This document shows positions 1 through 59,957 of a DNA stretch of 59,957 nt, piece after piece. Position 1 is the first letter of the stretch. Each line of letters starts with the position of its first letter. Under the pieces are notes generated by a model. The model worked only from the letters and a program-made list of their open reading frames with translations, was not told the DNA's origin and ran no database searches. A program made the translations under genes and the position numbers. The stretch covers positions 1-59,957 of the forward strand of contig JAFAUR010000176.1 of the NCBI GenBank assembly GCA_019243205.1, read 5' to 3'. Source of the stretch: Acidobacteriaceae bacterium (GTDB taxonomy: Bacteria > Acidobacteriota > Terriglobia > Bryobacterales > Bryobacteraceae).

Positions 1-1136
1 CGTGCCCGTTTACGCTGGTACGGGATTGGGGCCGAAAGTTCCTACCGGCGGCGACGCGATGGCCGCGCGCATTGCGAAACAAGTGGCTGGCCGCGGCGCT
101 GTTTATCACCTTTTTGTGGGCGTATGAAGCGTTCAGCCTGTGGGACAGCCCGGCCGCAACGGCGTGGATTATCTTGGGTTACTTCGCGGCGGCTTTAGTG
201 GTTGATGGATTATTTCGGGGCGCCAGCTTCTGTAAGTACGTTTGTCCGATCGGCCAATTTCATTTTGTGGCGTCGCTGATCTCACCGAAGGAAGTGGGGG
301 TCCGCAAGCAGGCAACATGCGAGTCATGCAAGACGCACGATTGCATTCGCGGGAACGAGGATGCGCGAGGCTGCGAACTTTATTTGTTCCAGCCGAAGAA
401 GGCTGGAAATCTGGATTGCACTTTTTGCCTGGATTGCGTCAAGGCGTGCCCGCATGACAATGTCACGTTGGTGAGTATCGCCCCGGCGAGCACTATCTCA
501 ATCGATCCGTATCGATCATCCGTGGGCAGGATGTCGAAGCGGACGGATCTGACCGTGATGGCTCTGCTGGTAGTGTTTGGCGCGTTCGTGAGCGCGGCAG
601 GCATGGTGAGTCCGGTGATGACCTGGGAGCACGGATGGCATGCGCGACTGGGCGCGAACGCCATGCCGCTGGTGGTCGGCATCTTTACCTTGCTCGGACT
701 GATATTCGTCCCGGCTCTGGCAATTAGCGCGTGCGCGGCTGCGAATCGGTTGTTCGGTCAGGGCTGGAATGTGGCGCGAAGATTCGTGCTTGCGCTGGTA
801 CCGATTGGCATTGGTATGTGGGCGGCACACATGGCCTACCACTTTGGAACCGGGTGGGACGCAGCGTGGCCCACGATAGAGCGGGCGATTGGCGTCGGAA
901 CCACCGCCGCGCCACCGACGGTGCTGTCCTGGCTTTCGGGCGCCCAATTGATCTTGCTCGATGGCGGTCTTCTGCTCACCCTCTACGTCGCGTGGCGGAT
1001 CGCGAAGCAGTCTTCGTCGCGCCTGCGCTCGACTGTGGCGATTGCCATGCCCTGGATTATACTTTCGTTTTTACTGTATGGCGCGGGTGTCTGGATTCTA
1101 CTGCAGCCGATGCAGATGCGCGGGATGGTGCATTGA
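1..1136 (+). CDS. 4Fe-4S ferredoxin-type integral membrane protein (FixG/NapH-like); 5' end probably outside window
   Basis: The frame of ORF 72..1136 stays open back to the window edge. Cys motifs FCKYVCPIG, CESCKTHDC and CTFCLDCVKACPHD are followed by several hydrophobic helices. Confidence 0.7.
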   Translation, partial: CPFTLVRDWGRKFLPAATRWPRALRNKWLAAALFITFLWAYEAFSLWDSPAATAWIILGYFAAALVVDGLFRGASFCKYVCPIGQFHFVASLISPKEVGVRKQATCESCKTHDCIRGNEDARGCELYLFQPKKAGNLDCTFCLDCVKACPHDNVTLVSIAPASTISIDPYRSSVGRMSKRTDLTVMALLVVFGAFVSAAGMVSPVMTWEHGWHARLGANAMPLVVGIFTLLGLIFVPALAISACAAANRLFGQGWNVARRFVLALVPIGIGMWAAHMAYHFGTGWDAAWPTIERAIGVGTTAAPPTVLSWLSGAQLILLDGGLLLTLYVAWRIAKQSSSRLRSTVAIAMPWIILSFLLYGAGVWILLQPMQMRGMVH

Positions 1137-1660
1137 GGCTGGCAGCGCTGTTCCTCTCGCTTGGCGTAGTGAGCGCGTTTGCGGATGGCGGTGCCGTGCT
1201 GCTTACGAAGCAGGCCGGACCGTATCTGGTGACCCTGTTCGGGTCTCCTTCGCCACTGCGGGCGGGACGAGCGGATTTAAGCGTTCTGGTTCAGAACGCG
1301 ACGGACAAAACAAACGTGCTTGACGCGAAAGTCGCTGTTCACCTGACCAGAAGACAGACAGATACGAACAGCATTGTTGCGGTTACGCTTCCGGCGACGC
1401 ACGAGGCGGCTACGAACAAAATGCTTTACGCGGCATCATTGAATGTACCTTCAGCGGGCGACTGGCAGGTGCGTGCCGATATCAAAGCACGCGCGGGCGA
1501 AGCATCAGTAGGCGCCGCGATTCGGGTACTGCCGCCGGAACCGCCGATCGTCACATACTGGCCGTATTTTCTGGTAATACCGGTAGTTGTATTTCTCTTT
1601 GCGTTGAACCAACGGTTGAAGCGGGCACGGAGCGCTGTTCGCCGCCGAGGACCTGCATAG
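1133..1660 (+). CDS. FixH/YtkA-like small exported protein with C-terminal membrane anchor
   Basis: Only the 3' part of ORF 731..1660 lies outside the upstream gene. TTG at 1133 gives a signal-like MRLAALFLSLGVVSAFA, and there is a C-terminal TM segment YWPYFLVIPVVVFLFAL. It sits directly after the FixG-like gene. Confidence 0.5.
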   Translation: MRLAALFLSLGVVSAFADGGAVLLTKQAGPYLVTLFGSPSPLRAGRADLSVLVQNATDKTNVLDAKVAVHLTRRQTDTNSIVAVTLPATHEAATNKMLYAASLNVPSAGDWQVRADIKARAGEASVGAAIRVLPPEPPIVTYWPYFLVIPVVVFLFALNQRLKRARSAVRRRGPA

Positions 1661-3248
1661 CTGCGTTGCGGCCATTGATAGCAATAACGCTCCCGCCGGG
1701 GTGAGTGCAGGCACCGCAGAGATACACTCCCGGCATGGGCGTGCGGCTGCGCAGCCGATTGCTCCACATATATGCAGGCAGGCATTCGCCCTGAAAAATA
1801 TGGCCGCCGGTGAGGCCAACGTTTTTCTCGATGTCAGGTGGGCCGAGCGCTTCCGCTTTAATTACCGCATCGGGGATGTTGGTGCAGAAACGGGCGAGCG
1901 CGTCGAGGGCGAGCGTCTTCGCCGATTCGCGATGCTCGTTCCAGGTTCCTTCGGCAAAGTGGTACGGAACGTATTGTGAGAACACGGACATCGTGTGCGT
2001 GCCTGAAGGCGCGACCGTCGGATCGTGAACGCTTTGGAAGTAGATTTCCGTCCAGAGACGTTCAGGCAGACGACACGCGCGAGCTGCGGCATAGCCGTTC
2101 TTCCACTCGGCTTTCGCAAGAGGCGTGTTGATTTGGCCGAAATGATGGGGCTCGCACGTCCCCGGACGTGTGTGGAAATTGGGCAGCTCACGAAGCCAGA
2201 CGTTGAGCTTTAGCGTGCAGCCTTCGATGGGGACGGACTCGACTTGCTCGCGCCACGTTTTGTCGACAGCATTGCCGAGCAGTCGCAACGTGGAGCGTGG
2301 ATCGGCATTAGACACGACGATGGGTGCGGCGATGCGCTCTCCGCTTTCAAGCAGGACACCTTCGCCGGGCAAAATTTGCGAGACGCTGACGCCGCATGCA
2401 AGCTCTGCGCCCGCCTGCTGGGCCGCATCGGCGATGAGAAACGATACCATGCCCATTCCGCCCGCGACATAGCCCCAGGATCCCGGCAGTCCGCCGAGAC
2501 GACCGGACGAGTGGTGGAAACGAATGGACGCGGTACCTGGATCGAAGGGACTCGCATTCGTGCCGATGACGCCCTGGCCGAGATAAGCGATCTGGAGGCG
2601 TTCGTCGGATAGGTAATGTTCGACGAACTCGGCCATCGACCAGTTGAAAAGCACTTTGTGCGCTTCGGAGTCGTTGCCAAGCCGATGCTCGAGTTGTTCC
2701 ACCGACGGCGGTTCGCCGATCCAGAGGTCGTGCTCATTCGGCGGGCGGAGGGCATCCCGTAACCGGCGGATCACATCGGACATGGCGCGCCAGCCTTCTA
2801 TGTCTTGTGGGGCGAAGCGCCGGAGTTCGGCTCCGCATTGCTCGTCGTCATCGTAGAGCTGAATGCTGGAGCTGTCTTCGAACGGAACGAACAGACCGTT
2901 CGAGGCAGGAGTCCAGGAGAAACCGCGAGAGGGGAGATCGAGTTCTTCGATAACAAGCGGATGAAGCAGGCCGGCAAGATAGGCGCAGGGAGACAAACGA
3001 ACGCCGGGCCACGGTTCTTCGATGGTACAAGCGCCGCCGATGCGGTCGCGCGATTCGAGGACGAGCACGCGTTTGCCGGCCCGCGCCAGATATGCCGCGC
3101 AAGTGAGGCCGTTGTGACCCGCACCGACAATCAGCACGTCCCAAGAACGCGCGGCGAGTTCCCGTATGGGAGCGGGGAGTCCGACCTGGCCCAGAGTGGA
3201 GAGCGCTGAACGTGCCATGAATCGGAAGAGAGAGCGAGGTGCGAGCAC
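1551..3248 (-). CDS. FAD-dependent oxidoreductase, phytoene desaturase (CrtI-like) family
   Basis: N-terminal dinucleotide-binding motif DVLIVGAGHNGLTCAAYLARAGKRVLVLE. The 565-aa length is typical of the family. An alternative start is the Met at 3218. Confidence 0.85.
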   Translation of the reverse strand: MLAPRSLFRFMARSALSTLGQVGLPAPIRELAARSWDVLIVGAGHNGLTCAAYLARAGKRVLVLESRDRIGGACTIEEPWPGVRLSPCAYLAGLLHPLVIEELDLPSRGFSWTPASNGLFVPFEDSSSIQLYDDDEQCGAELRRFAPQDIEGWRAMSDVIRRLRDALRPPNEHDLWIGEPPSVEQLEHRLGNDSEAHKVLFNWSMAEFVEHYLSDERLQIAYLGQGVIGTNASPFDPGTASIRFHHSSGRLGGLPGSWGYVAGGMGMVSFLIADAAQQAGAELACGVSVSQILPGEGVLLESGERIAAPIVVSNADPRSTLRLLGNAVDKTWREQVESVPIEGCTLKLNVWLRELPNFHTRPGTCEPHHFGQINTPLAKAEWKNGYAAARACRLPERLWTEIYFQSVHDPTVAPSGTHTMSVFSQYVPYHFAEGTWNEHRESAKTLALDALARFCTNIPDAVIKAEALGPPDIEKNVGLTGGHIFQGECLPAYMWSNRLRSRTPMPGVYLCGACTHPGGSVIAINGRNAAMQVLGGEQRSVPASTVGSTQREIQLPVLPENTASM

Positions 3249-3273
3249 GTGCCCGCACCTCTGTGGTCAAACG

Positions 3274-6012
<2,739 letters not shown>

Positions 6013-6071
6013 TCCGGTTTTGTGTCTCCTGCTTTGTTGGACATGTTTCAGGTCTTCAGGGGGAAAAGCGC

Positions 6072-8099
6072 TCACGCAATTGTGCCTTGCGTGACGATTT
6101 CAGAAAAATCAGCGATCGTGGAGAACTCGGTCAGCAAGCTGTGAAGCAAGGCCAGGCGGTTCTTCCGGATTTCGAGATCTGGATCGTTCACTAGGATTTT
6201 ATCGAAAAAGAGATCGACCATCGGCCGGAGAGAGGCGATGGCGACGAGTTTCTCGCGGTAGGAAGCGGAGTGGTTTGCTTCCTGGCGGACGCGAAGGAAG
6301 TCGTTGTAGAGGTCGAGTTCAGGGCCGGCGGTCAGACGTGCGGGGTCGGGAGGAGCGGATCCCACAAGTGACGTATTCAGCAGATCGCTTCCAAAATCGA
6401 ACCTTGAGGACTCCGCTTGACGGAGAATGTTCTTGATGCGCTTGAAACTGGCTGCGAGCGGTTCGAAGTCTTCGGTCGGGCGTATGTAATGGATCGCGTC
6501 CACCCGATCGGCCACATTCGCCAGCGTGCTGACAGGCGCGGCGAGAACCGCCTTGACTTCGTCGTAGGCGAAATTCAGGATTTCGCGGAGGTAAAAGTCG
6601 ATACGCTCGAGCAGGAAAGGTTCAAGTTCGGCGATGCCCTCGACGAATTTCATGATTGCGAAGGGCAGACGCGCTTCGAAGAGAATTTTCACGATGCCTT
6701 GGGCGGCCCGCCGCAACGCAAAAGGATCCTTCGAGCCGGTTGGTAGGAGCCCGATGCGGAAGCATTCACGAAGCGTGTCGAGTTTGTCGGCGATGGAGAC
6801 GATCTGGCCTTCGAGCGTACGCGGGATGGAGTCTTCCATGCTGACCGGCTTGTACTGGTCGTAGATGGCCGTGGCAACGGCTTCGGTCTCGCCTTGCGCT
6901 TTGGCGTAAAGCCCGCCGACAACGCCCTGGAGCTCGGTGAACTCCTTGACCATGTCGGTGGTGAGATCGGTTTTGAGTAACAGGGCGGCGCGGTCGACAA
7001 CTGGAAGATTCGCGCCTAATTCGGCCGCGATCTCGCTTGAAAGCTTGCGAACGCGCTCGGTTTTATCGGCGTAGGTGCCGAGTTTGGCTTGGAATGTGAC
7101 GTTCGCCAACTCCGGAACGCGGTTTGCGAGTTTTTTCTTCTGATCAACCTGCCAAAAGAAGCGCGCGTCATTGAAGCGGGCGCGAACAACACGCTCGTTG
7201 CCCTGGCGGATGAGGCCGTCCGGATCGCCGTTTGTATTCGTAATGGCGAGGAACTCGGGGGCGAGACAGCCGTCCGGCTTGTGAACCGAGAAGTAGCGCT
7301 GGTGGTGGCGCATGACGGTCGACAGAATTTCTTGGGGCAACTCAAGATAGGCGGAATCGAACGAGCCGCGAACCGGGGTAGGGAACTCGGTCATGTATAC
7401 GAGCGTGCGGATAAGGTCGTAATCCGGTTCGACTCCGTTGACGAAGCCTGATTCGATGCGCGTTTTCCGCTCCGATTCGTCGACAATGACGAAGTTTTCA
7501 CGCAGAACCTGTTTATAGGTGTCCGTGCTTACCTGGAGCGGGTTCGGGGACCCGAGGATACGATGGCCGCGAGTTTCGTTACCGCTTTTCACGCCGGCTA
7601 TTTCGAAGGGCACGACGCCGCTATCAAGCAGCGCGACAATCCAGCGAATGGGGCGGATAAAACGCAGGCCGCCTTTGCCGGTCCAATACATCGCTTTGGG
7701 GAAACGGATGCCGGCAATCAGTTCCGGGAGCTTCGTCCCGAGGGCCTCGGCCGCGGTTTGTCCCTTGACGTGTTGCCTGGAGACGTAGCGGTCCCCTTTG
7801 GCGTCAGTGATTTTTTCGAGTTCATCGACCGAAACCGCGTTCTTACGCGCAAAGCCTTCGGCGGCCTTGGAGCCGGCCGAGAGATAGGGGCCCTGCACCA
7901 GCGTTTGCGCATCCGGCGCCTGCGGCAGAATGTTTTCGGCAACTAATACAAGACGGCGCGGTGTTCCGTACGTTTGGAGCGCATCGCCGCCGAAAGCGCC
8001 GAATTCGGATTGGAAACGATCACGGAGATCAGTAAGCGCAGTCTGGATCATCCAGTCGGGGATCTCTTCGGCACCGATTTCCAGAAGAAAATCAGCCAT
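6072..8099 (-). CDS. glyS: glycine--tRNA ligase beta subunit
   Basis: [15 protein letters not shown]-terminus and 675-aa length. The start overlaps the glyQ stop (TGATG). Confidence 0.95.
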   Translation of the reverse strand: MADFLLEIGAEEIPDWMIQTALTDLRDRFQSEFGAFGGDALQTYGTPRRLVLVAENILPQAPDAQTLVQGPYLSAGSKAAEGFARKNAVSVDELEKITDAKGDRYVSRQHVKGQTAAEALGTKLPELIAGIRFPKAMYWTGKGGLRFIRPIRWIVALLDSGVVPFEIAGVKSGNETRGHRILGSPNPLQVSTDTYKQVLRENFVIVDESERKTRIESGFVNGVEPDYDLIRTLVYMTEFPTPVRGSFDSAYLELPQEILSTVMRHHQRYFSVHKPDGCLAPEFLAITNTNGDPDGLIRQGNERVVRARFNDARFFWQVDQKKKLANRVPELANVTFQAKLGTYADKTERVRKLSSEIAAELGANLPVVDRAALLLKTDLTTDMVKEFTELQGVVGGLYAKAQGETEAVATAIYDQYKPVSMEDSIPRTLEGQIVSIADKLDTLRECFRIGLLPTGSKDPFALRRAAQGIVKILFEARLPFAIMKFVEGIAELEPFLLERIDFYLREILNFAYDEVKAVLAAPVSTLANVADRVDAIHYIRPTEDFEPLAASFKRIKNILRQAESSRFDFGSDLLNTSLVGSAPPDPARLTAGPELDLYNDFLRVRQEANHSASYREKLVAIASLRPMVDLFFDKILVNDPDLEIRKNRLALLHSLLTEFSTIADFSEIVTQGTIA

Positions 8100-8989
8100 C
8101 AGGCGGCTTCCTCTTTAGGCGGATTTTGCTGCCGCACCCATGCTTCGGCCACGCTCACAGCCAGCTTGCGGACGCGCGCGATAATTCCTACGCGCTCGGT
8201 GACACTGATGGCGCCCCGCGCGTCCAGGATGTTGAACAGGTGTGAACATTTCAGGGCCTGTTCATAAGCAGGGAGAACCGGACTGAATTTGTTGTCAACC
8301 GTTTTGAGCGCGGCTAGCAATTGCTGGCATTCACGTTCATGCAGATCGAACTCTTGCCAGAGGAGCGCGATGTCGGCCATCTCAAAGTTATAAGTCGAGA
8401 ATTGCTGCTCGTCGGCTAAGCGGACATCGGCATAAGTAAACCCGGGCGCCCACTGAATGTCGTAGATGCTGTCCACATTTTGTAGAAACGCGACGATGCG
8501 CTCGAGTCCATAGGTAATCTCGGCGGGAACGAGATCGAGATCGATCCCGCCGCATTGCTGGAAGTACGTGAACTGCGTGATCTCCAGCCCGTCGAGCATC
8601 ACCTGCCAGCCGATTCCCCAAGCGCCGAGGGTGGGCGCTTCCCAGTTATCTTCTTCGAACTTGATGTCATGTTTGCGAAGGTCGATGCCGATCGCTTCCA
8701 GGCTGCCGAGGTACTGATCGAGAACATCATCGGGCGTGGGTTTGAGAATGACCTGCAGCTGCTGGTGCTTGTAGAGGCGGTTGGGATTTTCGCCGTAACG
8801 GCCATCCGCAGGACGCCGGCTGGGCTGCACGTAAGCCACTTTGTACGGCTTGGGCCCGAGTACGCGAAGGAATGTTTCGGGCGACATGGTTCCGGCCCCG
8901 ACTTCCAGGTCATAGGGCTCCTGGATGATGGTGCCGCGGTCGGCCCAGTAGCGCTTCAACTTAAAGATCGTGTCCTGAAAGTAATCCAT
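8099..8989 (-). CDS. glyQ: glycine--tRNA ligase alpha subunit
   Basis: [46 protein letters not shown] is a highly conserved GlyQ sequence. The ORF extends to 9046, but the conserved N-terminus begins at the Met at 8989. Confidence 0.95.
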
Positions 8990-9002
8990 CGTGTGTTGGC
9001 AT

Positions 9003-9662
9003 TCAGAGGCCTTCGAGCAAGGCAGGCGTGTGGAAGCGTCGCTCAACGTGGTCCTCCATCTGGCGAATGAGGAAGCGTCGCAGGTCGATGGCAGTGTCCT
9101 TATTCCAGGTGCGCACGGGTAGCTGTGAGATGGGGGCGCGCAACATATGGGAAGCGAGTTGCCGGGATTCCTGGGAAAGTGCGCGATCGGGGCAGGTTGA
9201 GAGATCGGGCAGAAAGCCTTGCAGCCGAGTGGCCCAGAGCGAGAAGTACGCGACCGCGGTCCAGACGGCGCCGGGCGCGCGCGTGTGCATATGAGCGAGC
9301 ACGGCGTTTATCAATCGAAAGAACCGTTCGTTCGGTTCGTTAGGCGGGAGCAAATGATCGCTGACTTCGGCGACGTAATCGAGCGCAACGCTTGCATCAA
9401 AGTCGGTAAGGAGACCGAACTGCGATTGGAGAAGGTCACAACCATTCAGGTTGACGAGTTCGCGGGTTTCTTTCTGGCCGTACGAGAGGTTGATCAACGA
9501 TAAACGTTCCAGTCCTGAACCGAAGGTGTTTTTCGGCTTCCGGGCGCGCCGGGCAACGCCGCGTAGTTTGCCTTGATCTCTGGTGAAGAAACTGACAATC
9601 AAATCCGATTCGCGGAACGGATAGGTCCGAAGAACGAAACTTTCACTCACCCGAGCCGGCAT
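9003..9662 (-). CDS. recO: DNA repair protein RecO
   Basis: N-terminal OB-fold signature [33 protein letters not shown], 219 aa, immediately upstream of glyQS. Confidence 0.9.
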
Positions 9663-9761
9663 AACTCACACCTGTGCGTATCGCGGCCGGTGCCAAGATT
9701 TGCAGCCGGTAGAACCCATAGGGTAGCAAAGTGCAAAAATTCGTTGTGAAAAAATGAACGA

Positions 9762-10982
9762 TTGCGCCTCGTACTTGTCGCAGTTCTGACCGGCGTGCTT
9801 GCCCCCGCCTGCTTCTCGCAGACTACGGAGAGCCATTCGCCGCAGATTCTGCTAACGGCGCAGCGTCTGCGTCGACTCAAGCGGGACCGTCAACGGCAGA
9901 CGGAGCGCTGGGTCAATTTCGAAAACCGGGTGTCGTCGACGCCGGACTCTCCGGAACGTGGTTTCGAACTGGCGCTTTATCATGCGATCACAAACGATGA
10001 GTCCCGAGGCCGTGAAGCGATCGCCTGGGCCAAGGACCATAGCTGTGATCGACGGCAAGCGGCTCTTGTACTCGACTGGACTTCGGACCTGATTTCCGAC
10101 GAGGACCGTCGAGTGCTGGCCGGACAGGAGTGCGCTCCTGTAAAAGAAAAGAGTGCGCGATCCTTTCGCGATGCGCTGTTCATGCGAATCGCATCCGACC
10201 AGAGCACCAAAGATTTGATATCAGAGTCGCAAAACTCCATGGCTTCCTGGCTCGGCCCCGACGCCCTCATCGATGCTGCAGAATTCTACGCAATGTGCGA
10301 ATTCTTAGGCGTCGTGAAATCGACCGAGCGGATCGATTTGCGGGAAGAAGCGCACACGTTATTTAGCGCACTGCCGCAGGAATTCCTTTTACGGCTGAAA
10401 CCTCAGCAACAGGAACATCCTGAGTGGAGGATCCATGCGGCAGCTCTGGCCTTGGTAGATCTCGACCCAAATCTGGAAGGATCCCAGTATCTGCAGGCCT
10501 GGGCGCTGGAAGACCAGCAGATGGTGCGCGAGGGTCCCGGAGTAGCGTATGAGTTGCTGTGGGCAGATCCATATCTGCCTGGAGTCAGTTATCAGAATAT
10601 GGACCCGTGGGTGTACCAACCAGGGCGAGCGCTGCTGGCAAGAGCTGACTGGAGCCCAGGCAGCTGTTGGATCGATCTATCGATGGACGGGGTAAAACAG
10701 GACAACTGCCCGCCGGACTGGCAGAAGAAAGCGGTGTGGTTTGGACACTTAAACCTGATACCGATGAACGCGCCGTGCATAACTGTCTCGGCGCGGAAGC
10801 CCAATACGGCTGTGATTTTGTGGAAGCTGCGGCCGCACCAGGCCTTGCTTTATGAGAACGTCAGCGAGCCCAATCTAGCTCCCTCCGAAGCCGACGAGCT
10901 GGGTCTCTGGCGCGTGCCGAGTAACGTCGAAGGCAAGGTGTGCCTGAAGCGTGAAGGTCCTGCCAAACAAGCCCGGCGCTAG
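9762..10982 (+). CDS. hypothetical exported protein
   Basis: 406-aa ORF with a signal-like N-terminus MRLVLVAVLTGVLAPACFSQ. I did not recognise a family. Confidence 0.6.
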   Translation: MRLVLVAVLTGVLAPACFSQTTESHSPQILLTAQRLRRLKRDRQRQTERWVNFENRVSSTPDSPERGFELALYHAITNDESRGREAIAWAKDHSCDRRQAALVLDWTSDLISDEDRRVLAGQECAPVKEKSARSFRDALFMRIASDQSTKDLISESQNSMASWLGPDALIDAAEFYAMCEFLGVVKSTERIDLREEAHTLFSALPQEFLLRLKPQQQEHPEWRIHAAALALVDLDPNLEGSQYLQAWALEDQQMVREGPGVAYELLWADPYLPGVSYQNMDPWVYQPGRALLARADWSPGSCWIDLSMDGVKQDNCPPDWQKKAVWFGHLNLIPMNAPCITVSARKPNTAVILWKLRPHQALLYENVSEPNLAPSEADELGLWRVPSNVEGKVCLKREGPAKQARR

Positions 10983-11021
10983 ACGGGGCGGCCTTGGAGT
11001 GCCTGATAAAATTGGACTTTC

Positions 11022-11579
11022 ATGATTGCAGCGACACAATTGCGGCCCGGCATGGTGGTGAAATTCAACAACGAGTTGCACTCGGTGTTCAGCATGGTGC
11101 ATCGGACTCCGGGCAATCTGCGCGGGTTTGTGCAAGCGAAGATGCGGAACCTGCGCTCGGGTTCGATGATCGAACACCGGTTCTCCTCCGAAGATAAGGT
11201 CGAGAGAATTGCTCTTGATGAGCATGAAATGGAATACCTGTATGACGACGGCGAGTACTACTATTTCATGAACACCGAGAACTATGAGCAGATGCACCTG
11301 ACGAAAGACATGCTCGGCGATGGAGTGCTCTATCTGACGCCCCAGTTACGTGTGAATGTTGAGTTCTACGAGGGCAAGCCGATCAGCGTGGAACTGCCGC
11401 CGAGTGTCGAGATGACGGTGATGGAAACCGAACCGGGTTTGAAAGGTGCGACCGTTTCGAACGTAACTAAGCCCGCCAAGATGGAAACCGGGCTCGTCGT
11501 GCAGGTGCCGCCATTCATCAATCAGGGCGAGCGGATTCGGATCAGCACGTCCGAAGGAACCTACCAGGAACGCGCTTAA
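11022..11579 (+). CDS. efp: elongation factor P
   Basis: 185 aa. [53 protein letters not shown] matches the EF-P domain I/II pattern. Confidence 0.95.
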
Positions 11580-11745
11580 GTAAACCGTTTGGTCCGGTAG
11601 ACTGAACGAATCGCCTGCATCGAAATAGGTCGAATGCGGGTGCGCAGTGAACTGCCCGTTCCGCCCTCAATCAACGCTTTAGTTGAGACCGCAGTGCTTG
11701 CGAGTAGTTTGTGTCGCAATGGCGGATATTGCGGCACAATGAATC

Positions 11746-12174
11746 ATGTTTCCCCATTGCGAGGGCGCGGATTCCCGTCATAGCTTTTTCGGACTCAAGC
11801 GAATTCTGTTCGCGATTGCCTTGGCTTTATCCGCGAACACGTTCACCCGCGCGGCCGATCTCACAATTCACCTGCAGGGTGACGCACCGGTGTCTCGCAA
11901 GAACGTCACTTATCAGTGCGACGCGGCGGCGCAACATGTTGGTCTTCCAACGCGACCCTTCACGGTCGAGTACATCAACGGCGGAGGGAACAGCCTGGTA
12001 ACGGTTCCCGTTTCGGGCGAGACTCTGGTGTTTGCGAACGTGATATCAGGTTCTGGAGCACGGTATGTTTCCAAGCAATACACGTGGTGGGAAGCGAAGG
12101 GCTCCGTGACGTTCTATTCAGACGCGCTTTCCGGAAAGCTCCAATCGGAGTGCAAGGTGCTCGAATCCAAATGA
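11746..12174 (+). CDS. MliC-family (membrane-bound lysozyme inhibitor of C-type lysozyme-like) exported protein
   Basis: Signal peptide followed by YQCD..VEYINGGGNSLVTVPVSGETLVFANVISGSGARYVS..YTWWEAKG, the typical MliC beta-barrel pattern with a conserved Cys pair. Confidence 0.7.
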   Translation: MFPHCEGADSRHSFFGLKRILFAIALALSANTFTRAADLTIHLQGDAPVSRKNVTYQCDAAAQHVGLPTRPFTVEYINGGGNSLVTVPVSGETLVFANVISGSGARYVSKQYTWWEAKGSVTFYSDALSGKLQSECKVLESK

Positions 12175-12187
12175 GGGGAATGAATCC

Positions 12188-14017
12188 TTACAGCCGGCAA
12201 ATCAACAGTTCGCGTTCGTAAATCATCTCCGGCGGGAGGTGATCATGAAGGTCGATGAAAAGTTCTTCGTGGCCGATCACTTCCGATCGCCAGGCAGCGT
12301 GGTCGAATGCCTGCAAAGTGACAAAATCCTCGCGCGAGAAATCGAGTCCGTTCCAATCGATATCCTCGTAGCGAGGCATCCAGCCGATGGGTGTCTCTTT
12401 CGCCGCGCTGCGGCTGCGCGCGCGTTCGGCGATCCATTTCAGCACCCGCATGTTCTGGCCGAAACCGGGCCAGATAAAATTTCCGGCCTCATCCTTGCGG
12501 AACCAGTTTACGTGAAAAATGCGAGGCGTCACGCTCAGCGAGCGCTGCATGGTTAACCAATGGCGAAAGTAGTCGCCCATGTGATAGCCGCAGAAAGGCA
12601 GCATGGCCATGGGATCACGCCGCACCCGACCGAGTGCGCCGGTGGCGGCGGCCGTAGTTTCCGAGCCCATCGTGGCACCAACGTAAACACCCGCGCTCCA
12701 GTTAAATGCCTGGTACACCAGCGGGATGGTAGCTGCGCGACGGCCGCCAAAGATGAAAGCGCTTATCGGGAAGCCATTCGGATTTTCCCAATCGGGATCG
12801 ATGGATGGACACTGGGATGCGGGCGCAGTGAAGCGTGAGTTCGGATGGGCGGCCTTCTTGCCGGTTTTCCGCCCGATCTCGGGAGTCCACACATTGCCCT
12901 GCCAATCGAGGCATTCCGCCGGGGGCTCGGCCGTCAGACCTTCCCACCAGACACCGCGATCCGGGGTCATGGCGACGTTCGTAAAGATCGTGTTCCGCGA
13001 CAAAGTGGCGATCGCGTTCGGATTTGTTTTGGGTGAAGTGCCAGGCGCCACGCCGAAAAAGCCGGCTTCAGGATTGATTGCGCGCAACTCACCGCTTGCG
13101 TCGGGCTTAATCCAGGCGATGTCGTCGCCAACCGTCCAGATTTTCCAACCTTCGAAGCCCGGAGGCGGGATCATCATGGCGAAGTTCGTTTTGCCGCAGG
13201 CGCTGGGGAAAGCGGCGGCAACGTAAGTCTTTTCGCCTGCCGGGTTCTCCACTCCAACGATAAGCATGTGCTCCGCCATCCAGCCTTCGTCACGGGCGAT
13301 ATTGGAGGCGATGCGGAGCGCAAAACACTTCTTCCCGAGCAGCGCGTTCCCACCATAACCCGATCCGTAGGACCAGATCTCACGGGTTTCGGGGAAATGC
13401 ACGATATATTTTTCGCTGTTGCAGGGCCAGGGAACGTCGCGCTGGCCGGGAGCGAGAGGCGCACCCACGCTGTGCATGCACGGGACCACGCGTTTCACAT
13501 CCTTGTCGATCTCGCGAAGGACAGGAAGGCCGATGCGCGCCATGATGCGCATGTTGACGACGACGTATGGCGAATCTGTGAGCTCAACGCCAATCTGCGA
13601 CATCGGCGAGTCGATTGGACCCATGCTAAAAGCGAGCACGTACATGGTGCGCCCGCGCATGCATCCTTTGAACAGCGACTTCAGGGTGCGGCGCATCTCA
13701 AACGGATTTACCCAGTTATTCGTGGGTCCTGCGCTCTCTTTCGAAAGGGAACAGATGAATGTCCGATCTTCTACGCGGGCGACGTCACTCGGGTCGGAGC
13801 GAGCGTAATAGCAGCCTGGCCAGAGGTCCTGATTCAACTTGATGAACGTGCCGCTTTCGACCATTTCGGCGCACAGGGCCTCGTTCTCTTCCTGGGAGCC
13901 GTCAACCCAGTGAATCGCTGCCGGGCGGGTCAGATCGGCCATCTTTTCAACCCAACGGATCAGGTGCTTGTTGGTGCTGAGAGGAATCGCCGAAACGGTG
14001 GACTTAGTTGCGCTCAC
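12188..14017 (-). CDS. pckG: phosphoenolpyruvate carboxykinase (GTP)
   Basis: 609 aa. GTP-PEPCK signatures [26 protein letters not shown] and WFRKD. Confidence 0.95.
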
Positions 14018-14043
14018 TCCACTACTGTACAGTTTCGTCGTTG

Positions 14044-15732
14044 CTAGCTGACAAGGTCTTCGGGAGATTGTTCGGCGAGTAAACCGAGATGGCGAAGCAC
14101 GCGCCGAATTTTCTTTGGTGAAACCGCGAGCTTGTGAGCGACACGAGAGACCTTCCGCCCTTCGCGCTCCCAGACCCGCCGGATGAGCAGCTCTTCGAAC
14201 TCTGCGACGACATCGCCCAAGGACTTGTCTCCGATAGAGCCTTCCGACCAGGCGCGGAGATTCGGATCCTCGACACCGGCGTGAAGAATTTTGGCGCGGA
14301 GGAGTTCGATCTCCTGCCAGAGCGCATCGTGGCGATCTCCGTCGAGGAACGATTCAGCGCGATCGCAGCAGGCCCTGGCTGCTTCTATGTTGTGAAAAAA
14401 TCCGCTCACGAACGTGAGGCCCTGGCAGATGTAGGCCTGCGCCAGAAGCCGGCGACTTTCGGTGCGCTGCCCGAATGCGACAGCTTCTTTGGCGCAATCG
14501 TGAGCGAGCTGGGCGAAGCGGCTGGGATCCTCCTCGTCACTGATGTCCTCTTCATAGCGAGCGTGAGCCGTCATGGCCTGCACGATGCGCGCGCGACACA
14601 TCAGTACATAGTCGGCTTTTGCGGCGCCAAGCTGAAACGCTTCGGCGGCTCGCTCCTCGGCTTCATCCAGATTCCCGAGATCGAGCTGGATCTGCGCCTG
14701 ATTCACCGCGACGTTGCCTGCACCGTGGTGATTCCCCAGGCGCTTATAAATTACGTCGGCCTGCGAGAGGTCGGTTTGAGCGTTCCGCAGTAGGTCGTGC
14801 ATGCGCTCCAGCTGCCCGGCTTTATCGTTTCCGTCAACCAGAGTTCGAGGCGCGCCCAGCGCACGCTGCCGTTCCCACCGGGCATCGATGTTCCGGCGCA
14901 ATTGCAGGGCGAGGAAGCGTTTCGATTGCGCAATATTGGTTAGAGACCGAGCGAGATAGCCGCCCAACGACTGACGGCGCTCAAAGAGACTGATGGAGCG
15001 TTCGAAGTATTTGAGGGCATGGTCGTAGCGGCCTTCACGCAGGGCAATTCGTCCGTAAGTGGACTGAATATTACCCAGAGTAATGAAGTCATCGGTATCA
15101 CTGAGTACCGCTTCCGCTTCCGTGAGAATCTTCAATGATTCCGCAGTTTCGCCTTTCTGGAACAGTAGCCAGCTTTCGAGGGTTCGAATGACGGCCGCGA
15201 TGTACGGGAGGTTGGCGCGTGAGGCAAGGTCGATGCCGCGCCGGGTAATTTCCTCGGCCTGATCGTACTCGCCTGCCTTGCGCAGGCAACGGGCTTTCCA
15301 GAGAATCGCGACGGCGGTGATCCGGGGCTCTCCCAAATCTTCGCCCAAAACGAGTGCCGTTTCAAAATGGCGTAGGGAATCCGACAGATTCTCCCTGCGC
15401 ATAGCAACCAATCCCTCGGCGAGCCGGAGATGGACGTAATCGCCGAGGGCGAGTGCCGCCCGGTCGCAGCGTTCGAATTCCGGAAGGAGCCGAACGAGGA
15501 GCCCGCCGTCATCGAAACCGACATCCATCCATTGCGCGAGGCATCCGAGCGCTACGCCAGACCCCTGTTCGCGGGGGCGAAGTGTTGCGAACTCAGCCAC
15601 ATGCGACTGAAGAAGGGCGATGCCGCTACCAATCTGGCGCTCCTGGATCAAAGTGCGGAGCCTGGCGAGGAGTTCAGGTGACGGCATGGTCTCGAGGCAA
15701 ATCTGCGGAGTCGCCCGATACGGAACGGACAA
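14044..15732 (-). CDS. TPR-like repeat protein with C-terminal Fis-type helix-turn-helix (putative transcriptional regulator)
   Basis: Long helical-repeat body. The C-terminus [27 protein letters not shown] resembles Fis/NtrC-family HTH domains. Confidence 0.65.
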
Positions 15733-15799
15733 GTGATCCGATGCGGACTACCTCGTTTGAAGATTATGGCAAATCGAGCGAGACTACGTTAGGGAATTC

Positions 15800-16522
15800 A
15801 TGATCGGACGCAGCGAAGTGATCATCTTTCTGGGACCCCCCGGAGCCGGCAAAGGGACGCAGGCGGGACGAATCGCCTCGATGCTGGGAGTCCCGGCGAT
15901 CTCTACCGGTGAGATGTTGCGGGAAGAGTGCCGGTCGGGTTCGGAACTGGGAGAAGCAGTATCGAAGATCATCGCTTCCGGAAAGCTGGTTAGCGATGGC
16001 GTTGTAAATCAAATCGTCTCGAAACGGCTGGAGCGTCCCGACTGCGAGACGGGCTGTATCCTTGATGGTTATCCAAGAACAGTGGAACAGGCTCGTTTTC
16101 TTGACCGACTTTTAAGAAAACGCGGCGTGGCGCCACCGACCGTGATCGACTTCGATGTCGATTGCCAAGCCATTCTGGCGAGACTTGGCGGACGCCGCCA
16201 ATGCGTAAAGTGCGGCAAGATCTTCAGTTTCGGCCAGGCGGCAGGTAGCGTTCAACTGTTTTGCGACCTGGACGGTAATCCGCTCGTTACGCGCGAGGAT
16301 GACAGTCAGGAAGTGGTCGGAGAGCGGTTGAGAGTGTATGCTCGCAGTACTCTGCCCTTGGTCCGTTACTATCGCCAACGGAAGTACCACAGGATCCAGG
16401 CTGTCAAAGAGCCCGAAGCAGTAACAGCGGAGATATTGTCATTGCTGTCGGCCGGTCGTCGTCCCGTGCGTCGAACGCCCGCGAACCGCAGACTTACATT
16501 TGCCGCTGGTCTCCACGCTTGA
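15800..16522 (+). CDS. adk: adenylate kinase
   Basis: P-loop IIFLGPPGAGKGTQ, ILDGYPRT, and a Cys-containing lid CVKCGKIF..C. It has an unusually long basic C-terminal tail. Confidence 0.9.
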   Translation: MIGRSEVIIFLGPPGAGKGTQAGRIASMLGVPAISTGEMLREECRSGSELGEAVSKIIASGKLVSDGVVNQIVSKRLERPDCETGCILDGYPRTVEQARFLDRLLRKRGVAPPTVIDFDVDCQAILARLGGRRQCVKCGKIFSFGQAAGSVQLFCDLDGNPLVTREDDSQEVVGERLRVYARSTLPLVRYYRQRKYHRIQAVKEPEAVTAEILSLLSAGRRPVRRTPANRRLTFAAGLHA

Positions 16523-16662
16523 GAGCTTAACGTCGATTCGCTCCGCTTTGGATGAGGCAGTTGCAACTAAACCGGCGTCAATGCTTCGGCATGCTTGCCC
16601 CGAGTAATAGCACTGTACTCATTTGAGCGAGCCAAATTTATGGTAAGAGTGTATAAACACTC

Positions 16663-17013
16663 ATGCTGCGATCGTTTCTTCGGCAAGTCTGTCGTCATGC
16701 TCAGGGCAGAGTTGTTATGGCGGGTGCAATCGGTGTTCTTTCCGGCATCGAATGCCTGATGTCAGCGAAGAAGACCGTTCCTCCTGCGGTTGCAAATGTC
16801 CCGATCGATGAAGTACCGAAGGCACGAACCCGCTGCTTCGAGATCCGCCGAACGAAATCGGAACTCGGATATACGTACTGGGTCCTTCGGGGTTTCGGGG
16901 CTTTCCGTTGCTTTGAACTTCACGACACTTGGCAGGAAGCAATGAACGAGGCAACGGGTCGATTGGAAACTGCTGCGAGTGTTCCACCGACAGTGAGTGC
17001 CGTAGCGGTCTAG
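16663..17013 (+). CDS. hypothetical small protein
   Basis: 116-aa ORF in an otherwise empty interval. No recognisable motif. An internal start at MSAKK is possible. Confidence 0.3.
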   Translation: MLRSFLRQVCRHAQGRVVMAGAIGVLSGIECLMSAKKTVPPAVANVPIDEVPKARTRCFEIRRTKSELGYTYWVLRGFGAFRCFELHDTWQEAMNEATGRLETAASVPPTVSAVAV

Positions 17014-17192
17014 CTCGCTCGCTTGTGCCGCCGTTTCCTAGACGGTTGGAGTGTGCTCATCAAGCGCCAGGCCGGTCTGTTTTGTATAGCACTCCTGCAT
17101 AATGGTTGTCACCGCATAGTCGGGAAGATCTGCGACCGCTAACCGGATTACGTAAACGGTTCGAGCGTCTTCATAAACCAGAGGAGAAAAGA

Positions 17193-18809
17193 ATGGGTAA
17201 TCTTCGTGTTGCGATTGCCGGAATCGCCATCTGTTTCGCAGTGGAACTGGCGCAGGGGCAAGCGCAGCAAAACAGACCGTCGCAAGCCGGCGACCAGGTG
17301 ACAACTCCGGCCGCACAGCGGCCGCAGCAGTTTGGCCAGCAGCAACGCACGCAGTTGCCGGCTGAATCGCAACCGCAACTACAGCCGCAAGAGCAGGGTC
17401 GCGCGGCCCAGGAGCGACGAGGCCGGCCCCCAGAAGAGAAGTCCTCCGTCACGCATCACACGGCACGCGTCGGCGGTCAACAGATTCCATATACGGCGAC
17501 GGCGGCAACGTACGTGATTCGCGCCGACGACGGCACTCCGAAAGCGACGTTCTTCTTTGTCGCGTACACGAAGGAGAACGTTGCGGACCCGTCGCGGCGT
17601 CCGCTTTCGTTCGTCTATAACGGTGGCCCGGGATCGGCCTCGTTATTCACACATATGGGTTTGGGTCCACGACGCGTGGTCCTGCAGCCAGACGGGCAGG
17701 GAACGCCGGCGCCTTATGAGATAGAAGACAATCGCGATTCCTTCCTGGATGCGACAGACATGGTGTTCGTCGACGCGATCTCGACGGGATACAGCCGTCC
17801 GGCCCCGGGTGAAGCTGTCAATCAGTTTCACGGAGTCATCGAAGATGCGAACTGGTTTGCGGATTTCATTTATGAGTACGTCACCCGGAACAGCCGGTGG
17901 GCTTCGCCGAAATATCTTATCGGCGAAAGCTACGGAACCACGAGGTCAGCTGAACTTTCGGGCGTGCTGCAGCAAAGGCATGAAATCTATCTGAACGGCA
18001 TCGTCCTGCTGTCTTCAGTTGCCTTTGCGAACTGGGGCGCCGATGACCGGTCAGTCTTTTTTCTGCCGACGTATGTAACAACAGCCTGGTATCATCACCT
18101 GCTGCCCCCCGATCTGCAGAAACTGACAGTTGATCAAGTGGCGGAGAAGGCCCGCGACTTCGCGCATGGAGAGTATGCGCAAGCTCTCGAAAAGGGCGAT
18201 CGTTTATCGCCAGAGGAATACAAGAAAGTAGTGGCGGATGTCGCACGTTATACCGGACTGAGCCAGAAATATGTAGAGGAGACCAATCTGCGGATCAGCC
18301 CCTTCCGCTGGTTCAAAGAACTCGAAAGGGACAAGCGGCGCACCATCGGACGGTTGGATTCACGCTTTGAAGGTATGGAAGCGGATGCAGCCGGCGAGCG
18401 CGTGGAGTATGACGCGAGCGAAGCATCATACGAAGGTGCGTTTGTGGCGACCTTTCAGGACTACGTACGGCGGGAGCTCAAGTGGGACAGCGACATGTAC
18501 TACACGGTGACCGCGCGGGTGCAGCCTTGGGATCAGACGGGCAACACGGCAGTCGCGGAAGTACTGCGGGCTGCGATGACCCAACAGACCTACCTGAAGG
18601 TCTTGGTTTTGTGCGGGTATTACGATGTCGCGACGCCGTTCAACGGTATTGAGCAGACCGTTAGCCACATGGGGCTCGAGCCGCCCGTTCGTAAGAACAT
18701 CAGCTTTGCATATTACGAGTCAGGGCATATGGTGTACATCGACCAAAAGGCGGACGATAAGCTGCACCGAGACGTCGACGAGTTTATTAATTCGACCTGT
18801 AAGCATTAG
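17193..18809 (+). CDS. peptidase S10 (serine carboxypeptidase) family, exported
   Basis: NGGPGSAS and GESYGTTR nucleophile motifs. The start is taken at MGNLRVAIAGIAICFAV (GGAGAA RBS). A Gln/Pro-rich linker follows the signal peptide. Confidence 0.85.
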   Translation: MGNLRVAIAGIAICFAVELAQGQAQQNRPSQAGDQVTTPAAQRPQQFGQQQRTQLPAESQPQLQPQEQGRAAQERRGRPPEEKSSVTHHTARVGGQQIPYTATAATYVIRADDGTPKATFFFVAYTKENVADPSRRPLSFVYNGGPGSASLFTHMGLGPRRVVLQPDGQGTPAPYEIEDNRDSFLDATDMVFVDAISTGYSRPAPGEAVNQFHGVIEDANWFADFIYEYVTRNSRWASPKYLIGESYGTTRSAELSGVLQQRHEIYLNGIVLLSSVAFANWGADDRSVFFLPTYVTTAWYHHLLPPDLQKLTVDQVAEKARDFAHGEYAQALEKGDRLSPEEYKKVVADVARYTGLSQKYVEETNLRISPFRWFKELERDKRRTIGRLDSRFEGMEADAAGERVEYDASEASYEGAFVATFQDYVRRELKWDSDMYYTVTARVQPWDQTGNTAVAEVLRAAMTQQTYLKVLVLCGYYDVATPFNGIEQTVSHMGLEPPVRKNISFAYYESGHMVYIDQKADDKLHRDVDEFINSTCKH

Positions 18810-18831
18810 ATTGCTGCGGCTCTTAGTAAGT

Positions 18832-18852
18832 CGTCGCGAGTCTTACTCGCGA
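18832..18852 (+). terminator. stem-loop just after the S10 peptidase stop (no U-tract)
   Basis: GTCGCGAGT-CTT-ACTCGCGAC is a perfect 9-bp stem with a 3-nt loop, 23 nt after the stop. It is followed by AAAATA rather than a T-run, so intrinsic-terminator function is uncertain. Confidence 0.35.
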
Positions 18853-19518
18853 CAAAATACGCGATCGTTTGTTGTGCATGCGATTTGCGGGGCATATCTG
18901 CTGAGTTACGCCGAGATGCCCCGCGAAGTGAACCCGAAGCGCAGCTGATAGCGGCGCGGCCTTGCAACAATAACAGCACTGTTCCTCCCGCTCAGCGAGT
19001 TGATCGCCGATTTCACCCGTGCCATCGATCCGCATACGTGCAGGTTTGAGTTCCGTTGAGATTCCAAGATTTCAGTCGTAAGAGCAGCCCGATGCGCGGT
19101 GATCATACCGCGCCGTAACCCGGTTGTCGGCCGGCCACGGCAATCAGGTAAAGATATTGTCCGTTCTGCGACACGCCAACAGATACGGACCATCCCGTTC
19201 GCGACCGACAGTCCGATGAGATTTCCCGGTCCCGCCGTTGCCACTACGTTGGAAAGCAGTTCGAGTGCACCCGAAGCTGCGTTCCAGAGGACGAACCCGA
19301 GGCTGGTATTAAAGCGGTGCTCGGCTCACGCGTACAAATTCGAGCGGCGAGGGTGAGCGAAATGGCGTTCGCATGCAAGCACATGGTTAGGAAGATCAAC
19401 GTGTCAGCAATTAGATCACCAGAGAGGCGGTCTGAGTAGTCGATCCCTGCTAGGAATGTTTGCAACCGAATTTCAGGTATCGTAGTCGTACCTGCAGATT
19501 TTTTGCAGGGGGGACATT

Positions 19519-22500
19519 ATGAATTGGTCAGCAAGGACGTTTCGGGAGTTGCTGATAACGGTTGCCTTCTTGATAATTCTAGGGGCAAGCGCGATCCCGG
19601 TTTGGGCTCAATACCGCGCCAGCCTGCAAGGCACCATTACGGACCCGCAAGGCGATGTCGTGCCGGGCGCGAAGATCACGCTTACGAGTACCGAGACAAA
19701 CATTGCGAAAACCGTAACCAGCAGTGGCAGCGGCGTTTACTCCGTTACAGGCTTGGCTCCGGGAACTTATGACTTGGTCGTGGAGAAGCAAGGATTCGCC
19801 AAACAGACGCTGAACGGCATTCGCATCACATCCGAACAGGCGCAAGGCCAGGACGTGCAGCTGCAACTTGAGAATCAGAGTGTTGAGACGGTAACGGTAA
19901 GCGCAAACGTGGAGCCCGCTATTGATACGGAAAATGCGAACATTGCGGGCACGATTTCCAGCCGAGAGCTGCAAGCTTTGCCGACTTTTGGGCGCGACCC
20001 GTTTCAGGTCGCCCAGTTGGCGCCAGGAACATTCGGGGATAACTCGCGAGCGGCAAGCGGAACTGGTGCGAACAATCTGCCTGGGAATGCAGGACCAGGT
20101 GGCACGAGCGGAACTTCGAGCATCTTTTCGACCGAAAACCAGGTTCAGATTTCCGCCAATGGAACTCGCACCAACTCGAACAGCTATCAGGTGGATGGTG
20201 TCTCTGTAAACAGCCTTGCCTGGGGCGGTGCTGCTGTTATTACTCCGAACGAAGAATCGGTGAAAGAAGTCACCGTGCAATCCAATCCCTACAGCGCCGA
20301 GAACGGTCGCAACAGCGGCGCGCAGGTGCTGGTAGTGTCGCAAAACGGAACCAACCAGTTCCACGGCAGCGCGTTATTCAAAGCGGACCGGCCCGGTTTG
20401 AATGCGTATCAGCGTTACAACGGTCCAAACAATCTGCCGCAGCGCGATAATGACCGGTTCAATCAATGGGCCGGAAGCTTAGGCGGTCCCATCGTCAAGA
20501 ATCATCTGTTCTTTTTCTTCTCTTACGAAACTCTGCGGAACAGCTCTTTCAGCACCGGCCTGAACTGGTACGAGACCCCTCAATTCTTGAGTCTTGTAAA
20601 GAGCGCGTCACCGAACAGTATCGGGGCGAAGTTGGCCGGGTATCCGGGGGAAGGCGTCAGCTACAACGCCATTGTGCCGAAGACCTGCGCCGATGCCGGC
20701 CTGCCTAATCCGAATCAGTGCCAGGCAATTTTTTCGAACGGCCAATATCAGGGCTTGGACATCGGATCGCCCCTCAAAGGTGTCGGGTTAGGCGTTGCTG
20801 ACCCCAGCTACGTGAGCAATGGTACGCCGGGTATCGGCGGGGGCTTGGATGGTATTCCCGATGTGTTCTACGTTCAGACGGTCAATCCGACCACTCAGGC
20901 TCCGGAACAATATAACGGACGCATCGATTTCCAGGCAACCAGCAAAGACCTGATCGCCTTCACTACGTATTACGTTCCGAACGACAGCACTTCTTATAAC
21001 GGCCCCGTCCGAGCTGCGAATCTGTGGCATAGCAATCGGCTGAACGAGACGGCGGCTCTTCTATGGGACCGCACGGTGACTGCCACGATTCTCAACGAAG
21101 CGCGCTTCAACGTGACCCGCTGGAAGTTCGATGAGATCGCGAGCAACCCGCAAGAGCCGTGGGGACTTCCGCAGGCACAGGTAGACAATGCAGGAAATGC
21201 TACCATCTCGGGTCAATACCTTGGTGCACCCGGCCCAGGCGTGTTTGCACAAACGACATATAACTTCCGCGACACCGCCACGATGGTATTTGGAAACCAC
21301 TCGATCAAGGTCGGGCCCGATCTGTATTGGGAGCAAGACGCGGATACGCTTGCCGGAAACGCGCGGCCGAATTACTACTTCCGGAACCTGTGGGACTTTG
21401 CAAACGATGCTCCCTATCAGGAATTCGGAAATTTCGATCCAAAGACCGGTCAGCCCACCAGCGCCACCAAGTACATCCGCTCCGGCATTTTCGCGGGCTT
21501 CATCCAGGATGACTATCGCGCTAGGCCGAATCTGACGCTAAATCTCGGACTGCGTTGGGAATACTTCCAGCCGGTGCACGAAAAATATAACAACTTCAGC
21601 AACATTGTTTTGGGTGCCGGTTCGGACCCGCTAACTGGCGCGCGCCTTAAAGTAGGCGGTGACCTATATCAACCGAAGTACAACAACTGGGGCCCGCAGG
21701 TCGGTTTTGCGTGGCGTCCGAATCCCAACAGCCAACGGTTTGTTGTCCGCGGCGGTTTCGGCATCGGATACAACCGTGAAGAGCAGGCAATCACATTGAA
21801 CGGGCGCGCTAATCCTCCGCTAGTAAGCGCGTTTACGCTGACCGGAAACCAGGTCCTGTATCAGGTGCCTGGAAACGTCAACCAGTTTTACGGATGGCCG
21901 GTGAATCAAAACGCAAAATTGACGATCGATCCGAATACAAATCTGCCGCTCGTTGGCGCTGGCGTTACCATCAACGGCTTTCCGCAGAACCTGCCGACCA
22001 CGTACACGTTCAGGTACTCGTTGGACACGCAATACGATCTCGGCGGGAACTGGGTGGCGAAGCTGGGATACCAGGGTAGTTCGACGCGTCACTACGCTCG
22101 CCAAAACAATCTCAACTTGATCTATCAGCCGCTCAATCCGCAGATCCAAACCCTCTATTACTTCACCAACGATGCGAACTCCAGTTACAACGCGATGCTC
22201 GCGGAATTAGAGCACCGCTTTGCTCACAATTTCCAAATGGATTTCCAATATCGCTGGGCCCACGCGATCGATGTTGGGTCGAACGATTATTACATCGGCT
22301 ACTATCCCTACGGGTTGCAGTATCTGCGTGGTTCGGCAGATTATGACGTTCGCCATCTGTTCAAACTCTATGGGGTTTACAGCCCGACTTTATTTGCGAA
22401 CGGCCACGGCTGGAAGTCCATGGTGTTTGGAGGCTGGCAGGTGTCCGGCATTTTCAACTACCACACCGGTTTCCCGTGGACGCCTCGTTATGCGAATACC

Positions 22501-22992
22501 GGATGTAATGTAGTCTATCAAGGCAGCGGATACTGTAATCTGTATCCTGCGGGTTACTCAGGCGGTGCTGGAACGGATTACAGCAACTCTACCTTCGAGA
22601 AGCCAAACGGAAACTTCCCGAATGGCGCGCTGGCCTACTTCACCGTGCCGACATTTCAGACGGCAACTTTCCCGGCTTCCGGTGGACCACCTCCGGTTCC
22701 CTCCGTCGGACGGAATTTATTGAGGGGCCCGAATTACTTCGACATCGACATGACACTGCAGAAATCCTTCGGCCTTCCGAAGCTGCCCATCTTCGGCGAA
22801 AATGCCCGGTTCGAATTCCGTGCGAACGCATACAATCTGTTCAACAAGACCAATCTGCTTACGATGGGGCTGAGCGGATTCCAGAACGACGTCATCAGCA
22901 CGAACGGAACCACCAGCAATCCGATCTTCGGCCAGGCGCAGCAGGCGTTGAGTGGACGTATCATTGAACTGCAGGCCCGGTTTAGTTTCTAG
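19519..22992 (+). CDS. TonB-dependent receptor with N-terminal carboxypeptidase-regulatory-like domain
   Basis: 1157 aa. Signal peptide, then LQGTITDPQGDVVPGAKITLT..YSVTGLAPGTYDLVVEKQGF (CarboxypepD_reg-like), a plug and a long beta-barrel ending in the aromatic RFSF. Confidence 0.9.
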   Translation: MNWSARTFRELLITVAFLIILGASAIPVWAQYRASLQGTITDPQGDVVPGAKITLTSTETNIAKTVTSSGSGVYSVTGLAPGTYDLVVEKQGFAKQTLNGIRITSEQAQGQDVQLQLENQSVETVTVSANVEPAIDTENANIAGTISSRELQALPTFGRDPFQVAQLAPGTFGDNSRAASGTGANNLPGNAGPGGTSGTSSIFSTENQVQISANGTRTNSNSYQVDGVSVNSLAWGGAAVITPNEESVKEVTVQSNPYSAENGRNSGAQVLVVSQNGTNQFHGSALFKADRPGLNAYQRYNGPNNLPQRDNDRFNQWAGSLGGPIVKNHLFFFFSYETLRNSSFSTGLNWYETPQFLSLVKSASPNSIGAKLAGYPGEGVSYNAIVPKTCADAGLPNPNQCQAIFSNGQYQGLDIGSPLKGVGLGVADPSYVSNGTPGIGGGLDGIPDVFYVQTVNPTTQAPEQYNGRIDFQATSKDLIAFTTYYVPNDSTSYNGPVRAANLWHSNRLNETAALLWDRTVTATILNEARFNVTRWKFDEIASNPQEPWGLPQAQVDNAGNATISGQYLGAPGPGVFAQTTYNFRDTATMVFGNHSIKVGPDLYWEQDADTLAGNARPNYYFRNLWDFANDAPYQEFGNFDPKTGQPTSATKYIRSGIFAGFIQDDYRARPNLTLNLGLRWEYFQPVHEKYNNFSNIVLGAGSDPLTGARLKVGGDLYQPKYNNWGPQVGFAWRPNPNSQRFVVRGGFGIGYNREEQAITLNGRANPPLVSAFTLTGNQVLYQVPGNVNQFYGWPVNQNAKLTIDPNTNLPLVGAGVTINGFPQNLPTTYTFRYSLDTQYDLGGNWVAKLGYQGSSTRHYARQNNLNLIYQPLNPQIQTLYYFTNDANSSYNAMLAELEHRFAHNFQMDFQYRWAHAIDVGSNDYYIGYYPYGLQYLRGSADYDVRHLFKLYGVYSPTLFANGHGWKSMVFGGWQVSGIFNYHTGFPWTPRYANTGCNVVYQGSGYCNLYPAGYSGGAGTDYSNSTFEKPNGNFPNGALAYFTVPTFQTATFPASGGPPPVPSVGRNLLRGPNYFDIDMTLQKSFGLPKLPIFGENARFEFRANAYNLFNKTNLLTMGLSGFQNDVISTNGTTSNPIFGQAQQALSGRIIELQARFSF

Positions 22993-23009
22993 GGCCTCCG
23001 CTCTAGAGA

Positions 23010-23858
23010 ATGAATCGTAGATCTGTTTTGAAAATTGCAGCGGCGTCCCTCGCGGGTGCGCCCCTTGCCCATGCGCAGGAGATAAAACCGGGCCCGGCCC
23101 GCCAGGGTAGGTTGAAACAATCCGTCTGCCGTTGGTGCTACAAGGACATGAGCATCGACGACCTTTGCCGCAACAGCGTTGAGATGGGTTTGGTAGCCGT
23201 GGACCTTGTCGCGCCGAACGAGTGGCCAACTCTCAAAAAGTACGGCTTGGTTTCTTCGATGGTTTATAGCGGCGCCACGATCCCCGAGGGCTGGAATCGC
23301 AAGGAAAACCATGACCGCCTTATAAAAGAGATGCAAGCGGGCATTGAACGCGCCGCTGCCAACAAACTGCCCAACGTGATCACGTTCTCGGGCAACCGGC
23401 GCGGCATGTCAGACGAAGAGGGCAAGGAAAACTGCATCCTCGGATTGCGCCGCGTCAGCAAGATGGCGGAGGACGCTAACGTCATCATCAATATGGAGCT
23501 GCTGAACAGCAAGGTGAATCATCCCGATTACATGTGCGACCACACGGCCTGGGGTGTTGCTGTCGTGAAAGGGGTCGGCTCACCGAACGTGAAATTGCTG
23601 TACGACATCTATCACATGCAAATCATGGAGGGCGACATCATTCGCACCATCCGTGACAACATTCAATACCTCGGTCACTTCCACACCGGCGGAGTCCCCG
23701 GGCGTCATGAGTTGGACGATACCCAGGAGCTGCAATGGCGAACTATCGCCAAGGCCATCGCCGACTTAAATTTCCAGGGCTATTTCGCGCATGAGTTCGT
23801 TCCTACGCACGATCCGATGACATCGTTGCGGCAAGCTGCCGAACTCTGTACGGTTTAG
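23010..23858 (+). CDS. hydroxypyruvate isomerase-like sugar phosphate isomerase/epimerase (xylose-isomerase-like TIM barrel), Tat-type signal
   Basis: MNRRSVLKIAAASLAGAPLAHAQ signal. NMELLNSKVNHPDY..LLYDIYHMQIMEGD..GHFHTGG motifs are typical of the Hyi family. Confidence 0.85.
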   Translation: MNRRSVLKIAAASLAGAPLAHAQEIKPGPARQGRLKQSVCRWCYKDMSIDDLCRNSVEMGLVAVDLVAPNEWPTLKKYGLVSSMVYSGATIPEGWNRKENHDRLIKEMQAGIERAAANKLPNVITFSGNRRGMSDEEGKENCILGLRRVSKMAEDANVIINMELLNSKVNHPDYMCDHTAWGVAVVKGVGSPNVKLLYDIYHMQIMEGDIIRTIRDNIQYLGHFHTGGVPGRHELDDTQELQWRTIAKAIADLNFQGYFAHEFVPTHDPMTSLRQAAELCTV

Positions 23859-23965
23859 CACATTCTAGGGCACCCCAAAAAACTCTCCTGTCGTTAGCTT
23901 TTGAATCTGCCCGGTTTTATTGACACCGTATCTGTCCGGTCAGGCCACTTTCGTTGCCTTGGGTT

Positions 23966-24721
23966 TTAGTTTACGCATAGTCGCAGTCGGACGCGTGGGA
24001 AAGTGGGAATCTCGCGGTTTGTTCGAGATTTCCAAGGTGCCTGTGGCGCCGTTTTTCCACCGTCTCGTTCGGCCTGGTGGGTACGCAGCAAGTGCGGTCC
24101 CCAACGCACGGACAAGTGGCCATCGAGATGCTCGCATACCATCACGGTGCAGCCGGCCAGCGTGTTGCGAAAACGTGTTTTATCCAACTGCAGGTAGCGG
24201 TTCTGCAGCACAATCGTGTTGTCCTGCGCAACTGTTCGCTCTGTCTGGATCGAGAACACCCAATTCAGATCTTTACGCGTGCACTTGCGGAATGCCGTCC
24301 CTTTCTCAGCCGCTGACTTGGCGAACTTGCGGTTGAACTCCGCCATATATCACTCGCGTAGAAATGGGTTGGCTTGCTCGAGAGTGCTGATTCCCGCCAA
24401 ACGCAGCTCTTGCGGCAACCGGTTCTGCCAGGTTCCGAAGCTACGTTCACAACGCCCCCGCGCTTGCGGCGAGTAGGCAGCGATCATCTGTACGCCGAGT
24501 TCTTTCATCGCTCCGCCCACTTGGGTGAGGCGGTGCGGATCCACCCTCTCGCCCGCCTTGCGCGTCACAAAGAAATGGCTGCCGCGATCGCTGTACAAAG
24601 AGCAGAACAGCCCTTCGGTTTCGATCACCTCGCGCAGCGCACTCATGACCGTGCGCGTGGACTCTTCCTCGACCAACTGTGCGTAGTAGATCTCGCTGGT
24701 GGCGTCATCCAGGATCACCAC
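23966..24721 (-). pseudogene. DDE (rve integrase-core) transposase remnant, ISNCY-like; N-terminally truncated with an in-frame TGA
   Basis: VVILDDATSEIYYAQLVEEEST..LYSDRGSHFF..AYSPQARGRCERSFGTWQNRLPQELRLAGI is an rve core. The mRNA reads CGC GAG TGA TAT ATG (R E stop Y M) with the TGA at 24350-24352. The same frame continues as MAEFNRKFAKSAAEKGTAF... Confidence 0.75.
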
Positions 24722-25080
24722 CGCCAGAGCCTTCGCCACTATTACGCGCTTCACCTCTGGACCAGCGGTGAAGCTGAACCCGAGAAACTTCCGCTCCTGC
24801 CGTCGCGCTACCGCGCTCTTTGCTTCATTCACGTTGAGTTTGAGCTTGTGCGTGATGAACTGCGTAATGCTCTTCATCACGCGCTGACCTGCCCGCTCGC
24901 TGCGAACGTTAGATATCACAATCATCCGCATAGCGAACGAAACGAAGTCCACGGCGCTCCAACTCCCGGTCGAGTGCATCAAGCACAACATTGCTGAGCA
25001 GTGGCGAAAGCGACCACCCTGTGGGGTCCCTTCTACACTTGGGCCGACCAGTCCGTTCTCCATCACTCCCGCCGGACGGT
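24722..25080 (-). pseudogene. group II intron reverse transcriptase remnant, C-terminal half (RT domains ~3-7, start of X), frameshifted
   Basis: AGVMENGLVGPSVEGTPQGG, then in another frame LSPLLSNVVLDALDRELERRGLRFVRYADDCDI, then back to VRSERAGQRVMKSITQFITHKLKLNVNEAKSAVARRQERKFLGFSF. The YADD box and flanks are classic group II intron IEP sequence. Confidence 0.8.
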
Positions 25081-25239
25081 GGGATGCGAAGCTTGGCATC
25101 CCGACGGTGCTGGATCGATTTATCCAGCAAGCGGTGATGCAGGTTCTGCAACGGCGCTCATCAAGCAGTAGCGCAGGCACAGCAGTATGTCGCCGAAGGC
25201 TACGGCTGGCGCGTCGATCTTGATCTGGGGAGGTTTTTC
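25062..25239 (+). pseudogene. group II intron reverse transcriptase remnant, N-terminal part (RT domains ~0-2), on the opposite strand
   Basis: The plus strand reads KLGIPTVLDRFIQQAVMQVLQ (25089-25151). After a frame change and deletion it reads AHQAVAQAQQYVAEGYGWRVDLDLGRFF (25156-25239). These are the conserved RT1/RT2 blocks that should precede the minus-strand half. Confidence 0.7.
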
Positions 25240-25322
25240 CTATGGTGCGACACGGTAGAATCCGACGTCCACGAATCACGATGGCGTCGTTGGATTGCGT
25301 TACAGATGTCCGGCTGACTCCT

Positions 25323-26885
25323 TCACCGCTCCTGCCGCGCAGACTGCAACAGGAACTCGAATTGCGGTCTTGTAGAATCGGGTGTCACCGTGATCTTCGT
25401 GTCCAAGTGCAGCACCAGTTTCTCCTTGTCGTAACGAGGCCAGTGCCATAGTCCTTCGCCGTTCGGATCGCCGGCCCGGGCAAAATTCGCCCAGTAGCGC
25501 GTCATCTCATCGCTCAAGACGTAGTCTTGCGGCCGCCACTGCGCTCCATGCCGCGTGTCCAGCGTGCCGAACACATATTCGAGCTCGTCAGAGTGGAACG
25601 CATATTTCCCTTCGGGATGAACCTCGCTCGGCGGCGCGGCCAAGTCGAAACGATAGCGATACACCGGCGCCGCGCCAGTATTCACCTGGGCTTCGATCCA
25701 CCTCCACGTTCCGAGAGCAATGAATTGCGCGGTGGTAAGAGCATCGGCCGATTGGATCGCCTCATCATCGCTTCTTCCCTGAAATGCCGCCAGGAACTCA
25801 TCAGCTCGTTTGCCGTAATGGTCTGCGGCGAACGCCTTCCATTTCTTTGAAGTCATGCCTTTGGACAAGGTGCCCGCCCTCTCGTCACGATTCCATCCAG
25901 CCAGCAGTGGGACGTGCGCCTGATTGCCCGCGGTATAGGTTTCGGGGATGCTTTGCTTCAGGAAGCTGCCGTCGATCACCGGGGTAAACCATCCGACTCC
26001 CTTCTTCTGCGCCCCCTCGATCACCTTGGCCGTGGACATCTGCCGAAACTCCGCGAGACCTCGTACCCCTAGCGAGTCCACCCACTCCTGATCGCGCCGT
26101 ATTCGCGCGGCTAGTGACCCCGCCGGTAAGACGTCGCTGAATGCTGCGCCGCTCTCGCCGATCGCCTTCTGGAACAGTCCTCGTGCTCCCGGTGTCGCCA
26201 TCAAGGTACTCACCGCGAACGAGCCTGCACTCTCACCAAAAATGGTGATGTTGTTCGGATCACCACCGAATCGAGCAATGTTGGCCCGCACCCATCGAAG
26301 AGCGGCAACCATGTCCATCAGTCCGTAGTTGCCCGCCGACCCGCCCCCCTCTTTCGCAAGGTCCTCGCTGGCCAGAAACCCGAAGACTCCCAGCCTGTAG
26401 TTAATCGTGACCAGCACAACCCCTTGAAGTGGCAATGTCGAATTGGTGTACCGCGGTTCTGAACCCGCACCGGCTGTATAGCCGCCTCCATGGATCCAGA
26501 ACATGACCGGCAAACGGCCGCTGTTATCCGCTGCGACAGGAGTGTAGACGTTGAGGTAAAGACAATCTTCGCTGGGTCCAGGATCAAGAAAGAGGTAATC
26601 ACTCCAGATCTGCCATTGCCCACAGCGCGAGCCGAATTTGGTTGCATCGCGCACCTGCTGCCAGGAGGCCGGCGGTTGCGGCGGCATCCAGCGCAGCGGT
26701 CCCACAGGCGGAGCAGCATATGGCAGGCCCAGAAACGCGTGAACCTTTCCGCCGCTGATCAGCTTACCCTGCACTTCGCCTTGTGCAGTAGTCACCCTGG
26801 GCGAACTGGCGGCAGCATGCCCACCAGCCCGAATCGCAAATGCTATGACGGCCATCGCAGATGCCAAACGTACTGTTCGAAACAT
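25323..26885 (-). CDS. carboxylesterase type B (para-nitrobenzyl esterase-like), exported
   Basis: FGESAGS nucleophile elbow, EDCLYLNVY, HGGGY. The start is taken at MFRTVRLASAMAVIAFA (signal peptide); the ORF extends to 26966. Confidence 0.9.
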   Translation of the reverse strand: MFRTVRLASAMAVIAFAIRAGGHAAASSPRVTTAQGEVQGKLISGGKVHAFLGLPYAAPPVGPLRWMPPQPPASWQQVRDATKFGSRCGQWQIWSDYLFLDPGPSEDCLYLNVYTPVAADNSGRLPVMFWIHGGGYTAGAGSEPRYTNSTLPLQGVVLVTINYRLGVFGFLASEDLAKEGGGSAGNYGLMDMVAALRWVRANIARFGGDPNNITIFGESAGSFAVSTLMATPGARGLFQKAIGESGAAFSDVLPAGSLAARIRRDQEWVDSLGVRGLAEFRQMSTAKVIEGAQKKGVGWFTPVIDGSFLKQSIPETYTAGNQAHVPLLAGWNRDERAGTLSKGMTSKKWKAFAADHYGKRADEFLAAFQGRSDDEAIQSADALTTAQFIALGTWRWIEAQVNTGAAPVYRYRFDLAAPPSEVHPEGKYAFHSDELEYVFGTLDTRHGAQWRPQDYVLSDEMTRYWANFARAGDPNGEGLWHWPRYDKEKLVLHLDTKITVTPDSTRPQFEFLLQSARQER

Positions 26886-27119
26886 GTTCAAAGGTTCTCC
26901 TGTGACCCGGGAGGTGTTTGTGCGCGCTGCTGCCGCCGGTTCCGGTCGGGTTCTTTGACCGTTCAAGTATACGCGTATAGGTGTCCCGCGCTCAGGTACG
27001 CCTGTCTTTGATCGTCCGATACAGTTTCACGGACCGTGTTCACACCTCGCGGTCTTGGAGTGGTGGTGCTGCGATTAGTCCGTCGGCGGCGTGGGACGGT
27101 TCACTGGCGGGCTATAACG

Positions 27120-28982
27120 CTAAGTCACTGTCCAGATGCAACCGTAGTTGCTAGGTACAGTGAACGTCTGCCCAGCTCCCGCCACAACACCCCTCAAGTT
27201 CTGTGTGGTCTCGATCTGCTCGACGTAATTCCCACTATGTGGGAACACAAAGCTTGCCGTCTGTTGCTGGTTCGTGAAATTCACGACAACCAGGCTGAAC
27301 ACACTTCCGAGTTGTCGCGAAAACGCCAGCAAACCCTTGGAATTGAAATTACCCTCGTCGTTATAAAAGAAATGGCTGCCGTCGGTGAATTGCGATCCGC
27401 CACGACGGATGTTCGTGAGTTTTCGCACTAAGCGGATGATTGGCCGGCCGTCGTTGTCGTAGAAATAGTTCCAGCGTACTGGGCGATATAACATGACCCG
27501 CCCATAGCCACTTCCTGGAATCCAATAGTTCTCACAGAATTCCTGGCCTTCGCAAAGCAGAGGCGTCCCCTTGCTCGTCAGCAACGCAATCAGATACGGC
27601 TGAACGTTCGGCCACTTTCCGTACCTGTCACCCTCCTGAAGCAAAACGTCGTCCGGATTGTTGTCGATCGGGACCGTGCCGAAATTGCAAATGAACCGCT
27701 GATGATCGTGGTTCTCCACGTATTGAAGCGCGGTCTTGGGAATTGTGTCATTGTTCGCCGTCATCGACGTTGGGTATCCATTGAGCCCCAGCTGCAGTCC
27801 CAGTTGTGTAATCGCACCGGGCTGTCCGGCCGCACAACTCTCGGCTGCCCCAAGCGTGCCGTCCTGCCAGGTGCCGGTGCTGTAACTTCCATATAGGATC
27901 TCGGGCGGATTCGGCAAGTATTCGGCGATCTGAATCAGATTGATATCCCCAGCTGAATCGAAGAACCGCTGGTAGTGGTCTGTCGCACTCGCTTTCGATT
28001 TGACATATTGATACGTTGAGTAAACAAGGTTGGCATACCCTGAGCCCGTCGGACCGTCCCAATACTCCGGCACATCATCGAACCGGAATCCGTCCACGTG
28101 AAACGTATCCAACCAGAACTGATTTACCGAATAATAGTAATCCTGCGTGAGCTGCTTGGAGAAATCATTCAGGATCCCGTAGTCTCCGTTACCGTCATTG
28201 AACGGGTTCGGGAGATCGTTCTGCAAAGCAGTGTAAAGCTGGGTGTAGGCGAAGTCATCGCCCGTGTGACCGTATACCGAATCCACAATCACCGCGATTC
28301 CGTTCTGGTGACATTCGTCGACGAAATGCTGAAAATCGGATGGTCCGCCGAAACGCTCCGCGACGCAAAAGTAACCGATCGGATCGTATCCCCAGTCAAT
28401 CGTGCTCAAGACATTGGATACGGGCATAACTTCGATGCAGTTAATGCCCAGATCCGCCAGGTAGGGTAGCTGCCTGATGGTGCGATCGAGGTCGTTACGG
28501 AACTCGCTGATCATTAATTCGTAGATGATCGCGTTCTTAAGAGGCGGCGTTTTCCACCGCGTTTCGCTGGCGGAAAACGCGTAGGGAGTGGACCCGACAG
28601 TAATAGCCGACAAACGGCCTACGCCGACCTCGCGCGAGAACGGATCGATAATGAAATCAATATCGCCGCGCACGGGACTTCGAATCACGTATCGGTAGAC
28701 ATAACGACCGGCTTGTCCGAATGCAGTCGATCCGGGCGGAGTTGCCGCGGTGTTTAGATCGATGGTCCCTGACCAATAATCGCCGTACATCGCGTCCACA
28801 GAGTGAGTTTGCGCTGCGACCGCTGGTTGAGCGGCCTGCAGGTACTGGTCCGTTTCGTGAATGATTTTGACTGAGACGGCGTAGCCCTTCCCCGGATCGA
28901 CGCCAGGCAGAAAAATTCCAAACTGAATGACCTTGGACGATATTTCAAGGGCGCCCAATTTGTTCATCGGAAGATACTTCAT
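27120..28982 (-). CDS. GH13 alpha-amylase-family glycoside hydrolase with N-terminal E-set/CBM48-like domain
   Basis: GH13 conserved regions DSVYGHT, GFRFDDV and YVENHD. The start is taken at MKYLPMNK with a GGAGG RBS; the ORF extends to 29009. Confidence 0.9.
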   Translation of the reverse strand: MKYLPMNKLGALEISSKVIQFGIFLPGVDPGKGYAVSVKIIHETDQYLQAAQPAVAAQTHSVDAMYGDYWSGTIDLNTAATPPGSTAFGQAGRYVYRYVIRSPVRGDIDFIIDPFSREVGVGRLSAITVGSTPYAFSASETRWKTPPLKNAIIYELMISEFRNDLDRTIRQLPYLADLGINCIEVMPVSNVLSTIDWGYDPIGYFCVAERFGGPSDFQHFVDECHQNGIAVIVDSVYGHTGDDFAYTQLYTALQNDLPNPFNDGNGDYGILNDFSKQLTQDYYYSVNQFWLDTFHVDGFRFDDVPEYWDGPTGSGYANLVYSTYQYVKSKASATDHYQRFFDSAGDINLIQIAEYLPNPPEILYGSYSTGTWQDGTLGAAESCAAGQPGAITQLGLQLGLNGYPTSMTANNDTIPKTALQYVENHDHQRFICNFGTVPIDNNPDDVLLQEGDRYGKWPNVQPYLIALLTSKGTPLLCEGQEFCENYWIPGSGYGRVMLYRPVRWNYFYDNDGRPIIRLVRKLTNIRRGGSQFTDGSHFFYNDEGNFNSKGLLAFSRQLGSVFSLVVVNFTNQQQTASFVFPHSGNYVEQIETTQNLRGVVAGAGQTFTVPSNYGCIWTVT

Positions 28983-29212
28983 AAAGACCTCCGAGCATGG
29001 AGTAAACAATGATCCGCTAAGTATATCTTTGGTGGCGCACCCGACCGGGCAAAACGAGCTACAGCATAGGCGGACGGAAGCACGCCACCGGTACCGACGG
29101 CACTTTCACCCCATTGAACACACGGACGGGGCTTGTGCACCTCCGACCTGCCGCTCGCGAGGTGTCCTTCGATGTCCACCAAAGTGCATGATTGTGAAAC
29201 ACCGCGAGGGCA

Positions 29213-30040
29213 TCATGACCCGGTGTTATCAGAGGCGGCAGCTGTTCCCACCAGCAGCATATAGATCGTCGACTCGTTTACGCCATCCAAACCCAGATAG
29301 CGGTCGATCGCCCGATCGTTATAACCGCCGATGTTAGCCGTCACTAAGTTCATTTCCTGCGCGGTCAGATTAGCATTTTGGGAAAGATGCCCTGCCTCAA
29401 ACAACACAAAACGATATCCGCGATCGCCGTATTTGAACGTGGAGCGTGCAAACACAGCCGAGATCATAAGGATTGCCGCGGCGCCGCGTCCTAAATCGCT
29501 CTGAACCATCATGCACGAGATGGTCTCTGATTCGTCGGCGTTTCGGAGAATGTCCAACGCATGGTCTTCGGGATCATAGTGATACAGTCCCGGCTGCAAT
29601 CCATGAACCCGCGTTGCATGTATGTAGATCTCGAGCGGATACAGTGCGCCGCCCGAGGGGATCACCCGAAAGGGCCGAGGATAGCTGGTTCCCGCATTGC
29701 TTCGGTTTACGCCGTAGCTCATCACCAGAATTTTGGCCAGCTGCTCAAGTGGCATAAAGCCCGAACCAAAGCTACGGGCCGTGTGCCTGGTGTGGAGAAC
29801 ATCATCGAAGGACTTGCTGGATGCGGGCAAGCTGGTAGGTAATGCAAGCTTAGGAAAGTCTGCGTATGGTTTCACGCGTCGCAGCATGTTCATGCCCGCA
29901 ACCACGGTGGCGTCGCTGGGCCAAAACTTAAACAGGTGATGCAACTCAACGAAACTCGTCTTAGAGTTTTCGTGGAATAGCTCCCAGTTCGCGTCGTAAT
30001 CGGATTGCAAGAAATGATAATCGAGAGATTCGAAGGCCAT
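29213..30040 (-). CDS. SagB/McbC-type FMN-dependent azoline dehydrogenase (set 1, B1)
   Basis: WELFHENSK N-terminal signature, RVIPSGGALYPLEIY, and FKYGDRGYRFVLFEAGH (Lys-Tyr motif present). Last gene of the RiPP operon. Confidence 0.9.
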   Translation of the reverse strand: MAFESLDYHFLQSDYDANWELFHENSKTSFVELHHLFKFWPSDATVVAGMNMLRRVKPYADFPKLALPTSLPASSKSFDDVLHTRHTARSFGSGFMPLEQLAKILVMSYGVNRSNAGTSYPRPFRVIPSGGALYPLEIYIHATRVHGLQPGLYHYDPEDHALDILRNADESETISCMMVQSDLGRGAAAILMISAVFARSTFKYGDRGYRFVLFEAGHLSQNANLTAQEMNLVTANIGGYNDRAIDRYLGLDGVNESTIYMLLVGTAAASDNTGS

Positions 30041-30046
30041 AGCTGG

Positions 30047-31393
30047 TTATGGAAAAGGATGTGGATACGGGTTATCGGGTTCGTTTCTTGCCAACCCGCG
30101 ATGGCCGAGCTTTCGAGGAACCTCGTAGAGACGGGTGACACCGAGAGCGCGGTTGCGATGCCCCATGTAAAGCGGGTGTGCACCGGGTACGACAACTCTG
30201 ACCACGTGCAGACCGAGCTCGGCGACGTCAGGAGTAGTTAGTTCGACAACGAGCGGTTCGAGGCCGGCGGCAACGGTGTTTTCTACCAATTTGCGAAGCT
30301 GTTCAGAGGGCGAACCCGCAGACAGATCCGGCTCATCGCAGAGATCGATCTGACGAGTGGACGACCAGGCAAATTCGGCGAACGGCTTGGCATATTGCGG
30401 ACAATAGAACCGCAAGTGATCGCGCTGGTCCTTCACGAGAGGATGTCCCCGATCCACTTCGACCGGCAGCGGTGGCGTGTAGCGAAGAAGCTGCCGGGCA
30501 TACATTCGCGTGTGCGCGAGTTCGTCAAGCGATTTCAGTAGACAACGTTCTGGTGAAGGATCCGCAGCCGCCGCAACGGCGACCGCCGGCGATGTTTCCG
30601 CGTTAGAGACGCCGACGGTCATGATGGCCGGAACGCCTATGTCAGTCGTGATGTCCATCAGGTACACCCTGATGCCGACAGCCTCGAATCGCGAGACCAG
30701 GTCACAACCAAAAGCCGGCAGAGTTTCATGGCGAATAACAGGACAACTCATCATCGCCTGCCATGTGATTGTGAACGCGTCACGTTCCAGAACTTCGCAA
30801 AGTCCGGAGATCGTAGCCTCCGCAATCGAACCGCCACAGGCCAATCCCGTCGAGATTGGCTGCAGAATAAAGGCACTGCGAGTTGCCCCGTGGTAATGAA
30901 ACGGGATGTAGACAGCTGCTGCCGGCACGAACACTCGCTCTCCGGTAACCAGCGATCTAGCCGGCGTCCAGTGCACAGGTGTATCGACTGTAAACGGATG
31001 CCAAAGGAAGCCTTCCGACAAATACTGCTCCGGAAGATACATGGTGAGAAGCTCAGGATGTACTGCGCGGAGGTTTAATTCGCGATGGGCCGCGAACCGA
31101 AAACCGGCAGGATCATAGATGGCGCTGCAATAGCGTTCGATGGCTTCACCCATCGCCTTAGCAATGGCGCTGTAGCGGTCTGTTGAGGCTCCACCGTTAT
31201 CACCGAAGTTACGCATTGCGGTGAAGCGAGACGCGTCGCACGCTTTCGAAAAGTAGTGGAAGAAATCGGGATCGTCATCATCGACGGGCAATTCTTCGAT
31301 CCGTTGAATGATCCCTACTTTCGGGTCGACCAATTGATCCCAAAGCCCAACTATTTGTTCCAGCCGTGCGCGGCTCCGGGTGCTCAGCGGCAT
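30047..31393 (-). CDS. YcaO-domain cyclodehydratase (set 1, D1)
   Basis: Canonical MGEAIERYCS and CEVLERDAF motifs. Pro-rich C-terminus NPYPHPFP. Confidence 0.9.
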   Translation of the reverse strand: MPLSTRSRARLEQIVGLWDQLVDPKVGIIQRIEELPVDDDDPDFFHYFSKACDASRFTAMRNFGDNGGASTDRYSAIAKAMGEAIERYCSAIYDPAGFRFAAHRELNLRAVHPELLTMYLPEQYLSEGFLWHPFTVDTPVHWTPARSLVTGERVFVPAAAVYIPFHYHGATRSAFILQPISTGLACGGSIAEATISGLCEVLERDAFTITWQAMMSCPVIRHETLPAFGCDLVSRFEAVGIRVYLMDITTDIGVPAIMTVGVSNAETSPAVAVAAAADPSPERCLLKSLDELAHTRMYARQLLRYTPPLPVEVDRGHPLVKDQRDHLRFYCPQYAKPFAEFAWSSTRQIDLCDEPDLSAGSPSEQLRKLVENTVAAGLEPLVVELTTPDVAELGLHVVRVVVPGAHPLYMGHRNRALGVTRLYEVPRKLGHRGLARNEPDNPYPHPFP

Positions 31394-31414
31394 GCAGACA
31401 ATTCCCGGGCGCGC

Positions 31415-32476
31415 TTATTCATGCGGAATCAGACTGCCGACAATCAGCGCCCGGGAAGCTTTTCGCATGATCTCGCCACAATCCGGACAGCGTGGGATCT
31501 TCAGTATACGGCGAACGGTGGAAGAGAATGAAAACAGATTCAGTTCGATGCTCCGGCCGGCTGTATCTGGCGGCGGGTACCCAGCAATGAATTTCACAAC
31601 CTCAATGGCCGCGATCTCGCCGAGCGCAGAGGCCATGGGAGGAAGCAGTCCCGCGGAAACCATGCTGCCCGGATTGGCGCTTGCGTGACGCCGAAGCGCT
31701 CGCCCGGCGGCATAGTTCGGATTGTTGGATTCCCTTCTCAAGAAGTAGCAGCGGAGACAGGCATTTTCATACGGGTGATTGAGAGGTCCCACATAGCCGA
31801 GCAGGTCCGCCTGCCAAACGGGAAGGAACGGCTTCTCGATTCTCAATGCGGTTCGGCTAAACTCGAGCAGCGCATCGCCTTGATCGAAGTCACTCGTTGC
31901 ACAGATAACCGAGCATTCTGACAGTTCTCCGTCGGAGGACAATTCGGGCACGCGTCGCAGGCGGTCTTCGCCCGGTTGGAATCCAACCGGTGCTACCTCG
32001 TTGTTCAAATTAGTGTCATCCACCAGCGTGATCCTGCCAATGCCCGATTCCAGGAGGCTGCGCAGCATCGCTCGCGCTATCAAAGTAACTCCTGCAACCA
32101 CAACATGCGCGTTCCCGAGCCGCTGTGGAGCATTGCGACCCTCCTCGCCCATGTTCCACCAGAATGCCGTTTGAAGTGACTCGAGGCTTGCCTCGTTGAC
32201 GTCCGGCCCCGGCTCTTCTGTGATGAGCCTCCGAAGCTGCATCGTGGTCAGCAAGTTGCCGACTTCGCCACGCAAATGTTCCGGAAAGCTATCCACAATG
32301 TCTTCGGGCGTACGGCTCCCATCGAACTGTTGGATGAGCGACTCGAGGATAGAGTGCACCTGAGCGCCACTAACTACCAGCTCATTGACGCCGCGCTTCA
32401 GAACCGCAGTATCATCAGAAACCCGGACGTATCGAAGATCGGTGCCGTACACTTTGTCCTCTCTGATTTTTGGCAT
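31415..32476 (-). CDS. TOMM cyclodehydratase C protein / E1-like leader-peptide-binding partner (set 1, C1)
   Basis: N-terminal RRE-like VLKRGVNELVVSGAQVHSILESLIQQFDGSRTPEDIV. Cys pairs CLRC ... CPDC. Adjacent to the YcaO gene. Confidence 0.85.
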   Translation of the reverse strand: MPKIREDKVYGTDLRYVRVSDDTAVLKRGVNELVVSGAQVHSILESLIQQFDGSRTPEDIVDSFPEHLRGEVGNLLTTMQLRRLITEEPGPDVNEASLESLQTAFWWNMGEEGRNAPQRLGNAHVVVAGVTLIARAMLRSLLESGIGRITLVDDTNLNNEVAPVGFQPGEDRLRRVPELSSDGELSECSVICATSDFDQGDALLEFSRTALRIEKPFLPVWQADLLGYVGPLNHPYENACLRCYFLRRESNNPNYAAGRALRRHASANPGSMVSAGLLPPMASALGEIAAIEVVKFIAGYPPPDTAGRSIELNLFSFSSTVRRILKIPRCPDCGEIMRKASRALIVGSLIPHE

Positions 32477-32511
32477 GCCGGCGTAATTGCTTGGTGAGCA
32501 ATCGCGCCGGC
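32477..32511 (-). promoter_or_regulatory. RNA stem-loop between the precursor gene and C1, ending at nucleotide -1 of the C1 start codon
   Basis: The mRNA sense reads GCCGGCG-CG-ATTGCT-CACCA-AGCAAT-TA-CGCCGGC followed directly by ATG. This gives 7 + 6 bp of stem around a 2x2 internal mismatch and a 5-nt loop, with no U-tract. Confidence 0.5.
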
Positions 32512-32531
32512 AAATTTATATTCCGGTAGCG

Positions 32532-32921
32532 TTATACGGCGAGGGGATCGACCTGCACCGCGGCTGAACAACAGGAGCAGCAGGGAGTACAGCAGCAGCA
32601 ACAGCTATCGCCTAATGCCTTAACATTCTGTGGAGTGTGGACACTAGTAAGCTTGTTTACTCCCTGGAAATTCGCGATCACCTGATATCGATAATCGGCA
32701 AAGAGACCGTCAATGGTAACCAGGTCGTGTGTAGTCAGCGCATTCACCTTGGGATTTTCCACAGGAGCAGGCGGCACACCAAAGGCCATCGCCATATCTG
32801 CAAAGTCGGCCGGGGTCATGCTGCGGACTGTGTGTGAGGTTTTGAAGCTGTCCAGTTTCTCTGCGGGAAAGATTTCCTCAACAGAGAACCGTTTCTTGTC
32901 TCCACCAGGTGGAGGATTCAT
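32532..32921 (-). CDS. RiPP precursor peptide with Cys/Ser/Thr-saturated core
   Basis: 129 aa. AGGAG lies 7 nt upstream of the ATG. The C-terminal region reads ..KALGD SCCCCCTPCCSCCS AAVQVDPLAV. It sits between two cyclodehydratase/dehydrogenase sets. Confidence 0.8.
   Translation of the reverse strand: MNPPPGGDKKRFSVEEIFPAEKLDSFKTSHTVRSMTPADFADMAMAFGVPPAPVENPKVNALTTHDLVTIDGLFADYRYQVIANFQGVNKLTSVHTPQNVKALGDSCCCCCTPCCSCCSAAVQVDPLAV
32565..32606 (-). other. predicted core-peptide segment SCCCCCTPCCSCCS (codons 106-119 of the precursor)
   Basis: The mRNA reads AGC TGT TGC TGC TGC TGT ACT CCC TGC TGC TCC TGT TGT TCA. Confidence 0.7.
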
Positions 32922-32936
32922 CTTTACTCTCCTTTC

Positions 32937-33779
32937 TCATAACGTTGTTACTTCCGCTACGCGGCCCTGCCGGCCGCCCCTTTCATGCGCACCAGCTTTG
33001 CCCACCGCTACGATGAAAATCGTGGATGCGGTGAGTCCGTCGAGCGCAAGAAAATCGTCTATTGCCGGGTCAAAGTATTCACCGGTGTTCACGCAGGACA
33101 ATCGAAGAGACCCTGCAATCAGGTTCAGATTGCGGACGACTGCGCCGGCTTCCTGATGTACAAACCGATAACCGCGATCTCTATATCGCAAAACAGAACG
33201 CTCCGGCACAGCTGAGATCAAAACGATCAAGGCGGCCGAGAGCGCGACACGCCCATCTATCAATGCGGCGGCGATCTTCTGCGATTGATCACCGGAACGC
33301 AACAGTCGCAGTGAATTGCCGGGTGGGTAATAGTGATAAAGACCACGTTCGAGGCCCGCGATGCTCGCGTTGTGAACAAAAAGTTCGAGTGGATAAGATG
33401 AATTTTCAGAATGAACAGCCCGGCGCTGGCGCGCGCTGTCCGGATCCGGACGCCGTTCCATAATGCCGTAGCTGTAGTGCAACAGCGCCGCCGCCGCGTC
33501 TAGCGGGACTGTGATCGGTTCCAGTTCGGTAACCACCGCGTTACGCGCGAGCGCTTCCTGTAAAGGCTCCGATCCCAGGGCCGCAGGGTTCGGCAGTTTG
33601 ATCTCCGGGTAGCTCTCGAATCTCAGCGATTCCAGTATCTGCTTCTGATAGAAAGCCGTCACTTCTGCAGGCAGGATGCCGTCGTTCGAAAACAATTTTG
33701 AATTCTCATGGAAAAGCTCCCACGGCGAGTCATGCTCGGGTAACGGCGTCGTCAGGAGCTCCCAAGTTGTCGAAATCAC
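32937..33779 (-). CDS. SagB/McbC-type dehydrogenase paralogue (set 2, B2), divergent
   Basis: WELFHENSK signature and DRGYRFVHQEAG are present. However, B2 has LRY where B1 has FKY, and HSENSSYP where B1 has PSGGALYP. Its GTG start overlaps the D2 stop (GTGA). Confidence 0.85.
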   Translation of the reverse strand: MISTTWELLTTPLPEHDSPWELFHENSKLFSNDGILPAEVTAFYQKQILESLRFESYPEIKLPNPAALGSEPLQEALARNAVVTELEPITVPLDAAAALLHYSYGIMERRPDPDSARQRRAVHSENSSYPLELFVHNASIAGLERGLYHYYPPGNSLRLLRSGDQSQKIAAALIDGRVALSAALIVLISAVPERSVLRYRDRGYRFVHQEAGAVVRNLNLIAGSLRLSCVNTGEYFDPAIDDFLALDGLTASTIFIVAVGKAGAHERGGRQGRVAEVTTL

Positions 33780-35101
33780 GACATCACTCCTTTTCGTGGG
33801 AAAGGATGGGGCAACGGATTATCTCCGGTCTCTGGCCTAATGCCGCCGAGGCTCAGCCCTTGCGGAACTTCCCACAACCGGCACCCTCCTAAAGCGCGTG
33901 AACGGTAGCCGAAGAACAGTGGATGCAGACCCGGAATGATGGCACGGATAACTGTCAGCTCGAGGTCTGCGACGTCTGATGTCGTCAGGTTTGCAAGTAC
34001 TGTGTAATAACCAGCCGCCTCGATATTGTTGAGAAGCTTTTGAAGATCGCGACCCGGATATCCGGTAGATAAATCCTCTAACTGGTCGAATTCGATTCGT
34101 TCGCGCGACGAGAATACAAAATCGGCTTGTGCGGAGTTCCGCGGATCGGACCAGAACCGCAAATGCTCACTCTGATCACGAACGCTTTGCGGATCTCGAT
34201 ATCCACAATCCTGCGCTCTCAACAGCTGGCAATACTGATGAACGTGAGCAAGCATTTCGAGGCTTTTACGGACTCCATTTTCCGGAGTCAAACTGGTTCC
34301 GGCTGCAAAGGTCCGGGCTGGCGCTCCCGGGCGAGAATCTGACAGCACTGCAAGAATGCTGGGTATTCCGAGGTCGAACTCAACCTTGAAGAGCGTGACC
34401 GAAGCACCAGTACTTTCAAATCGCGTCACAAGCTCATAATTGGCGTCGCTCAAGGTCTCCACTCGGATTTGTGGCATGCTCAGCCTCGCCTGCCAAAGCA
34501 GCGCAAGAGCATCACATTCGATCACATCGCAAATTGCCTCTGTCGCTGCGCAAGCGGCAATCCAGTGGCAGGCAAGACCGGTTGAAGTGGGCGGCATAAT
34601 CGGCGCCTCGTCAAACCCGAGGACGGCGGGAGCGGTCAGGAATCGCATCGCGGAAGGAATAAAAACAGATGCCTCTGTTACCGGGTTTACGGCTTCGCTC
34701 CACTGAACCGGTGTGTGTCGACTAAAAGCGACCCAGGGGAAATCGGGCTGCGTATACTGTTCCTCGCTAAACAAGGCGAAATCTTCGGGAACAACACAAG
34801 GAAAAGGCGCGCCGTGGGCTGGGCCAATCGGATGCTTGCCATCTTCCTCCGAGATCAGCGCCGCGCAATACGAGGCGATGCCGTCGAGAACCACGCGTGT
34901 CACAGCACTCTTCCGATCTGCCCCGGCTGCCCCGCCCGGTCCCGGAATCGCGTACTCGCTAAATGCGCGCGTGCTGCACGGGTGAACCACGTAGTGGAAA
35001 AATGATGGAGCGCCTGGCGCAAGACGCATCTCCGCTACTGAGCTGAGCACGCCCACCTCATTATCGACTAACTTGTCGATCAGCTGCGTGATTCCGTTCA
35101 T
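33776..35101 (-). CDS. YcaO-domain protein paralogue (set 2, D2), with substituted acidic motifs
   Basis: It aligns by eye with D1 along its length and has the Pro-rich C-terminus NPLPHPFP. The motifs read VLDGIASYCAA and CDVIECDAL. The start is taken at MNGITQ, which forms an ATGA overlap with the C2 stop. Confidence 0.85.
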   Translation of the reverse strand: MNGITQLIDKLVDNEVGVLSSVAEMRLAPGAPSFFHYVVHPCSTRAFSEYAIPGPGGAAGADRKSAVTRVVLDGIASYCAALISEEDGKHPIGPAHGAPFPCVVPEDFALFSEEQYTQPDFPWVAFSRHTPVQWSEAVNPVTEASVFIPSAMRFLTAPAVLGFDEAPIMPPTSTGLACHWIAACAATEAICDVIECDALALLWQARLSMPQIRVETLSDANYELVTRFESTGASVTLFKVEFDLGIPSILAVLSDSRPGAPARTFAAGTSLTPENGVRKSLEMLAHVHQYCQLLRAQDCGYRDPQSVRDQSEHLRFWSDPRNSAQADFVFSSRERIEFDQLEDLSTGYPGRDLQKLLNNIEAAGYYTVLANLTTSDVADLELTVIRAIIPGLHPLFFGYRSRALGGCRLWEVPQGLSLGGIRPETGDNPLPHPFPRKGVMS

Positions 35102-36171
35102 TGGCCCTCTTCTGTTCTTGGCATCGATAAAGATGCGCGCGTCAAAGCTGTAGAGGGAGTCCGGTTGAGGCGGGAACAAACGGGACAACGCGGGACCTTT
35201 AGGACCTGCAGCGGTTTCATCTCGCTGCCAAGCAAGTTGACTTTGATCAGAGTCCCCGGCCTCGCGATGCTGCCGCCAATGCCAAAGTATTTCGTAATCT
35301 CGAGGGCAGCAATGTCACCGAGAATGGTTGCCATGGAAGGATGAAATCCGCCGATAGCCTGCTTATGAATGAAGGCGGCTTCCACTGCTCGTCGGCTTTG
35401 AAAGTCGAGCAAATGCGCATTCTGCCGGAGCCGGACGCATTCGAAACAGGGGGTTTGACCGGGCACAACAATCGGACCGACATACCCGACGAGGTCCTGA
35501 AGCATCACGGGTACGAACTGCAGGTTGTGGAGCACGCAAAATTCATTCCATAACCGCATTTGTTCGACGCCGCCGCTGTCGGAAGTGGCGATAACACAGT
35601 CGAGAGTATCCGGATCAAGATCTTCAGCGTATTCACTTACAGGGGCAGACCATTCCCGCATCCGAAGAGCACCGCCGTCATCAAACAGAGCTTCATTACG
35701 AAGCAATGGTTGGTCGATGACCTCAAGCTCTTCAGCGCCCGATGCTCGCAGACCGGCTATGAGCTGACGCGAAATATAGTTTACGCCTGTTATCTTGATG
35801 CGCTTCGCATTTAATCTCTCGCGGACCTGCGCAGTTTGTGTACCGAAGTGCCAATAGAAAACCTCGAGCTGCGATTCAGAGGTGCGCCCATCGGCCGCCG
35901 GTGTCTCCTCGCTCACGAGGATCGACCGGCTCAGCAGATGATCAATCAAGGCTTCAGCACCCGCGACTTCGCCCGCTGGGAAGAGCGCGACGAGTTCGTC
36001 ACGGGTTGCGCCATTGCGGGCGCAATCGAGCAGGCGGCCTACCGCGTCTGCGGCTCCGGTTCCGGCGATCCTCAGTTCGACTCGTCCGCGCTTGAGTACG
36101 AGAGCGTCCCCTGTGTCGATCAGGTTTACCGGGAGGACCCGAAGCTTTTCGGATTGGAGTTCCAGTTTCAT
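35098..36171 (-). CDS. TOMM cyclodehydratase C protein / E1-like partner (set 2, C2)
   Basis: RRE-like LVLKRGRVELRIAGTGAADAVGRLLDCARNGATRDELV. Cys pairs CFEC ... CPVC. ATGA overlap with the upstream radical SAM stop. Confidence 0.85.
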   Translation of the reverse strand: MKLELQSEKLRVLPVNLIDTGDALVLKRGRVELRIAGTGAADAVGRLLDCARNGATRDELVALFPAGEVAGAEALIDHLLSRSILVSEETPAADGRTSESQLEVFYWHFGTQTAQVRERLNAKRIKITGVNYISRQLIAGLRASGAEELEVIDQPLLRNEALFDDGGALRMREWSAPVSEYAEDLDPDTLDCVIATSDSGGVEQMRLWNEFCVLHNLQFVPVMLQDLVGYVGPIVVPGQTPCFECVRLRQNAHLLDFQSRRAVEAAFIHKQAIGGFHPSMATILGDIAALEITKYFGIGGSIARPGTLIKVNLLGSEMKPLQVLKVPRCPVCSRLNRTPSTALTRASLSMPRTEEGQ

Positions 36172-37547
36172 GCGTTCAGGATCGGGAACTCACAACTGGG
36201 CTGCGGGGGAGCAGGTTGAAATGTGCGCTCGGCTTCTACCATCGTCAACGCGCTTGGGCGATGCGGCGCATACACGCCTCCAAAAACCCGATACAGGTCT
36301 TGATACTCGTGTTCAAAGACACTCTTCGGCAAGGCGGTTTGTGTGACTGGGTGCTGCAGATCAAATAATTCCCAGTTAGGCCTCCCGTTGGGCTGGCGCT
36401 CCGTTATGGCATCGAACGTATCGAGCGCTTCGGTTCCCGGCAGCGGCGTCAAAACCGTGAACGATGGATAATCGACCCGGTTGTGCTCAATAAAGCGGAT
36501 TAACTGCTTGAAGCAGCGCTTGGTGTAATTGGTGTTCACTATGAACCCGCCAAACACATGTATGCCCAATTGTTTCGCTGCCCGAAGGCCGTTCTCTATC
36601 TGCGCTACGTCGAGCCGTTTGTTGTACTCCTTCAGTTCGTTCGCGGTTACCGCTTCAATGCCAATGAATAGCCGTTCCAGGCCGATTTCAGCCCACATGG
36701 CCATCAACTGTGGTTGGCGCAGAAGTGTATCGATGCGGCAGTACGTGAAGTAGCGTTTGCGGATTCCCGCAGCCCTGATAGCCTGGGCAAGCAGCGTCAT
36801 CCGCTTGCCATTTATAAAAGCCTCGTCATCTACCAGGAAAATCGATTGTTCTTGAACAGAGGCGATCTCCGCAACTACACGGTCGACATCACGCATGTGA
36901 TAACGGCCATCTTGGATCTTCCAAAGCGAGCAGAAGGAGCAGCGATACGGGCATCCAACCGTTGTGCGCAGTAGTGCGATTGGTTTCATCCAATCGATGA
37001 AATAACTTTGGCGGTCCGGACCGGCAATGAAACGATTTGGCGAGGGAAGTTGATCGATGTTGTACGAGAGAGGGTTACCGCCGTCGACGAACTCGTCGCC
37101 TGTGCGCGCCCAGACACCGGGGATGGTCTCCGGAATACCGCGTTCCAAGCCACGCAGGATCGCGCGAAACGGATGAACTCCTTCCCCTCGGACAACAAAA
37201 TCGAACTGAGGCAGGAAGAAATCCTCCGGAAGCAGCGTGGCGTGATGCCCGCCAACGACTACCCGGCATGCCGGCAAGAGCCCCTTGATTCGCTTTGCGA
37301 TCGCGATGTTACGCAGGACGTGCATGCTGTACCCGGTGAGAGCTGCAACATCGGGCCGATATTGGGTCAAGGTGGAGTCGAGATCATTCGGGTGCAGCCG
37401 TAAATCGAGAAGCCGGACATCATGGCCATCGAGTTCCGCGCCCGCTGCCAAATATTCCAGAGCAAGCGGTTCAGCTACGGCGCCCAGATCTCCGTACCCA
37501 ATGATCTCCTTGCGCAGACTGGGATACAAAAGAAGAACTCTCAACAC
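36168..37547 (-). CDS. B12-binding-domain radical SAM enzyme (class B, putative methyltransferase) #2
   Basis: N-terminal B12-binding-like VLLLYPS..LEYLAAGAELDGHDVRLLDL. Radical SAM cluster motif GCPYRCSFCSLW. The start is taken at the GTG at 37547, overlapping the methyltransferase stop; the ORF extends to 37637. Confidence 0.85.
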   Translation of the reverse strand: MLRVLLLYPSLRKEIIGYGDLGAVAEPLALEYLAAGAELDGHDVRLLDLRLHPNDLDSTLTQYRPDVAALTGYSMHVLRNIAIAKRIKGLLPACRVVVGGHHATLLPEDFFLPQFDFVVRGEGVHPFRAILRGLERGIPETIPGVWARTGDEFVDGGNPLSYNIDQLPSPNRFIAGPDRQSYFIDWMKPIALLRTTVGCPYRCSFCSLWKIQDGRYHMRDVDRVVAEIASVQEQSIFLVDDEAFINGKRMTLLAQAIRAAGIRKRYFTYCRIDTLLRQPQLMAMWAEIGLERLFIGIEAVTANELKEYNKRLDVAQIENGLRAAKQLGIHVFGGFIVNTNYTKRCFKQLIRFIEHNRVDYPSFTVLTPLPGTEALDTFDAITERQPNGRPNWELFDLQHPVTQTALPKSVFEHEYQDLYRVFGGVYAPHRPSALTMVEAERTFQPAPPQPSCEFPILNA

Positions 37548-38377
37548 GCCCCCTGCCTCTGTTCCTCTCTGTGCGCAGTGACCATGAAGCTGTGCGGCAC
37601 GTCCTTGAGCGTTCGCGGCAAAACCGGATAGGGCCAACGTCCTTGGCCTGCTCCAGGTTCTCCGGGAGACGTTACATGAGCTGACCAGCCGAGCAAACGA
37701 AGCAGTCCCTCGGGGTCATCAGTAGCCGAAAGCCAAGGTGTCCCGTTCTTAGCGAGGGAGTCCAGCGCTGTTCTCATCCAGGGACTTGTCAGGAAAGAAC
37801 GGCTAATGAAATCCGCCGCGAGAGCGCTGCCAGGCGCGCTGTCTTCCGATAAACGAGCGAGTATCTCCGCTACAGCGTTCTCTTGTAAGTAATAGAACAG
37901 ACCCTCAGCAATCCAGAGAGAGGGCGCGTTAGCTCGAAATCCAGCAGCCCGAAGCGCGCTGGTCCACGAGCCTTCCAGATCCGTGCCTACCGCGACTCTG
38001 CGACACAGGGCTGGAGAATCCCTGCCCAGGATTCTGTTCTTAACCTTGAGCAACTCGGGATCATCGAGTTCAAAGACAGTTGTACTCGCCGGCCACTCCA
38101 GCCGGAGTGCGCGAGTGTCCATTCCTGCTGCCACGAGTACCACCTGTCGAATGCCGTCGTTCGCTACGGAGACAGCGAATTCATCGAAGAAGCGCGTGCG
38201 GATCGCTATATAGGGGCCCACATCCGGCATGCCACGCTCGGGCGAGCGAAGCATTTTGAACCCTTCCTCTCCCGCCAGGGATCGCGCGAAGGGATCTGTG
38301 AAAAGACGATCGGGACGTTCCGATTCCAGAGCCCGAATCGCAGCTGTCATCAGAGCGGTATGTGCGACCTTTCTCAA
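37541..38377 (-). CDS. class I SAM-dependent methyltransferase, leucine carboxyl methyltransferase (LCMT / TIGR00027-like) family
   Basis: TALMTAAIRALES..LFTDPFA, VLVAAGMDTRALRL and VFELDDPELLKVK are typical of this O-methyltransferase family. Confidence 0.85.
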   Translation of the reverse strand: MRKVAHTALMTAAIRALESERPDRLFTDPFARSLAGEEGFKMLRSPERGMPDVGPYIAIRTRFFDEFAVSVANDGIRQVVLVAAGMDTRALRLEWPASTTVFELDDPELLKVKNRILGRDSPALCRRVAVGTDLEGSWTSALRAAGFRANAPSLWIAEGLFYYLQENAVAEILARLSEDSAPGSALAADFISRSFLTSPWMRTALDSLAKNGTPWLSATDDPEGLLRLLGWSAHVTSPGEPGAGQGRWPYPVLPRTLKDVPHSFMVTAHREEQRQGAC

Positions 38378-38587
38378 GACGTCGATTCGCCCTGATAAAA
38401 CTTCCCAATAGACAACGGGAGTGTTGAGGTTGAACCTGCGTCGAACTGTCCCGCAGACATACTTTTCCGCAAACCTTCGAGAGGGGATCAGTATGACATA
38501 GCGGAAGCGTTTCGAAAAGCTATTTTTTTATTTTTATGAATATGAACTCATTGTGAGTTTCTTCGCTGAGCTTTCTAATACTTCCGG
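38378..38587 (-). promoter_or_regulatory. AT-rich 210-bp intergenic gap inside the cluster (candidate internal promoter)
   Basis: This is the only sizeable non-coding gap between 32.5 and 42.0 kb. It contains the A/T tract CTATTTTTTTATTTTTATGAATATGAA. I could not identify a convincing -35/-10 pair. Confidence 0.25.
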
Positions 38588-40252
38588 TTATGCACGCGGC
38601 AGCGGTGGCGATTTACGGCTCAAAATTTCGTGTAACGCAGCGAACTCGGGTGCCGCGCGAATAGCGCTCGCGGATACATCCTTACCCAAAAAGCGATTGA
38701 AAGCGCTTACGCCGAGGCGCACATCGTCAACAGAGAAACCATTTGCGTACAACAAAAACTCCGTCCAAGCCTCGCCGCGCACAGCATTATGAACGGCGTA
38801 CCTCTGCTCTTCCGCCACTTTTCTGGCAAGTACTTGCGCGGTTCGCGAATCCATGGTGTTGTGTTTCCAGTCCATACCCATACCCTCGATACCGAATTCC
38901 ACCGCACGGGCTCCCACCGGTGTGGATGGAATGTAGACCCACGTGCAGACCGTGCAGAACGGAAGCTGCATCTCGTCCAGGAAACTTACAATCTTCCAGG
39001 CCGAATCTTCCGTCTCTCCCGGATAACCCACGATGAAGTTCGCATGAACCTCAATGCCGTATTTGCGTAGGTGGTCAATACCGCGCTTGTACTGCTGTAC
39101 CTGGGCGACCTTGTTCATGTTTTTCAGAATCCGATTGTCAGCGGATTCCAACCCGGCAAAAACCGCCCGGCAGTGCGATTCCTTCATCAGCCGGGCTGTC
39201 TCTTCGTCCGCATATTGCGGACGAAAAAAGGAATACCATTCGAAATCGAACTTGGCCAATACTTTGAGTAACTGTTTGAAACGGCCAAGCGGCACGTTGA
39301 AGGTATCGTCCGTAAAAATCAGGGAGCGCACCGAGCCCAGCTTGCGCAGTTCCTGCAGCTCCCGATCTACAACCTCCACCGGTGTCAACGTGAGCGGTCC
39401 CTGATTAACCGGGTATTCACAAAAGGCGCACTTGAACGCACAGCTTCGCGCGGTGCGTATGTGAACGGTGTGATACAGGTGATCCGTTTGCGGTAATCGG
39501 CTCCAGTGAATGAATGGTTCGTCCGTCTGGAAGGGCGGCTCCGGCGCGTCCGGGGGTGGGATGACGCTGCGGCCACAACGTATGTAGGTACGGGGAATGC
39601 TCGGGTCCGTGATGAGCGCCTGGAGCGAGGACCGTCGAAGTATCTCAAGTAAGGGCACTTCGCCGCGCGGGCTCACAACGTACAGATCCGCGCCATAGGA
39701 TTGCAATTGTGAAAGAAAAATTGGGCGAGGAAGATTTTTCTCGTAACTTACAAGCATTAAGCCCCCGAGAACGATCAGCGCATCTGGCCACTCTTTGCGG
39801 ATTTGGGCGATCGCAAGGGGAATGGTTTCTCTCTCGGCGGCGTCGAAGAGAAGCGTAGTGGAAAGCAGAATGAATCGGGGCTTGTATTCGCACCCGAGGG
39901 CGCTCAAGCGCTCGCGGTTAACCGAGTTAGCGACGCGCACCTTGAACCCGTGGCGCGAAAGCACGTCAAGGTAGTAACTGCCCGCAAGCAGGGTTAGGTT
40001 GAACGGATCATAGCGTTCATGCTCCCGGGTCGAGCCCGTTTTGACCCAGCTTAGGAATCGGCTAAAGTCATACAGCTTTCCGTCGATGACAAGGTCCACC
40101 TCATCCTTCATGAACAATTCATCGGATAATGCGGCGTGAATCCCGCGCGTTCGCGCCATGGACGGCCGCTCGTAGTCGAGATCTGTATCGTTGTGCCACC
40201 GATCCTCGTTGGCATAGAAAGGAATGAACAGCGCGTCCAGAGTCTCAGGCAT
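38588..40252 (-). CDS. B12-binding-domain radical SAM enzyme (class B) #1
   Basis: 554 aa. Radical SAM motif ARSCAFKCAFCEYP preceded by a Rossmann-like B12-binding-type region (RFILLSTTLLFD..LIVLGG). The start overlaps the hydrolase stop by 8 nt (ATGCCTGA). Confidence 0.85.
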   Translation of the reverse strand: MPETLDALFIPFYANEDRWHNDTDLDYERPSMARTRGIHAALSDELFMKDEVDLVIDGKLYDFSRFLSWVKTGSTREHERYDPFNLTLLAGSYYLDVLSRHGFKVRVANSVNRERLSALGCEYKPRFILLSTTLLFDAAERETIPLAIAQIRKEWPDALIVLGGLMLVSYEKNLPRPIFLSQLQSYGADLYVVSPRGEVPLLEILRRSSLQALITDPSIPRTYIRCGRSVIPPPDAPEPPFQTDEPFIHWSRLPQTDHLYHTVHIRTARSCAFKCAFCEYPVNQGPLTLTPVEVVDRELQELRKLGSVRSLIFTDDTFNVPLGRFKQLLKVLAKFDFEWYSFFRPQYADEETARLMKESHCRAVFAGLESADNRILKNMNKVAQVQQYKRGIDHLRKYGIEVHANFIVGYPGETEDSAWKIVSFLDEMQLPFCTVCTWVYIPSTPVGARAVEFGIEGMGMDWKHNTMDSRTAQVLARKVAEEQRYAVHNAVRGEAWTEFLLYANGFSVDDVRLGVSAFNRFLGKDVSASAIRAAPEFAALHEILSRKSPPLPRA

Positions 40253-41075
40253 ATGCTTCGAGTTTTCGGCTGTGCGCCGTCCAGTGTTCCTCGAGGATGT
40301 TATGTACCGCTCGGGGGTCCTCCAGCAGACAGAGGTGTCCCAAAGACGGAAGGTAACGGCGCTCGCAGTTTGGAAGGTATCGCCGAATCAACTCCCCACA
40401 GCGTTTGAAAGCAGGAAGCTCGTTGTCTCCCACTAATACGAGAGTGGGTGTCGGAGAGTTACGCAGCTGCTCAACGCTCTGACGATGATTACTGAGGCGT
40501 CCATAAGATCCATCTTGCAGTTCCCACCAAGGATGCTTTCCAACCAATCCCCACAATCTGTTCCACAATGCCGGATGGGCTTCGGCCCCTTTGAAGATAT
40601 TTGGCGGCGATTGCATCCAGAGCCGTCGAAGTTCAGGCGTAAAGCCTTCGCGACGGTAGATGGCGGCTAGCTCCTCATAACGCGCGCCCACGTCACTATC
40701 CTGCGGACCGCCCCCGAGTGCGGGGGCTCCCAACGTCAAAGACCGAAAGGAATCCGGAAACTCGATAATGATCTGAAGCCCGAGCAGCGTACCGAATGAG
40801 AGTGCCGCGATGTGCTCGATACCTCTCGCCAGTGCCGAACGTGCAACTCGCCGCGCAAGTGAAGGCAGATTCTCAGACGCAGGCAGCGGCAACGAGTAGC
40901 CGTGTCCTGGAAGATCGATGCCCGTGTGATCCCAATCCGGAAGCAGTTCCCAAAGCTCCGACCAAGCGCTCGAATCTATGGTGTAGCCATGCAGCCAAAG
41001 GACCTTGTCCCGCTTGCCCGGCGAGACACGGGCGACAAGATCCCTATCGAACAGAACAAGTGGCGTGTGCTTCAT
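40245..41075 (-). CDS. alpha/beta-fold hydrolase
   Basis: VLWLHGYT..DLPGHGYS oxyanion region, nucleophile elbow AALSFGT, C-terminal LGHLCLLEDP His. The start is taken at MKHTPL; the ORF extends to 41126. It overlaps the Rieske gene 3' end by about 32 nt. Confidence 0.8.
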   Translation of the reverse strand: MKHTPLVLFDRDLVARVSPGKRDKVLWLHGYTIDSSAWSELWELLPDWDHTGIDLPGHGYSLPLPASENLPSLARRVARSALARGIEHIAALSFGTLLGLQIIIEFPDSFRSLTLGAPALGGGPQDSDVGARYEELAAIYRREGFTPELRRLWMQSPPNIFKGAEAHPALWNRLWGLVGKHPWWELQDGSYGRLSNHRQSVEQLRNSPTPTLVLVGDNELPAFKRCGELIRRYLPNCERRYLPSLGHLCLLEDPRAVHNILEEHWTAHSRKLEAYA

Positions 41076-41994
41076 TGGCCGCGGACTCTTCGTCTTCGAA
41101 GCGCATACAGAATTTCTGGAAGGCAAGGATCAGGTCGTCTTCCGGGGTTAGCCGATTCGGCGCATCGTGGATGCGATTTTCCCAGATCACCAGATCTTGT
41201 TCATAAGCAAGTTTGCTGTCGCGCAGAAGAGCACGGATGGCTTGCTGCGAAGGCGGGCTGCCATCCTCAGTAGCGGGCGCCGCAACAGACACGCGGATGG
41301 TACAGCTGCCGTTGCCGTTCGGCGTAGATCCGGAGATCACCGTATTTTCACCCAACCGGCTGACGCACACATTTGGACTAATCACTTGAGCAAGAAATTG
41401 CATTTCCGTGCCTGCATCCTGCACCGCGCCATTGTGCCAGGCTGTTTCGAATGCCTCCGCGTAGAACGTGCCGGAAAGATGTAATTCGCCGCTGTCCCCG
41501 GGACTCAGCTTGAGATTCGGGCGGCGTTTGAGACGATGCACGGATTGAAAGTGCGCCGGGTCAAAGCCATTCTCTACGACGAGTTCAGCCGGAGCTTGTG
41601 CGGTCATAGTAAACCCAGGCACTAAGTAATGTGTTGCGTTCAGCTCTTCGAGCAGACGGGTGAGCCCGTTCTCATGCCGCTCGGACAAGAGGACGAACAA
41701 TAGACCGCCAACGGCTAGTGTGCGGTAACGGGGCGTTTTAAATTGACAGTCGGAATCTGAACCGAGGCCGATGCGGTAACCATGGAACGGACAGATGATT
41801 GCGCCTCTGTCCAGCGTGCCGCCGAAGGCCAGATGAGCTCCTCGGTGCGGGCATGTTGCATTGTACGCGCCAAACTCATTTTCCTGCTTGACTAACAGAA
41901 GCCGAAGGTTGCCAATACGAAGCGGTGTGACTTTATCGCGAATCTCTCTTTCGAATCCGACCTGGTACCAACCGCGATAGAGATGCTGAGGCAT
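41044..41994 (-). CDS. Rieske [2Fe-2S] non-heme iron oxygenase
   Basis: CPHRGAHL-x17-CPFHGYRI Rieske motif. Mononuclear iron motif ENGFDPAHFQSVH (E-x3-D-x2-H-x4-H). GGGAGGA RBS upstream of the ATG. Confidence 0.85.
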   Translation of the reverse strand: MPQHLYRGWYQVGFEREIRDKVTPLRIGNLRLLLVKQENEFGAYNATCPHRGAHLAFGGTLDRGAIICPFHGYRIGLGSDSDCQFKTPRYRTLAVGGLLFVLLSERHENGLTRLLEELNATHYLVPGFTMTAQAPAELVVENGFDPAHFQSVHRLKRRPNLKLSPGDSGELHLSGTFYAEAFETAWHNGAVQDAGTEMQFLAQVISPNVCVSRLGENTVISGSTPNGNGSCTIRVSVAAPATEDGSPPSQQAIRALLRDSKLAYEQDLVIWENRIHDAPNRLTPEDDLILAFQKFCMRFEDEESAANEAHATCSVR

Positions 41995-42370
41995 CTACAG
42001 GTCCTCCCGCCTAGGTTCAACTTTCGTCCATCCTCGCCTATCCTGCCACGCCATCTTCCAGATGAGCCATCTAGGCACGAACCCGGAATGGCCGCACCCA
42101 TACACTGAGAAATTTCAAAGCAGTTTTCGGAGATTATCACAACCTGCCGCACTCTTGGCCCGTGCTGCTCACGGACCTTACTTTTTGCGTTGACGTGGAC
42201 GATTTCGTTCGACACCGACGTGTACAAGTCAGCAACCGGAACACGTGGCATCGCACCGGAAGTCGCCAAGTGTTCTGAACGATTTCCAGAGCGACATGTT
42301 CGGGAACATGCCACATCCGCTACTCCAAAAACGATGATCGCAGCGCCATTTATTTGCAGCGCCGTAGCGA

Positions 42371-43456
42371 TTACTCGATGTGAACGGTCACCGGGAGCAC
42401 GTGATGCACAGAATAGTGCCGCTCCTCAGGTGCATGTTCTAAAGGTTGCACGCGGCCGTTTTCATCGGTGGCGCGAGCCATCAATGTCGCCGAAGGTACA
42501 TCAGCGGGTATGTTCCAGGGGTACTGCCAGCGCACCCAGCAATAGGGCTGAGGCGGATCGAGGAGTTCAGCGCTGTTCCAGCACCGACCGCCGTCCACGC
42601 TCACGCTGACGCTCGCGACGTGTGATTCGCCGGCCCAGGAACTGCCTCTTATCAGATAAACATCGCCTGCCTTGAGTCGCTCGTTTGAGGAAGGTCGCAC
42701 GATCTCTGTTTTTACTTCACCAGGGCCCAAAGGAGCGAGAGTGGGATTTCCTTCTATCCTTTCCCAGTGGCTGTACTCAAACGTTTGAAAGTAACCGGCG
42801 AACGGCTCACGGCAAATTAGGAGGTGAATCAGCCACTTCACCGAAGCCATGCCGTACCATCCCGGTACGATGGCGCGAACCGGAAACCCATGGGCTTCGG
42901 GCAACTCGCGTCCATTCATTGAATAGGCAAGCAAGACATCATCATGTAAGGCCTTCGCGAGCGGCAAGCTACGAGCGAACGGGATGGATCCTGGTGTTTT
43001 CGGCTCCTTATCGATCGCGCCCGCATCAGCACCCTGCAGTACCACCTCTTGAGCATCGTGTTGAAAGCCAACTTCCGCTAGAACAAGTGAGAGCGGGACG
43101 CCTCTCCATTCGGCGTTGCCAACCGCGCCCAGGTGCCAATCGATTCCCGGCGTTGATCCGCCGAGGAACGCTCTAGCATTCCCGGCGCATTCTAAAGTCG
43201 CCACTATGCGGCGGGAAGGCATTGCGAGCAGGTCATCATAGGTGAAGTCGCGCGCTCTTTGCACTGCGCCTGACACGGTCAGACGCCAGAATTTCACGTC
43301 TATGCGCGGCGCCTCGAAGTGATTGCGGATGTAGAAGAGTTCGTTCGGAGTCAGATATGAATCGAGCGCCGCACAAGGCGACTCGAGATTCTCCGGATGG
43401 TGCTTCTTAGTTATCAGATTAGAGTTCGAAGCCATGATCTTGCTGGAACGTGTCAC
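42371..43456 (-). CDS. sulfite oxidase-like molybdopterin oxidoreductase
   Basis: TLECAGNAR Mo-cofactor Cys motif, GFPVRAIVPGWYG, and a C-terminal Ig-like dimerisation-type domain. No obvious signal peptide. Confidence 0.85.
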   Translation of the reverse strand: MTRSSKIMASNSNLITKKHHPENLESPCAALDSYLTPNELFYIRNHFEAPRIDVKFWRLTVSGAVQRARDFTYDDLLAMPSRRIVATLECAGNARAFLGGSTPGIDWHLGAVGNAEWRGVPLSLVLAEVGFQHDAQEVVLQGADAGAIDKEPKTPGSIPFARSLPLAKALHDDVLLAYSMNGRELPEAHGFPVRAIVPGWYGMASVKWLIHLLICREPFAGYFQTFEYSHWERIEGNPTLAPLGPGEVKTEIVRPSSNERLKAGDVYLIRGSSWAGESHVASVSVSVDGGRCWNSAELLDPPQPYCWVRWQYPWNIPADVPSATLMARATDENGRVQPLEHAPEERHYSVHHVLPVTVHIE

Positions 43457-43669
43457 TTCGTCGACGTTCGGAGTTGAGCGAAATGTTTCAAAGCCGTGAG
43501 AAGTGGCGTTCTATCGTTAGGAATGACAGAAGGTTTCGTTGATCTGCCGTGTTACGGGCCAGCCGAAGAGTGCATACCTGGCGAGCAAGCTCGGGCTTCG
43601 GTTGCCAACGTTGTTGACGGAGACAGCGGGGACTGTGATGCGGTTTTGGAATCTTTCGTCTTGAAGTGA

Positions 43670-45502
43670 TTGCACATCTGTATGCGACTGATCGTTAAGG
43701 AGAAAGATTTGCTGCATCGAAGAGAGTTTTGCAACTTGTTGAGTACAGGGGCGGCGGCATTAGCGGTCGCCGGCAGAGATACCGCGGGCCCGTTGCCGGA
43801 AGGCTTCAATAAACTCACGCAGGATTATGCCGCATTCTGCAGAACTCCAGCGAACGAGAGAATCTTTTACGCAGTCGAGAGCGGCAAGATCATGGGCGAA
43901 AAGCTAGATGATCGCAACTGGCAGCCTACGGAGTGGGGGAAGGCTCCAGAGCTCCCCGTCCCGGGCGGATCCTGGGACGGCGTCCCGATGAACTCACCTG
44001 TTCTGGGACTGAGCGGCGAAGGACCTTACCAACCCACTTGGGAATCTTTGCTCCAGTACGAAGCCCCCGAGTGGTATCGCGACGCGAAGTTTGGCATTTG
44101 GGCTCATTGGAGTCCTCAGTGCGTACCGGAAGCAGGCGATTGGTATGCACGCAACATGTACATCGAGGGCTCGAAAGACTACAAGTACCAGCTTGATCAT
44201 TATGGGCATCCTTCGAAGTTCGGCTACAAAGAGCTGTGCTCACAGTGGACACTGCTCAACTGGGAGCCGGAAGAGCTGATGGAACGCTACAAGAAAGCGG
44301 GAGCCAAATTTTTCGTCGCGCTCGCCAATCACCATGACGGCTTCGACGCGTGGGACTCGAAGCACCAGCCTTGGAATTCGATCAACATGGGGCCGCATCG
44401 AGACGTGGTAGGTACTTGGGCTGCTCTGGCGCGAAAACACGGGTTACGGTTCGGAGTCACCGTGCATCAGGCCCGCAACTGGTGGTGGTTCCAGACAGCG
44501 CATGCAGCGGACAAAGCAGGCGCTTTGGCGGCTGTCGCATACGATGGTCGACTGACCGAACCCGAAGGGAAAGGCGAGTGGTGGCAGGGCTTTGATCCAC
44601 ACCGTATTTACGGCGTGAAGCATCCTTTCAACGCGCTTCCTGACACTTCATACGTTAAGGACTTCTACGATCGCACGCGGGACCTGCTCGACCAGCATGA
44701 TCCAGATCTCCTCTACTTCGACAATTCGCTATTTCCGCTCGGCTGGGGGGGCATGAACATTGGGGCTTACTTTTACAACCACAATCTCAAGACTCGCGGC
44801 AAGCTGGAGGCTGTCGCGACTGTTAAGCAAGTGCCCGACAATTTGGCGAAAGCTGTGGTGGCGGACTATGAGCGCGGCCTGACAAATCGGATCATGCCGT
44901 ATGCGTGGCAATCGGAAACCTGTATTGGCGAATGGCATTATAATCGGGCGGTGTACGACAAGCCCGGCGAGTTTGGCGGCTACACGTCTCCGCGGGACGT
45001 CGTGCATTGGCTGATTGATGCCGTCAGTAAAAACGGTACATTCGTTTTGAATGTTCCTGGAAAGCCAGACGGAACCATCGACTCGAAAGAGGAAGTGATC
45101 CTCGATCAAGTCACGGCGTGGATGCAGGTTAATCGCGAAGCTATTTACGCCACACGGCCCTGGAAGATCTACGGTGAAGGCCCGAATGTGGTCAAGGCAG
45201 GATCATTTCAGGGGCACAGCATTGCCAGTCTAGGGGCGAAAGATATCCGCTTCACGCGCAATAAGGCTAACTCGGTCATCTACGCGATTGTCCTGGGTTG
45301 GCCTCAGGAGCCGATCCATATTCAGGCGATTGGGACCTCAACGCCTACGAATCCGGGAAAAATCGAGCGGGTTGAGCTGTTGGGCACAGAACAAACGCTC
45401 GACTGGAAGCAGGAGGCGGTTGCGCTTCGCGTATCACTGCCGAGCGATTATCACCCTCGAGCCGACTTTGCCGCTTCGTTGAAACTAACGTTGGCCGGAT
45501 AA
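43670..45502 (+). CDS. alpha-L-fucosidase (GH29), Tat-type signal
   Basis: RREFCNLLSTGAAALAVAG signal. WYRDAKFGIWAHW and FVALANHHDGFDAWDS are GH29 signatures. The exact start is uncertain. Confidence 0.85.
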   Translation: MHICMRLIVKEKDLLHRREFCNLLSTGAAALAVAGRDTAGPLPEGFNKLTQDYAAFCRTPANERIFYAVESGKIMGEKLDDRNWQPTEWGKAPELPVPGGSWDGVPMNSPVLGLSGEGPYQPTWESLLQYEAPEWYRDAKFGIWAHWSPQCVPEAGDWYARNMYIEGSKDYKYQLDHYGHPSKFGYKELCSQWTLLNWEPEELMERYKKAGAKFFVALANHHDGFDAWDSKHQPWNSINMGPHRDVVGTWAALARKHGLRFGVTVHQARNWWWFQTAHAADKAGALAAVAYDGRLTEPEGKGEWWQGFDPHRIYGVKHPFNALPDTSYVKDFYDRTRDLLDQHDPDLLYFDNSLFPLGWGGMNIGAYFYNHNLKTRGKLEAVATVKQVPDNLAKAVVADYERGLTNRIMPYAWQSETCIGEWHYNRAVYDKPGEFGGYTSPRDVVHWLIDAVSKNGTFVLNVPGKPDGTIDSKEEVILDQVTAWMQVNREAIYATRPWKIYGEGPNVVKAGSFQGHSIASLGAKDIRFTRNKANSVIYAIVLGWPQEPIHIQAIGTSTPTNPGKIERVELLGTEQTLDWKQEAVALRVSLPSDYHPRADFAASLKLTLAG

Positions 45503-45616
45503 CGGGTTTTATGGCCAACCATCGTTAGCACTGGATCTCGACAGGAAGACTCAAGGATCGATGAGGATTATCGCGGCAGTCTCCACGTCGGTCCCAAGCC
45601 GGTAACCCACTGGCTT

Positions 45617-46714
45617 TCAGTGGTCGGCGTGCGCAAGAACCGTTTGCGGGATAGTGACGGGACTATCGAGGCTAAAGCCGATCAATGTGCCGGCGGGCAG
45701 CATGGCCGTTCTCTTCGTTGCTGCATATGTAATCCTTCGACCGCCGGCCGTTGATGCTGATGTGATGCCTGCACCTTCTTCGGCCCCCGCTACAGCTCCC
45801 ATCACGGCACCGAACGCGGCTCCGGTGGCCATTCTGGCGCTGTTCAGAAGATTGTTGTGGCTCCCTTGTACCTCACAGATGCTGCTTTTGATCGGTACCG
45901 TGCTTTCGTCGGCCATTGTAAGGTGCGTGAGAGTTATCGTCAGATCCGAACTTCCACCGAGCACTCCTCCCCTACGGACTAGAGCCACACGCCCCAGGAC
46001 GCTTGAATCGGCGTTAGATACTACGACTCCGTTCACAAGCAACGAGGAAACCAGAGTGGCGCGGAATGTATCCCCGCTTCGGTTTTGCTTGCTCGACAGG
46101 GATTCGGATAGGCGAACTCGAACAAGTGTTCCGCGAGGAACGGTAACCACTCCCACCTCCGAGCCTGCGGCCGGTACTTCCGGCTTTGAGGGTTGTTCGT
46201 TCCGTTGTTGGTGTCCTTCGGGCGCCTGAAACGGCGCAACTTGAAGCGGGACGCGCTCGGCAGTCGTACTCGGCAAGTGAGGTGGTCTCGGAGCCGTGCG
46301 GGTCTGCTCAACTTTGCCGACGTTTGGTTTGTCCGAACTGGCTGTTCCGGCTTTACCATCAACGGCGGGACTCGTTTCTGGATGATGCGCACTCGTTCCC
46401 GCGATCGCGACACTCAAAGCGCCCGACCCGGCGCTTTCAGGAGCTGGCTGCCCGTCGTCATCACTGGAGGAAGAAGTTTGCTCAGTCGTGGTGCTGTTCG
46501 GTTCTGATGAACTCGCCGCGCCACTGGTCGAAAGGCCACCCGGGCGCGAGTCCGTGGTGCCTCGCTCGTACGCCGCCCCAGGCAGCGAGGGCCGAATCGC
46601 GTGCACAGGTGACGGGTCACGAAAGACTTTTGAGAAGATCAAGCAGCCGGCAAACGCGGTCATCAGCGATAGAACGAAACATGCAACAATTTGCGGGGTC
46701 TTGTTAGCCATCAA
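45617..46714 (-). CDS. hypothetical membrane-anchored protein with Ser/Thr/Pro-rich linker and Gly-zipper-like C-terminus
   Basis: N-terminal TM IVACFVLSLMTAFAGCLIF, a low-complexity S/T/P-rich region, and C-terminal ATGAAFGAVMGAVAGAEEGAG. Confidence 0.6.
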   Translation of the reverse strand: MMANKTPQIVACFVLSLMTAFAGCLIFSKVFRDPSPVHAIRPSLPGAAYERGTTDSRPGGLSTSGAASSSEPNSTTTEQTSSSSDDDGQPAPESAGSGALSVAIAGTSAHHPETSPAVDGKAGTASSDKPNVGKVEQTRTAPRPPHLPSTTAERVPLQVAPFQAPEGHQQRNEQPSKPEVPAAGSEVGVVTVPRGTLVRVRLSESLSSKQNRSGDTFRATLVSSLLVNGVVVSNADSSVLGRVALVRRGGVLGGSSDLTITLTHLTMADESTVPIKSSICEVQGSHNNLLNSARMATGAAFGAVMGAVAGAEEGAGITSASTAGGRRITYAATKRTAMLPAGTLIGFSLDSPVTIPQTVLAHADH

Positions 46715-47011
46715 TAGATCGCGTTTACGAATTTGCCTGGTCCAGCAGCAAAGTCTATAACAATGTTCGCATCACACGTGCTTCAACGGCATTGTCCAGT
46801 CGGAGTTCGGTAGTAGGCGTGCCGACCGAGGTTGAACCTGCTTCACGCGCCCTCTGATGAACGGTAGGCTCGCCAGGATGCGTCCCGACAGACCAGTACT
46901 AAATCCAAAGTAGCTCCATACGGAAGTTACAAAAAGCTTGCAGTGCATCGGGAAAAAGCGCACAATAAGGCGCCGCCGCAGGTAAAGCAAATCTATTAGG
47001 GGGAGGATCCA

Positions 47012-47917
47012 ATGCGGAATCATGCTCTTTTGAAGGGCTGCGCCGCTGCTATCGCATTGTTCCTGGGGGGAATCGCGCCGCTTCCGTGCGCAGCCCAAAT
47101 GCCGAGTGAGCCAGGCTATCTCGAAAGTACCTGGATCAAGGTCCGTCAGGACAAGGTCGCTGAATTCAACCAGATCGCCGTGCGGGTTGCCGATGCGAAC
47201 CGACACGGCAAGGGCGACAACTGGACTGCCGCAGTCGACATGTATGGGAAAGACAACTATGTCTGGATGACATCTACCCGGGCTTCCTTGAGCGAGATCG
47301 AACCCGGTATGAACAAATTTGGCGGCGCGATGAAAGAATTCATGGGGTTTTCCTGGGATCGCTTCATGGCCGAGACGTCAAAGGTGACAGACAGTTCCGG
47401 ATCGGAGCTACGCGTTCGGCGTAACGAACTAAGTTGGAATATAAAGGACATGCCATCTTGGCTAGCTCAGGTGGGTAAAGCCAAATACCTTGCCACGGCC
47501 ATCGTCCAGGTTAAGCCGGGCCACATGGCAGATGCCGAGAAGCAACTTATGATGATCCACGATGCGGCACAGGGCAAACCCGAAGCGATGGCGGCTGGCG
47601 TATCGCAGGTCATGTTTGGGGGGAATCCCGGAACGTTCTGGATAGTTATACCGCTCTCGGAGCTCACAGACCTTACCAAAATGGGCAGTCCCCGCAGCCT
47701 GCTGGGCGAAGAGGGGTACCGTCGGTACTCTGAGATGGCAGCCCAAAACTATGCCAGTGTCGATTACTCACTCAAGCGTTTCGTGCCGGAATGGAGTAAT
47801 CCACCGGCCGCTTTCGTAGAGGCGAACCCGAAGTTCTGGAACGTGAAAGCTCCGGCGATGGCGAAACCCAAACCGCCAACAGCGACCGCCAAACCCGCTG
47901 CGACCTCCGGACAATAG
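47012..47917 (+). CDS. hypothetical exported protein
   Basis: GGGGGAGG RBS, signal peptide MRNHALLKGCAAAIALFLGGIAPLPCAAQ, 301 aa. I did not recognise a family. Confidence 0.6.
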   Translation: MRNHALLKGCAAAIALFLGGIAPLPCAAQMPSEPGYLESTWIKVRQDKVAEFNQIAVRVADANRHGKGDNWTAAVDMYGKDNYVWMTSTRASLSEIEPGMNKFGGAMKEFMGFSWDRFMAETSKVTDSSGSELRVRRNELSWNIKDMPSWLAQVGKAKYLATAIVQVKPGHMADAEKQLMMIHDAAQGKPEAMAAGVSQVMFGGNPGTFWIVIPLSELTDLTKMGSPRSLLGEEGYRRYSEMAAQNYASVDYSLKRFVPEWSNPPAAFVEANPKFWNVKAPAMAKPKPPTATAKPAATSGQ

Positions 47918-48077
47918 ACGTTCTTCGCGCTCGCTAGCAACATCCGCGCGTCGCGTCCGCGCCAGTTTGTTTGACAACCGAGGTCTGTGGCGTCCGACCG
48001 TTCCGCTCCACTCATGAGCGGTCTCGAAAAATCGTTAACAGTGACCGCCATAGACCGAGTGTTAACCTGCCCGAGTA

Positions 48078-49637
48078 ATGAGACGCGCAGAATTCGGATT
48101 ATGCGCTGCGCTCGGGTGTTTCGCCGCCCTCACGTTGGCGCAGAAGACAATTCCGAGCAGTAGCGATTACGATGTCGTTATCCGCAACGGTGACGTTATT
48201 GACGGCTCGGGCCGTCCACCCCAGCGCCTCGACGTTGGTGTTACGCGTGATCGCATTAACTTTCTCGGAAACGGTGCCACTCTAACAGCAAAACAAATCA
48301 TTGATGCGAGCGGGCTCGTCGTGGCTCCCGGCTTCATTGATCCACACACCCATACTCTCGAAGATTTGTCGGATCCCAAGCGCAGCCGGAATGATCCGTA
48401 TCTTATGCAGGGGGTCACGACAGTGATCACAGGCAATGACGGTGAGGGTCCCGTCGAGATCGGTGCCACCTCAGAAAAGTGGCGGACCCAGGGCATCGGC
48501 ACCAACGCAGCTCTCTACATCGGGGAAGGCGCAATCCGGCGTGAGGTCATGGGCATGTCGGAAGCGGCGCCGAAGCCGGAGCAGCTTGCACGCATGCAGC
48601 AGCTCGTTGCTCGCGGCATGCAGCAGGGCGCGATCGGCATGTCGACCGGCCTATATTATGCCCCGGGCAATTACGCCAGCACCGAAGAAATCGTCGCGCT
48701 CGCGAAAACGGCCGCCCAGCACGGCGGCGTGTACGACACGCACATGCGCGATGAGAGCACATACAACATCGGTCTCCTCGCTGCTGTTCAGGAAACTATT
48801 CGCATCGGACGCGAGGCAGGTCTGCCGGTCCACATTTCGCATATCAAAGCGCTGGGCCGGGATGTTTGGGGCAAGAGCACGGATGTGATTGCACTCGTGA
48901 ACCAGGCGCGCGCCGAAGGGCTCAGGGTCACCGCCAGCCAATATCCTTACGAAGCTTCCGGGTCCAGCATTACAGCCTCACTGGTCCCACGCTGGGCTGA
49001 GGCGGGCGGCAATACGGAGCTTCTGAAGCGCATCTCTGACCCGCAAGTCCGGCCGCGTCTGATTTCCGAGATGGAGCGCAACCTCGATCGGCGGGGTGGT
49101 CCGGATTCCCTGTTGATCATCTCCGGCCGTGACACGCAGATTATGGGAAAGACACTTCGCCAGATCGCTGCGCAGCACTCCGAGAGTGCTGTGGATGCGG
49201 CACTCGACATCGTGAAAAACGGAGGCGCCGGTGTAGCGTCTTTCAATATGCGCGACGACGACATCAAGAACTTTATGCGCCAGGATTGGGTGATGACCTG
49301 CTCTGACGGCTCGGCCGGCCATCCAAGAAAGTACGGCACGTTCCCACGCAAGCTACGGAAGTACGTATTCGACGAGCACGTCATCAGTCTTCCCTTTGCA
49401 ATTCGCTCCAGCACATCGCTACCGGCGGAAACCTTCGGTTTGAAGGAACGTGGGCGGCTGAAGCAGGGCTACTTCGCCGATATCGTTGTCTTCGACCCAG
49501 CGACTATACGCGACCTCGCCACCTACACCGACCCGGAAGTGCTTTCGACAGGCGTACGGTATCTGCTCGTGAATGGCAAACTGGCAGTATCTGACGGCCA
49601 GATTCAAAATGTCCGTGCAGGGATCGCGCTGCATTGA
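48078..49637 (+). CDS. N-acyl-D-amino-acid deacylase (D-aminoacylase) family amidohydrolase, exported
   Basis: VIRNGDVIDGSG..APGFIDPHTH metal-binding start. SHIKA and the C-terminal beta-sandwich pattern are typical of D-aminoacylases. Confidence 0.85.
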   Translation: MRRAEFGLCAALGCFAALTLAQKTIPSSSDYDVVIRNGDVIDGSGRPPQRLDVGVTRDRINFLGNGATLTAKQIIDASGLVVAPGFIDPHTHTLEDLSDPKRSRNDPYLMQGVTTVITGNDGEGPVEIGATSEKWRTQGIGTNAALYIGEGAIRREVMGMSEAAPKPEQLARMQQLVARGMQQGAIGMSTGLYYAPGNYASTEEIVALAKTAAQHGGVYDTHMRDESTYNIGLLAAVQETIRIGREAGLPVHISHIKALGRDVWGKSTDVIALVNQARAEGLRVTASQYPYEASGSSITASLVPRWAEAGGNTELLKRISDPQVRPRLISEMERNLDRRGGPDSLLIISGRDTQIMGKTLRQIAAQHSESAVDAALDIVKNGGAGVASFNMRDDDIKNFMRQDWVMTCSDGSAGHPRKYGTFPRKLRKYVFDEHVISLPFAIRSSTSLPAETFGLKERGRLKQGYFADIVVFDPATIRDLATYTDPEVLSTGVRYLLVNGKLAVSDGQIQNVRAGIALH

Positions 49638-49716
49638 TTTAGGGCGACGCTCATAAAACTTGCCGCGTGATCTCGTAAGCGCGGTGGCCCGAACGTCGAA
49701 CTCTTAATCCAAATCG

Positions 49717-50649
49717 CTAGACGAACCCGAACAGCTCGGCCGGATTTTGAACCAGGATTCGATCGCGAATAGCATTATCGTCCGTCCATCGGGCAAGCAG
49801 ATTCATCAAAGCAACGTCATTTGGCTTGTGCTTACTTGTTGGATGGGGCCAGTTCGTCCCCCAAAGCAGCCGGCCCGGAACTTCTCCAATGAACGCCCTT
49901 GCGACCGGCAGCACGTCCGCGTAATCCGGTTCACCTGATTTGCTGATCGTTTCGGCGCCGGAAAGCTTTGTCCATGCTTTTCCATTTCGCATGAGCCTGC
50001 AGAGAAGAGGTAATGCTGGATCGTTGACACGAGACACATGGCCGAAATGATCGAATACGACCTGAACGGGAAGGTTTTCCCACATTTCGGCGAATGAGAG
50101 TATTTGAACGGAAGAAGCATTCACTTGAATGTGCCATCCAAATTTCGCAATGCGCTCCGACAGTGGTCTGATCATCTCCGGTGTCGTGGCTCCGGATTGC
50201 ACCAGGTTGAATCGAATGCCACGTACGCCGCCTTTCTGAAGTAGGTTCAATTGATCGTCGGACACGGTTGTATCCACGACGGCAATTCCTAACGCAGTAT
50301 CCGTACCTAAACGACTGAGCGCATCGAGAAGGCACCTGTTATCGACGCCGTAAGTCGAAGGTTGCACCACAATACTGCGGCTCGTTCCGAGAGTTCGTTG
50401 CAGATGGCGGTAATCAGCTACGGTGGCATCGGGCGGCCGCAGCTCTGCTCTCGGGTCCGGGGGGAACCGCGAATCGTAGATGTGATGATGCGCATCCGTT
50501 GCGTGTGCCGGCACCTCGAAATCGATCCGCTCCGAATTCGATGCCTGAGATTCCGAAAGCACACGAACCTCCTCAGCCGACGCTCCAAGCGCGGCAACTC
50601 CCGAGGCACCTAACATCTTCAGGAAGAAACGGCGATGCCCATTTTCCAT
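49717..50649 (-). CDS. amidohydrolase-2 family metal-dependent hydrolase (TIM barrel), Tat-type signal
   Basis: RRFFLKMLGASGVAALGASA signal, DAHHHIYD HxH motif, and DHFGH and WGTNWPHP motifs. Confidence 0.8.
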   Translation of the reverse strand: MENGHRRFFLKMLGASGVAALGASAEEVRVLSESQASNSERIDFEVPAHATDAHHHIYDSRFPPDPRAELRPPDATVADYRHLQRTLGTSRSIVVQPSTYGVDNRCLLDALSRLGTDTALGIAVVDTTVSDDQLNLLQKGGVRGIRFNLVQSGATTPEMIRPLSERIAKFGWHIQVNASSVQILSFAEMWENLPVQVVFDHFGHVSRVNDPALPLLCRLMRNGKAWTKLSGAETISKSGEPDYADVLPVARAFIGEVPGRLLWGTNWPHPTSKHKPNDVALMNLLARWTDDNAIRDRILVQNPAELFGFV

Positions 50650-50809
50650 TTCGAGGTGGACCTTTATGGCGTCGATCCGATAATCTGCAAATTTGTAATT
50701 GACAGAATTGGTCAGACCAGTATACCATCACTTCCAGCTAAATATACTGCTGGTCTCGACCTCCTGGCATCGTGTTCTACCCATGGGCAGCCGGCAGTTA
50801 GGAGCCTCG

Positions 50810-53008
50810 ATGGTCTCGTTAACTCGCCTCTGTTGGGCGGTCGCGCTCTCTGCGCAATTCTCCTTTGCGGCACAGGATCTAGTTTTCCCTTACGGCGCCG
50901 TCTATTTCAGGAAATCGAACCCGCCTGAACCGGATTGGGAGCGCGATCACAAGAACGCAGCTCAGATCGGAATGAACATGTTCCGGCACTGGGTGATGTG
51001 GTCCGCCGTAGAAATTGCGCCGGGTCAATATGACTGGCGAGACTACGACCGCATGCTTGATCTGGAAGGGCGCTACGGCATAAAGGCGGTGCTTGCCGAA
51101 ATGGTGACCGCCGCGCCGGAATGGGCCTTCCGCATGTATCCAGAGGCTCGCTTTGAGGCACAGGACGGGTACAAAGGCGTCCCCGAATACTCCGGTTCCA
51201 GTGCGACCGGAGGGTTTCCGGGATTGTGCCTTGACAACCCCGATGTTCGTGCCCGTGCAGGGGCATTTTTGAAAGCCCTCGCGACCAGATACAAGGATAA
51301 TCCCGCCCTCTATGGTTACGACTTGTGGAACGAAGGCAACACGAGCGGCGGTGCGGGCGTTTACTTTCAGACCGCATCGAGTGCTTACATCCCGAATGAA
51401 CATCACGGCACCGGAGTTGGGCGCATGTATTGTTACTGCCCGGCATCCATAGCGGAGTTCCGAAAATGGCTGGAGAAAAAATACGGCAGCTTAGATGAAT
51501 TGCGGAAAGCATGGCGGCGTTACAGCTTCGCCGACTGGAAAGACGTTCAGCCGTCCCGCACTGGGGGGCCGTATCCTGATTGGCTCGATTGGGTGGAGTT
51601 CAAAGAGGATCGCGCGCACGAACTGCTCCGCTGGCGTAAAGAAATAATCCGCTCGGTTGACACGAAAAACAAGATCACGATGCATGGGCTCGCTTATGCG
51701 ATCGAGTTGCTGCCGAGCGCTTCCGCGAACGATTGGCGCGCTGCCGCCGAGGTCGACAGTTACGGTTTTACCTGGGTAAACGCGCGCAAGGGGAACGAGC
51801 CATGGAAGCAGTATCACGCGGTTGACCTCGTTCGCGCCGCTTCGCGCGGCAAGCCGTTTTGGCATGCCGAAATGCAGGGCGGTCCTCTTTGGCTCGCATC
51901 CGAAGTAACGAACCGGCCGCTGGAGGATGCTCGGAAGCCCGACGCCGACGATGTTCGCGTATGGAACCTGGTCTCGATGAGTGGCGGCGTTAGTGGCGTG
52001 CTTTATTTGCGCTATCGACCTCTATTGGACGGTCCGCTATTCGGCGCATTTGGCCCCTTTGCGATGGATGGTTCGCCCACGCCGCGATCGGAAATGGCGG
52101 GTAAGTTTGCGAAGTGGGCAAACGCAAATCCGGATCTTTGGAAATCCCCTCCCGTGAAGGGAGATATCGCCATCGTTTTCGTTCCGGAAGCAGAACGGTT
52201 TAACTACGCGCAGCAGGGCAACACATCTTATTACGCAACTTCAGCACGCGGCGCTTACAAAGCATTCTTCGACTCAGATATTCAACCTGATTGGGTGCAC
52301 ATCGACAACATCGAAGAATACCGCGCCGTCTATCTGCCCTACCCGGTTATGGTGACCGCAAAAACTGCTGCGAAACTGCGAGCTTATGTACAGAACGGCG
52401 GCACGCTCATCAGTGAAGGCCTTCCCGGGTACTTCGGTGATGGTGGCCATGCAGGCGCGACCCAGCCGAATCTCGGGCTACAGGACGTGTTCGGAGCGAC
52501 GGAGCAGGATGTGGACTTCACACCCGACCTGCTCGAAAATCTCACTCTGCGGGTAGACGGTCACACCATCGGGGGCCGCTACTTCAAACAGGTCTATCGT
52601 CCCACGACGGGAAAAGCGATAGGACAGTACGCGAACGGCTCGGTTGCGGCGGTTCAAAACCGTTTCGGAAAAGGAACCGCCATCCTGATCGGCACATTCC
52701 CAGGGGCTTCTTATTTCAAGAAGCCGACCGAGGAGGCGCGAGCGTTGTTTCAGAGTCTGCTTCCGGAGAAGCAACACGTGACTGTCAGTGACTGTCAGGT
52801 AACAGCGCGGCTGCATCAGGGGTCCGGCGGCAGCTTTCTTTGGGTCGTGAACCCTACGCGTGATCCAAAGTCCGTTTCGATTCACGTAAATAAGGGAGCG
52901 TGGAAATCGGGTACGGACATGTGGGGCGGCAACAACGCGCAAGTAAACGGTGACAGCATTCGTGTCACTGTCCCGGAAAGAGATGGCGTTGTTTTGCGAT
53001 TGGAATAA
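50810..53008 (+). CDS. GH42 beta-galactosidase-family glycoside hydrolase, exported (paralogue a)
   Basis: FPYGAVYFRKSNPP..FRHWVMWSAVEIAPGQYDWRDYD..AAPEW..YDLWNEG matches the GH42 N-terminal TIM barrel. The start is chosen at MVSLTRLCWAVALSAQFSFA; the ORF opens at 50699. Confidence 0.85.
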   Translation: MVSLTRLCWAVALSAQFSFAAQDLVFPYGAVYFRKSNPPEPDWERDHKNAAQIGMNMFRHWVMWSAVEIAPGQYDWRDYDRMLDLEGRYGIKAVLAEMVTAAPEWAFRMYPEARFEAQDGYKGVPEYSGSSATGGFPGLCLDNPDVRARAGAFLKALATRYKDNPALYGYDLWNEGNTSGGAGVYFQTASSAYIPNEHHGTGVGRMYCYCPASIAEFRKWLEKKYGSLDELRKAWRRYSFADWKDVQPSRTGGPYPDWLDWVEFKEDRAHELLRWRKEIIRSVDTKNKITMHGLAYAIELLPSASANDWRAAAEVDSYGFTWVNARKGNEPWKQYHAVDLVRAASRGKPFWHAEMQGGPLWLASEVTNRPLEDARKPDADDVRVWNLVSMSGGVSGVLYLRYRPLLDGPLFGAFGPFAMDGSPTPRSEMAGKFAKWANANPDLWKSPPVKGDIAIVFVPEAERFNYAQQGNTSYYATSARGAYKAFFDSDIQPDWVHIDNIEEYRAVYLPYPVMVTAKTAAKLRAYVQNGGTLISEGLPGYFGDGGHAGATQPNLGLQDVFGATEQDVDFTPDLLENLTLRVDGHTIGGRYFKQVYRPTTGKAIGQYANGSVAAVQNRFGKGTAILIGTFPGASYFKKPTEEARALFQSLLPEKQHVTVSDCQVTARLHQGSGGSFLWVVNPTRDPKSVSIHVNKGAWKSGTDMWGGNNAQVNGDSIRVTVPERDGVVLRLE

Positions 53009-53028
53009 CGACGCAAGGAGAGGATCTC

Positions 53029-56000
53029 GTGTTAACAGGAATTCGAATATTAGCTGTTTGTGTTTTGTTGGGATCAATCGCCCGGGGTCAGGTGTCGTCC
53101 GGGACAATCGTCGGTGTCGTGGAGGACGTTAGCGGGGCTGTTGTCGCAGGCGCGCGAATTACCATCCGAGAAGTCACGACAGGTGAATCGCGCGATGTGC
53201 AAACGAACCAGGTGGGTGAGTTCACCGCAACCTTTTTGAAGCCCGGCAACTACGCCGTAACCGCTTCGGCTAGCGGTTTCAAATCGAAAGCACTCACCGG
53301 CGTGACGCTGGAAGTTGACCAGACAGCTAATCTGAGGATTCAGGTCGAGCTTGGGTCGCCCACCGAGACGGTGGAAGTGACGGGTGCCGCACCGCTGGTT
53401 GACTCCGCCACCTCCTCGCTGGGCCAGGTTATCGAAAACAAGCAAATCGTCGATCTGCCCCTGAACGGTCGAAATCCGTTTGCGCTTGGATTGTTGTCCG
53501 GCAACACGACGCCGATGTTCGGCATGGGATCGAACCTACCCTTCATCGCCGGCGGCGGCCGTTTCTCTGCGAATGAAGTCACGCTCGATGGCGTGGACAA
53601 CAACACGGTCTCTAACGCCGGAGCTATCGGCAGAAATGGCATAGCATTTACGCCATCTGTCGATGCCGTACAGGAATTCAAGGTCAAGACCAGCACGTTC
53701 TCGGCCGAGTTCGGCCATGCCGCCGGAGCCGTCATAAACGCAACTGTCAAGAGCGGCACCAACGAGTTTCACGGGACGGTATTTGAATTTCTGCGGAACA
53801 ACAACCTGGATGCAAACAACTTCTTTACCAATGCGGCCGGTCAGCCTCGCGCTCCGTTTCATCAGAATCAGTTTGGCTTTGCCGCGGGCGGGCCGGTAGT
53901 TTTGCCGAAGCTCTACAACGGACGGAACCGCACATTCTTCTTTGCTGATTACCAAGGCACTCGACAGAGTACGTCCGCAGGCAGTTCGATTACCGATGTT
54001 CCCCCCGCGGCGTTACGGTCAGGAGATTTCTCAAAAGTCAGCACAATCATCTACGACCCGGCGTCGCGGCATATAGGTCCCACAGGGTTGGTCATCGCAA
54101 CACCGTTCGCAGGCAATATCATTCCGCAGAATCGCATCAACACCAGCGCGAGCGCAATTACGTCACTCATCCCTCTCCCCAACTTTGGAAGCGCGGGCGC
54201 CCTGGCCCGAAACTACTTTTATCAGCCAAGCCAATTCTCAAACACAGATCAAGGCGATATCCGCGTAGACCAAGCCATCTCATCGAAGAACAATTTCTAT
54301 GCTCGATTTTCGATCGGTGCAAACGCACAACCGGCTGTCGGCACTTTTCCGGGCTTTATTGGCGGCGGCACATCGTCTATTAATAACAGCGCCCAAGGTG
54401 TGATTTCAGACGTACACATATTCACTCCGGCATTGATCAATGAATTCCGGTTCGGCTATGTCCGTCATAACGGAAGCTTATATGGAACGGGCCAGAACGG
54501 CGTTTCTTTTGCGCAAGAGCATAACGTCGCACTGTTTCCGGCGCCGCTGCTCGGATTTCCTAGCATCGCCTTCAATTACTCAGGCCAACTTTCAGGCACT
54601 TCGGAGTTCTCCGGATGGGGCGGTGGGGATCCGAACCTGAACATAGAGAACCGGTTCCAGTGGTCAGACAACGTCAGCTGGACCAGAGGGGCGCACGCTC
54701 TCAAGTTCGGCGCTGATATCCGGCGCGCCCGTTTCGACACCTTGAAGGGGACGCCATTCTTTGGGCAGGAGATCTATGGAGCCACCTTTACCTCGAGTTC
54801 CAATGCGCCCGGGTCAGGTTTGCCCTTTGCGGACTTTCTTTTGGGATACCCCAGCTTCATTCAGGGGACGCCCATGCTCGATTGGGGACGGCAGCGCAGC
54901 ATCTACACCGGTTTGTTTGCTCAAGATGACTGGAAGGTGACAAAGAACCTGACGCTGAATCTCGGTTTACGGTATGAGCTATTCACTCAACCCGTTGATG
55001 CTCGCAATCTCGGCAGTCTGTTCAATATTGCCACGGGGCAGTACGCGTTGCCAGGTAAAGGCGGGTATTCGCGAGCCATCGTCGATGGAGATCACAACAA
55101 TTTTGGACCGCGGGCGGGGTTTGCATGGCAGGCTCTTCCGAAGCTCGTGGTCCGAGGCGGCTACGGCCTGTTTTACGGCGAGCGAGATCAGAATCAGCAA
55201 GTCACTCAGTTCTCAGGGAATCTGCCGAACGTGCCCACCGTGTCATTGCCAAGCGTATCCGCGACGCAAACTGTAGCTCCGCCGTTTACTATCAACACCC
55301 CAATCAACGTGGTTCCAACCGATCCATCGCTCGCCTCTTTCACGCCCGCCAGTCCATTTGTCGGCACAATACGTACGGCTGGATTTCACGATGCTCGCGA
55401 CCCGATGCTACACCAATTCAATGTTGACCTGCAATACCAGGTCACTTACTCCATTCTTCTTGAGGCATCCTATAGCGGGGCGCTCGGTCGTGATCTTTCG
55501 TCGCTTTTCATCAACGAAAATCAAATTCCGTTTTCTCAGGCGCTGACGGGGGCCAATAAACAGGTAAACCGGCCGTACCCCAACATCAACGGAACGGTGC
55601 TGACGACATTTTCAACCGCCAGCAACGATTACAATGCGGTCAATTTCCGAATGGAAAAGCGCACCACGAAAGGGCTCGCTTTACTGATCAACTATACGAT
55701 TCAGAAGAACCTGGAATCCGGCGGCGCGGGACCCGACGCTTATGTCCAAAACGGTGGAACCAGCGTAGCCATGGACACTTACAATCTCTCGAGAGAGCGC
55801 TCCTACGCTCCTATCGATGTCCCGCAGATCTTCTCCGGAAGTGCTGCGTATGAGCTGCCGTTCGGACCCGGAAAACGCTGGCTGACGCGGGGAGGGGTAT
55901 CTGGCAAGATCCTCGGTGGCTGGCAGATCAACACGATCATCACTCTGCGCGGCGGCTTCCCCACCGATATTCGAACGAACGTGTTGCCGCCGATCTTCAA

Positions 56001-56427
56001 CACTTTCAACGTCGCTGATCGCGTGATCGGACAATCGATGGTGCTGAGTAATGCAGGCGTCGACGGATATTTCAATCCAGCGGCATTCCGTGTTCCCGGT
56101 ACGGTCCCGAGTGCAACGGGTGCGCCGATTCAGCTATTCGGTGATGCCGCGCGTCGCGTTGCACGCGGCCCGGGATCGACAAACGCCGATGTATCTATAT
56201 TCAAGAACACCAATCTCGGTGAGCGAGCAATGCTCCAGTTCCGCGCAGAGTTTTTCAATTTTACAAACACGCCAACGTTCTTCCTACCTTCGGCAAATAG
56301 TCCCACCCTGACGTGCATCGGTTCGCCGGGAAGCGCGTGTAACGCAAACAATCCCGCCTTTGGCACGCTTTCGAATGGCACCGCGACGGGAAGGCAGATC
56401 CAGTTCGGATTGAAGCTCTATTTTTAA
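53029..56427 (+). CDS. TonB-dependent receptor with N-terminal carboxypeptidase-regulatory-like domain
   Basis: 1132 aa. Signal peptide, GTIVGVVEDVSGAVVAGARITI..NYAVTASASGFK, plug and barrel, ending in LKLYF. Paralogous to 19519..22992. Confidence 0.9.
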   Translation: MLTGIRILAVCVLLGSIARGQVSSGTIVGVVEDVSGAVVAGARITIREVTTGESRDVQTNQVGEFTATFLKPGNYAVTASASGFKSKALTGVTLEVDQTANLRIQVELGSPTETVEVTGAAPLVDSATSSLGQVIENKQIVDLPLNGRNPFALGLLSGNTTPMFGMGSNLPFIAGGGRFSANEVTLDGVDNNTVSNAGAIGRNGIAFTPSVDAVQEFKVKTSTFSAEFGHAAGAVINATVKSGTNEFHGTVFEFLRNNNLDANNFFTNAAGQPRAPFHQNQFGFAAGGPVVLPKLYNGRNRTFFFADYQGTRQSTSAGSSITDVPPAALRSGDFSKVSTIIYDPASRHIGPTGLVIATPFAGNIIPQNRINTSASAITSLIPLPNFGSAGALARNYFYQPSQFSNTDQGDIRVDQAISSKNNFYARFSIGANAQPAVGTFPGFIGGGTSSINNSAQGVISDVHIFTPALINEFRFGYVRHNGSLYGTGQNGVSFAQEHNVALFPAPLLGFPSIAFNYSGQLSGTSEFSGWGGGDPNLNIENRFQWSDNVSWTRGAHALKFGADIRRARFDTLKGTPFFGQEIYGATFTSSSNAPGSGLPFADFLLGYPSFIQGTPMLDWGRQRSIYTGLFAQDDWKVTKNLTLNLGLRYELFTQPVDARNLGSLFNIATGQYALPGKGGYSRAIVDGDHNNFGPRAGFAWQALPKLVVRGGYGLFYGERDQNQQVTQFSGNLPNVPTVSLPSVSATQTVAPPFTINTPINVVPTDPSLASFTPASPFVGTIRTAGFHDARDPMLHQFNVDLQYQVTYSILLEASYSGALGRDLSSLFINENQIPFSQALTGANKQVNRPYPNINGTVLTTFSTASNDYNAVNFRMEKRTTKGLALLINYTIQKNLESGGAGPDAYVQNGGTSVAMDTYNLSRERSYAPIDVPQIFSGSAAYELPFGPGKRWLTRGGVSGKILGGWQINTIITLRGGFPTDIRTNVLPPIFNTFNVADRVIGQSMVLSNAGVDGYFNPAAFRVPGTVPSATGAPIQLFGDAARRVARGPGSTNADVSIFKNTNLGERAMLQFRAEFFNFTNTPTFFLPSANSPTLTCIGSPGSACNANNPAFGTLSNGTATGRQIQFGLKLYF

Positions 56428-56444
56428 GCGCAAGAGGTCCTGAT

Positions 56445-58607
56445 TTGCGACTACTCAGAACCCTACTGATTCTCGGCGCTGTTGCCCAAATAGGCCGCGC
56501 GGCGGCACCCAGCGAGGCTAAACCGGTATTCCCGTACGGTGCCGTTTACTTCCGTAAATCGAATCCACCGGAATCGGATTGGGCGCGCGATCACGCGACC
56601 GCGTCTCGCATCGGAATGAATACGTTTCGCCACTGGTTTATGTGGTCGGCCATCGAAGTTGGACCAGGCAAGTACGACTGGCGCGACTACGACCGAATGA
56701 TGGACCTCGCCGCGCAGAACGGAATCAAAGTTGTCATCGCCGAGCTCATAACCGCTGCGCCCGAATGGTTGTTTCACAAGTATCCACAAGGCCGTTATCT
56801 CGCAAGTGACGGAACCGTACTGAACAGCAGCATCGGCGGGAGTAGCGCAACCGGCGGTTTCCCCGGATTATGTCTCGACAATCCCGAGGTGCGTGCGGAA
56901 GCCGAGAAGTTTCTGGTCGCGCTCGTCGAACGCTACCGCAATCACCCGGCGCTACTTGGCTACGATCTCTGGAACGAGAACACGTATTTGGGTGGCAATC
57001 CTCGAAAGATGTACTGCTACTGCGACGCTACCAAGCGCAAGTTACGAGAGTGGCTTCGGCATCGCTATGGAACGCTGGAACAAACCGCCCGTGTTTGGAA
57101 CCGGTACAGCTATTCGACCTGGGACGATGTTGAACCGCCCTACGATTTCGGAGGATATCCCGATAGCCTCGACTGGCTGCAGTTCCGCATCGATGATGCG
57201 TTCGATCTCCTCCACTGGCGATCCGAGCTCTTTCGCAAACTCGACGGAAAGCATTTGGTCACGGCGCATGGCGTAGCGGGAACACTCGAGTCATTGCCCT
57301 CAAACGCACATGACGAATGGCGATCAGCATCCGAAGTCGACACTTGGGGTTTCACTTTCGTCGCATCCCGCAAAGGTGACGAGCCATGGAAGCAGTTTCA
57401 GGCCGTCGATCTTGTCCGCGCGGGCGCTCATGGGAAGCCATTCTGGCATGCGGAAGCCGAAGGCGGCCCGCTGTGGATGCAGCCGCAGGTGATTCACCGC
57501 CCCCGTGACGATGGGCGCATTCCCGACGCCAACGACGTTAGACTCTGGAACTTGGTATCGTGCGCGGGCGGAGCCACGGGCATTCTGTATCCGCGCTGGC
57601 GGCCCCTTCTTGATGGACCTTTGTTTGGCGCTTTCGGCCCATTTGCGATGGATGGTTCCGTGACACCGCGTGCCGAAATGGCCGGCAAATTTGCACGTTG
57701 GGCAAATTCCCATCCAGACATCTGGAAATCGCCTGCTGTCAAGGGCGATGTGGGCCTGGTTTTCATTCCTGAATCGGAGATGTTTAACTACGTCCAGCAG
57801 GGTGACACCAACTTCTATGCCGAATCGATCCGGGGCGCTTATCAGGCCTTCTTCGATTCCAATATTCAGGCTGACTTCGTTTCACTCGATGACATAAGTC
57901 AATACAAACTGATCTATGTGCCCTACCCCCTCATGTTGAAGCAAGAGAGCGTTGCGAAACTGCGCGCCTACGTGGCAGCGGGCGGAACGCTGGTTAGCGA
58001 AGGGCTGCCGGCATATTTTGGTGATCACGGTCACGCCGGTACTACGCAGCCCAACTACGGACTAGACCAGGTATTCGGAGCGCGCGAGCAATACGTGGAG
58101 TTTACACCCGACCTTTTAGACAAGCTTGTTGTTGAAGTAAACAGCCGTTCGATTTACGGTCGTTACTTCCTCCAAGAGTTTGAGGCTGTCGGTGGCCACC
58201 CGGTTGGACATTATCAAAACGGACATATCGCAGCCGTCGAAAATCGCTACGGTAAGGGACGGACGCTTTTGATTGGTACGTTTCCAGGGGCTGGTTACTA
58301 CCTTCATCATGCTTCTGAATCGAAGGCATTCTTCGCGGATTTGCTGAAGCTGGCCAACGTGCAGCAACACGTTCGCGTCGACAATACGGAGGTCCAGGCA
58401 CGCCTCCATACTGGTCCAGGCGGCAATTACCTCTGGATCACAAATCCAACCAGGAATTCCAAGACGATCACTGCCTCCACCTATGGCGATGGGTCAGAGT
58501 TTCACTCGCCCGTCGACGTATGGGAAGAACGGAGCATTTCGGTGAACCGTCGCGATTTAAAGGTCACAGTAGACGCTCGCGATGGCGCTGTCATTGCTCT
58601 CCGTTGA
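56445..58607 (+). CDS. GH42 beta-galactosidase-family glycoside hydrolase, exported (paralogue b)
   Basis: Signal peptide. Collinear by eye with 50810..53008 (FPYGAVYFRKSNPPESDW..FMWSAIEVGPGKYDWRDYD..YDLWNEN). Confidence 0.9.
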   Translation: MRLLRTLLILGAVAQIGRAAAPSEAKPVFPYGAVYFRKSNPPESDWARDHATASRIGMNTFRHWFMWSAIEVGPGKYDWRDYDRMMDLAAQNGIKVVIAELITAAPEWLFHKYPQGRYLASDGTVLNSSIGGSSATGGFPGLCLDNPEVRAEAEKFLVALVERYRNHPALLGYDLWNENTYLGGNPRKMYCYCDATKRKLREWLRHRYGTLEQTARVWNRYSYSTWDDVEPPYDFGGYPDSLDWLQFRIDDAFDLLHWRSELFRKLDGKHLVTAHGVAGTLESLPSNAHDEWRSASEVDTWGFTFVASRKGDEPWKQFQAVDLVRAGAHGKPFWHAEAEGGPLWMQPQVIHRPRDDGRIPDANDVRLWNLVSCAGGATGILYPRWRPLLDGPLFGAFGPFAMDGSVTPRAEMAGKFARWANSHPDIWKSPAVKGDVGLVFIPESEMFNYVQQGDTNFYAESIRGAYQAFFDSNIQADFVSLDDISQYKLIYVPYPLMLKQESVAKLRAYVAAGGTLVSEGLPAYFGDHGHAGTTQPNYGLDQVFGAREQYVEFTPDLLDKLVVEVNSRSIYGRYFLQEFEAVGGHPVGHYQNGHIAAVENRYGKGRTLLIGTFPGAGYYLHHASESKAFFADLLKLANVQQHVRVDNTEVQARLHTGPGGNYLWITNPTRNSKTITASTYGDGSEFHSPVDVWEERSISVNRRDLKVTVDARDGAVIALR

Positions 58608-58717
58608 CTCAGAGTATTGAAGTGGCTCGTCGACGCAAATGATAGCCGGTGAGTGGATGTGATGTTGAGCTGAGCGGAGCGGCAAGTAAAATAGTCAACT
58701 GCTTGATCTGAGGAGCG

Positions 58718-59957
58718 ATGGTTCGATTCCATTCTTACGTGCTGCTGGTTCTGCTGGGCGCGGCCCAACCAATCCCCGCCCAGCGCGCGCCCATCATCCG
58801 GCAACTCACTTTCACTCCCTATGATTCGAGTGATATCTATGACGTCGGGGAAACGGTCGGTTGGACGGTGACACCGGGTCCCGTCTCGCCCACTTACCGC
58901 TACCAATGGATCATTCGACGGAACAATGCTGTCGTTCTCAAGGAAGGGAAACTCGACTTGTCTTCCGGGAGCGACAAGATAGAAATCGTCGGCGATCAGC
59001 CAGGCATGCTCTATGTCGCCATCGAGCCTTACGGCGAGCTTGCTCCGAATGACAGGGCTCTCCCGAGTTCTCGGCAACCGGCTTCAGATAGCAAGCCCGC
59101 CCCCGCGTACATCGGTGGCAATACCGGGCGTAACAACGGATTGTATGCGGTCGGAGCAGCGGTTGCGCCTACAAAAATTGGGCTCTCGACACCGTCTCCA
59201 TCCGATTTCGATGCCTTTTGGGACGGCAAACTGGAGGCACAGGCGAAGATCCCGATCAATCCCCTGTTATCGCCGGTCGAGGCTGACGTGCCAGGCGTAG
59301 ACATGAGTATGTTCGTTCTGGACGCGTTAGGATCGCATGCGCACGGCTATGTCGCCAAGCCGGCCAAACCGGGCAGGTTTCCCGCGGTGATCCAATTGCA
59401 GTACGCCGGCGTGTATGCACTCAATGCTCATGCGGACGCCGTGCGCGCCGCCCAAGGCTGGCTTCTGCTCAATGTTGACTCGCATGACAAGTCACCGGCT
59501 GATCCATCCGGCAACATTCCACGGAACTACCAGACAATCGGCAACACAGATCGCGACAAGTCGTATTTCCTGAATATGTATCTGCGAGATTCGAGAGTGC
59601 TCGACTATCTGCTGACTCGACCCGATTGGGATGGCACGACTATTGTCGTGATGGGTGGCAGCATGGGTGGGCAACAGAGTCTCGCGCTCGCTGGTCTTCG
59701 CCCCGAGAAAATAAGCGCGGTACTCGTTTGCGTTCCGGCCGGCGCGGATACAAACGGCAATCTCCACGGACGCAAAGCGGGCTACCCGAACTGGCCCTCC
59801 GACAACCCGGACGCGATGAAAACGGCACTGTACTTCGACACCGTGAACTTCGCTTCACGAATTAAAGCCCCGGTTCTGGCAGGTATGGGCTTCATCGATA
59901 CCGTTTCTCCGCCCGCCGGGATTTGGACGTTGCTGAATCAGATTCCTGGCCCCAAAG
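58718..59957 (+). CDS. acetyl xylan esterase-like (CE7/AXE1-type) alpha/beta hydrolase, exported; 3' end outside window
   Basis: Not in the ORF track because it runs off the window. AGGAG RBS, ATG at 58718, signal MVRFHSYVLLVLLGAAQPIPAQ. The frame is open to 59957. Nucleophile elbow VVMGGSMGG. Confidence 0.8.
   Translation, partial: MVRFHSYVLLVLLGAAQPIPAQRAPIIRQLTFTPYDSSDIYDVGETVGWTVTPGPVSPTYRYQWIIRRNNAVVLKEGKLDLSSGSDKIEIVGDQPGMLYVAIEPYGELAPNDRALPSSRQPASDSKPAPAYIGGNTGRNNGLYAVGAAVAPTKIGLSTPSPSDFDAFWDGKLEAQAKIPINPLLSPVEADVPGVDMSMFVLDALGSHAHGYVAKPAKPGRFPAVIQLQYAGVYALNAHADAVRAAQGWLLLNVDSHDKSPADPSGNIPRNYQTIGNTDRDKSYFLNMYLRDSRVLDYLLTRPDWDGTTIVVMGGSMGGQQSLALAGLRPEKISAVLVCVPAGADTNGNLHGRKAGYPNWPSDNPDAMKTALYFDTVNFASRIKAPVLAGMGFIDTVSPPAGIWTLLNQIPGPK

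What the first reader, a model, noticed from the sequence alone, without database searches (positions are those of the whole stretch)
36168..41994. Tailoring block: two B12-radical SAM enzymes, an LCMT-type methyltransferase, an alpha/beta hydrolase and a Rieske oxygenase
Class-B (cobalamin) radical SAM enzymes in RiPP pathways typically methylate unactivated carbons, as in bottromycin and the polytheonamides. The set here (two YcaOs, multiple B12-rSAMs, a carboxyl O-methyltransferase-like enzyme, an alpha/beta-fold protein and an oxidase) loosely parallels the bottromycin enzyme inventory. Here, however, it is attached to a classical C/D/B heterocyclase system and a completely different core. 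Candidate substrates include Pro113, the thiazole C5 or beta-carbons, and the Val/Ala/Leu residues of the tail.
Basis: inference. Interest (0 to 1): 0.7.

Follow-up and report, generated by a model that had tools for sequence, protein, structure and literature searches.

The report
Tailoring genes of a poly-cysteine azole peptide
The five flagged genes are real and belong to a peptide natural-product gene cluster, which is one member of a widespread soil-bacterial family, apparently undescribed, that shares one cysteine-rich core and one cobalamin-type radical enzyme.

Summary
Window 36168-41994 (minus strand) encodes a Rieske oxygenase, a Ser/His/acid alpha/beta hydrolase, a PhpK-like radical SAM (554 aa), an LCM/TIGR00027 methyltransferase and a B12-binding radical SAM (ORF 489 aa, HpnR-like).

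All five genes recur beside the heterocyclase (C/D/B) genes in related contigs, in several different orders and orientations.

They are not one block but three layers:
- **rSAM489** sits next to C-D-B in most related loci. It always accompanies precursors with an invariant C-C-x-C-[T/S/C]-P-C-C core (about 48 distinct cores, at least four leader types).
- **Rieske-ABH**, with or without rSAM554, is an optional movable module. It also occurs in clusters built on fused YcaOs and NHLP leaders.
- **LCM** is seen only in the closest relatives.

NHLP-type precursors have no C-terminal tail yet keep both rSAMs. The tail Val/Ala/Leu residues are therefore unlikely targets of the rSAMs, and the invariant core is favoured.

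The bottromycin parallel is only an inventory resemblance. The ABH looks like an esterase, not BotH, and neither rSAM reaches any curated family cut-off.

The chemistry (probably C-methylation, hydroxylation, hydrolysis, carboxyl O-methylation) is inferred, not shown. No paper in the searchable library describes this family.

The parts
41044..41994 (-). Rieske non-haem iron oxygenase (316 aa), first gene of the Rieske-ABH-rSAM554 module
   Evidence: PF00355 plus KshA_C. Rieske ligands C48/H50/C68/H71 and the Fe-site residues D145/H148/H153/D267 are invariant in 8 cluster-linked homologues. Nearest solved structures are KshA and SxtT/SxtDIOX, both weak. A GGAGG lies 7 nt before ATG 41994.
40245..41075 (-). 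Alpha/beta-fold hydrolase (276 aa from ATG 41075; the ORF extends to TTG 41126)
   Evidence: Abhydrolase_6 and Abhydrolase_1. Ser110 in the L-S-F-G elbow is invariant. His is present in 9 of 11 homologues and an acidic residue is conserved. Nearest solved structures are esterases, ABHD6, BioH and MenH; BotH scores only 25 bits. The 32-nt overlap with Rieske is the same as in L001.
38588..40252 (-). PhpK-like radical SAM enzyme (554 aa), class-B architecture by homology and fold
   Evidence: C271-x3-C275-x2-C278 is invariant. TIGR04479 gives 344 bits against a cut-off of 600. hhalign to rSAM489 has probability 99.4 and covers the B12 domain. The AF2 model matches TsrM, AprD4, MgmA, CysS, TokK and OxsB. 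An 8-nt ATGCCTGA overlap with the ABH stop is the same as in L001.
38378..38587 (-). AT-rich 210-nt intergenic gap between rSAM554 and LCM; probable boundary between two transcription units
   Evidence: Sequence read directly. A weak terminator-like hairpin lies at 38420-38403. Function is not shown.
37541..38377 (-). LCM/TIGR00027-family SAM-dependent methyltransferase (278 aa)
   Evidence: PF04072 gives 173.6 bits and TIGR00027 gives 227.8 bits, both above cut-off. Nearest solved structures are ML2640 and Rv0731c. Homologues in clusters occur only in L087, L001/L002 and L003.
36168..37547 (-). B12-binding radical SAM enzyme (about 459 aa from GTG 37547; the ORF extends to 37637); the signature enzyme of the family
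   Evidence: PF02310 E 1e-19 plus PF04055. C229/C233/C236 are invariant. The best family is HpnR at 238 bits against a cut-off of 650. Orthologues at 50-99% identity lie next to C-D-B genes and CCxC[TSC]PCC precursors. The start abuts the LCM stop codon.
29213..36171 (-). Core RiPP genes: C1 (35098-36171), YcaO1 (33776-35188), SagB1 (32937-33779), precursor (32532-32921, core ...GDSCCCCCTPCCSCCSAAVQVDPLAV), C2 (31415-32476), YcaO2 (30047-31393), SagB2 (29213-30040)
   Evidence: Pfam and NCBIfam hits. The same order is conserved in L001, L003, L088, L089, L093 and L095.

Best explanation
The five genes are tailoring genes of a thiazole/oxazole-type (TOMM/LAP) ribosomal peptide cluster spanning about 29213-41994. 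They form three layers.

**(1) rSAM489.** This B12-binding radical SAM is translationally coupled to LCM and sits directly before C1. It is the signature enzyme of a widespread family of clusters whose precursors share an invariant C-C-x-C-[T/S/C]-P-C-C core. It most likely C-methylates a position inside that invariant core: the proline, or an azole or its precursor carbon. This would happen during or after heterocyclisation by the C/D/B enzymes.

**(2) Rieske-ABH-rSAM554.** This is a tightly overlapping three-gene module that is optional in the family and moves as a unit. The Rieske enzyme most likely hydroxylates the peptide. The Ser/His/acid hydrolase most likely cleaves an ester or amide (leader, follower or intermediate). 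The PhpK-like rSAM most likely adds a further methyl group.

**(3) LCM.** This methyltransferase, present only in the closest relatives, most likely O-methylates a carboxylate of the C-terminal tail (the Asp of the D-P-L motif, or the C-terminus).

**Shown:** gene identities, intact catalytic motifs, and genomic linkage to the RiPP core. **Inferred:** every chemical step and every substrate.
For: **Identity.**

**Linkage of the whole set.**
- L001 and L003 (rSAM554 75% and 74% identical) carry all 13 genes, arranged as [LCM-Rieske-ABH-rSAM554] convergent with [rSAM489-C-D-B-precursor-C-D-B].
- L089 has Rieske-ABH-rSAM554 downstream on the same strand. L093 has it downstream and convergent.
- L087 keeps LCM-rSAM489-C1 as in the window.
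- The flanking genes (Mo-oxidoreductase, amylase, carboxylesterase) are not conserved in any related locus.

**Linkage across architectures.** L004, L010 and L011 (Gemmatimonadales, Vicinamibacteria, Acidobacteriota) have ABH-rSAM554 beside two fused 750-aa YcaOs and a ThcOx-type dehydrogenase. L010 and L011 also carry rSAM489 orthologues and NHLP precursors ending ...GSCCCTPCCSC and ...GSCCCSPCCCC. No rSAM489 orthologue or precursor was found in L004.

**rSAM554 clade.** Every locus at 59% identity or more has the ABH directly upstream. All of them except the 6.3-kb contig L009 also show azole-forming genes. The many loci at 54% or less show none.

**rSAM489.** 43 of 59 evaluable metagenome loci carry TOMM genes, and 31 have the C gene directly downstream. 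About 48 distinct cores all contain [TSC]-P-C-C.

**Methyltransferase inference.** The nearest curated families of both rSAMs are methyltransferases: HpnR (C-3 of hopanoids) and PhpK (P-methylation). Class-B rSAMs known in RiPPs are C-methyltransferases (PoyB/C, BotRMT1-3, TsrM; PMC11285071).

**Coupling.** The 32-nt and 8-nt gene overlaps are identical in the window and in L001.
Against: - No product, transcript or enzyme assay exists for any member.
- Both rSAMs fall well below every curated family cut-off, so their reaction type is open.
- Cobalamin binding by rSAM554 is not established: there is no Pfam B12 hit, and AprD4, a diol dehydratase, ranks among the top fold matches.
- The Rieske-ABH-rSAM554 module is absent from many long loci of the same family (L095, L108, L113, L119, L141, L155, L166). 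A 210-nt AT-rich gap separates it from the rest in the window.
- No Rieske reductase or ferredoxin partner, protease or transporter was found in the cluster.
- No core residue was found that clearly tracks the presence of any accessory enzyme.
- The related loci are not phylogenetically independent samples.
Confidence: 0.7

Rival explanations
1. One or both radical SAM enzymes belong to the RiPP pathway but are not methyltransferases. They would carry out other radical chemistry on the peptide, such as C-C or C-S cross-linking, epimerisation, ring rearrangement or dehydration-type reactions.
For: Both score far below the cut-offs of the methyltransferase families they resemble. Other families also hit: BchE (cyclase), HpnJ, ApyD, and AprD4 (diol dehydratase). 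AprD4 ranks 5th in the fold search. L010 carries three such enzymes for a 9-residue Cys-rich motif.
Against: The best-scoring curated families for both are methyltransferases, by large margins: 344 vs 98 bits and 238 vs 112 bits. The top fold match is the methyltransferase TsrM, followed by MgmA, CysS and TokK, all methylases. All class-B rSAMs described in RiPP pathways in the review read here are C-methyltransferases.
Confidence: 0.2
2. The Rieske-ABH-rSAM554 module (with LCM in some relatives) builds or attaches a separate small-molecule side group instead of modifying core residues directly. The precedent is the quinaldic or indolic acid units of thiopeptides, whose pathways use a B12 rSAM, ABH-fold enzymes and a methyltransferase (from memory, not tested here).
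For: The module is optional and mobile relative to the core. It forms its own tightly overlapping unit separated by an AT-rich gap. More distant rSAM554 relatives act in small-molecule or lipid contexts (L008; PhpK family).
Against: No adenylating enzyme, carrier protein or aminotransferase was found in the conserved gene set. Three or four genes seem too few to make and attach a side group.
Confidence: 0.07
3. The upstream sub-operon (38588-41994) is an unrelated neighbouring pathway, for example a lipid, phosphonate-like or aromatic modification, that merely lies beside the RiPP genes.
For: There is a 210-nt AT-rich gap. rSAM554 relatives at 54% identity or less lie in non-RiPP contexts. Many family members lack the module.
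Against: The module lies beside azole-forming genes in every locus at 59% rSAM554 identity or more, except the 6.3-kb contig L009. These loci show at least five different arrangements and two heterocyclase architectures across several phyla. The window's true flanking genes are never conserved. Rieske-ABH also follows C-D-B in L117, L118, L138 and L154.
Confidence: 0.05
4. The cluster is a bottromycin-like pathway in mechanism: macroamidine-forming stand-alone YcaO, BotH-type epimerase, and Asp O-methylation as the last step.
For: The inventories resemble each other: two YcaOs, several B12-type rSAMs, a carboxyl-type methyltransferase, an ABH-fold protein and an oxidase. The window-type precursor has a tail containing Asp. 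BotOMT methylates an Asp side chain (PMC11285071).
Against: Each YcaO has its own C-protein and SagB dehydrogenase. The core lies at the C-terminal end, behind a roughly 105-aa leader. The ABH keeps its triad and matches BotH at only 25 bits. The oxidase is a Rieske protein, not a P450. No BotP- or BotAH-type peptidase is present.
Confidence: 0.03

Closest known systems
Linear azol(in)e-containing peptides / TOMMs with split C (E1-like), D (YcaO) and B (SagB dehydrogenase) enzymes (microcin B17, plantazolicin, streptolysin S type)
   Same: C, D and B proteins are recognised by TIGR03603/TIGR03882, TIGR03604 and TIGR03605. The precursor has a long leader followed by a Cys/Ser/Thr-rich core.
   Different: The C/D/B set is duplicated. 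The core C-C-x-C-[TSC]-P-C-C is invariant across many lineages and leader types. A B12-binding radical SAM is an obligatory neighbour, and there is an optional Rieske/ABH/second-rSAM module. No curated NCBIfam model recognises the window-type precursor.
Bottromycin biosynthesis (BotC/BotCD YcaOs, BotRMT1-3, BotOMT, BotH, BotCYP)
   Same: Several cobalamin-type rSAMs are combined with YcaO chemistry, an O-methyltransferase, an ABH-fold protein and an oxidase. An Asp lies in a C-terminal extension (PMC11285071).
   Different: The YcaOs here have C and B partners. The ABH is esterase-like with an intact triad. The oxidase is a Rieske protein. The core and leader topology is reversed. The tail is absent from NHLP-type members that keep both rSAMs.
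Proteusins / NHLP-leader RiPPs with class-B rSAM C-methyltransferases (polytheonamide PoyB/PoyC; azole-containing nostatin A)
   Same: Some members of this family (L010, L011, L126, L128, L133, L134, L159) use NHLP-clan leaders ending in GG and carry B12-type rSAMs.
   Different: The window's leader is not NHLP. Neither rSAM meets TIGR03975, scoring 31 and 48 bits against a cut-off of 282. The cores are almost purely Cys.
PhpK family P-methyltransferases (TIGR04479) and HpnR hopanoid C-3 methylase (TIGR04367)
   Same: These are the best-scoring curated families for rSAM554 and rSAM489. The alignments run nearly full length, with the same domain order.
   Different: Scores are roughly half the family cut-offs or less. 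Identity to a Kitasatospora phosalacinea homologue is only 32%. The genomic context is a RiPP cluster, not a phosphinate or hopanoid pathway.
Thiopeptide thiazole C-methyltransferases (TbtI, PbtM2/M3, NosN)
   Same: They would be functional analogues if the rSAMs here methylate thiazole C5 (PMC11285071).
   Different: Those enzymes are class C (HemN-like) rSAMs. The enzymes here have class-B architecture.

Membership tests
Class B (cobalamin-dependent) radical SAM enzymes | CxxxCxxC motif binding the radical SAM [4Fe-4S] cluster | tested here: met
   rSAM554 has C271/C275/C278 invariant in 12 sequences. rSAM489 has C229/C233/C236 invariant in 6 sequences. Both hit PF04055.
Class B (cobalamin-dependent) radical SAM enzymes | N-terminal Rossmann-type cobalamin-binding domain | tested here: met
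   rSAM489: PF02310 E 9.7e-20. rSAM554: no Pfam hit, but hhalign probability 99.4 aligns its residues 92-447 to residues 48-393 of rSAM489, including the B12 domain. Foldseek top hits are TsrM, MgmA, CysS, TokK and OxsB. The case for rSAM554 is weaker.
Class B (cobalamin-dependent) radical SAM enzymes | Actual binding and use of cobalamin | not testable with these tools
   Needs purified protein. AprD4, a diol dehydratase, ranks among the top fold matches of rSAM554. From memory, it has a B12-like domain without cobalamin.
PhpK family P-methyltransferase (TIGR04479) | Score at or above the curated cut-off (600 bits) and a phosphinate-pathway context | tested here: not met
   rSAM554 scores 344 bits. 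Its context is YcaO/TOMM genes.
HpnR hopanoid C-3 methylase (TIGR04367) | Score at or above the curated cut-off (650 bits) and a hopanoid gene context | tested here: not met
   rSAM489 scores 238 bits. It lies next to C-D-B genes in 31 loci.
RiPP maturation radical SAM C-methyltransferase (TIGR03975) | Score at or above the curated cut-off (281.85 bits) | tested here: not met
   30.8 bits for rSAM554 and 48.1 bits for rSAM489.
BotRMT / PoyB/C / TsrM clades of class-B rSAMs | Phylogenetic placement inside one of these clades | tested here: inconclusive
   Only TsrM could be compared. It gives 22-27 bits by sequence, and TIGR04428 gives E 1e-5 to 1e-6, so neither enzyme is a TsrM orthologue.
LCM / TIGR00027 SAM-dependent methyltransferases | Score above the curated cut-offs of PF04072 and TIGR00027 | tested here: met
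   173.6 bits against 22.3, and 227.8 bits against 93.55. Nearest solved structures are ML2640 and Rv0731c. The substrate (carboxylate O-methylation) is inferred only.
Rieske non-haem iron oxygenase (alpha subunit) | CxH...CxxH Rieske ligands plus the mononuclear iron site (DxxHxxxxH and a distal Asp) | tested here: met
   C48-P-H50, C68-P-F-H71, D145/H148/H153 and D267 are invariant in 8 homologues. PF00355 and PF19298 hit above cut-off.
Rieske non-haem iron oxygenase (alpha subunit) | Dedicated reductase or ferredoxin partner | tested here: not met
   None is encoded in the conserved cluster. It may be supplied from elsewhere in the genome.
Alpha/beta hydrolases with a catalytic triad | Nucleophile elbow Ser, catalytic His and an acidic residue | tested here: met
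   Ser110 is invariant in 11 of 11 sequences. His is present in 9 of 11. D/E occupies the G-x-x-[DE] position in all.
BotH-type ABH-fold epimerase | Close similarity to BotH and loss of the hydrolytic triad | tested here: not met
   BotH scores 25 bits over the N-terminal third only, against 65 bits for esterases. The triad is retained.
TOMM / linear azol(in)e peptide cluster | C (E1-like/RRE), D (YcaO) and B (FMN dehydrogenase) genes beside a Cys/Ser/Thr-rich precursor | tested here: met
   TIGR03603/TIGR03882, TIGR03604 and TIGR03605 hits, plus the precursor. Formation of azoles is not shown.
Bottromycin-type pathway | Stand-alone YcaOs without E1 or dehydrogenase partners, an N-terminal core with a follower peptide, and BotP/BotAH/P450 | tested here: not met
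   Each YcaO has C and B partners. The core is C-terminal. No M17 peptidase, amidohydrolase or P450 is in the cluster.

The most novel reading that the evidence does not exclude
The window holds one member of a large, so far undescribed class of azole-rich ribosomal peptides found in Acidobacteriota, Gemmatimonadota and other soil and freshwater bacteria.

The class would be defined by an invariant C-C-x-C-[T/S/C]-P-C-C core and an HpnR-like cobalamin radical SAM enzyme. That enzyme would perform chemistry not yet seen in linear azole peptides, for example class-B methylation of thiazole C5 or of the core proline. An optional module would contain what would be the first Rieske oxygenase assigned to a YcaO RiPP pathway.

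The same core is carried on at least four unrelated leader types, including ones with twin-arginine export signals. This suggests that the modified motif is a portable functional unit, such as a metal- or target-binding polyazole, rather than one antibiotic scaffold.
Probability: 0.45. Interest if true: 0.75.

Novelty: new variant of a known kind. Interest (0 to 1): 0.6.

Why it matters
If the inference holds, three things follow.
- It defines a widespread and easily recognised RiPP family (core motif plus signature rSAM) in phyla that are hard to culture and chemically under-explored.
- It gives concrete candidates for new class-B radical SAM chemistry on azole-rich peptides.
- It would add Rieske oxygenases to the set of RiPP tailoring enzymes.

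The layering of the genes (obligatory rSAM, optional three-gene module, lineage-specific methyltransferase) also tells an experimenter which minimal gene sets to express and in what order to add genes.

Tried and rejected
**Searches and analyses that found nothing**
- An exact-sequence look-up of rSAM554 found no contig on record.
- An Rfam scan for a cobalamin riboswitch or any RNA in the window found nothing.
- The sigma-70 promoter and terminator scan was no better than shuffled sequence.
- Literature searches all found nothing relevant. They covered the core motif, NHLP with cobalamin and YcaO, Rieske with YcaO and RiPP, and cobalamin rSAM with azole.
- NCBIfam did not recognise the window-type, Tat-type or FDFG-type precursors. 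The NHLP-type ones matched NHLP-clan models only weakly.

**Leads followed and dropped**
- I checked whether the more distant rSAM554 relatives (38-54% identity, mostly Planctomycetota) also have an ABH upstream. They instead have a second ORF of about 570 aa, as in the lipid-type locus L008, so they represent a different context.
- I looked for a core residue that tracks Rieske/ABH presence and found none.
- The apparent exceptions L098 and L099 (rSAM489 without TOMM genes) are probably contig truncations of the convergent layout seen in L096. L151 remains an unexplained exception.

**Interpretations rejected**
- Hopanoid or phosphinate pathway enzymes: rejected on scores and context.
- BotH-like epimerase: rejected because the triad is retained.
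- Chance adjacency of the upstream sub-operon: rejected on synteny.

Full report
**1. What is in the window**

Between 29213 and 41994 all long ORFs lie on the minus strand. In the order of transcription they are:

| Gene | Coordinates | Size and comment |
|---|---|---|
| Rieske protein | 41994-41044 | 316 aa |
| Alpha/beta hydrolase (ABH) | 41126/41075-40245 | ORF start 41126, likely start 41075 |
| Radical SAM, 'rSAM554' | 40252-38588 | 554 aa |
| AT-rich gap | 38587-38378 | 210 nt |
| LCM-type methyltransferase | 38377-37541 | 278 aa |
| Radical SAM with B12-binding domain, 'rSAM489' | 37637/37547-36168 | ORF 489 aa |
| C1 / YcaO1 / SagB1 | 36171-32937 | heterocyclase set 1 |
| Precursor | 32921-32532 | 129 aa |
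| C2 / YcaO2 / SagB2 | 32476-29213 | heterocyclase set 2 |

The likely start codons give tight coupling:
- The ABH ATG at 41075 overlaps the end of the Rieske gene by 32 nt.
- The rSAM554 ATG overlaps the ABH stop codon in ATGCCTGA.
- The rSAM489 start (GTG 37547 or TTG 37544) abuts the LCM stop codon.
- The first two overlaps are identical in the related contig L001.

The genes flanking the cluster are a molybdopterin oxidoreductase, an amylase, a carboxylesterase and IS remnants. The rest of the window is housekeeping or carbohydrate metabolism. No cobalamin riboswitch or other Rfam RNA is present.

**2. Are both radical SAM enzymes 'B12' enzymes?**

rSAM489 clearly has the domain: PF02310, E 1e-19.

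rSAM554 has no Pfam B12 hit, so its case is indirect:
- It aligns nearly full length to the cobalamin-dependent PhpK family (344 bits).
- Its residues 92-447 align to residues 48-393 of rSAM489, including the B12 domain, with hhalign probability 99.4.
- An AlphaFold model (pLDDT 77.6, pTM 0.81) finds TsrM as best structural match, followed by AprD4, MgmA, CysS, TokK and OxsB.

The class-B architecture is therefore supported. Actual cobalamin use cannot be shown here.

Neither enzyme reaches the cut-off of any curated family: PhpK 344 of 600, HpnR 238 of 650, and the RiPP C-methyltransferase model TIGR03975 31 and 48 of 282. By sequence they are only remotely related to solved class-B enzymes.

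**3. The decisive test: co-conservation**

*Starting from rSAM554.* More than 100 full-length homologues exist at 42-75% identity.
- L001 and L003 (75% and 74% identical) carry all 13 genes in a different layout. LCM-Rieske-ABH-rSAM554 lie on one strand. They converge on rSAM489-C-D-B-precursor-C-D-B on the other strand.
- The Gemmatimonadales contigs L004/L005 (65%) have ABH-rSAM554 beside two fused 750-aa YcaOs, a ThcOx-type dehydrogenase, a second ABH and a C39-ABC exporter.
- L006 (59%) has ABH-rSAM554 beside a split C/D/B cluster with an rSAM489 orthologue.
- I scanned one genome per species with an rSAM554 profile and ran tblastn with all window proteins. Every locus at 59% identity or more has the ABH directly upstream. 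All of these except the 6.3-kb contig L009 also have azole-forming genes within 10 kb.
- No locus at 54% or less has TOMM genes. These include L012, L028, about 20 Planctomycetota loci, and actinobacterial loci at 31-38% identity that include Kitasatospora phosalacinea.
- The window's own flanking genes are never conserved.

*Starting independently from rSAM489.* A metagenome scan with an rSAM489 profile returned 80 loci at 50-99% identity.
- 59 of these loci have usable flanks. TOMM genes were detected in 43, and a C gene lies directly downstream in 31.
- Most of the remaining 16 are contigs of 5 kb or less, or match the convergent layout of L096.
- L151 is the one long exception.

*Positions of the Rieske-ABH-rSAM554 module*:
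- upstream on the same strand in the window;
- downstream on the same strand in L089;
- downstream and convergent in L093;
- preceded by LCM and convergent in L001 and L003.

Rieske-ABH without rSAM554 follows C-D-B in L117, L118, L138 and L154. None of the three genes is seen in L095, L108, L113, L119, L141, L155 or L166, despite several kb of flank.

LCM homologues occur only in the window, L087 (83% identical, same LCM-rSAM489-C1 order), L001/L002 and L003.

The five genes nevertheless form three evolutionary layers, not one block.

**4. The precursors**

I scanned all loci for Cys-rich reading frames. This gave about 48 distinct genuine cores, and every one contains [T/S/C]-P-C-C within C-C-x-C-[T/S/C]-P-C-C-[C/S]. 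They are carried on at least four leader types:
- the window type (126-129 aa);
- NHLP-clan leaders ending AGG (L010, L011, L126, L128, L133, L134, L159; weak NHLP-model hits);
- leaders of about 170 aa that begin with a textbook twin-arginine motif, for example DRRGFLRTAGATTAG in L108;
- an 'FDFGxVFNQVK' type, present in tandem copies (L116, L118).

Non-NHLP types carry a tail, [A/T]-A-[A/S]-x-x-x-P.... NHLP types stop right after the Cys motif, for example ...GSCCCTPCCSC*.

L010 and L011 have no tail, yet both carry rSAM554 and rSAM489 orthologues. The invariant core, including the proline, is the favoured target region.

**5. The other three enzymes**

- **Rieske protein.** It keeps both cluster ligand pairs and the iron-site residues in all eight cluster-linked homologues. 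Its nearest solved relatives are KshA and the saxitoxin hydroxylases, both weak. No reductase partner is encoded nearby.
- **ABH.** It keeps Ser110 in all 11 homologues, His in 9 of 11, and an acidic residue in all. It matches esterases, ABHD6, BioH and MenH far better than BotH: 65 bits against 25 bits.
- **LCM protein.** It is a clear TIGR00027 member whose nearest solved relatives are uncharacterised mycobacterial methyltransferases.

**6. Most likely mechanism (inferred)**

- The two C/D/B sets convert most Cys, Ser and Thr residues of the core to azoles.
- rSAM489, present in most family members sampled, modifies a position in the invariant motif. The most probable reaction is C-methylation, because its nearest curated family is the C-methyltransferase HpnR. 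In addition, the class-B rSAMs listed for RiPP pathways in the review read here are C-methyltransferases (PMC11285071).
- The optional module adds a hydroxylation (Rieske), a hydrolysis step (ABH) and, in the window's lineage, a further methylation (rSAM554).
- LCM probably methyl-esterifies a tail carboxylate.

I put about 0.85 on pathway membership and about 0.5 on the specific reaction types.

**7. Comparison with known systems**

The cluster is a TOMM/LAP-type system by every tested criterion.

The bottromycin comparison is a resemblance of gene lists only:
- the YcaOs have partners;
- the topology of core and leader is reversed;
- the ABH is not BotH-like;
- the oxidase is a Rieske protein.

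The known thiazole C-methyltransferases of thiopeptides are class C, not class B.

No paper in the searchable library contains the core motif, and none contains 'Rieske', 'YcaO' and 'RiPP' together. No curated NCBIfam model recognises the window-type precursor. The library does not cover subscription journals, so prior description cannot be excluded.

**8. Verdict**

- the genes form layers, not one block;
- the tail is an unlikely substrate for the rSAMs;
- the bottromycin analogy is superficial.

The finding is best classed as a new variant of a known kind: a TOMM-type RiPP family with a signature cobalamin-type rSAM and an unusual optional Rieske/ABH/rSAM module. Interest is moderate to high, mainly because the family is widespread, sharply defined and apparently uncharacterised.

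Noticed in passing
L108 9401-9901, L113 5079-5828, L119 6795-7337, L139 1027-1569, L155 111-710, L161 2111-3168, L104 823-1374: Many precursors of the same core family begin with a textbook twin-arginine (Tat) signal motif followed by a hydrophobic stretch, for example DRRGFLRTAGATTAG and NRRKFMMGAAAGTAAAA. This suggests Tat export of a modified peptide or protein of about 150 aa. None of these loci carries the Rieske, ABH or rSAM554 genes.
   Followed up: partly
window 32532-32921; L001, L003, L006, L010, L011, L089, L093 versus L095, L108, L113, L117-L119, L138, L154: In all 8 precursors whose cluster has rSAM554, a Gly lies 1-3 residues before the first Cys (GDSC, GAAC, GSSC, SGC, IGSC, VGSC). 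In 8 precursors from long loci without rSAM554 there is none (VSC, ISC, TAC and similar). The sample is small and not phylogenetically independent.
   Followed up: partly
window 32532-32921 and the precursors of L001, L003, L088, L089: The LCM methyltransferase is present where the tail reads D-P-L (window, L001, L003). It is not seen where the same position is Asn or Gln (L089 INPL, L088 TQPF). This is a weak hint that the tail Asp is its substrate.
   Followed up: partly
L010 9-1004, 10001-11653 and 11676-12971: The Vicinamibacteria locus L010 carries three class-B-type radical SAM genes (two rSAM489 paralogues and rSAM554) and two ABH genes. All serve an NHLP precursor whose core is only ...GSCCCTPCCSC.
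   Followed up: no
L117 14651-16999, L138 7054-9306, L154 6522-8888, L099 2889-4988: A protein of 700-790 aa recurs between SagB and Rieske. Of the two scanned (L117, L099) it has only weak TPR hits. It has no counterpart in the window and its function is unknown, possibly regulatory or a scaffold.
   Followed up: partly
L116 193-1573, L118 485-1624, L155 2-710, L161 2111-3168, L134 1357-2031: Several loci carry two tandem precursor genes with nearly identical cores. The window has a single precursor.
   Followed up: no
window 23966-25279: Degenerate transposase/integrase ORFs (a weak rve hit at 24350-25279) lie a few kb downstream of the cluster, beyond the amylase and carboxylesterase genes. 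They may mark a former insertion boundary.
   Followed up: no
window 29213-41994: The conserved cluster encodes no protease, transporter, immunity gene, regulator or Rieske reductase. In relatives, a C39-ABC exporter (L005), a C70/C39-like peptidase (L006) or a large ORF that looks like a secreted metalloprotease, not family-scanned (L118 8106-10535), lies nearby.
   Followed up: partly
window 38378-38587: The only sizeable intergenic gap inside the cluster is very AT-rich (...TTCATATTCATAAAAATAAAAAAATAGC...) in a genome of about 56% GC. It is a likely internal promoter or regulatory region ahead of LCM-rSAM489.
   Followed up: no
L008 8268-11704 and Planctomycetota loci L013-L027: More distant rSAM554 relatives (38-48% identity) occur as tandem pairs of ORFs of about 570 aa. 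In L008 both are rSAM genes, set among acyl-ACP and lipid-type genes (AMP-ligase, ACP, KAS III, MBOAT). This may be an unrelated, uncharacterised lipid-modifying system.
   Followed up: partly
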